From Macrostomum lignano (lineage: Eukaryota): DNA of 40,501 bases. Below the pieces are notes generated by a model that was given only the letters and a program-made list of their open reading frames with translations, was not told the origin of the DNA and searched no databases. Both the position numbers and the translations under genes were made by a program. This document shows positions 1 to 40,501 of the stretch, in pieces; positions within the stretch are counted from its first letter, which is position 1, and every line of letters begins with the position of its first letter. The stretch is from positions 1-40,501 of the forward strand of contig NIVC01004613.1 in the NCBI GenBank assembly GCA_002269645.1, given 5' to 3'.

Positions 1-345
1 GAAGCTGGGATTCTCATCATTGGAATAAGCTGAGAAGCTGGGATTCTGCGTCAATTAAATAAGCTCAGAAGCTGGGATTCTGCATAATTAAATAGAGCTA
101 GAAGCTGGGATTCTGCATCAATTAAATAGAGCTCAGAAGCTGGGATTCTGCATTAATTAAATAGAGCTCAGAAGCTGGGATTCTGCATCAATTAAATAGA
201 GCTTAGAAGCTGGGATTCTGCATCAATTAAATAGAGCTTAGAAGCTGGGATTCTGCATCAATTAAATAGAGCTCAGAAGCTGGGATTTCTGCATCAATTA
301 AATAGAGCTCGGAAGCTGGATTCTGCGTCAATTAGAATATGAATG
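1..345. repeat. ~35-bp tandem minisatellite (GAAGCTGGGATTCTGCATCAATTAAATAGAGCTCA), ~9-10 copies, truncated by the window edge
   Basis: Unit repeated directly in the sequence. Confidence 0.95.
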
Positions 346-809
346 AGTTGAGAATCTGGGACCATGGATGGTAATAAATGTAAAAGAAGTACATGAAAAT
401 TTGGCAATCGGAATAGCTTGCTGGCATCGCAAAACAATACTACTCGTAGTAAAAAACGAGAAAAAAGAAGAGAGAAAAAACGAGCTCCCTATTTACTGCG
501 CGCGCCACGAGAGAAGTTTGAATATTTTGGTGCGTATTTCAATCGCAACGGCTGAGACTATTTGCCAAAATATAAAAGCCAGATGCGATCTACGCTACTT
601 AGAAAATTTACTTTAGTAATATTCGGAATATAAATCTCCGCATAAAGAAATCTAATAAAAATTGCAACACCGAAAAGGTCTAGCAAAATCATACGAGTTA
701 AAGTAGTCAATTGCAGGCTGCATTGCAAGTACTCGCGTAAATAACCAAGAATGCAAAAATATTAATCCAATAATTTTAGTGACAAATCAAACAGGTGCAT
801 GACTGACGA

Positions 810-1215
810 ATGTCTCTCTCAGCACCCGCCTCACTCCACAACTCTACAATGCAACCGAATCTGATTGGCTGGCGGTCAAAAGCGCATCTCAGCACCCACC
901 TCACTCCACAACTCTGCAATGCAACCGAATCTGATTGGCTGGCGGTTAAGGCCCATCTCAGCACCCACCTCACTCCACAACCCTGCAATACATCCAAATC
1001 TGATTGGCTGGCGGTCAAAAGCGCATCTCAGCACCCCCTCACTCCACAACTCTGCAATGCAACGAATCTGATTGGCTGGCGGTCAAAATTGCATCTCAGC
1101 ACCCACCTCACTCCACAACTCTGCAATACATCCAAATCTGATTGGCTGGCGTTAAAGCGCATATCAGCACACACCTCACTCTCCTACTTTCCCCTACTGA
1201 ACAGAATCTGATTGG
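810..1215. repeat. 69-bp tandem minisatellite, ~6 copies, each with CTGATTGG(C) (CCAAT on minus strand)
   Basis: CATCTC anchors at 885 and 954 are 69 bp apart; 23-aa periodicity in the overlapping spurious ORFs. Confidence 0.93.
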
Positions 1216-1234
1216 TAGTCACGTTAGTTGGACT

Positions 1235-3149
1235 TCAGTCACACCCTGAATCTCCCACCGGGACCCCCTGTGCCCTGGCCAGTCTCGGATAGGCCTTCAT
1301 CGTGTTGTCTAGCAAAGCGGCCGCGGCGGCGTCAGTCGAGATGGCCTTGTCCTTGGCGATGAACTCCAGCACAAGCCGAGCATTGGACGGCTCGTTTCTC
1401 TGGTCGACGGTCGGGCCCAGCACGGGCGAGTCGGTCTCGAGCAACAGGCGGTCCAGCGGCAGGGCCGCCACCAGGCGCTGCTTGCCGGAGTCGCGGACCA
1501 CCTCAGGCGGGATGGAGAAGTAATAGCCCAGCTGGGCGCCCGTCACCGCGTAGTGTGGCCGGCCGTTGAATGCGTGCAGGTGGGCGCGCCGCACACCTAG
1601 CGAGTGCAGCAGCTCGATGCAGTGGTGACCGGCAGATCTGGGCGTGGGGGGGGGAGCGTCGGTTGCAAATTTGCACAGCGGAAAAGCTTGAGTCATGACG
1701 ACTTGTTAACTAGCTATTAATTACTAATAACTAGGCAGACAGGCAGCAGACAGGCGCACCTGGAGTGCACATTCAGCGTCAGGTCGTGCCGCAGGGCGAA
1801 CTCGGCCTGCCGACGCAGCACGGCCTTCTGCGTCTCCCTGGCCGCCTCGTCGGGGCACCAGCGCGGCGTGAAGTCCAGGCCGACCTCACCAACGCCAATC
1901 AGGCGGTCGGCGGCCGCCTCGATCGCTGGCATCGCCTTCTCGAGGTCGTCAAGTTGGACGCAACGGTTGCGGGACTCGCCACCGACCAGGAGGCCGGGGC
2001 CGCCCGCCTGCTGCACGGGTGGACACCCAGACAGGGCCGGATGAAGGACGGGTGTCTGAGGAGAGGGCAATGGAAAAGATTGGAAAAGGCAACGAGTTTA
2101 ACTTTTTAGCCGCTAATAGTTACCTTAAGCATTTTAGATTATGGACGTTCTTAGGTCAGATCTAAGATATTCAGATGTACATCAACGGCGATGGTTCTTT
2201 ATGGTCGAGTCTCATGTATTTTGGATACAGCTTTCAGGTGTTGTTCGTGTAATAGGGTATAAATTTAGGAACAGGATAGAAGTTGCTTTTACTTTACTAA
2301 TAGTAGTTTCCAGTCGCAGAAGTATCGGTAATTAGGGCAGTTGGGCTCTCAGAGAAGCAACCCGTTAGGAGATTATAGCCTTTTTAACTGAGGAAACTCA
2401 AGGAAAAAAACCAAGGGGAATCAAAACATAAAGATAGAAATTGCACTAGAGGAGTCTCGCCTCTACATTCGGGAGTCTTGCCCAAGCACATTCTAGGTAA
2501 ACAACTACGAGCTAGGTGTCCCAAGTAGGACATTTATTGTAAAACACCTTTAGTATGCTGACATTTTGCATTTAACATCGATTTATACGTTTTATTTCAG
2601 GATAGACTCAGGTGTACTTCAGGTATACAGCCCCAGGAGCAATTTACGTAAATTTCAAAGCTCAAGACATTTTATGATGTACATGTAATTTAGTGCACCT
2701 CAGGGTCGACTCTAAAAGCGCCTAAGTGGCTTTGCTCAGGTGCAGTTCAGGGTTAATCAGGATGTTTTGTAATGTTGCCCAAAAAGAAGCACCCCAATAA
2801 CCAACCTGAACTGCAGCTCAAAGATGCGATCAAAATTCTCAATGCTTTCGCTAACAACAATGGCTTGTTGGACACCGTTCTAAAAATATGTTGAAGGGGC
2901 ACTTGAAAGTTGAGAGCTAAAAGATTAAAAACAGCAATCTTACAAAAGAACACACCTCAATCGCTTTCTGGACGACCGTGTCAATATCCTAAAGCATGTT
3001 TTAGGGGAAAAGAGTTCAAGTCAGCAGCTCAAATCTACCCAAGCTGAACTGGCAATTCAGTGAAAACCCATCAATACCTCAAGAAAGCAGGCGTCGGCCA
3101 GGTGAGCGTGGCAGTCGATGAGATGAAGCTGCTCTGCCGGCTGCTGCAT
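1235..3149 (-). CDS. TATDN3: TatD-family DNase, TATDN3-like; exons 3149-3078, 2988-2956, 2879-2806, 2055-1760, 1637-1235; one 1-nt frameshift at ~2017-2019
   Basis: Spliced translation MQQPAEQLHLIDCHAHL...DIDTVVQKAIE...PCLGVHP/VQ...GEVGLDF...NVHSRSAG...HAF...LLETDSP carries all TatD metal-ligand motifs. All introns are GT-AG with compatible phases, except exon 4, which is 296 nt where 297 is needed. Confidence 0.9.
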
Positions 3150-3299
3150 CTGCAAAGCGCATTTCTGCCATCGGTGAGACTTTGGCTTCAAGGATTGTCA
3201 GCGGTTTCCTACCTGCCTGACCAGTGGCGAAACTGATTCTGTTTTGATTCACTGCGCATCACCTGCAGGCCCGGGAATAGAAAAACTGATGCAGGACAA

Positions 3300-3309
3300 G
3301 ATAGACAGA

Positions 3310-3340
<31 letters not shown>

Positions 3341-3341
3341 C

Positions 3342-3426
<85 letters not shown>

Positions 3427-3778
3427 AGGCAGTCAGACAGACAGGCAGACAGACAGACAGACAGATGGACCGACAGACAGATAGACAGACAGACAGTTGG
3501 ACAGACAGACAGATAGACGGACAGAAAGACCGACAGACAGACAGACAGACAGATGGACCGACAGACAGACAGATAGACAGACAGATGGACCGACAGACAG
3601 ATAGACGGACAGAAAGACCGACAGACAGACAGACAGACAGATGGACCGACAGACAGATAGACGGACAGAAAGACCGACAGACAGACAGACAGACAGACAG
3701 ATGGACCGACAGACAGACAGACAGACAGACAGACACTAAGACAGACAGACAGACAGACAGACAGACACTAAGACACTA

Positions 3779-3817
<39 letters not shown>

Positions 3818-3835
3818 TAGACAGACAGACACTCT

Positions 3836-3889
<54 letters not shown>

Positions 3890-3895
3890 TGGACC

Positions 3896-3981
<86 letters not shown>

Positions 3982-4460
3982 TAGACGGACAGACAGACAG
4001 ACAGACAGTTGGACAGACAGACAGACAGACAGATAGACGGACAGAAAGACCGACAGACAGACAGACAGATGGACGACAGACAGACAGATAGACAGACAGA
4101 TGGACCGACAGACAGATAGACGGACAGAAAGACCGACAGACAGACAGACAGACAGATGGACCGACAGACAGATAGACAGACAGACAGTTGGACAGACAGA
4201 CAGATAGACGGACAGAAAGACCGACAGACAGACAGTCAGACAGATGGACCGACAGACAGACAGATAGACAGACAGATGGACCGACAGACAGATAGACGGA
4301 CAGAAAGACCGACAGACAGACAGACAGACAGATGGACCGACAGACAGATAGACGGACAGAAAGACCGACAGACAGACAGACGGACAGAGACAGATAGACA
4401 CGGACAGACCGACAGACAGATAGATAGACAGACGGACAGACAGATGGACAGATAGACAGG
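3300..4460. repeat. ~1.15-kb (GACA)n microsatellite with recurring variants (GATGGACC, GATAGACGGACAGAAAGACC)
   Basis: Direct inspection; explains the SVCL/TDRQ ORFs. Confidence 0.98.
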
Positions 4461-5489
4461 TGAATGGGATGAAGAGACAGGCCCAATGAAAGGCGGACAA
4501 GGCAGACAGACAAGGAAGGCAGAGGACACGTGAGCAGAGACAGATACAAGCGCATATTAATGCATTTAGAAACTGTACTACAGGTTCTTATACCCGAGAA
4601 AAAAGCACTTTTATAAGAAACTCCTTTCTGTTTAGTTTGAGTGAGAATCAATCAACTTCCAATGGAACAGTACTCTTATATTTATGCTATTGATGAAAAT
4701 TGATTAACACAATTAAACGGTTGCACGCGTCATCAACGCACTTTATTTAAAATTAGCAATAGCCAAGCTAAAAGTACAAAAGTTAAGCCTTCGCGTCTCT
4801 GCCTGAGAACTTCAAACTCGAAACGCGGGAGCAGTTGTCTTTATTTCGAATCAAGGTACAGGCAGATGATTTTGATGAAGATTTAAATGCCCGATAAATG
4901 ATTAGTAAAATTAATTTATAATAGCTGCAACTGGCCTCAGCATGACTCAATGAGGACGAAAGCTTTCATAATATTTTGATTTGATTGGGTTTAAGATTCA
5001 CTTAAATATATGTACAGTACAGAAGCTTAAACGCAAACAAAGCATGAGGAACAACCTTAACTACTGTGTGGTGAGTAGTATGAATCCAACACTAACACAA
5101 CACGATTTGGACGTAAATTGAATTGTCGCATCTTCTATTTCGGCACGAGCAAACTGAAGCGAAACCGACGAAACTCTGTGTACCCGAAGTAATACTCGTA
5201 AATAATGAGCACACTCCAATGAGCACACAAGCTGATTAGAATACTTATCATCTGCAAGTCTGTCTGCGTCTGCTACAATATATCTCCAACTTAAAGGCTT
5301 AAAGTCTCACTAATAATCATTTCTGTTTCTAAATCTTTCTGTCGTTAGGGTCGTTAGGGTCATTAGGGCCAAAATCTCAAATATTTTTGTTGAAAATCTT
5401 TCTGTCATGAAGGGCTTTCTTAATCAATGTATCGCGCAGGTTAATAAGTATGTAGTACAACGTGCATGATCCGGTAGTCGGGGAATCCT

Positions 5490-5810
5490 TAGATGATCAT
5501 GGTGGGGAATCCTGGAGGGGAATCCTGGAGGGGAATCCACAGACGACCATGGCAGGGTAATCCCAGAGAATCGTGGCGGGGAATTTCCAGATCATGGCGG
5601 GGGAATCCCCAGATTATGGCAAGGGGAATCTCCAAAAGACCATGGCGGGGGAATCTCGAAATCCGGAGGAACCTTAAAGGGGAGAGGAACATGGCAGGAG
5701 AATCCTGAATGCTGGGGAAATCCTGAAATGGAATCCCCAGAAGATAATGGCAGGGGAATCTCAGAGAATCGTGGCGGGGAATCTCCAGATCATGGCGGGG
5801 GAATCCGGGG
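5490..5810. repeat. Degenerate minisatellite, core CATGGCGGGGGAATC, overlapping the INIP stop codon
   Basis: Core recurs at least 6 times; the last copy is the end of the INIP CDS. Confidence 0.8.
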
Positions 5811-6077
5811 CAGCACGGGGATCATGGCATTGCCCAGCAGGCTGTCCTGCTTCAAAAATGTCCCAAACGAGTCGCTAGGCTGTACAAACTGCTGCTGCTG
5901 TTGCTGCTGCGACTGCTTTCCGGCAACAGAAGAGTCGCCGCCGCTCTCCCGTCCTGCTTTGGGGCCGGCGGAGCCGAGGCGCTTCTTCTGCTCTTGCAGC
6001 TCCTCCAAAATCTGGCGATTCTGGCGCACCTGGTTGGCCGATGGGGCCTGGAAGGCGGCGGGCGCTGAGGACGACAT
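5790..6077 (-). CDS. INIP: SOSS complex subunit C (INTS3 and NABP interacting protein) homologue, 95 aa, intronless
   Basis: N-terminal NRQILEELQEQKKRL and C-terminal SFGTFLKQDSLLGNAMIPVLPRI match the two conserved SOSS-C blocks as I recall them (NRVAILAELDKEKRKL; SSGYFITQDSAFGNLILPVLPRL). ATG at 6077, TGA at 5790-5792. Confidence 0.85.
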   Translation of the reverse strand: MSSSAPAAFQAPSANQVRQNRQILEELQEQKKRLGSAGPKAGRESGGDSSVAGKQSQQQQQQQFVQPSDSFGTFLKQDSLLGNAMIPVLPRIPPP

Positions 6078-6159
6078 TCGCAGGAAAGGAATTTCATTTA
6101 GCCAAGTTTTCACCCCAAACTCTGAATGAACGATGGGATTGGGGTCGGTTGTTTAAACC

Positions 6160-6342
6160 GAGGGTGGGAGATTATACGCCATGAGCTGAGGATGGGGAAT
6201 TATAGTCTATGAGCTGAGGGTGGGGAATTATAAGCCGTGAGCTGAGGGTGGGGAATTATAAGCCGTGAGCTGAGGGTGGGGAATTATAGGACATGAGCTG
6301 AGGATGGGGAATTATAGGCCATGAGCTGAGGGTGGGGAATTA
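6160..6342. repeat. 28-bp tandem repeat (ATGAGCTGAGGGTGGGGAATTATAAGCC), ~6 copies
   Basis: Unit starts at 6181, 6209, 6237, 6265. Confidence 0.93.
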
Positions 6343-7279
6343 GGGCCCAAAAATGAACTGAAGAAGAAGACAGTTTACAATTTAGAATAAGGTGGAAACA
6401 TGTTTTGCAACACCATTTATATTTTGTTATTGTTGTGTACAGTTAAGAGCGTGAAGTCGCATCGAGAGAATCATCGAGAGACAAAAATTTACAACTCGCT
6501 TCGAATCCGGGCACTACCTGCTCCACTGCAAGAGGGGATGTTCTGTTTGATGCAGACGTTTCATATTAAACAAACTGGACGGCAGAAGACTGTTCAAATG
6601 CACACGCTGGGATCTTTTTTACATTTTTAGGAAAGAATTTTAGCATATAGACTTGACCTTCAAATATGAATACATACATGTATATACATGTAGGCCGCGT
6701 GGGCATAGACTATACCGGGAATCATAATCAAGAATATAAAATATGAAACAGGGAATGAATGCATGCCATGATCACACGCTGGATAGTAGATTCTAAAAAA
6801 ACAATAGATATATCAACTAATTTAAATAAACGGTCCTAATCTGTGCGAGTGTAGCTTGACTGTGCAATAATCGTCGCTACTCGCTAGCTATGCAGTTCAC
6901 GCATTTAGTCTATGGTACAACCTAGCTTGTCATTAAAGACTCGTGTCTTTTAACGCAGTGCGCGGTGTCATATGAGCACACAGTAGTGATCTATTTAACC
7001 CTATAATATCATAATACACAACAGAGATCTATTAATACTACAATAAAAATAATTGGACGGTCATAAATAGACGGTCATATATGAAACTGTTGTTTCAGGG
7101 TCACAACTGTAACAACAAAACCGTCACAGTAAAAATGTGACCGTCCCACATTTATACAAGAGTGCAATATAACAAACTTATTACTCAAAAAATCTGACGC
7201 TAAAAAGTAAAGGTTAAAAAATAAACACTACATTAATACTGCTTTCTTGACGAAGGCGCCGGTTTAACTGGTCTATGAA

Positions 7280-7715
7280 ATTTGCTAGCAGGAAACCTGC
7301 TAGCAGAGGTTTGCTAGCCGAAATCGGGTCGCTTTCATAAGACCGAAATTTCACAACGCCGAAAACTCAAAATGCAGGGCCCTTCACAAGACCGAAACTT
7401 CATAAGACCGAAATTTCACATCGTAGAAAACTTAATACAATAAGGAGCATGCAGAATTTTCGGCGTTGTGAAATTTCGGTCTTATGAAACCCCCCCGCCG
7501 AAATCTGCTAGCCGAAGTTTGCTAGCCGAAATCTGCTAGCCGAAGTTTGCTAGCCGAAATCTGCTAGCCGAAGTTTGCTAGCCGAAATCTGCTAGCCGAA
7601 GTTTGCTAGCCGAAATCTGCTAGCCGAAGTTTGCTAGCCGAAATCTGCTAGCCGAAGTTTGCTAGCCGAAATCTGCTAGCCGAAGTTTGCTAGCAGGAAT
7701 TTTGTTGGCCGAAAG
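7280..7715. repeat. 14-bp tandem array alternating GCTAGCCGAAATCT / GCTAGCCGAAGTTT (28-bp higher-order unit), interrupted by a MITE
   Basis: Direct inspection. Confidence 0.92.
7326..7496. mobile_element. 171-bp MITE, Mutator(MULE)-like
   Basis: TIR TTTCATAAGACCGAAATTTCACAACGCCGAAAA and its reverse complement; GGG...CCC ends; exact 9-bp TSD GCCGAAATC at 7317-7325 and 7497-7505. Confidence 0.85.
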
Positions 7716-7888
7716 TTGCTAGCAGGAAGCCCGGGAGCCCTGAACCCCCCGCTTCACAAATCCTACAAGCAAAAAATTGCACGTAGATTAGGGAAATTCT
7801 ACAAACGATCAAGCAATGAAATGAGAAGCTTTGTAATAAAGAAGGTAAAATGTCTTTACAAACAAGCTAAAAGACAGTTTGCAACTGA

Positions 7889-10800
7889 TTACATCGGTCG
7901 GGTGCTCGGCAACTTGCGCTGTCTGCCAGCGGAAGACTTCAGCTTCTTGGCAGGAGGCGGCGGCACTTCCTGCTCGGGTCTGGCGCAATGAATGAGTTGT
8001 TTTTAGAATTCGTCTCCTTCCCTTTAATAAAGACTATTTTTCCGCTACACTGTTTTTATTATCATTTCTCAGAAATCCCATAACTAATAAGTTGGCACAA
8101 AGCCCAATTGTATCCCTATATTGTTTGACCATACCATTGGCAGTTGAATCTTCTGGACCAGGTTCGCTGCTGAAAAACTTTACAATCTTAGTATTCCCTA
8201 TAGTCTCTACGATTCTATTTCGAATACGCCATAGATCTTAATAAGCTCGGTTGAGTTTTTCACCGGGTGCATAAACTTTTATTAAGCATTTTTACCTCTG
8301 GCCCAGTTTACTCTCTTTCATCTTAAGCAATCCTTAGCTACTTCAAATATTGACAACCGAAATAAATTTTCCATTAAAAATGAAATGAATTACTTCAGTA
8401 TTTATTCTTGACTACGAATTTCCTAATGAAGTAAAAAACAACAAAAAACTCCCGTTTTCAACTTGAGCCTAGTAAAACATCAAGGTCAAGAAAGTTTTTT
8501 TATTAGAGGCAGGGGGGTTGTGTGCACCCTGGCGCACTTTAAGCGACATAGGCACACAACCGGCGAGAGGCATTGCTGCCCATTCCGCCGACTCCCCTGA
8601 GCAGGCATACAAGCGCGCGGATACGTACGCAGGCACACACTCACACAGGAGTGTACAGCGGCCCTAACTTTATTTTATCGTTAGGCATGTACACTTCACT
8701 GCGCCTTGGGGGTTGGCTCTCAAGGCCATTAATTGCACGAGCAGAGCCAAGCCGAGATTCCAATTCAGCCCCAAATTAATGTGACTGCACTTGGAATCGA
8801 GCCTAGGTCGCTGGCACACCAGAGCAGCTGCGCTACCGCTGGGCTACGGCCCCCCGTGTCAATAAAGTTAATAACTGGTCCGATTCCATAGCTAGTTTAC
8901 AGGAGTCTTTGTGCAAGTCAAGGCGTCAGTCGACCCGGAGCCAGAGAGGAAGTGAGCAGTCATGCCTATTCCGCTGCCCCCTGAGCAGACAGGCACACGC
9001 TCACACAGGCAGGGTGCACAGCAGCAATGTCTTTCCTATTGTCAGGCATGTACACAAACTGTGCCTTGGGGGTTGGTTGAAGATTCAGACGCGATAGCTG
9101 TTAAGTCAGGCGGGCACTCACCCCGGACAGAAGTGATCATCTCCAGGACGCTGAATCTCCCCAACAGCTCTCTCGGTGCGCTTGAAAGTGGCGACAGGCA
9201 AATGAGCAGTCACAATACTAAGCACAGTTGTCTGCTGCTCGCCAGGCGCTGCGGGCTGGAGTGTCAGTGACTTCAAAGTAATAATAGCAGCACTTTGCAA
9301 ATAATTTGCTATTCGCACTGCTTATTTGTTGCAAAGGGCCACTAGTATTAAAAGACGGGTCCGTGAGTATTGCCCGCCGAGATTTGCCCGCCGAGGTTTG
9401 CCCGCACTGCAATTTTCCCGCGAGTGAATTGCCCGCGAGCGAGTTGCCCGCCGAGGTTTGCTTTTGGGGGTGGGGCAATGCAGACAGAATCTAGCTGCCA
9501 AATGGGCTGCAGTAAAAAAGCATTGCGAGCAAATCTCGGCGGGCAATTTGTCTGCAGGCATTTCTCGTGCTCCCGTAAAAGACGCAAAATTTAAAACCAT
9601 TAGCGACATAAGGAATATGTTTTTTAAACGAACAATGGGTATCTAGTGCTGTTTAAATTTTAAGATCTGCGACTTAAACTATGAGATGGAAGCCAAATCC
9701 TGCACTCACCACTACCGGAACTTCAGCAGAAGGGGTCTGTGCATCTCCATTTTCTACGTCCCTCATGTCCACGTCACCCGAGACCGAGTCGCACGACATT
9801 GGCGACGGGGCTCGCTTTCGCTTTCGAAAATTCTTGCGTTTGTCAGGCGAGACTGGCTGGCACTGGGCGGCAGAGCTGCCATTCTCCGAGCCTGCTAATC
9901 TGAGGAGGTTGGTGGGCAAATCAACAATCAACACGCAGTCAGAGAGAAACGCCCCTTCCGCTGATCCCTGAGCAGGCACATACGCTCATACAGGATGTAC
10001 AGCTGCTGCACACAAACTGTGCTTTGGGGGTTGGCTCTTAAATGGGCGAGAATTGCACAAGTCACCGGCCAGCTGCCAGCGGGCACTCACCCGGGACAAC
10101 AGTGATCGTAGGCGGTGCGCAAATCCCTCAAGCCCTTCGGACCCAGGCGATACAGCAGCTTCTTCTTATGCCGATTAGCAGCCTCCACAGACTGGAAGGC
10201 CGAGTCGCTGCTTGTGGTTGACGTGTTATTCTTTAGACATGACCTGTTATGGAATAGAATACAAATACTAATCACATTATTCAGGTAAAGTTGCTCGCTT
10301 GACAAGTAAGATAAATAGGAAGGCGAAAATCAACATTAGTTTATTGGTCCAAAAGTCGAGAGGCAAAGTCCAGGGACGGAATGGTAGTTGAAATAGTTAG
10401 AAGTATAATTAGTTAGAGTTATATAGTTAGAAGTACATCCAGTGCCCCCTCCCTCAGAACACACGGAGGACATGTCCCGCGCCACTGTGTTGGAGTTAGG
10501 TGTTGATGTTGGGGGAATGCGCTTTAATGCACAGCGCTTCAAGTATCTGGAGTTTGGAGTCAAAAGAGCATTGATCAATGACTTTGAAGCGCTCTTCGGG
10601 TTTGCAGTTGGAGCAACTAATCCATTCTAAGAGGTGGTTCTGGATATCCGACGGTTTCAGCCAGTGCTCCCTGATTCTAGTGTGCAGGTGCCTTTTTGTC
10701 TTCCCCACGTAGGAGACGCTCTGGTCATCAGAGCAGTTGAACTGATAAACGACACCAGCACGAAGAGCCCAGGGAACACGTGACTTCAACCGACCGACAA

Positions 10801-13800
10801 GTTGCCAACCTCAGCAGAACGAAAGATGACACGGATGTTGCAATTAAAGCGAGTTGCGGAATAATTTGCAGATTTTATTTTTGAAAAGTTGAGAAGGATA
10901 TCCAAAGAAAGGGAGGACAAGAGTTGGTTCGTTGAGATCGATGGGATTGGCTTTAGCGCTAGGCTGATTGGGGATTTTCTCAGCGACGAATTTGTGAATG
11001 TGAGTGAATAAACGCACGAGGATAACCATTTTGTTGAAACATCCTGGTCAGAAAATTCACTTCTTGGTCAAAGTTAGTCCAGGTGTTACAGACACTGAAA
11101 GCTCTGTGGAGCAGACATCTAATCAGGCCAGATTTCCATTGTCTAGGACACAAAGCATTGAAGTTGAGGATGAGATTGGTAAACGTGCTTTTTCGAAAAA
11201 CTTTGGTCGAGAGGGTTCCGCAATTAAAATCAATGTCGAGGTCAAGGAACGGGAGCCTCTGGTCGCAAGCAACCTCAGAAGTGAACTGGATGTTAGTGTG
11301 CGTAGAGTTGAGAGCATCGAAGAAACGGTCAATTTTGTTCTTGTTATCGAAGATGGCGAAGGTATCGTCAACATAACGCCTGTAGAATTTGGGTGCGCAG
11401 TCAAGGGTCATCCAATCGTTGGTTTCCCTGTCTCATTGCCTATCTCAGAGGGGCACTGGATGTACATTATTATACTTCTAACTATTTCGACTACCATTCC
11501 GTCCCTGGACTTTGCCTCTCGACTTTTGGACCAATAAACATGTACTTTGAATATTGAATATTAAATATTGATTGAATTTACCCCAAAATTTTTGTATTTA
11601 TTGCCGTTTTCACTCGTTTTTTTCGCTCAAAAAATAAACCTAGCCTGAAGATGCACAGTTTCGTGCGAAACGTGTCGCTACAAATTTAATGTTGATTTTC
11701 GCCTTCCTATTAATCACATTATAAATTATTTTTTCTCATAAATCTACCTATTTTACCTATCCGCTTCACATAGACTATACACGTCACAAGTAAATGCGTT
11801 TCACCGGCGAACATCATCACCAGAGTTTTGACGCTGTGAGCTCCTCTCGTTGGTCCGCCCTGTTTGCAACTAGGACTTTATGTACTTAGTAAACTCGGAG
11901 CAGGGCAGTATTAGTACTCACATACTGCCCTGCACTTTTTTGGCCTTTCATTCACTGTCCTGGTACTCTTTGCAATCATTATAAACTACCTTAACTTTAA
12001 GCAATTAGGAGTACAAAATAAACTATCCTAAAAAAGATCCATTACATGACCTACTTGATAGCGTCGGTGACTCTAGTGAAGCTGTAGTCGGAGGGCTTTT
12101 TGATCTTCCCGTCACGCCTTGACGCTGCTGCGTCAGAGGGCTGCGGAGAGTCGGAGGGCTGCTGGGCTTTAAACAGAGCCCACAGGATGCCAACGTCGAC
12201 AGTTCCTTCTGGTAAGAACCGGAAGTGCACGCCGTCATGGCTATCAAAAATCTGCGGCTGGCAATTCTTTTTATTGGCGTCGCAAAATTTGACAAGCGAA
12301 GCCAGCAGGGCGTTGTGCGGCTCCAGCTGATTGCAATTCGCCATGATCAGGATGATGACGAACTGGTGTAGGTATCTGTACCGTCTAGGTGAATCAAAAA
12401 ACACTGCAAGTGTAAGCGGAAATGCAATAAAGTGTAAGCTTTGTTTTATGCAAAAGGGTTCAATTCCGCGTCATTCCAGATAATTATGGATGTAGTAATA
12501 TTATAGTCTCTTTTATACATAAAAATAAAATGCATATGCATTCAGTACACTCCATTAGTTAATACAACACATAAATATACTTGCATTTGCTGTGAAAATC
12601 ATGCATTAATTCGGCCGCCTCGCGGTGCGCCTCAGAGGGTACAGGGACGGCTTTTTTATTCGCCGAGGCCTTCGCTGGTTTCGGACGACTCCCTTTACCT
12701 CGTCCTCGAGGACGTGACGTGCCAAATGAAGCATCAGTACACGGAGCTCCATCAGAGGGAGGAGCCTCAGTACACGGAGCTCCATCAGAGGGAGGAGACT
12801 CAGTACACGGAGCTCCATCAGAGGGAGGAGCCTCAGTACACGGAGCTCCATCAGAGGGAGGAGACTCAGTACACGGAGCTCCATCAGAGAGAGGAGACTC
12901 AGTACACGGAGCTCCATCAGAGGGAGGAGCCTCAGTACACGGAGCTCCATCAGAGGGAGGAGCCTCAGTACACGGAGCTCCATCAGAGGGAGGAGCCTCA
13001 GTACACGGAGCTCCATCAGAGGGAGGAGCCTCAGTACACGGAGCTCCATCAGAGAGAGGAGACTCAGTACACGGAGCTCCATCAGAGGGAGGAGCCTCAG
13101 TACACGGAGCTCCATCAGAGGGAGGAGACTCAGTACACGGAGCTCCATCAGAGAGAGGAGCCTCAGTACACGGAGCTCCATCAGAGGGAGGAGACTCAGT
13201 ACACGGAGCTCCATCAGAGAGAGGAGACTCAGTACACGGAGCTCCATCAGAGGGAGGAGCCTCAGTACACGGAGCTCCATCAGAGGGAGGAGCCTCAGTA
13301 CACGGAGCTCCATCAGAGGGAGGAGCCTCAGTACACGGAGCTCCATCAGAGGGAGGAGCCTCAGTACACGGAGCTCCATCAGAGGGAGGAGCCTCAGTAC
13401 ACGGAGCTCCATCAGAGGGAGGAGCCTCAGTACACGGAGCTCCATCAGAGGGAGGAGCCTCAGTACACGGAGCTCCATCAGAGGGAGGAGCCTCAGTACA
13501 CGGAGCTCCATCAGAGGGAGGAGACTCAGTACACGGAGCTGAAACAGCCTGAAATGCAACAAGTAAAATGTGATAATTACAAGGAACCATAGTTGGCGAT
13601 AATTAAATTCACTTTTCATTACCGACATTGAGGGCCCGTAGTCATAGTATTCATTGTCATTCTCAGACAGAAGCCCGCCAGCAACAGTGGTCTTGTCCAA
13701 AGGCTGCCTCACCAGAGGGTCCTGGAAAAGTGTCAATTGAAAACAGTAACTCGCTTAGCATGACTGGACAACCATGACGCCGAATCAGTAAAATGCACAG

Positions 13801-14485
13801 CAGCCTGAAACTCACTGCATCCTTGAGCCCGCCGACTTGTTGACCATCTATTAGAGGCTGCCACTCTTTCGGCTTCTGACCCCTGCTGGGCTCAGATTCG
13901 CACATTCGGTCCACACTCATTATGGCTGGCAAAGTGCTCTTGGCTGAGCAGTCTTTCTCGGGCTAAAACAGCGGGTGCAGTTTGTGAGCAAGTCAGGGCC
14001 GGAAGCTAAAGCTGAAGAAGATGCTAAAGGCGCGGTGGGGGACGCTTAGCTCATACAGTGTATGCTTTTCCGATGCTTCAGTGGGAGGTGACTCAATTTT
14101 CGTGCTCAAAATAAATACTTCAGTTTATATTTATATTTGATTTAAAAGTTGGACTACAGCTTCACTTAACATATAAAATTAGCATATTCATATAATTCTC
14201 ACTGGCATAGCAGCAGGCAGTGGTTCTGATTTGAAAATTTTCAGGCTAGATGAGCAGGGCCCATTATCCAGAACTTCTGAGATGTCCTTACAGTTCTGAA
14301 ATAAAAACAATAATAATTAATGTATTACTTCAAACACAAACACTTAATTTAAAAAAAGACAATATTAAACTTACAAGCAATGGAAGTTCACTATTTTCTG
14401 ATGAAACCAGAAATTTACTAGCAAACTTGTCAGTGAAATTGACATCCTTGGGAACATGGTCAACCTTGTGATAATCAGTAACCAT
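7889..14485 (-). CDS. Unrecognised 10-exon gene, ~771 aa; exons 14485-14375, 14295-14203, 13962-13816, 13721-13623, 13548-12581, 12384-12055, 10243-10091, 9899-9710, 9255-9122, 7979-7889
   Basis: All nine introns are GT-AG and join in phase (0,0,0,0,2,2,2,0,2) into a 2316-nt stop-free CDS. Basic NLS-like segments KRKNFRKRKR and PPAKKLK. The true 5' end is uncertain because an in-frame acceptor lies just upstream of the ATG. Confidence 0.7.
8494..8855 (-). mobile_element. tRNA-derived SINE (~360 bp) in the last intron of the orphan gene
   Basis: Minus-strand head GGGGGCCGTAGCCCAGCGGTAG with A box (8846-8836) and B box GGCTCGATTCC (8803-8793) at tRNA-like spacing; A-rich tail TAATAAAAAAA near 8494-8505. 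Confidence 0.7.
8970..9076 (-). repeat. Headless partial copy of the SINE body
   Basis: Shares CCCCTGAGCAG...CTCACACAGG...GGCATGTACAC...TGCCTTGGGGGTTGG with 8590-8720. Confidence 0.7.
9357..9574. mobile_element. 218-bp MITE, MULE-like, with internal TTGCCCGCCGAG repeats
   Basis: GGG...CCC ends; internal inverted TTGCCCGCCGAG / CTCGGCGGGCAA; 9-bp TSD TTAAAAGAC (9348-9356) vs GTAAAAGAC (9575-9583), one mismatch. Confidence 0.7.
9955..10062 (-). repeat. Second headless partial copy of the SINE body
   Basis: CCCTGAGCAGGCAC...CACAAACTGTGCTTTGGGGGTTGGCTC...AATTGCAC matches the SINE body. Confidence 0.7.
10281..11710 (-). mobile_element. 5'-truncated Penelope-like element (PLE) with a 3' pseudo-LTR and an inverted pseudo-LTR at the truncation point
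   Basis: Frameshifted RT C-terminus (FYRRYVDDTF, RLPFLDL, VFRKSTFT, NGYP) followed by GIY-YIG (GVVYQFNC...YVGKTKRHLHTRIREH...ILEAL), stop at 10454-10456. 10317-10445 is the inverse of 11445-11709. 12-bp TSD TAATCACATTAT at 10269-10280 and 11711-11722. Confidence 0.92.
11641..11680 (+). ncRNA. Minimal type I hammerhead ribozyme in the PLE pseudo-LTR
   Basis: Helix I TAGC/GCTA, core CTGAAGA, helix II GCAC/GTGC with 6-nt loop, GAAA, near-palindromic helix III (AC-GT-GT), GUC cleavage triplet 11674-11676. PLE pLTRs are an established location for minimal hammerheads. Confidence 0.85.
12734..13540 (-). repeat. 33-bp coding minisatellite, 24 full units encoding APCTE(A/S)P(P/L)SDG
   Basis: 264 aa of repeat (24 x 11) inside exon 5 of the orphan gene. 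Confidence 0.97.
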
Positions 14486-14699
14486 GGTACTTAATATAAA
14501 AATTGAACTTCTGATTCTGTAATTTAAATTAATGCAAGTATGTTTATTTATATTTTGCTAAATAATGCACCAATATAAAAAGAATGGCCACAATGGCAGC
14601 AGATTATATAGAACTTCAATTACTTTAACGAAGCCTACATTTAATTTTTAAATAAATATAAAACTTTACCTCTAAGTATATATCTTAGAGGTGCTAACA

Positions 14700-15330
14700 A
14701 AGTTGGCAACAAACAAATTCGGCAACAGAGATTCACAATGGACAAATTTGGCAAAAGCAAATTTGGCAACAACCTAGGCAATTTGGTTCCATTTAATGAA
14801 GGAAAAGGAATCATGTATAATTTTGGAAATTCCTTAAGTACAATGGTATTAAGTCCTTTCCAAGAAATGTTTATTAATTTTAAGATGGGGTGGTCTCAAA
14901 AGCAATGGGACTTGGGGAAAACAAGAAAAGGGATTTCCTCATATGCCTAATAAAGGTCATTCTGCTGGTTACAATATCTAGGAAAGGGAGTTGCCAGGAA
15001 AAATTCTAAAAAAAAATCACAAAATAAAAAATGTCAAGTAGTACATAGCCCACCAGCACATTTTCAAAGATATGGGATTTCCAATTTAACAACACTTTTC
15101 TGGCCATCTTAACATGCTTATGCAGCCATTATTTTGCATTTATAAACATTCACAAGAATTTTAAGAAAGCCTTATTACATGTACATGTATAAATTTGCTT
15201 TAACTTATCTCTGGCTATAAAGGGAATTGTTGCTGAATTTGGCTAGATTGTTGCTGAATTTGCTTTTGCCGAATTTGTCCACATTAAATTTCTGTCACTA
15301 AATTTCTTAGTCACCAAATTTGCCTGCATC
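14700..15330. mobile_element. Degenerate foldback/MITE with long imperfect TIRs built of AATT(C/T)GGCAAC-like repeats
   Basis: GGACAAATTTGGCAAAAGCAAATTTGGCAACAACCTAG (~14740-14780) matches the reverse complement of ~15240-15280; no TSD resolved. Confidence 0.55.
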
Positions 15331-15543
15331 CAGAGAAATAATATATATGCACAGATAACATGCACTTTATAGAGTCACAAAGAAAAATGAATTAGTGTTA
15401 CCTAAAGTTAAAAAAGATGGAAATATTCATTTTTAAATATATAACTCAAGCTTTCTGTTTTTAAAGCTTATAATTAAGGCATTTGAACTAATGTTTGTGT
15501 ATATTGATTAAGTGCCATAAATAGTATAGGCAAAAAAGGTAAA

Positions 15544-15600
15544 TCCAATATACTAAAAATGGTCTATCCGTGTGTGATTGATTTTAGCAAAATTATCAGA
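15544..15600 (+). mobile_element. Helitron-like non-autonomous element 5' end (degenerate)
   Basis: A|TCCAATATACTAAAAATGGTCT, also present at 38665; resembles the TC-start termini of animal Helitrons. Confidence 0.4.
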
Positions 15601-16191
15601 TAAAAAGGGTTGTTGCAACTCTAGTCTAGTTTTGAGAGTGTGGGCATGCACTGAATGTACCCAGCATGATCTGGACTCTAGCCTCTATTAATAAGGCTTA
15701 GCTTGGCTAGGCAAATTGCTTTGCCAAAGTTAGGCCTAGTCCCTAGTTAAATAGATTGAAATTGTGGTAGGTAGAGCCTCTCACTGTTTTCCATGGACTA
15801 GAATATGTTTTCCTCCATATAGTATTGCTTACCTAAAGACATTGCTTACCTAAGGCCTGGGAATGAGGACTCGGGCCCGGGTCGGGCCTCGGGAATTTGG
15901 GACAAGATCTTTAGGACAGCTCAATAATTGGAAAAAAATCATCATAATAAATCTTAATACTTTTAGCATATGCAGATTACTATTAAATAGATAATAAATA
16001 TATAAATATATTAAATAAAATAAAATATATTAAATATAGTAGAAAATAGGGCATTTAAACAAATTTTTGCATGTATCAATTTTCTACTATGAATAATATT
16101 AGCAAAAAGCATAAATATTAACCAAATTATTAGCCTAAAAGAGTCCTTTACACAATTTAAAAAGGTAATTTATTGTCAAAACATAAAAAGG

Positions 16192-17219
16192 TGTGGCAGG
16201 CGGGATGCCACAGTAATTGTTTGGACTCAGTTTTTTAATAATTTTAAGCGCTATCAAAACTTTAATTTACTGACCCAACCAGTCTTTTCACCCCAATTTT
16301 TGTCCATTGTCTGCCCAGCTCCCTTTCCTTTCTGTGGCCTGGTCGCGTCCCTTTGCTGTTTTTTGTCGTCCCTTCGTTGAAATTTTGTTATCCGCCCTGT
16401 CCCAATGTTTTTGAGCCGGTCCATCCCGTGAATTTCTGTTTGCCCAGCGTTTGCTTCCAGTACTTGTCAGCCCCCTTTCGGGTATTTATTCTGCTAATTG
16501 TTGTGCCCAGTTTCCTCATACCTTCCCCTTCCTTCCATTTTTTCTCATCCCTACCGTTCTTTTCTGTTTTCCATTTTCCTCAACTAATAAGCTTTGATTC
16601 ATTAAATTAGTGGTAATATTTTATTGAATTCATTTAGCGCACTGGCGCCGCAAGAGCGAATTCATCTTGAGTGTTTAAATAATAGTAATATTAACTTTAT
16701 TCAGTGCTCACCTGCTATTATCTTAACTAAGTTACCATAATAAACCGACATCATTAAATTAGCTTTTAATTTCATTTGTTGAGCCATAGCTTCTCTTGAA
16801 TCATTTGCCCGTGGGGCGTAAAATAACCAAAGCTCTCATCTCAAAGAAAGCTCTGAGACTTATCCGTTCTGTAATACGTAAATTATGGTGGTGGCAGCAA
16901 CTACCCTACTGGAAGTAATAAGCTTAGCAAATCTATGCATTCATTTATGGTGTCTCATCGCTTTGAATGACTGCGCCGCTACATGACCGCTCTGCTACGA
17001 TTACGACTACCCTCCCCCCGGACTTGAGAACCCGGCAGCCAGAGTAAAAGGAGAAAGATTTTTCCTGTTGAGATTTGTCTGCACAATTTTTCCAGTTTTA
17101 TTCGTGCGAACTCAACATTGGGCAGCAATTCAAATGAGGAATCCACCCCACCTCACTGGTGTCAGCAAATTTTCAAAACCGACCAATTTCCAAGAAAAAT
17201 CTTCTCCACCCCCACCTCA
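16192..17219 (+). repeat. 5' LTR (1028 bp)
   Basis: Starts TGTGGCAGG, ends CCACCTCA; aligns to 26058-27087. Confidence 0.95.
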
Positions 17220-17220
17220 C

Positions 17221-17241
17221 TGGTGGTCAGCTAAGTGGGAT
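17221..17241 (+). promoter_or_regulatory. Degenerate primer-binding site, tRNA-Leu-like
   Basis: TGGTGGTCAGCTAAGTGGGAT 1 nt after the LTR; resembles TGGTGTCAGAAGTGGGAT (complement of the tRNA-Leu CAA 3' end) with small insertions. Confidence 0.55.
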
Positions 17242-18375
17242 AACGAAACGCCGAAACCCTTTCAATGAGTCGTTCAAATGCTACACTACTATGGCTTCAA
17301 CTACTAATTCAACGGCCGCGGACGCGACAGCCGACGCTGCAGGCCCTGACAACTCAATGACAAGACCAACCTACGACGAGATGATTCCCGCAGTGACCGA
17401 AGAGGTGCGCCGGCGACTGGAGCAGACCAGCCTGGGCCAGCCGCAACACCATCATCATGTGTACCAGCAGCCCCAGCAGCAGGATCGAGCTCCGGCGCCG
17501 AAACCGGTCAAGATTCAGCGGTATACGCAGAACCAGGAATTCGACATCTGGATCCAGGCTCTGGAAGAGCGTTGCGAGCTCAACGGGATCACAGACGATA
17601 GACGCAAGAAGGCCGAGGCCCTTGTGAACCTGGACATTGCCACAACCTATCCCGCGGTCGTCAGGATGGAGCTGCCAGACAATCTGACGTTTGGTGAGTT
17701 CAAACAACGACTGTCTGAACGCTTTACGCATGTGGCCAACACGCTGGAGTACCGGGAGCAATTCCGAAGCTGCCAGCAAGGCAAGAACGAGAGTGTTGAC
17801 GACTATGGCGATCAACTAATTGCTCTGGCCGATAGAGCATTTCCGCATTTTACCCCGGTTCAGAAGCAGGCTGAACTGGTGGATCAGTTCACAGTGGGAG
17901 TGTGGATTGCTCAGTCGGCAAGAGAACAGCTAATCCTGGTGCGACCGCAGAATCTGACTGCAGCGAGACGGGCCGTGCTACACTTGGAGACAGCAGCTAG
18001 TCTGGCTCAGCGAGTAGCACCGCCGCCAGCAGCGAGACACGTCCGGGTTCTCGAGGATGACAACAGTCAGCCGCCCACTGTGGTGCAACATGATGACAAG
18101 TCATCTCGGCCCAAGGAGAACTGGTTGCGTGAGGTCATGGAACAACAAGTCGAGACTCTGCAAGAGCAGCGACAACTACTGGAGACTTTGAGTAATGAAA
18201 TGCGAGAATTCTACTCACGGGGATCGCGCGACAACGACACCCCGGAGCCATGGGAACCTCGCCATCCGCCGCGGGATTCCTGGGGCCAGCGCAACAGATG
18301 TTTGGTGCCCTCGACTCCTCGCCGCAGCGCCAACGGAAGCGCCCAATTTACGACACCCGGCACGCGAATGGTGCT

Positions 18376-18992
18376 TTCTTTTCTTCACTCCGACCTCCGA
18401 CCGCCCGCAGGCGGCCGGGGCGGGGCCGGGTGGCCGCCAGGGTCGTCGATGGGCGGCTCGGTCCGACCCACCCTCTTGAGGTAGTCACAGATGAGGGCGC
18501 CGCCACCCTCGAGAACGTCGTTCCAGGAAATGACCACCCCGCCCCAGGTGCGGATGCGGGCCTGGTGGTGGCAGGGGCAGTAGAGCATAAGATGATCGAC
18601 CGAGTCCGGTTCTCCGCAGTCGGCGCATCGGTCGTTCTGAGCGAGGCCGAACCGACACAGGGTGTCGCGAGTCAGGGGGGATTTCTTAGTGCGGATTTGG
18701 CTGACCGTCACCTGGCCCCACCTGGGAAGGTCATCGTGGCCTGGCGTCGGAGTCAGGTGCGGATGCGTGCGGTCCCGCGCAGTTCTCCAATTGGACAGTA
18801 CGTGGCGGACGGCATTTTTGGCGGAGGCCTGGGAAAGTTGCGCGGTGTTCGGTTCCAATTCTGCAGCTTCGCGGGCGAGGGCGTCCGCCGCCTCGTTACC
18901 AGCAATGTCCGCGTGGCCAGGAACCCATTGGAAGTGGAGCCTGGTCTGAGCTGGGAGGTCGGTGATGAGTCGCCTGATCGTGAGGACGAGCG
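18376..18992 (-). mobile_element. 5'-truncated non-LTR retrotransposon 3' end (RNase H plus CCHC knuckle; I-group-like)
   Basis: Open frame with RNase H FQWVPGHADIAGNEAADALA and CADC-x7-H-x4-C; stop at 18385-18387 followed by an AGAAAAGAA tail; 14-bp TSD ACGCGAATGGTGCT at 18362-18375 and 18993-19006. Confidence 0.93.
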
Positions 18993-19252
18993 ACGCGAAT
19001 GGTGCTGCAGCTACTGTTCCATCGACTTCAGCAACCTCGAGACGGCAGTAATCCGCCGCCAAGAACGCCGCCAGCAGGAGGTCAACGTCAGCAGCAGCAA
19101 CAGCAGCAGCAGCAGCAGCCGAGTTCAAGGCCGCCGCCTTACCAGCTGCGGCGACAAAGCGCAATGTGCTACAGGTGCAATTGCAAGCATCGTGCCGATG
19201 AGTGCCCGCACCGGCGGTTGGCCAGCACCGCGTCCCAACGCAACGGCAGCTC

Positions 19253-19299
19253 GGGAAATGGGACGGCTGGATGCGCCATCGGGGGCAGCGCCATCCAGC
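19253..19299 (+). promoter_or_regulatory. -1 programmed ribosomal frameshift signal (gag to pol)
   Basis: Heptamer G GGA AAT (19253-19259) in correct gag phase, 6-nt spacer, stem GCTGGATG (19266-19273) / CATCCAGC (19292-19299); pol is in the -1 frame. Confidence 0.75.
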
Positions 19300-22200
19300 A
19301 GCCGCGCCAGCACTAAAGTCCCCGCTGAGGACTTTAGTCGCTCAGCAGGCCACTGCTGAGACCACCTCCGCCGCACCTGTACAGAATTCTGCACCCAAGC
19401 GACCTCGAAGGGATCCGTTTTTAACTGGTGAGATTCAAGGCCGTTATTTTGCTTTCTTGCTTGACACCGGCTCCAAGTGCGAAGTCCTAGGATTCAGCAC
19501 CTGGCACCGCCTATGTACCGACGACCTGACCCTGCGTGGCCAAATTTAGCCTTGCCTGCAACGTATCGTGACCTACAATGGTGAACCAATTCAAATGGTA
19601 GGCCAACTAACTATTAAAGTGAAGATTGGTAATTTCGAGCCAACAGTTAAGTTTCTGCTAGCGAAAGGATCGCACGACAACATCCTGGGCTTTGAGTTCC
19701 TAGAGAAGTACAGCACATCACTAGATCTCGCCGCCGGGATGCTGTTTTTCAAGGACGGCACTGCCGCACCACTTCGCTACACGCGAGCTGAGGCTACCAC
19801 GTGCAGAATCTACACAGCCGAGAGCACTATGGTGCCACCACTGTCATCAGCCTAAATTAAAATTAAGCTTGCAAAAGGACGAGAAGAAAATCAGGGTACA
19901 CCCGCTGTGATCGAGCCGCTAAAACCAGCTTGGCGCAAAGAAGATGTGCAGCATCTGGACGCAGCGCCGGCACTAATATCTATGGCTAATGGACAAGGCA
20001 CTATCGAAATGATTAATCGAGGAACAACATCAATCAGAGTACGAGCGAATGCCCTAGTCGGGATTGCTAGACCAATCAGACTGCCCGAGCTACAGTTCTT
20101 CCCGCTGCTGAAGCCAGAGGACTCTGTCAATCAAATTCAAGACAAAGATCCTGACTCTTGGATCAAGGAGATTGACATCAGCGAAGATCTGTCCAGTGAC
20201 CAGCGTGCTCAAGTCATCGAGCTATTGAAGAAGTACAAGACCATCTTCTCTCAGGGGCCACACGATCTTGGCCGAACTCATCTGTTCACCCACAGTATTG
20301 TGCTAAAGGACACGAATCCGGTGCATCTGCTGACTCGACGGATCCCACCGCATCTTCTGCCCAAAGTGGATCAGCTACTCAACGATCTCCTGGCCAAAGG
20401 CGTGATTTGACCGAGCTTCTCCAGCTACAACACCCTGCTGGTGATCATCCCGAAGAAGGACGGCAGCCTGCGGATTGTGCAAGATTTTCGGAGTCTGAAT
20501 CAGAAGTGCGGATATTTTCTATACCCGATTCCTAACATTCAAGAAGCATTCGCCAGCCTTGAAGGAAGCCAGCTATTCAGTACGTTCGATTTGAATAGCG
20601 GCTACTATCAGATTCCTCTGCGTCCGGAAGATCAAGACCTGACTGCCTTCGCCACGCTGCACCACGGACAGTTTGCCTACAATGTTATGCCTATGGGATT
20701 AAGTTCAGCTCCAGCCAGCTTCATGCACCTCATGAACACTGTGCTCAACGGGATTGCCTACAAAAGTGCAATAGCCTACCTGGATGATGTAATCGTCTAT
20801 TTTAAGAGATTTAATGACCATCTACGGCATATGGAGGAAGTATTCAAGCGAGTCCAAGGCGCTAATCTCAAGTTCAAGGGCAAGAAGTGCCATCTATTTT
20901 GGGCAAGTTTAAACTATCTGGGCCATGTTGTAATAAAAGATGGAATCAAAACCGACCCGGCGAAAATCGAAGCTATTCAAACCTGGCCAAGACCAAGAAC
21001 AGCACGACAACTTAAGAATTTTGTCTGCACGTGCACCTATTATGCTAAATTCGTACCTGGCTACGCAGAACTTGCTGCTCCGCTCCACAGTCTAATTAAA
21101 GAGAAGAAAATCCGAAATTTCAACTGTCTATGGGGAAAAGCCCAGCAAGACGCGTTTGACCAGCTCAAAGCAGCCTTGGCTTCGACATCAGTGCTCGCGT
21201 ATCTGCAGTTCAGTGAGGACCCGGAAGTTATGTTCATCCTGGACATGGATGCTTCTGCAACCAGAATTGGAGCCTGCCTGAGCCAACGCCAAGCTGACGG
21301 AGTTGAGCGCCCAATTGGCTATTTCTCCCGGCGACTCAAACCGGCCAAAGCCCGGTATCCGATCACTAAACAAGAACTATTGGCAGTTGTAGACGGAATG
21401 CGACATTTTCAATTCTACCTGCTGGCCAAGAAGTTCATCTGCTGAACCGACCATGCCGCATTAACCTGGATCTTAAGGCGAACCTAGCAAGAAGGAATAT
21501 TTGGACAATGGCTACAGCGCCTTAGAGAGTTCGAGTTTGAGATCCAGCACCGGAAGTCAAGTCAGCATCAGAACGCCGACGGTCTCTCGAGACGGCCCCA
21601 GGACGACGCCGAATGCATGGAGGAGGCCCAGCGTGAGGCAGCAGAGGAGGTTCAAAGTAAGCAGCCAGCCGCAAAAACGGGCGCAGCGGCGCTGAAGGTC
21701 CTCGACAGCAGCCATCCTAGCCCTCCGCTGAGCAGGAAGCCGTCGACCCGCCATAAGCAACGGAAACTGCCGACGAAGCCAAAGGAGTCCAATGGCGAGG
21801 CAACGCCGCCAGCAACATCGACAGCCAACAGCAAGCCACTGACAGCGCTGCACCCGCCGGCGACGAAGCCGCGGCCATCAGCCAGCCGTTTTCGAGACTC
21901 ACAGAGGTCGCCCACTAGTTTTAGCAGCACGACATGTTGCCCGTCAAGGAGCCGCCATCTACTAGCTAAAGGCGACGAGGACAGCGACCACAGTGCAGCC
22001 AGCAACGACAGCTGCCAACCCGCTCGGAGTCTGGTGTTCAAGAAACGAGTGAGATTCAGCATCGACGCCAACAGTTCTGCTGACTTACCCTCATCTGCTG
22101 ATGAAGCTAATGCCGACAGTGACGCCGACGCGACCGACGAGGATTGGCCTTCAAATTCTTCATCGACCCAGCAACCGGCCAGAGTAGCGATTATGTGGAG

Positions 22201-23836
22201 GGAGCTCCAGACCCCGAACCATGCCGCCACAGCCGAAGCCGCGCCGACAAATTCGACTAATCCGACTAATCGACGCCAAACTCTGAATCTAACTGATCAC
22301 ATTCCGAGGCCAGTCACCCGCGAGGAGCTCCAGACCCATCAGCGAGCTGACTCTGCCATTGCAATGATGATCAACTTAATTGAAAGTCGACAACCGAAGC
22401 CGCCGCTGAATCAGTGATTAAATCTAACAAGAGATGAGCGAAATCTCTTAGCATTCTATGAGCAATTGGAAGTCCGAGACAACAGACTATTAGTCATCCA
22501 TCTCGACGATGTTGGCGAGGAGGACAAAGCGAGGATCGTCCTGCCGAAGAGCCTCGACCCCACTGTGTTTGCCGACCTGCATGGCTCGCCTTACTGCGGA
22601 CACATGGGCTGAGATCTCACCATCGCGAAGGTGCGCGAAAGGTTCTGGCGACTGGTCCTGGCCAAGGCCGTGTCCGACTATGTCGCTTCCTGCCAGACCT
22701 GCACTCAGAGCAAAGGACGGCAACAAATTCTGGCACTTGTACAGTCGTTCCCGGTCTGCGAAATCTATGGGTGATGTGCAATCGACATCCTGGGCCCCAC
22801 TGGAGACCCAACAGACCGCGGCAACAAGTACATCCTCACCTACGTTGACACGACGTCAAAGTATCCATTCGCTTTCGCCATGAAGAATCAGCGGGCCAAG
22901 ACGATTATCACTCTGCTCCAGGAACAAGTGTTTCCAATCACCGGAATCCCGGCATGGATTCACTCCGATCAAGGGAAACAGTTCACAGGACACGAGTTTC
23001 GACATTTCTGCGAAGTCTATGGCATTCGACAGACTACGACGCCGCCATACTCGCCCTGGGCCAGCGGACAAGCTGAGTCGTGCAACAAGAACATCAAGAA
23101 GGTACTCACGTGTCTCCTCGAAGATCATCAACAGTGGGACAAGATGCTGCCAGCCGCTCTGACAGCTCTGAGATCAGCTGTCAACCGTACGACGGGATTC
23201 TCGCCGCATTACGTCATCTACGGAGTGCCCTACCGGTATCCGATCGATAACACCCTAGACCGCCTGGACGTATCGCCGGACCTCCCCGAGTATATCGCAA
23301 AGCATCAGCGCAGACTGGCCGAGACCGAAAGGATTGTACAACAGCGATTGCAAGCTGAGATTCAACGTCGCATAGAGTACTACGAGAACCAACCCAAGCC
23401 TGTGGAACTGCAGCCCGGAGACCTGGTCTGCCTGGCCAACCCGAAGCTCGAGCTGGGCGAGCTGCCGAAGTTCCATCGGCCATACAGAAGCTTGTACAAG
23501 GTCAACAGAAAGGTCGGCAAAGTAGCCTACTGGATCCAGCCTGCAACAGCCCGACGTGGACGTCCAGCAGAAATACTCGTGCATTGCAATAACATCATCA
23601 AGGTGCCGCAGATGATGGCAGATCGACCGCAGGAGCCGCTGCACCAAACTGAGCGGCCAATGCTGCCTTTTGAGTCGAGTGAGGACCCAGCCAATCAGCC
23701 CACTCCAGAACAGCCAGCCGCAGCTCAGCCTGACCTGCGCGGCAGCCAATTGTTCGAGCCAAGTCTCCGCCATCCGGAAGTGCTGCCTGAAGTCAACCCG
23801 GATCTGCCTGACATCGGCATGGAGCTTGAGATCTAA
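19253..23836 (+). pseudogene. pol: Gypsy pol (protease, RT, RNase H, integrase), one frame, 8 in-frame stops, no frameshifts
   Basis: LLDTGS; RT DLNSGYYQI, MPMGL, YLDD; RH DASATRIG, ELLAVV, NADGLSR; IN H-x6-H...CQTC, IDILGP, SDQG, AES. Stops start at 19547, 19853, 20408, 21443, 21485, 22415, 22610, 22772. Confidence 0.95.
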
Positions 23837-24014
23837 AAGGTATTACCAATGAATTTGTTATTGCGCCAAGTTGCTAACTTTTGATGTGCATTACTATTAG
23901 TAGTTGTATTTGCAAATGCATTCCAATTCTAATTTTGCTGTAAGCTTTCTCTGCACCTGCTCTGTGCTGAAAGCCGATTTTAGTTTTTCCATTTAAGTTT
24001 GCCGTTTTGTCATT

Positions 24015-24508
24015 TCTCCTTATGCTTTCCGGATAAAAGCAGGCATCAATTTTCAATTTTAATGTACTTTTCCTTATGCTTCAGGGTAAAAGCAATTTCT
24101 CTTTTCCTTATGCTTTCAGGCTAAAAGCAGGCGTCAAATTTTAATGTACTTTTCTTTATGCTTCAGGGATAAAAGCAGATTCTCTTTTCCTTATGCTTTC
24201 TGGTAAAAGCAGTGTATAGTTTCCTGTGCTCATGTATAGCGCAAAATTTTGCTAATCTATTAAATGCAAATTCTTTAATCAGCACCATGCGCTCTGTAAA
24301 TTTCCTTATGCTTTATGGTGAAAAGCACGCACCAATGCGACAATTTAATCAATGTGTCCTCATTAAACAATGCAATATGGTATGATCATTGCGTTATTTT
24401 GCATTTTTTCTTTCATCTGAATTTTGCGCATCCCTGTTGCTGTAAGCTTCTTCGCACACATTCAAAGTGCAGAAGTGCCCCTTTCCTTATGCTTTCGGGA
24501 GAAAAGCA
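24015..24508 (+). repeat. Seven copies of the hairpin motif TTCCTTATGCTT(T)-Nvar-AAAAGCA downstream of pol
   Basis: Copies at ~24015, 24068, 24102, 24150, 24185, 24301, 24482; conserved TGCTT(T)/(A)AAGCA stem, variable loop. Confidence 0.85.
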
Positions 24509-25281
24509 GTGAATTTGTACACCTTACAGTTTGATTAAAACTGTAGGTAATTTAATTTCTTTTCAGTTTGCAAGCCCACTGTCTAAGGGCCAAACTGTCT
24601 TCTGCCCCGTTCAGGTCAAGCGCCCCCTGGATCCAGGCCTTGTCCTCAGCGGAGGGCATTTGAGGTGACTCGACCCCTGTTCTTTGTTTGTTTTGCTCGA
24701 GCCTGGGAATGTTGTGTGGGCCGCCAATTTGGCTTCCCCTCTCCCAGTGCCAGTTGTTGCCCCTGTTTCATTGTAACTCCTTATGGAGCCCCTTTGCATG
24801 CCATATCGGTAGCTTATTTTATTCTAACGTTCTCCTTAGTACGGAGCCTGTCTGCCTTTGCTCCTTTACTACTTTATTTTATTTTAACTATTATATACGC
24901 GCTAACCAGCCTTTCTTAACCACCCCACTTGATGTGAGCCATTTAAGGCACCCCAATTCATTCTGATTTAGACCCCCACCGCGGTTAGCTATCTGTTTTA
25001 TTACTATGTGATTAGTCACCCACCCTACCTCCGTGCCTACCATAGAGTGCATGAGGGGCGGTGACTGGTGCCTTGTTCCAATGCATGTTTTCCCCCTCAT
25101 TCATCGCTTGGGCAGCCGCTCGCATATTTAAGGCAGCAAAGTGCCCCTCTCCGTCGTCAATTTTGTAAATTTTCTTTGTGCGCTTAGCAAAGTCCAATTT
25201 GCCTCCTATATATATATTTTAGTTATTATTACTGCTACCCATTACTGATTTTGGTTGATTCGTTTGTAACTGGCGGTAGAT

Positions 25282-25887
25282 ATGTGCAACAACGCTATGT
25301 ATGGAGACGCGGCTCTGGAGGACAATGACCCGGCTTTTGATGATGCCTATGACAATGGTCAACTAGGTCCAGCATTTGCCAATGCTCCGCTTGCACCGGC
25401 CCCCAGCCCAGTGTCCAACGATGACCAGTGGCTTGACCAGTTCCTGGCCCAGGTCAGCGCCACCCAAGTACTCCCGGAAATCGACGATGATGCGATCCGA
25501 CTCCTAGAGGCGCGCCCAGAGATGCCCCCACCGCTGCCAGCTGCCTAGTCTAATGGCACGAGTAACGAAGGACAGGCCATGCTGCCCCAGGCCAATGAAA
25601 TGCAGGCCACACTGCAAGAGCCCAAGCTGACCCAGACCCTCGCAGAATTGCTGTACTGGGAGACGATCAGCGGACCTGGGGCTACTCTTATGAACGGCTG
25701 CCGGCTCTGGAGCCAGATCGCTGCCCAATACCCGCAGTCGGAGGTGGTGCTGGCAATCAACACGGCTGCATCACTCGTTGGCCCCATCTACGAGCCGACA
25801 CTGCCGGATAGCAGCTCGGCCCCTGTGCCACCCTGGCTGCCCTGTTTGCAGAATTCGGGCAATGCGACAGGATTCCGGCCCATCTAG
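25282..25887 (+). pseudogene. Additional Gypsy ORF (ORF3 position), ~200 aa across one TAG, function unknown
   Basis: ORFs 25282-25548 and 25579-25887 share a frame; GC-rich coding-like island in the AT-rich 3' region; no obvious signal peptide or TM segment. Confidence 0.55.
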
Positions 25888-26057
25888 AACAGCTCTGCCA
25901 GGATCTGAGGCTTGCCAGCTCGGCTCGGCCCAGGACCAACTGCCAGGGCGATACTGGCGCCGCCAACCAAGGCGGCCACCATTCGGCTGGCAGAGGATGC
26001 CACCACAGCAGCGGCTGACTGCCTAGTTTCTTCTGTTGTGTAGGGCCACCCCGCGCA

Positions 26058-27087
26058 TGTGGCAGGTGGGATGCCACAGTAATTGTTTGGACTCAGTTTT
26101 TTAATAATTTTAAGCGCTATCAAAACTTTAATTTACTGACCCAACCATTGTCTTTTTACCCCAATTTTTGTCCATCGTCTGCCCAGCTCCCTTTCCCTTC
26201 CGTGGCCTGGTTGCGTCCCTTTGCTGTTTTTTGTCATCCCTTCGTTGAAATTTTGTTATCCGCCCTGTCCCAATGTTTTTGAGCCGGTCCATCCCGTGAA
26301 TTTCTGTTTGCCCAGCGTTTGCTTCCAGTACTTGTCAGCCCCCTTTCGGGTATTTATTCTGCTAATTGTTGTGCCCAGTTTCCTCATACCTTCCCCTTCC
26401 TTCCATTTTTTCTCATCCCTACCGTTCTTTTCTGTTTTCCATTTTCCTCAACTAATAAGCTTTGATTCATTAAATTAGTGGTAATATTTTATTGAATTCA
26501 TTTAGCGCACTGGCGCCGCAAGAGCGAATTCATCTTGAGTGTTTAAATAATAGTAATATTAACTTTATTCAGTGCTCACCTGCTATTATCTTAACTAAGT
26601 TACCACAATAAACCGACATCATTAAATTAGCTTTTAATTTCATTTGTTGAGCCATAGCTTCTCTTGAATCATTTGCCCGTGGGGCGTAAAATAACCAAAG
26701 CTCTCATCTTAAAGAAAGCTCTAAGACTTATCCGTTCTGTAATATGTAAATTACAGTGGTGGCAGCAACTACCCTACTGGAAGTAATAAGTTCAGCAAAT
26801 ATACGCATTCATTTATGGTGTCTCATCGCTTTGAACGACCGCGCTGCTACATGACCGCTCTGCTACGATTACGACTACCCTCCCCCCAGACTTGAGAACC
26901 TGGCAGCCGGAGTAAAAGGAGAAAGATTTTTTCTGTTGAGATTCATCTGCATGATTTTTCTGGTTTTATTTGTGCAAACTCAACATTCGGCGGCAATTCA
27001 AACAAGGAATCCGCCCCACCTCACTGGTGTCAGCAAATTTTCAAAACTGACCAATTTCCAAGAAAAATCTTCTCCACCCCCACCTCA
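26058..27087 (+). repeat. 3' LTR (1030 bp)
   Basis: Starts TGTGGCAGG, ends CCACCTCA, followed by TSD AAGG. Confidence 0.95.
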
Positions 27088-28716
27088 AAGGTAACTTATT
27101 GGCACAACACTGGCAAAGATTTGAGAGTGGGCATGAACTCAAATTTTTTTTGGCATGCATTTATAATTATTCAATTTTTGTTTGGGCATGCACCTAGCAT
27201 GATCTAGACTATGGCGCTTAGCTATAACCATAGCTACTCTCCCCCTGACCCTGAGAAACTCAACAGCTAGAGCTCCCCTTTATTTTGCACCAAAATTTCT
27301 GCCCTGCCCTGAAGTTGTTTGTTCAAATTAAGACTAGCACCAATTTGAACAGCCCAAAAGTTGACAACAAAGCTATAAATAGCCAAGAAACTAAGCTTTA
27401 GACTATCTGTCCTCAAAACCCATTAAATCAAAAATAAAAGATTGAACAAAGCTTAAGATATCTTATTAGTGACTAATTACACCTACAGAATTAAAACAAG
27501 ATAGTCTATTTCTATTTTGGGAAAGGAATTTTTTTGGCAAAAGATGCTTTAGCAACAGTGAATTTTTTGTTTCTATATAAATTTTGGCAATACCCTATAA
27601 AATGTGGAATCCACTGCGGAATTGGAATAGAATAGCATAATAAAATGCAGAATCTACAATGGAATGGTAAACTGTGGAATCAACTGCGGAGTCTACAACT
27701 TGAAATAAAATGCAAAATATTGGAATCAAAAAATATAATTTTAAATACAAAGGCACACAATGAATTAAGACCACTTAATACAAATTTGAACATTTAATTC
27801 CATAACTTTCGCAGATTGCAAGAGCATTTTTATCTAATCAGTTATAGATAACTATAGCATCAATCAATTAAAGTAATGATGTGTTAGGTCATTAATTGCA
27901 ATTGAATATAGTTAGATAGAGTCCCTTGTCTCATTTTTTGAATATTGTAAGTCAGACAGTAATAAGACCACTTCAATAATTGTGCTAAGGGTGCTATAAA
28001 AATGGCCCTACTGATTCTGCAAATTTAAAACATCAAACTCAATACTACTCTAAGCCAAAATGATCTCAAACTCTCCTATAGAATGGGGAAAGGCAGAGCT
28101 CTATCGTTTGAGTTATGTAGGAAAATCAAGGCTCTATTAAACCAAGAGTTTCCCAGCGTGCCACAGCCACGCAGCTGGGAAAGTTGAAAATGTGCGTCTA
28201 GCAGGCCCTCAGGGGTTCCTAGTCATTTCGTCATCTGCCATTTCATCATCTGGGTGTCTGGGGTGCTCACCTCGACTATGCGTATGGTCACTTTGTCATC
28301 TTAATTAACATGCACTACCTGAAGAGAGTCATTTTGTCATCCACCAATCATATTAGTTCTAACTTCAAGTGAATTATTGTGGCAATTAAATATATTTACT
28401 TGGAATCCTAATGATCACAGTCATTTTGTCATCTCGATTGATAAAACCTGTCGTTTTTTTCAAGCTACTTTGCTTCTGGTCACTTTGGGCCTTTTCATAT
28501 TGCTTGTTCTGGTTCCAGAACCAGAACCAATTTGTAAAGTATAACTTTTTGTCTCCATAACTAGAGGGAGATACGTGCTATAAAGTTTTTATTATTGAAT
28601 GACAATCGCCAAAAAGAAAATGAAAAATGGTGCTAAGGGAGCTTGTTAAGGCAGTCAAACATTCAACAGAATTAAATAGTTATACTGCTGTTTTTCTTGG
28701 AAGATCCGAACTCCTT

Positions 28717-29137
28717 GGGGAAGGCAAGCAGGGTACAGAAAAGGCAAGCAGGGTGCAGGGAAGGCAATCAGGGTGTGGGGAAGGCAAGCAGGGTGCGGGG
28801 AAGGCACGCAGGGTGCGGGGAAGGCAAGGAGGGTGCGGGGAAGGCAAATAGGGTGCAGGGAAGGCAAGCAGGGTGTGGGGAAGGCAAGCAGCGTGCGGGG
28901 AAGGAAAGAAGGGTGTGGGGAAGGCAAGCAGGGTGTGTGGAAGGCAAGCAGGGTGTGGGGAAAGCAAGGAAAGTGTGGGGAAGGCAAGGAGGGTGCGGGA
29001 AGGCAAGCAGGGTGTGGGGAAGGCAAGCAGGGTGCGGGGAAGGCACGTGTGGGGAAGGCAAGGAGGGTGCGGGGAAGGCACCCTGCGCCTTGCAAGTCTG
29101 CCAAGCACCCTGCGCTTGGGGAAGGCAAGGAGGGTGT
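28717..29137 (+). repeat. 20-bp G-rich minisatellite (GGGGAAGGCAAGCAGGGTGT), outer arm of the left foldback
   Basis: Direct inspection. Confidence 0.95.
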
Positions 29138-29140
29138 GTG

Positions 29141-29680
29141 ACACCCTGCTTGCCTTCCACACACCCTCTTTGCCTTCCCCACACCCTCCTTGCTTTCCCC
29201 ATACCCTGCTTGCCTTCCACACACCCTCTTTGCCTTCCCCACACCCTCATTGCTTTCCCCATACCCTGCTTGCCTTTCCCACACCCTCCTTGCTTTCTCC
29301 ACACCCTGCTTGCCTTCCACACACCCTGCTTGCCTTCCCCGCACCCTGCGTGCCTTCCCCGCACCCTGCTTGCCTTCCCCACACCCTGCTTGCCTTCCCT
29401 GCACCCTGCGTGCCTTCCCCGCACCCTGCTTGCCTTCCCCACCCTGCTTGCCTTCCCCACGCCCTGCTGTCTTTCCCCACACCTTGCTGTCCTTCCCCAC
29501 ACCCTGCCGGCCTTAACCACGCCCTGATGGCCTTCTCCACACGTTTGTGGCCTTCCACACAGCCTGCTTCTTTTCACCATACCATACCCTGCTTGCCTTC
29601 CCTGCACCCTGTTCCCTTCCCTATACCCTGCTGGCCTTCTCCACATCCTGCTGGTCTTCCCCACACCCTGCTACACCCTG
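29141..29680 (-). repeat. Same 20-bp minisatellite inverted, inner arm, degenerating toward the transposase gene
   Basis: ACACCCTGCTTGCCTTCCCC units; switch point AGGGTGT-GTG-ACACCCT at 29131-29147. Confidence 0.95.
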
Positions 29681-29792
29681 GTGAAACTCTGAAGCTTATT
29701 TGTTTCATTTTCTTAATGCAATCTTAGCGTCGACCTCTAACAAAGCGTTTTGTGTTGATACTTTTACTCGTATTTTCTTTGGAAATTATCAG

Positions 29793-32700
29793 ATGTCCAC
29801 ATTTTGCGAATCTGATTTCAGCTACATGGGAAGACGAAAGCAGTCTGTTGCCAAGACGTCAATAAAGTATTGTATTCCTGCGTGTCGTAAGCGAGCACGT
29901 ATCGTTCGAACGCCGGTGACATCGAAATGTTGCATTCCGTAAGTATAACTGTTCAAATGATTCACATATTCTTTCCTTGATCGCTAGTTTTTTCTCTACA
30001 GTGATGCCCAGCCTGTATACAACAATGACCCAGCTGAAGAAGAATGGTTGGATATCCAAGACGACCCTATCGTTGCGGAAGAATTCAAGACTCATGACGA
30101 TCGTGCTCAATGCAAGTCAGCAAAGCCAAGCCGTTTCAAGACCTTTTGCAGTGAAGAAAACAACGCTTGGAATGAGTTATTTCAGTCAGGGGTCCTGACT
30201 GTCGGTTTAGCGGGTCACTACAACAAGCGCCCATGTGTCATTTGCGGTTGCAAGACTGAAATATTCCGGTGCCTTAAGTGTCACTTACTATCGGTCTGCT
30301 CCACTTGCTTAGAGGCCCGCCATGCCCATATGCCGCCCCATGCTGTTGAACGCTGGAATGTAAGTTCATACTATTCGGTTCTGCTTTAATTGTGATTATG
30401 TTGCTTATATTGTATTAAAGTATATATTTCTATACTGTATTGAATGCCTTCTTACATGCATTGAGTATTTTCTAAAATATGATACCTAGCAGCAGTGCTC
30501 TTTTCTACCCGCTCGACAGGGTGACTTTTTTGAGGCCGTTTCATCACAAGTGCGGCTTTCTCGGCTGTGCAGCTGTCTTCTCTACAGCGTACTTTCGGTC
30601 ACTATTGTGACTGATGATGGTAATTCTTGGCTGAATTTTGCATTTTTCCTGTTTGCAATAGCTCACTTTGTTAACATAACAAGTCACGTGAACGTGAATG
30701 CTCTAAGTTGCAATATGACGCCGATTGCTACAAAACAAACATCCTATTTAGGAGACACCGATATTCTAGCAAGACTTCACCCAATCAATATAAGTGCTCA
30801 CTACTTCATTTCAGGAATCGAACTGAAAGCCATTCTAGAGATGTGTACATGCACTATGTACCACGCAGCTCTTCTAGCACACAGATTTTGGCCCTTGCAG
30901 CCTCGACCAGAGGGCTCTCGGGAACTGACTGCCGTGTCTATTGAACTGCTACTTCTAATCGATTCGCTGAATTGCAACTGCACAGCATCGTTGTCTTCCA
31001 TTTGCAGTGCTATTAGGCGCTCCAAGAAGTCACTGTGGGCGCAGTCATCAACATCAGAAAGTTCTTTATCAGAATACACAGCTGGCTATTATTCTGTAAT
31101 AGTGTGATGCAGCGTTTACAATCAGTCATTCTCATACCTTTAAATTTTAGATCGATTTATTTAGAGCGCTCAACGTAACTGGGGCGTTCCGGTCTTTCCG
31201 CCGTGTGCTGCAGAGCTTTCGATGGGGAAGAAGGCCATCATGTCCAGCATGCTATGTGGTACAAGATCTTCCTTTCATATATGTATAATCGTACTCTCTC
31301 TCTTTGCAATTCGCTGATTGGCTTTTATCTAAATACCATGTACCTTCCGTAGGTTGATTTGGACTCTGATGCAGAAAAGAGCAGTCCAATTTTCCTGATG
31401 ATGGACGCCTGCTTTGGTCTCCGCCATCAGAGAACTGCAGGCAGAGCTACTTCACCAACTCCAAGTGGCTTTTTCGTTGACTTTGACCTTACTGAAGATC
31501 ACAACCCCTCTGCAGGACACTGTGCGAACTGGAGAGCAGGTGGAAGAGGTCAAACACTAACGACTGCTGCAGACCGGGCCAAACTGGACGTGTTTGGGGC
31601 CTTTTCTGGTTCCTGCAGACACTCTGCTATACGCTACTTGTCCGACATTACTACTCCAGGCGAACGGTAACTAATTGATTGTAATAGAACTTTGTTGCCG
31701 GACTAATTAGCCACATTTTTGCATATTGATAGTGGCAGAGTGGTTATTGTTTTATTCAGTGATTTTATATTGTTTGCAAACTCTAGGAAGACTTAGTGGG
31801 TTGGAGAATAAAGAATGCCTAGCAGTTGGTGTGAGCTGTCGACCAATTAGAAAGGAGAAGGGCTGACAGAATATTAGCGAAGTAAACAAGAAGTAAACAA
31901 GAAAAGTGCAGAGAACTAAGGAATGTATGCTCGTATATAGAAAACGTAAAATGAAAACGAAAGTCGCCGCAATAGTCACAACGTACGCTTTAATTTAAGT
32001 GCAAACTCCGATCAATTCAATCACCAGGCTCAACTACGCCACAACAATGGTTGCCAAAATTTTGGAGGACGTTCCTCCAATGGTTCCCGTTGTTGTCTCA
32101 TACGATATTGGGTGCAAACTGGCTGGTCAGTTTAACGACACTCGTTGTCATTCGCTGTACCGGCGTTTTACAATTACGGGCACGTTCTGCGCTGTCAACT
32201 GACATATGGAATTTGCTCTATTGCCTCCGTTGGCTTGACCGATGGTGAAAGTGTAGAGAGAGTCTGGGCGGATCTGCGACGTTTCGGCCCTCAGGTTAAA
32301 GAGATGGCGCATGACAATCGGCGCGAATTTCTCAATTATCTTGCCGACAGCATGAATTTTCACTGCATTACAAATATCAGTAAGGTTATTATATAGGCTG
32401 ATTAATTATCTGTATTAATATTATTCCATAGAGTATTGAATTGATACCTTAATGCATGGTTGTTGAAATTTTGCGTGAAAAATACGGCAAGCTTAGGCTA
32501 CACATGCTTTAAGCTTTAAGCTTAAACAGTTTAGGCTACACACTTTTTTCTTTTTAGCTACCTGGCTGAGTCACCGCCGAACGGTCCAAAAGAAGGCAGT
32601 GCAACAATTCGAAGCTGACTTTGCTGCATTTCAAGCGCGCCACAATGTGCCCGGTTAGTCCTGACTCACTCCTCATAATTAATCTGTCAATCAAATATTA

Positions 32701-33515
32701 ATAATTTATTACATTAAATATTTGCTGTATCTCCATTAGTGACTCTTGAAGAATTCCTTCAAGAGGCAGCCGATTGGAGGCAAGAGCTGATCAATGTGCT
32801 ATCATCTGCGCGTGAGTCATCTTCGTCCAAGTCGGAGACTATCCGGAAACTATTCGGCATTGCCTGCGAGCGTCAGTATTTACTCAAACATGCGGCAACA
32901 GAGCGTGGTCAACGTATGAACAGGCTACTTCGAGTAGCGACAGACAAGCTGCTCCGCAAGACGAAGACAGTCTGTTCAAAGTTTAACAGCAAAAATCCAA
33001 CGGACCTACTTGATTGGAATAACTTCATTTCGACAGATGCCTCTGGCTTCCAGCAGCTTATAAATGGAGGCACTGTCCGTGTCGAGGTCCTAACTCACAA
33101 GGTGCAAGCCGTAAAACTTCGCGATCTGTACTTTTGATGCTCGGAAGAATCGCTCCTGGTGACTTCAGAGGCAAAGCATGTTTATAATTTTCTTTCTGCT
33201 GCCGTTCTAACTGTGAGCTCAGAGTTGCAAGCCGCCCGAGATAGCAACAGCCCACTCACTGCAGTATTATCTCTTCGGCTAAGTGGTATATTGCGCTAAC
33301 GCCATGCTCATGAAGCAGCTTTCCCGTTCGGAGCTGTGGCAGAGACACAAGTGGATTCGGAGTCGGGCGATTCTCATGACAGTGAATCGGACAATTCGCA
33401 AGCTTTATTGTCTGACAGTGACGATGACTCCGAGTTCAACTTGGAAGGTCAACTGGAACAGGGAAAGGCCGTCAGGGTGTGGGGAATGCCAGCAGGGTAT
33501 AGTAAAGGCCAATAG
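29793..33515 (+). pseudogene. Intron-containing KDZ (Kyakuja-Dileera-Zisupton) transposase with N-terminal CxC cysteine clusters; exons 29793-29938, 30002-30359, 30520-30619, 30815-31034, 31165-31258, 31353-31666, 32028-32379, 32558-32653, 32740-33515
   Basis: CVIC..FRCLKC..CSTC..H..PPH..WNGDFF; CTC..LL..FWP; CPAC; MDACFGL; FSGSCRH..GER; VSYDIGC; VPAFYNYGH..CQ; GLTDGESVERVW; acidic tail. Introns GT-AG in phase. Lesions: 1-nt deletion at ~32145, TGA 33135, TAA 33297. Confidence 0.85.
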
Positions 33516-35040
33516 GGCATGGGAACAAGTGCTAGGACACGGTAAAAAATCATCAAGATATGGTGATGATATCTTAACAGGGTTGGGTAAGGCCATCAGG
33601 GTGTGGGGAAGGCAAGCAGGGTGCGGGGAAGGCAAGCAGGGTGTGGGGAAGGACAGAAGGGTGTGGGGAAGGCAAGCAGGGTGTGGGGAAGGCAAGCAGG
33701 GTGTGGGGAAAGCAAGGAAGGTGTGGGGAAGGCAAGCAGCGTGCGGGGAAGGCAAGCAGGGTGCGGGGAAGGCAAGCAGGGTGCGGGGAAGGCAATCAGG
33801 GTGTAGGGAAGGCAAGCAGGGTGCGGGGAAGGCACGCAGGGTGCGGGGAAGGCAAGTAGGGTGCGGGGAAGGCAAGCAGGGTGTGGGGAAGGCAAGCAGC
33901 GTGCGGGGAAGGACAGAAGGGTGTGGGGAAGGCAAGCAGGGTGTGTGGAAGGCAAGCAGGGTGTGGGGAAAGCAAGGAGGGTGTGGGGAAGGCAAGCAGG
34001 GTATGGGGAAAGCAAGGAGGGTGTAGGGAAGGCAAGCAGGGTGTGGGGAAGGCAAGCAGGGTGTGGGGAAGGCAAGCAGCGTGCGGGGAAGGACAGAAGG
34101 GTGTTGGGAAGGCAAGCAGGGTGTGTGGAAGGCAAGCAAGGTGTGGGGAAAGCAAGGAGGGTGTGGGGAAGGCAAGCAGGGTATGGTGAAAGCAAGGAGG
34201 GTGCGGGGAAGGACAGCAGGGTGTGGGGAAGGCAAGCAGGGTGTGTGGAAGGCAAGCAGGGTGTGGGGAAAGCAAGGAGGGTGTGGGGAAGGCAAGCAGG
34301 GTATGGGGAAAGCAAGGAGGATGTAGGGAAGGCAAGCAGGGTGTGGGGAAGGCAAGCAGGGTGTGGGGAAGGCAAGCAGCGTGCGGGGAAGGACAGAAGG
34401 GTGTTGGGAAGGCAAGCAGGGTGTGTGGAAGGCAAGCAAGGTGTGGGGAAAGCAAGGAGGGTGTGGGGAAGGCAAGCAGGGTATGGGGAAAGCAAGGAGG
34501 GTGCGGGGAAGGACCGCAGGGTGTGGGGAAGGCAAGCAGGGTATGGGAAAGGGTAGCAGGGACAGAGAGTAGGGAAGGCCAGCAGGGTATGGAAAGGGCC
34601 ACCAGGATGTGGGGAAGGCCTGCATTGGTAAGAAAGGGTAGCAGGGTGTGGAAAGCCACTAGGGTATAGTGAAGGGCAATAGGATATAGAGAAAGCTAGC
34701 AGGGTATAGACAAAGGTGGCAGGGTATAGTGAAAAACAGCAAGGTATAGAAAAGGCCACCAGGATGTAGGGAAGGTCTGCATAGGTAGGGCCTAAGAAAG
34801 GGTAGCAGCATATAGGAAGGCCAGTGGGTATAAGGAAGGCTAACAGAATGTGGAAAAGGCTAGCAGGATATGGGAAAAGCCAGTAGGGTATAAGAAGGCC
34901 AGCATGATATAATGAAGGCTAGCAGGAAATAGTAAAAAGCAGCAAGGTATAGAGAAGGCTAGCAGCAGGATATAGACAAAAGTGGCAGGGTATAGTGAAA
35001 AATAGCAGGGTATAGAGAAGGCTAGCAGGGTATGTGTGGG
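33460..35040 (+). repeat. Right 20-bp G-rich minisatellite array with higher-order repeats, degenerate at both edges
   Basis: Core 33590-34550 is near-perfect; same variant order as the left arrays. Confidence 0.95.
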
Positions 35041-37432
35041 GAAGAAAAAGGTTAAAAAACAAAAAATAGAACCTTTTAAATACTAAATACTAATTGGCTT
35101 AGCCTATAACATAAAATAGTAGAATAGAACCAAATTTAATAATAAACTTTAAAATATAAATAATAACTCCATTTATGGAATTTTATGCTAGCAGCTAGTT
35201 ATACTAGGTATATATAATAGGCTATAGTCTATTAGAACCCTAAATTATGCCTGCTCAATATATCAGTTATAGCTTTACTAGATAGTTTCTCTCCTAAACT
35301 CAGTGTTCAAAAAGTAGGATATATAGCCTTAGATTAGTCACACAGTTATTGAGTTACAAAATTGTGCATAGGCCTAGCTACAAACTGAGCGCCATCCTAT
35401 TCCTGTCACGCTTTAAAGTTCACTTAAGTCAGGTCGAGTCTTATTGTTCTCTTGTTCTAATATTAATTCGCTATTTCAGTGATGTGGAAATAATAAACAG
35501 CTAGAGCTACATAAAATAATGTCAAATGTTTCGATACTTGTAACTTTAGAAGTCATCCTAATTATCTAGCATTACTGTACTAGAAAATAGTAGTAAAATC
35601 GCTACTTTGCATAGTGAATTATATAAAAATGAGCAGAAACGGCTGTTCAAATTTGTGCCATTTTGGGGCCTAAGTGCGCATACAAAAGGCAATCAATAGC
35701 ATGCTACCGTATCATATAGCATGACACGGACCGCCTTATAGGCGGTTTTTGCCGTGTTCTATACCGCCTAATGTGTATATACGGCTGTTCTGGAATTGGT
35801 AATATGAAAAGCCTCTTTGTCATCGGATATGACGAAATGGAATATGCCGACGTGACCACGTGACCCTAGACTCTGACTGTAATGATCTTGAATATGGTAG
35901 TAAATTACCCCGAGATTACTTGTGCCCAGAAAGATTCAAAAAGTTTATATTTTTTAAACCAAATATACCAAATCTTTCATATCTAAAAGGCATTGTTTCT
36001 GCCTAATTAAATTTTGAGTACGCCTGGCTTTCTTAATTTTTTCTAAAAATTTCGCGCTTTTTTAATTTAGCGGTAAATTTGAATAGCGCAAGGCGCTATG
36101 GACCGCGTGGCGGAGGCTAATTATTATTGCCTGAGCCAAATTCTTACTACTACTACTAGTACTATAAAAAAAGTTCTGACTGACTGTTTGCTGCCAAATT
36201 GACTTGTCGCTGAATTGACTGTTGCCGCGTCAACCTGTCGCCGAATTAACTGGTTCAATCTGTATATCTCTACATATAAATCAACACTTCATTAATAAAA
36301 CCAAACTATGCTATGTAATACTAATAGGCCTACTATCAAAGGCAAAGTTTTTTAATCAATGTACTAATTTCGTAACAGATATTTAAAATTTTAAACAGAC
36401 AATTAAAATAAACATTTAATGTTTTTTGCCAAAGGGGCAAAGATGGTCAAAGCCTCAATGTAGACTTTATTTTCATAATTTTTTATGCATTTTTAGGCAT
36501 TCTTTTGATGTAAAACTAAGGGCAAGGTATTATTTTTATAGTTGAAAGAAAATAAAATATATATCAAGAAACTATAACTATACTATAGTTTAGCAACAAA
36601 AAATTTTTAGTATTATAATTCATTTTAAGTGCTTAAAGCCTCATTTAAAGGTTGAGACATTGTCACATTATTGGTATAGTGGCTGTAACCCTCAAAAGGG
36701 CCATTTTGACAAAAATTACTTGGCGCGTTAAGTCATTGTAGTCCTAAATTAATTGTGAAGTCAAATTCTTGCGGAGCAGATTGTGTAGCAGAGCACTTGG
36801 CATATAAAGGCAGAGGACTACCGTAAGCTGGTTTATTGTCATTATTAATATGGTTAATGTCAATACAAGCTTATAGCGTTCTGGGGCACTGGCGGCTGTA
36901 GTAGTAGTAGTAGTAAATTTGGCTTAGGCTTAAGGAGCCTGTTTTGCCAGTATAATCCATTGTATTTAGTATTTGTTTATAAGGTTAAATTTTTACACGA
37001 GTTACGATATTTGTAAAAGTAAGGTATTTAAAAGAGCATCTAGAGTTTTTTTAAATGGTTTTCCAGCTGATTAACAACTAACGCCAGAATAACAAGATTC
37101 TAAGCAGGGAAAAATAAAAAATCAATGTTGTATATGTATATATATATATTAGATATTAGTTAGATATTAACAAATATAACAAATATCAAGTATAATTAAG
37201 GATAGCTCTACAATAATAGGCAATTTTTGTAAAAAGATATAATATTTTTGAAAGCGTGTGATATTTCAAAGCGTGAAAAACAAACATAAACATAAGCTAC
37301 TTCGAACAAACTTAGCATCTAACGAGTAACAATGATTTCAATAGGAAATTAAAAAAGACAATAAATGAATAAATAACTGAAAAGCAGATTTGTTACACTG
37401 CTAATGTATCTGATTCAGTTTGTTTAACTGTT

Positions 37433-37700
37433 TTAGCTATTCATGACTTCATATATTTTAGCTACACCAGTGAGTTCTTTTCTGACTCTTTTTTCATTTG
37501 TAGAATATCCTATCTTGTGTATTTGATCACCATATAAAAGGTATTGACAGAAGTATTTTTTCCTGATCTCTTCAGTTTGTAGACATTCGGTCAAGTAGTG
37601 TAGGATGTCAGAACCATTTTGTGCTCCACACATTTTACATGGTTCTTGAGAAAAAGTTGAGTGTAATCTGGCATTTCAGTTTTAGGTGGGTTGTTAAAAA
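37433..37700 (-). mobile_element. Degenerate non-LTR retrotransposon ORF2 C-terminal fragment
   Basis: PCKMCGAQNGSDILHYLTECLQTEEIRKKY gives a CX2CX9HX4C knuckle followed by RKKY, typical of LINE ORF2 ends; frameshifted upstream. Confidence 0.5.
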
Positions 37701-38189
37701 ATTTTTTGTTTCTAAATGTGCATGGAAAGTAATCTGAAAGGTCAGGCCTGCAGATTTTTTTGTATTTTTTTGGCTGCAACAATGGGTTGATGTAATTGAA
37801 ATTATGAAGTCAAGTAGTTGACAAAGGATGCAGTGGCGAGGCAATGTAGTAAGTGATGGCGGTGAGCACAGTGATGGCAGTGAGTAGCAAGTAGACAAGC
37901 AGACAGGTAGTGGCGGGATTGGGCGTTAGCCTATGGCAGTACAAGGTGGAGCAAGAATGTGTAAACAAGTCTGGCCCAGACGGAGTGGAGCTGTGGCAAG
38001 AGATAAAAAGAGAGAGGGAAAGGAAGAAAAGGAAGGAACGCAAGTGAAGACCCCCAGTCCGCCGCCAGGCAGGGTTAATAAAGGAGCGCAGGAGGGTTAG
38101 CATAATATATGCGGAGAGTTATCATTGGCTGGCACTGACTAAAAAGGGACTAGTGCACTAAATAAATAAATTATACTAACTAAAATGGG

Positions 38190-38530
38190 GATTATTGCAC
38201 TATCTGAGAAAGGACTATTGTATTGCACTAGCTTAGAAAGGGATTATTGTGCTAGTTAAGATACAGGTCAATGCATTTAATAATTTGATAAAAAATAATG
38301 CACTTGATAAGTAAAGAATTATTGCACTTGATGAGAAAAGGATTATTGCACTAAGGGATATTGCACTAGACAGGGATTATTGCATTGGCTTAAAACAGAA
38401 CTATTGCACTGGCTAAGAAATTGATTATTGTAGTAGATAAAAATGATTTTTGCATTAGCTGAAAAAAGGATTATTGCACTAGCTAGGAAATGATTATTGT
38501 GGTAGTTGAGACATGGATTATTGCATAATC
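38190..38530. repeat. Degenerate tandem repeat, core GATTATTGCACT
   Basis: Core recurs about 10 times at irregular spacing. Confidence 0.7.
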
Positions 38531-38664
38531 TGAGAAAGCAATTTAATTGCATTAGCTAAAGAAATAGTTGCATTAGCTACTTGCTGACTGACTGACTTGT
38601 CTGACTATTATAGCTGTAAGACTATTATATAGTAAATAAATATATACTATATACATGTATACAA

Positions 38665-38755
38665 TCCAATATACTAAAAATGGTCTGTCTGTGTCTATCT
38701 ATGTGATCGATTAAAGAAAAAATGGCTGGACCGATTTTGTTCGAACTTTCACTGT
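38665..38755 (+). mobile_element. Helitron-like non-autonomous element 5' end
   Basis: A|TCCAATATACTAAAAATGGTCTGTCTGT...GGCTGGACCGATTTTG; TC start, TCTG microsatellite and the GGCTG.ACCGATTT motif resemble animal non-autonomous Helitrons; 3' CTRR end not identified. Confidence 0.5.
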
Positions 38756-39289
38756 TCGATCAGAAATTTTCCCGTGACGGTACATGCATCGTGGCTAAGA
38801 AATTGCTCGATGCTAAAGGCATTAAATATTCGAAAAACATGCTTTTTTGCAAAGGTCAAGCAAACTTTTCGACTTGAAATGCATTGTAAGAATGCTAGAG
38901 AAAAAACTGACTGGTTGAATTCTGATTCTGAAATAGATTGCATCATAACTGAATTGTAACTCCGACTTGAATTGAAAATGCAGTGTGGAAGCATAGCACC
39001 AGACTTGATTTAAATTTCGTAATCATATTTATTGTTAACTGATACTGACTGACTGAGAAACTGATTATGACATAATTGCTTCGTGTGATTTACTCTATGC
39101 TTGGATTTTAAAGTGTTGAATTATATAAGTGCAAAATTTGATGTTATCAAAACGATGAGAGCTAGACTAGAGGTAAACAGACTGAACTGCTAAATGCAGC
39201 GACGATGGTTCGAATTTTCATAGAGTATAATTTTTTTAATTAAAGCTTTTCAACATCAGGAAAACTAAAATACTTTTAAGAAGAAGCGT

Positions 39290-40501
39290 CGTGTAAAAAT
39301 CATAGAAGCGCCATGTAAAAAATCATAGAAGTGTCATGTAAAAAATCATAGAAGCGTCATGTAAACAATCATAGAAGTGTCATGTAAAAAATCGTAGAAG
39401 CATTATATAAAAATCATAGAAGCGTCATGTAAAAATTCATAGAAGCGTCATGTAAACAATCATAGAAGCGTCATGTAAACAATCATAGAAGCGTCATTTA
39501 AAAATCACAGATGCATCATTTAAAAAATCATAGAAGCGTCATGTAAACAATCATAGAAGCGTCATGTAAAAAATCAGAGAAGCGTCATGTAAACAATCAT
39601 AGAAGCGTCATGTAAACAATCATAGAAGCGCCATGTAAAAAATTGTAGAAGCGTCATGTAAACAATCATAGAAGCGTCATGTAAAAAATCATAGAAGCGT
39701 CATAAAAAATCAGAGAAGCGTCATGTAAAAAATCGTAGAAGTGTCATTTAAAAATCATAGAAGCATTATTTAAAAATCATAGAAGCGTCATGTAAACAAT
39801 CATAGAAGCATCATGTAAACAATCATAGAAGCGTCATGTAAAAACTCTTAGAAGCGTCATTTGAAAATCATAGAAGCGTTATTTAAAAAAATCATAGAAG
39901 CGTCATGTAAACAATCATAGAAGCGTCATGTAAACAATCATGTAAGCGTCATGTAAAAAATCATAGAAGCGTCATGTAAAAAATTGTAGAAGTGTCATGT
40001 AAAAAATCATAGAAGCGTCATGTAAAAAATCGTAGAAGCGTCATGTAAACAATCATAGAAGCGTCATGTAAAAATCATAGAAGCGCCATGTAAAAATCAT
40101 AGAAGCGTCATGTAAAAATTCATAGAAGCATCATGTAAACAATCATAGAAGCGTCATGTAAACAATCATAGAAGCGTCATTTAAAATCACAGATGCGTCA
40201 TTTAAAAAATCATAGAAGCGTCATGTAAACAATCATAGAAGCGTCATGTAAAAATCAGAGAAGCGTCATGTAAAATCATAGAAGCGTCATGTAAACAATC
40301 ATAGAAGCGCCATGTAAAAAATTGTAGAAGCGTCATGTAAACAATCATAGAAGCGTCATGTAAAAAATCATAGAAGCATCATATAAAAAATCATAGAAGC
40401 GTCATGTAAAAAATTGTAGAAGTGTCATTTAAAAATCATAGAAGCATTATTTAAAAAATCATAGAAGCGTCATGTAAACAATCATAGAAGCATCATGTAA
40501 A
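39290..40501. repeat. 22-23-bp tandem satellite (ATCATAGAAGCGTCATGTAAACA), ~50 copies, runs off the window
   Basis: Direct inspection. Confidence 0.98.

What the first reader, a model, noticed from the sequence alone, without database searches (positions are those of the whole stretch)
28717..35040. Best candidate system: 9-exon KDZ transposase enclosed by inverted G-rich minisatellite arms
Seen: a spliced CxC-plus-KDZ transposase lacking the SWIM/SAP/protease domains of fish Zisupton, flanked left by a C-strand array and right by a G-strand array of the same 20-mer with the same variant order. The ORF tail runs into the right array. I found no conventional short TIR/TSD. Established: KDZ transposases are known from fungi (Kyakuja, Dileera) and fish (Zisupton) and are poorly characterised in invertebrates. 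Inference: a Kyakuja-like family whose ends are long, variable-length inverted minisatellites, so it may also disperse this minisatellite.
Basis: partly seen in the sequence, partly recalled or inferred. Interest (0 to 1): 0.75.

Follow-up and report, generated by a model that had tools for sequence, protein, structure and literature searches.

The report
Dead KDZ transposon with minisatellite arms
This is a broken, no longer functional copy of a KDZ-type "jumping gene" from a Macrostomum flatworm; its gene sits between inverted blocks of one 20-base repeat, and the whole 7-kb unit landed inside a smaller mobile element, so the repeats belong to the inserted DNA, though one copy cannot show that they are its working ends.

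Summary
The gene is real. It has nine GT-AG exons (29793-33515, + strand) and matches Pfam KDZ at E=7.7e-33. It has no SWIM, SAP or protease domain. Its nearest relatives are Macrostomum lignano KDZ paralogs (36-54% identity).

It is a pseudogene: a 1-bp frameshift in exon 7, two in-frame stops in exon 9, and Tyr in place of an invariant His.

The order is G-strand array (28717-29080), 60-bp junction, C-strand array (29141-29672), gene, G-strand array (33460-35040). The left flank is therefore itself a palindrome.

New evidence fixes the boundaries. A 266-bp MITE that is intact in an M. lignano contig is split in the window at 28711 and 35788. About 7.07 kb was therefore inserted as a block: the arrays, the gene and a 750-bp AT-rich tail. 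The arrays came in with that DNA, or grew from it. They were not a pre-existing satellite.

The block has no TSD or TIR at its ends, and only this one copy was available.

Best reading (about 0.5): a decayed, rearranged, foldback-like KDZ transposon. This would be a new variant of known kinds, of moderate interest.

The parts
28488..28711 (+). Left part of MITE 'R', the target of the insertion
   Evidence: 90.5% identical over 232 aligned columns to M. lignano L001 18128-18356, where R is uninterrupted. R has its own TIR (GGCCTTTCATATT / AATATGAAAAGCC) and a ~5-bp CTTTG duplication at its window flanks.
28717..29080 (+). Left outer array GL: 20-mer, G-rich strand, about 18 units, sharp outer edge
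   Evidence: TRF period 20, 18.5 copies. Pattern hits on the + strand. Direct repeat of 33725-34004 at 92%, p~0.002.
29081..29140 (.). Junction of the palindrome, with three G/C strand switches at 2-4-nt microhomologies
   Evidence: Read directly from the sequence. Lowest 20-mer match scores in the array region, 11-12 of 20.
29141..29672 (-). Left inner array CL: 20-mer, C-rich strand; clean at 29141-29460, degenerate towards the gene
   Evidence: TRF 26.5 copies. Pattern hits on the - strand. 91% complementary to 33765-34064. Forms a hairpin with GL, dG -375 kcal/mol, z=-26.
29793..33515 (+). KDZ transposase pseudogene, 9 exons: 29793-29938, 30002-30359, 30520-30619, 30815-31095, 31151-31258, 31353-31666, 32028-32379, 32558-32653, 32740-33515
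   Evidence: GT/AG at all 8 introns. Pfam KDZ E=7.7e-33. 36-54% identity to M. lignano KDZ proteins. Full-length alignment with P0002.
32136..32145 (+). Frameshift in exon 7 between the YDIGCK motif (second catalytic Asp) and AVPAF(Y)NYGH. Consistent with a 1-bp deletion in ...ACT CGT TG TCA...
   Evidence: Frame change seen in the three-frame translation. Paralogs read RLTF / RLRF here without a shift. A homopolymer error in the assembly cannot be excluded for this lesion alone.
32169..32171 (+). Tyr codon (TAC) at a His that is invariant in all aligned KDZ proteins (H439 in P0002 numbering)
   Evidence: Alignments A1, A4 and A5.
33135..33137 (+). In-frame TGA in exon 9, where paralog P0001 has Arg (…KLRDLYF R C…)
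33297..33299 (+). In-frame TAA in exon 9
33460..35040 (+). Right array GR: 20-mer, G-rich strand. Small degenerate island 33460-33500, clean core 33580-34560 with a 300-bp higher-order repeat, degenerate A-enriched outer part 34560-35040
   Evidence: TRF 49-72 copies. Offset-300 self-identity 92.8% against ~85% at other offsets, and the per-window match profile.
35045..35787 (.). AT-rich, non-repetitive tail inside the inserted block, of unknown role (possibly an outer terminal domain or filler)
   Evidence: 20-mer match score at background level, 7-12 of 20. Unique in all sequence held. No inverted copy of its end elsewhere in the window.
35788..35813 (+). Right part of MITE 'R', including its right TIR
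   Evidence: The 28/28 blast match spans 35788-35815 = L001 18366-18393, which lies 9 bp after the end of the left-part match in L001.

Best explanation
The locus is an old, inactivated copy of a cut-and-paste DNA transposon of the KDZ superfamily, in Macrostomum lignano or a close congener. Its architecture is foldback-like.

Shown:
- The central gene is a 9-exon KDZ transposase gene. The acidic positions D349, D462 and E512/E515 are invariant across the aligned paralogs, and there are N-terminal Cys/His clusters.
- The gene lies between inverted arrays of one 20-bp unit: C-type array, then gene, then G-type array.
- The arrays, the gene and a 750-bp tail entered a 266-bp MITE as one ~7.07-kb block.

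Inferred:
- In the live element, the 20-bp units in opposite orientation on the two arms served as reiterated binding sites for the transposase's zinc-chelating N-terminus. Internal tandem repeats in the long TIRs of Galileo and FB elements work this way.
- Array length drifted by unequal exchange. The 300-bp higher-order repeat in the right arm is the trace of this.
- At or near the time of insertion the left arm was broken within the array and capped by an inverted copy (GL) through strand or template switching. Three strand switches lie in the 60-bp junction. This event removed the left outer domain, any TSD and ~9 bp of the MITE.
- The gene then decayed, and the element is now inert. The nonsense and missense lesions look like C-to-T changes: Arg to TGA (shown by the paralog alignment), TAA probably from CAA, and His to Tyr. 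There is also a 1-bp deletion.
For: KDZ identity:
- Pfam PF18758 E=7.7e-33.
- Full-length alignment to M. lignano KDZ proteins with invariant D/D/E positions and a C127...H162 cluster.

Introns shared with the paralog.

Inverted arms:
-, with matching polarity. Both arrays are degenerate at the gene-proximal edge and clean further out.
- The ancestral C-terminus lies at ~33440 and degenerate 20-mers start at 33460, so no separate KDZ terminus fits between gene and array.

Insertion as one block:
- MITE R is intact in L001 18128-18393 and split in the window at 28711 and 35788.
- The left array begins 5 bp from that boundary.
- The 20-mer occurs nowhere else in the window, and no other inverted arrays occur in the window.

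Timing:
- All three arrays are about equally diverged, at 89-92%. This fits GL arising at about the time the arms began to diverge.

In-situ array dynamics:
- 300-bp higher-order repeat.

Parallels in the same genome:
- The M. lignano KDZ locus L001/L002 carries co-duplicated arrays of variable length. The 19-mer array has 78 versus 60 copies, and the 40-mer arrays have 17.4 versus 6.3 and 22.1 versus 16.5 copies.
- It also has a [C-type][loop][G-type] inverted array pair of the same polarity.

Precedent:
- Foldback-like elements with tandem repeats inside long TIRs exist in the Mutator and P superfamilies, and those repeats bind transposase in Galileo (PMC4079207, PMC3169594).
- A mobile KDZ element without detectable TIRs is documented: KDZx1 (PMC11343200).
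Against: - There is no TIR and no 8-bp (or any) TSD at the ends of the inserted block.
- The right end of the block is 750 bp of non-array DNA with no mirror on the left.
- The left side has an extra G-array that the model must explain by a secondary rearrangement.
- There is only one copy. The 20-mer is absent from the 62 kb of M. lignano DNA I could read and from JGI metagenomes.
- The only paralogous KDZ locus available has different arrays, in introns and downstream, not as matching arms around the gene.
- This genome is very rich in minisatellites: about 9 other arrays in the 33 kb outside the block. Arrays as such are cheap here.
- Shared variant order between the inverted arms is weak, p~0.025.
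- Transposase binding to the 20-mer is pure inference.
Confidence: 0.5

Rival explanations
1. Ordinary KDZ pseudogene plus locally grown repeats. The KDZ element had conventional termini: the right one perhaps at 35787, the left one lost. The 20-mer arrays are minisatellites that arose and expanded in situ from element-internal sequence. They were then duplicated and inverted by replication or repair errors in a repeat-prone genome. They have no role as transposon ends or binding sites.
For: - The block ends in non-array DNA on the right.
- There is no symmetry at the true block ends.
- The junction with three strand switches looks like template switching, not transposase action.
- The 300-bp higher-order repeat shows in-situ growth.
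- The genome is full of unrelated minisatellites, including inside introns of the paralogous KDZ gene.
- The three arrays are copies of one ~400-bp ancestral segment. Local duplication plus inversion would produce exactly that.
Against: - Both arms have old, degenerate edges facing the gene in mirror symmetry. The inverted layout is therefore as old as the arrays.
- A chance inversion would have to place the same array on both sides of the gene at 120 bp and ~0 bp from the coding sequence.
- In the sequence available, all three inverted minisatellite pairs lie in or next to KDZ genes. The sample is small.
Confidence: 0.27
2. Two elements, not one. An independent foldback-type element whose arms are the 20-mer arrays is mobilised by some other transposase. 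The KDZ gene is a passenger or a nested insertion in its middle domain, as NOF sits inside Drosophila FB.
For: - GL|CL on its own looks like a complete arms-only foldback unit.
- Comparable arms-plus-loop units with other repeat units exist in M. lignano. One is the 14/28-mer pair L001 10518-12812, lying inside a KDZ intron. The other is the 2.9-kb-arm palindrome 21555-28258 with 40-mer arrays.
- According to PMC4079207, most foldback elements described so far belong to the Mutator superfamily, with exceptions.
Against: - There are no KDZ-specific termini or TSD between gene and arrays. The coding sequence runs directly into degenerate 20-mers.
- No second transposase gene lies in the block.
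Confidence: 0.15
3. Assembly artefact. The palindrome and the array layout result from mis-assembly of long, error-prone reads through a minisatellite.
For: - Palindromic and tandem structures are hard to assemble.
- The exon-7 frameshift falls in a short T run.
Against: - The arms differ by 8-10% with many private variants, unlike a read-through-adapter chimera.
- The arrays are flanked by consistent unique sequence, and the split MITE halves are collinear.
- The two nonsense codons are substitutions, not indels.
Confidence: 0.03

Closest known systems
KDZ (Kyakuja-Dileera-Zisupton) DNA transposons, e.g. Cryptococcus KDZ1-3 and KDZx1, fish Zisupton, Puccinia Dileera
   Same: - Same transposase domain (PF18758, E=7.7e-33), with an upstream Cys-rich region.
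- The unit is large, ~7 kb against 6-11 kb.
- KDZx1 also lacks detectable TIRs (PMC11343200).
   Different: - Known elements make 8-bp TSDs and mostly have plain TIRs, for example 236 bp in KDZ1 (PMC11343200, PMC12730594). Here there is no TSD.
- The inverted parts are 0.5-1.6-kb arrays of a 20-mer.
- There are no SWIM, SAP or protease domains as in Zisupton, and no TET/JBP gene.
- The host is a flatworm, and the gene has 8 introns.
Foldback-like transposons: Drosophila FB, Galileo (P superfamily), Tetris, Tm1 (Mutator/Foldback)
   Same: - Long inverted arms built largely of short tandem repeats.
- Variable arm length.
- A central domain that may hold the transposase gene.
- A tendency to seed satellite-like arrays and rearrangements (PMC4079207, PMC3169594).
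   Different: - The transposase belongs to a different superfamily (KDZ).
- No outer unique TIR domain is shared by both ends.
- No TSD, and no second copy, so foldback membership is structural resemblance only.
CACTA/En-Spm-type subterminal repeat regions (from general knowledge, not tested here)
   Same: Short motifs reiterated in direct and inverted orientation near both ends, acting as transposase-binding sites.
   Different: - CACTA elements have defined CACTA termini and 3-bp TSDs.
- Their subterminal regions span a few hundred bp of interspersed motifs, not kilobase head-to-tail arrays.
Satellite-carrying Helentron/Helitron non-autonomous elements of oysters
   Same: Mobile elements that carry and disperse short tandem-repeat arrays (PMC7492417). 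They insert without TIRs or TSDs.
   Different: - There is no Rep/helicase gene here.
- No convincing 5'-TC...CTRR-3' ends, and no hairpin 10-12 nt from the end. The nearest hairpin is ~40 nt in.
- The protein here is a DDE-type KDZ transposase.

Membership tests
KDZ transposase superfamily | KDZ transposase domain (Pfam PF18758) above the gathering score | tested here: met
   114.5 bits against a cutoff of 26.6, E=7.7e-33, residues 344-548 of the conceptual protein. The paralogs all score 1e-19 to 1e-41.
KDZ transposase superfamily | Conserved acidic residues in the LDACF, YDI(A/G)C and DGE..ER motifs | tested here: met
   D349, D462, E512 and E515 are invariant in alignment A3; alignments A1 and A4 agree. 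Their assignment as catalytic residues is inferred from the family, not shown. An invariant His next to them is Tyr in this copy.
KDZ transposase superfamily | CxC-type cysteine cluster N-terminal to the KDZ domain | tested here: inconclusive
   CxC1 E=0.7 for the window protein, and 4e-4 to 1e-3 in M. lignano paralogs. It exceeds the cutoff only in the Branchiostoma relative P0014 (45.3 bits). Conserved Cys columns are present.
KDZ transposons (element level) | 8-bp target site duplication | tested here: not met
   Insertion boundaries were fixed by the split MITE. The best direct match around them is 5 bp and falls outside plausible junctions. About 9 bp of the MITE are missing instead.
KDZ transposons (element level) | Terminal inverted repeats at the element ends | tested here: not met
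   The left end of the block is the G-array and the right end is unique AT-rich DNA. No inverted copy of the right end exists in the window. The inverted arrays are internal.
KDZ transposons (element level) | Multiple dispersed copies or evidence of mobility | not testable with these tools
   No eukaryotic genome could be searched by DNA. The loci of paralogs P0155, P0010 and P0013 could not be fetched. Only the single split-MITE insertion was seen.
Zisupton sensu stricto | SWIM zinc finger, with SAP or Ulp1-protease modules, together with CxC4 | tested here: not met
   No such Pfam hit at E<=1.
Kyakuja clade | Phylogenetic placement with reference Kyakuja transposases | not tested
   No labelled Kyakuja, Dileera or Zisupton reference sequences were available. 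The nearest non-flatworm relatives are unnamed metazoan proteins from amphioxus, sea urchin, Priapulus, mussel and Astyanax.
Foldback-like elements (structural class) | Long inverted arms composed of tandem repeats around a middle domain | tested here: met
   C-array 29141-29672 against G-array 33460-35040: 300 nt at 91% complementarity, with mirror-symmetric decay towards the gene.
Foldback-like elements (structural class) | Arms extend to the element termini, bounded by TSDs | tested here: not met
   The left boundary coincides with an array, but in the wrong orientation (GL). The right boundary lies 750 bp beyond the array. No TSD.
Foldback-like elements (structural class) | Family of copies, including arms-only derivatives | not testable with these tools
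   The 20-mer was not found in any other held sequence.

The most novel reading that the evidence does not exclude
Macrostomum flatworms harbour a lineage of KDZ transposons that evolved a foldback architecture. Their ends are kilobase-scale inverted arrays of a short G-rich unit recognised by the transposase's Cys-rich N-terminus. Such elements and their arms-only derivatives would seed and disperse minisatellites, and would create palindromes at their ends, contributing to the repeat-rich genome seen here. This would be the first foldback-type organisation in the KDZ superfamily, and the first structurally described KDZ transposon in a protostome.
Probability: 0.3. Interest if true: 0.65.

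Novelty: new variant of a known kind. Interest (0 to 1): 0.45.

Why it matters
- KDZ transposons have been characterised as elements in fungi and fish (PMC12730594, PMC11343200). In invertebrates the database hits found here are mostly unnamed predicted proteins.
- A KDZ element with foldback-like minisatellite arms would show that this architecture has arisen independently in a third DNA-transposon superfamily, after Mutator and P.
- It would also give a concrete source for some of the many minisatellites and palindromes seen in the Macrostomum sequence examined here.
- The split MITE gives a clean filled-site versus intact-paralog comparison, which can be repeated genome-wide.
- As it stands, this is one dead, rearranged copy. 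The finding is a good lead, not a demonstrated new element type.

Tried and rejected
1. Three homolog searches. Only two Macrostomum KDZ proteins were returned. A chimeric profile (KDZ plus translated array) found no array-derived ORFs and did not return P0155, P0010 or P0013, so their genomic loci could not be fetched. P0001 has no contig on record.
2. Full HMMER scan with P0002. It gave the taxonomic context but no copy closer than 54% identity.
3. Metagenome scans. The 20-mer dimer had 0 hits. KDZ loci L003-L008 are distant (<=46% identity over short segments), and TRF on the two longest, L005 and L007, found no minisatellite arrays. They were uninformative.
4. TSD and TIR searches at the block ends were negative. 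A search for an inverted copy of the L001/L002 left boundary was also negative. L001's right boundary is an assembly gap.
5. The tail 35045-35787 was tested as a degenerate array or a known repeat. It is neither.
6. A Helitron-like reading of the block ends was rejected: no CTRR end, and the hairpin is too far from the end.
7. Shared core GGCAAGCA between the 20-mer and the 14/28-mer arrays in the paralog's intron. The match is real but weak: an 8-nt match has p~0.014 by shuffling, and another unrelated array in the window also shares an 8-mer. I kept it only as a lead.
8. The AlphaFold model of P0002 from an 8-sequence alignment had mean pLDDT 44 and pTM 0.27. It was too poor for a fold search, so none was run.
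9. A PDB sequence search with the N-terminal region found no hits. Rfam on the window found no hits.
10. The loop of the L001 14-mer palindrome shows no relation to KDZ proteins or to this block.
Full report
WHAT IS THERE

Tandem Repeats Finder and a mismatch-tolerant pattern search show that the 20-mer GGGGAAGGCAAGCAGGGTGT is massively over-represented. It has 85 hits at <=3 mismatches against 0.01 expected, and all lie within 28717-34590.

From left to right it is:
- GL, a G-strand array, 28717-29080, about 18 units.
- A 60-bp junction, 29081-29140.
- CL, a C-strand array, 29141-29672, clean up to ~29460 and then decaying towards the gene.
- A 120-bp spacer.
- The gene.
- GR, a G-strand array. 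It has a small degenerate island at 33460-33500, a clean core at 33580-34560, and a degenerate, A-enriched outer part up to ~35040.

GL and CL form a palindrome with ~300-bp arms. As single-stranded DNA it folds with dG -375 kcal/mol and z=-26. CL and GR are inverted relative to each other, 300 nt at 91% complementarity.

All three arrays are copies of one ancestral ~400-bp stretch, at 89-92% pairwise identity. The register-specific match to GR is clearer for the direct pair GL/GR (92.1%, unit-shuffle p~0.002) than for the inverted pair CL/GR (90.7%, p~0.025). GR has since grown by a 300-bp (15-unit) higher-order repeat: self-identity at offset 300 is 92.8%, against ~85% at other offsets.

THE GENE

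Three-frame translation and splice-site inspection give nine exons with GT..AG at all eight introns.

The conceptual 845-residue product matches Pfam KDZ (PF18758) at 114.5 bits, E=7.7e-33. It has no SWIM, SAP or protease hit, and CxC1 reaches only E=0.7.

It aligns end to end with Macrostomum lignano KDZ proteins:
- P0012 at 54% and P0001 at 53%, both partial.
- P0009 at 44% over almost the full length.
- P0002 at 36%.

Seven of eight intron positions coincide with those of P0002 in its genomic locus. Three groups of residues are invariant across the paralogs:
- the acidic positions D349, D462 and E512/E515;
- the cluster C127-x2-C-x8-C-x2-C-x5-C-x2-C-x4-H-x5-H;
- further Cys columns upstream of the KDZ domain.

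The copy is dead:
- The frame shifts between YDIGCKLAGQFNDT and SFAVPAFYNYGH. This is consistent with a 1-bp deletion at ~32138-32143.
- TGA at 33135-33137 replaces an Arg of the paralog.
- TAA lies at 33297-33299.
- The His of the AVPAFH.YGH motif, invariant even in fungal relatives, is Tyr (32169-32171).

The paralogs end in an acidic Ser/Asp tail that aligns with ...SDSDDDSEF at ~33440. The 'ORF tail running into the array' is therefore ~25 extra codons, the last ~18 of which read degenerate 20-mers.

WHOSE GENOME

All close protein relatives are from M. lignano. Two window segments match an M. lignano contig (NIVC01000126.1, locus L001) at the DNA level, at 95.8% and 90.5%. The window therefore comes from M. 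lignano or a close congener. This is an inference.

The next relatives of this KDZ clade are unnamed metazoan proteins from amphioxus, sea urchins, Priapulus, mussels, Astyanax and a sea star. Fungal proteins come after those.

THE KEY NEW OBSERVATION: A SPLIT MITE

In L001 a ~266-bp element, R (18128-18393), is uninterrupted. It has TIR-like ends GGCCTTTCATATT / AATATGAAAAGCC. In the window R has different outer flanks and its own ~5-bp CTTTG duplication, but it is split:
- 28488-28711 matches L001 18128-18356.
- 35788-35815 matches L001 18366-18393, 28/28.

About 7.07 kb therefore entered R as a block, or as a nest. It comprises GL, the junction, CL, the gene, GR and a 750-bp AT-rich unique tail (35045-35787). 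Two conclusions follow.

First, the arrays were not a pre-existing satellite into which a KDZ element jumped. They belong to the inserted DNA, and GL starts 5 bp from the left boundary.

Second, the true ends of the inserted DNA are not a pair of inverted arrays:
- The right end is unique sequence that is not a decayed array.
- That sequence has no inverted counterpart.
- There is no TSD of 8 bp or any other convincing length.
- Instead, ~9 bp of R (cgattctga in L001) are missing or unrecognisable.

HOW IT MOST LIKELY CAME ABOUT AND WORKED

Shown: a KDZ gene flanked by inverted arrays of one unit, all inside one inserted block. Both arrays have old, degenerate edges facing the gene. The coding sequence abuts the right array with no space for separate KDZ termini.

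Inferred: the live ancestor was a foldback-like KDZ transposon whose arms carried reiterated 20-bp binding sites for the transposase's zinc-chelating N-terminus. This is documented for the tandem repeats within Galileo's long TIRs, and it is typical of FB, Tetris and Tm1 elements (PMC4079207, PMC3169594). The tail may be the right outer domain.

The left arm lacks such a domain. It is cut inside the clean array and capped by its mirror image, GL. The 60-bp junction switches strand three times at 2-4-nt microhomologies...GGGGAAGGCA|CCCTGCGCC......CCCTGCGCTT|GGGGAAGG......GTGTGTG|ACACCCTGC.... That is the signature of template switching or fold-back repair, not of transposase cleavage.

GL, CL and GR are about equally diverged. 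The capping is therefore about as old as the arms' divergence, and it may have happened during an aberrant integration. That would also explain the missing TSD and the small deletion in R. Afterwards GR expanded and the gene decayed. I put this composite model at about 0.5.

RIVALS

(a) The arrays are in-situ-grown minisatellites, duplicated and inverted by repair errors, with no role as ends (0.27).
- The window has about nine other arrays in the 33 kb outside the block.
- The paralogous KDZ locus has unrelated arrays inside introns 1 and 2.

(b) An independent foldback element carries KDZ as a passenger, like FB-NOF (0.15).
- Arms-plus-loop units with other repeat units do exist in M. lignano. 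One is a 14/28-mer pair at L001 10518-12812, with the same C-type...G-type polarity, inside KDZ intron 1. The other is a palindrome with 2.9-kb arms and 40-mer arrays just downstream of that gene.
- Against this rival, there are no KDZ-specific termini between gene and arrays.

(c) Assembly artefact (0.03). This is unlikely given 8-10% arm divergence and collinear MITE halves.

COMPARATIVE EVIDENCE IS THIN

- The two M. lignano copies of the P0002 locus (L001, L002; >99% identical over >=23 kb, with different left flanks) show that arrays travel with a duplicated KDZ unit and vary in length between copies. Their arrangement is not the same as in the window.
- In the ~100 kb I could read, all three inverted minisatellite pairs lie in or beside KDZ genes, and none lies elsewhere. 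This is suggestive, but the sample is tiny.
- A shared GGCAAGCA core between the 20-mer and the 14/28-mer units is real but statistically weak.
- I could not obtain any second copy of this KDZ lineage or of the 20-mer.

COMPARISON WITH KNOWN SYSTEMS

At the protein level, membership in the KDZ superfamily is met. At the element level, the defining 8-bp TSD and TIRs were tested and not met for this copy, although a TIR-less mobile KDZ element (KDZx1) is on record (PMC11343200). Zisupton sensu stricto is excluded by domain content. 'Kyakuja-like' is untested.

Structurally, the closest analogues are foldback-like elements of the Mutator and P superfamilies. The resemblance concerns the arms only, because termini, TSDs and copy families could not be shown.

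VERDICT

If confirmed genome-wide, a foldback-type KDZ family would be a new variant of known kinds, of moderate interest to transposon and satellite biologists. On present evidence it is one decayed, rearranged insertion. Interest: 0.45.

Noticed in passing
window 28488-28711 + 35788-35813; L001 18128-18393: A ~266-bp MITE ('R') with ~14-bp TIRs (GGCCTTTCATATT...) and ~5-bp flanking duplications. It is present in both the window and an M. lignano KDZ intron. In the window it is the target of the 7-kb insertion.
   Followed up: yes
window 17159-23836 (+), with 18385-19164 (-): ORFs of a Ty3/gypsy-like LTR retroelement: gag-like, RT plus RNase H, and integrase (Pfam RVT_1 1e-29, rve 2e-9). It appears to be interrupted by a fragment of a non-LTR retroelement on the opposite strand (RNase_H, zf-RVT).
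   Followed up: partly
window 8495-8853: A 360-bp repeat, 95.8% identical (reverse strand) to L001 17173-17529, which lies in an intron of the M. lignano KDZ gene P0002. It is probably another dispersed short element, and it is the best clue to the species of origin.
   Followed up: partly
window 7497-7723; L001/L002 10518-11584 and 12041-12812: A 14/28-mer array (GCCGAAATCTGCTA...) in the window is 75-82% similar to an inverted pair of 14/28-mer arrays in intron 1 of the M. lignano KDZ gene. Those units share the core GGCAAGCA with the 20-mer. The link is statistically weak (p~0.014 for an 8-nt match).
   Followed up: partly
L001 21555-28258 (L002 21200-27841): A large palindrome just downstream of the M. 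lignano KDZ gene. Its arms are ~2.9 kb at 99% identity, with 40-mer arrays at the inner ends and a 1.1-kb loop, which is the canonical foldback layout. A diverged (87.5%) copy of part of the arm lies upstream of the gene at 8882-9549.
   Followed up: partly
window 10339-11539: A 1.2-kb unit bounded by 71-nt inverted repeats that are 99% complementary, which looks like a small, young DNA transposon. The 177-aa ORF that overlaps its right arm (11004-11537) has no Pfam match.
   Followed up: no
window 12730-13540: A 33-mer array (24.6 copies, 97% identity) that is open in several frames. The minus-strand ORF 12559-13590 encodes an 11-residue repeat (APPSDGAPCTE) followed by a basic tail. It may be a repetitive coding exon. 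No Pfam match.
   Followed up: no
window 1235-1696 (-): The C-terminal part of a TatD-related DNase (Pfam PF01026, E=1e-21). It is the only apparent host gene fragment in the window.
   Followed up: partly
window 1-339, 817-1181, 3299-4459, 5496-5805, 6160-6342, 38193-38499, 39282-40501: There is a high density of unrelated tandem arrays: 35-mer, 69-mer, 1.16 kb of (AGAC)n, G-rich 22-mer and 28-mer arrays, a 24-mer, and a 23-mer array that runs off the window end. L001 also has an inverted (GTCT)n / (GACA)n microsatellite pair at 2004-2303 and 3058-3160.
   Followed up: no
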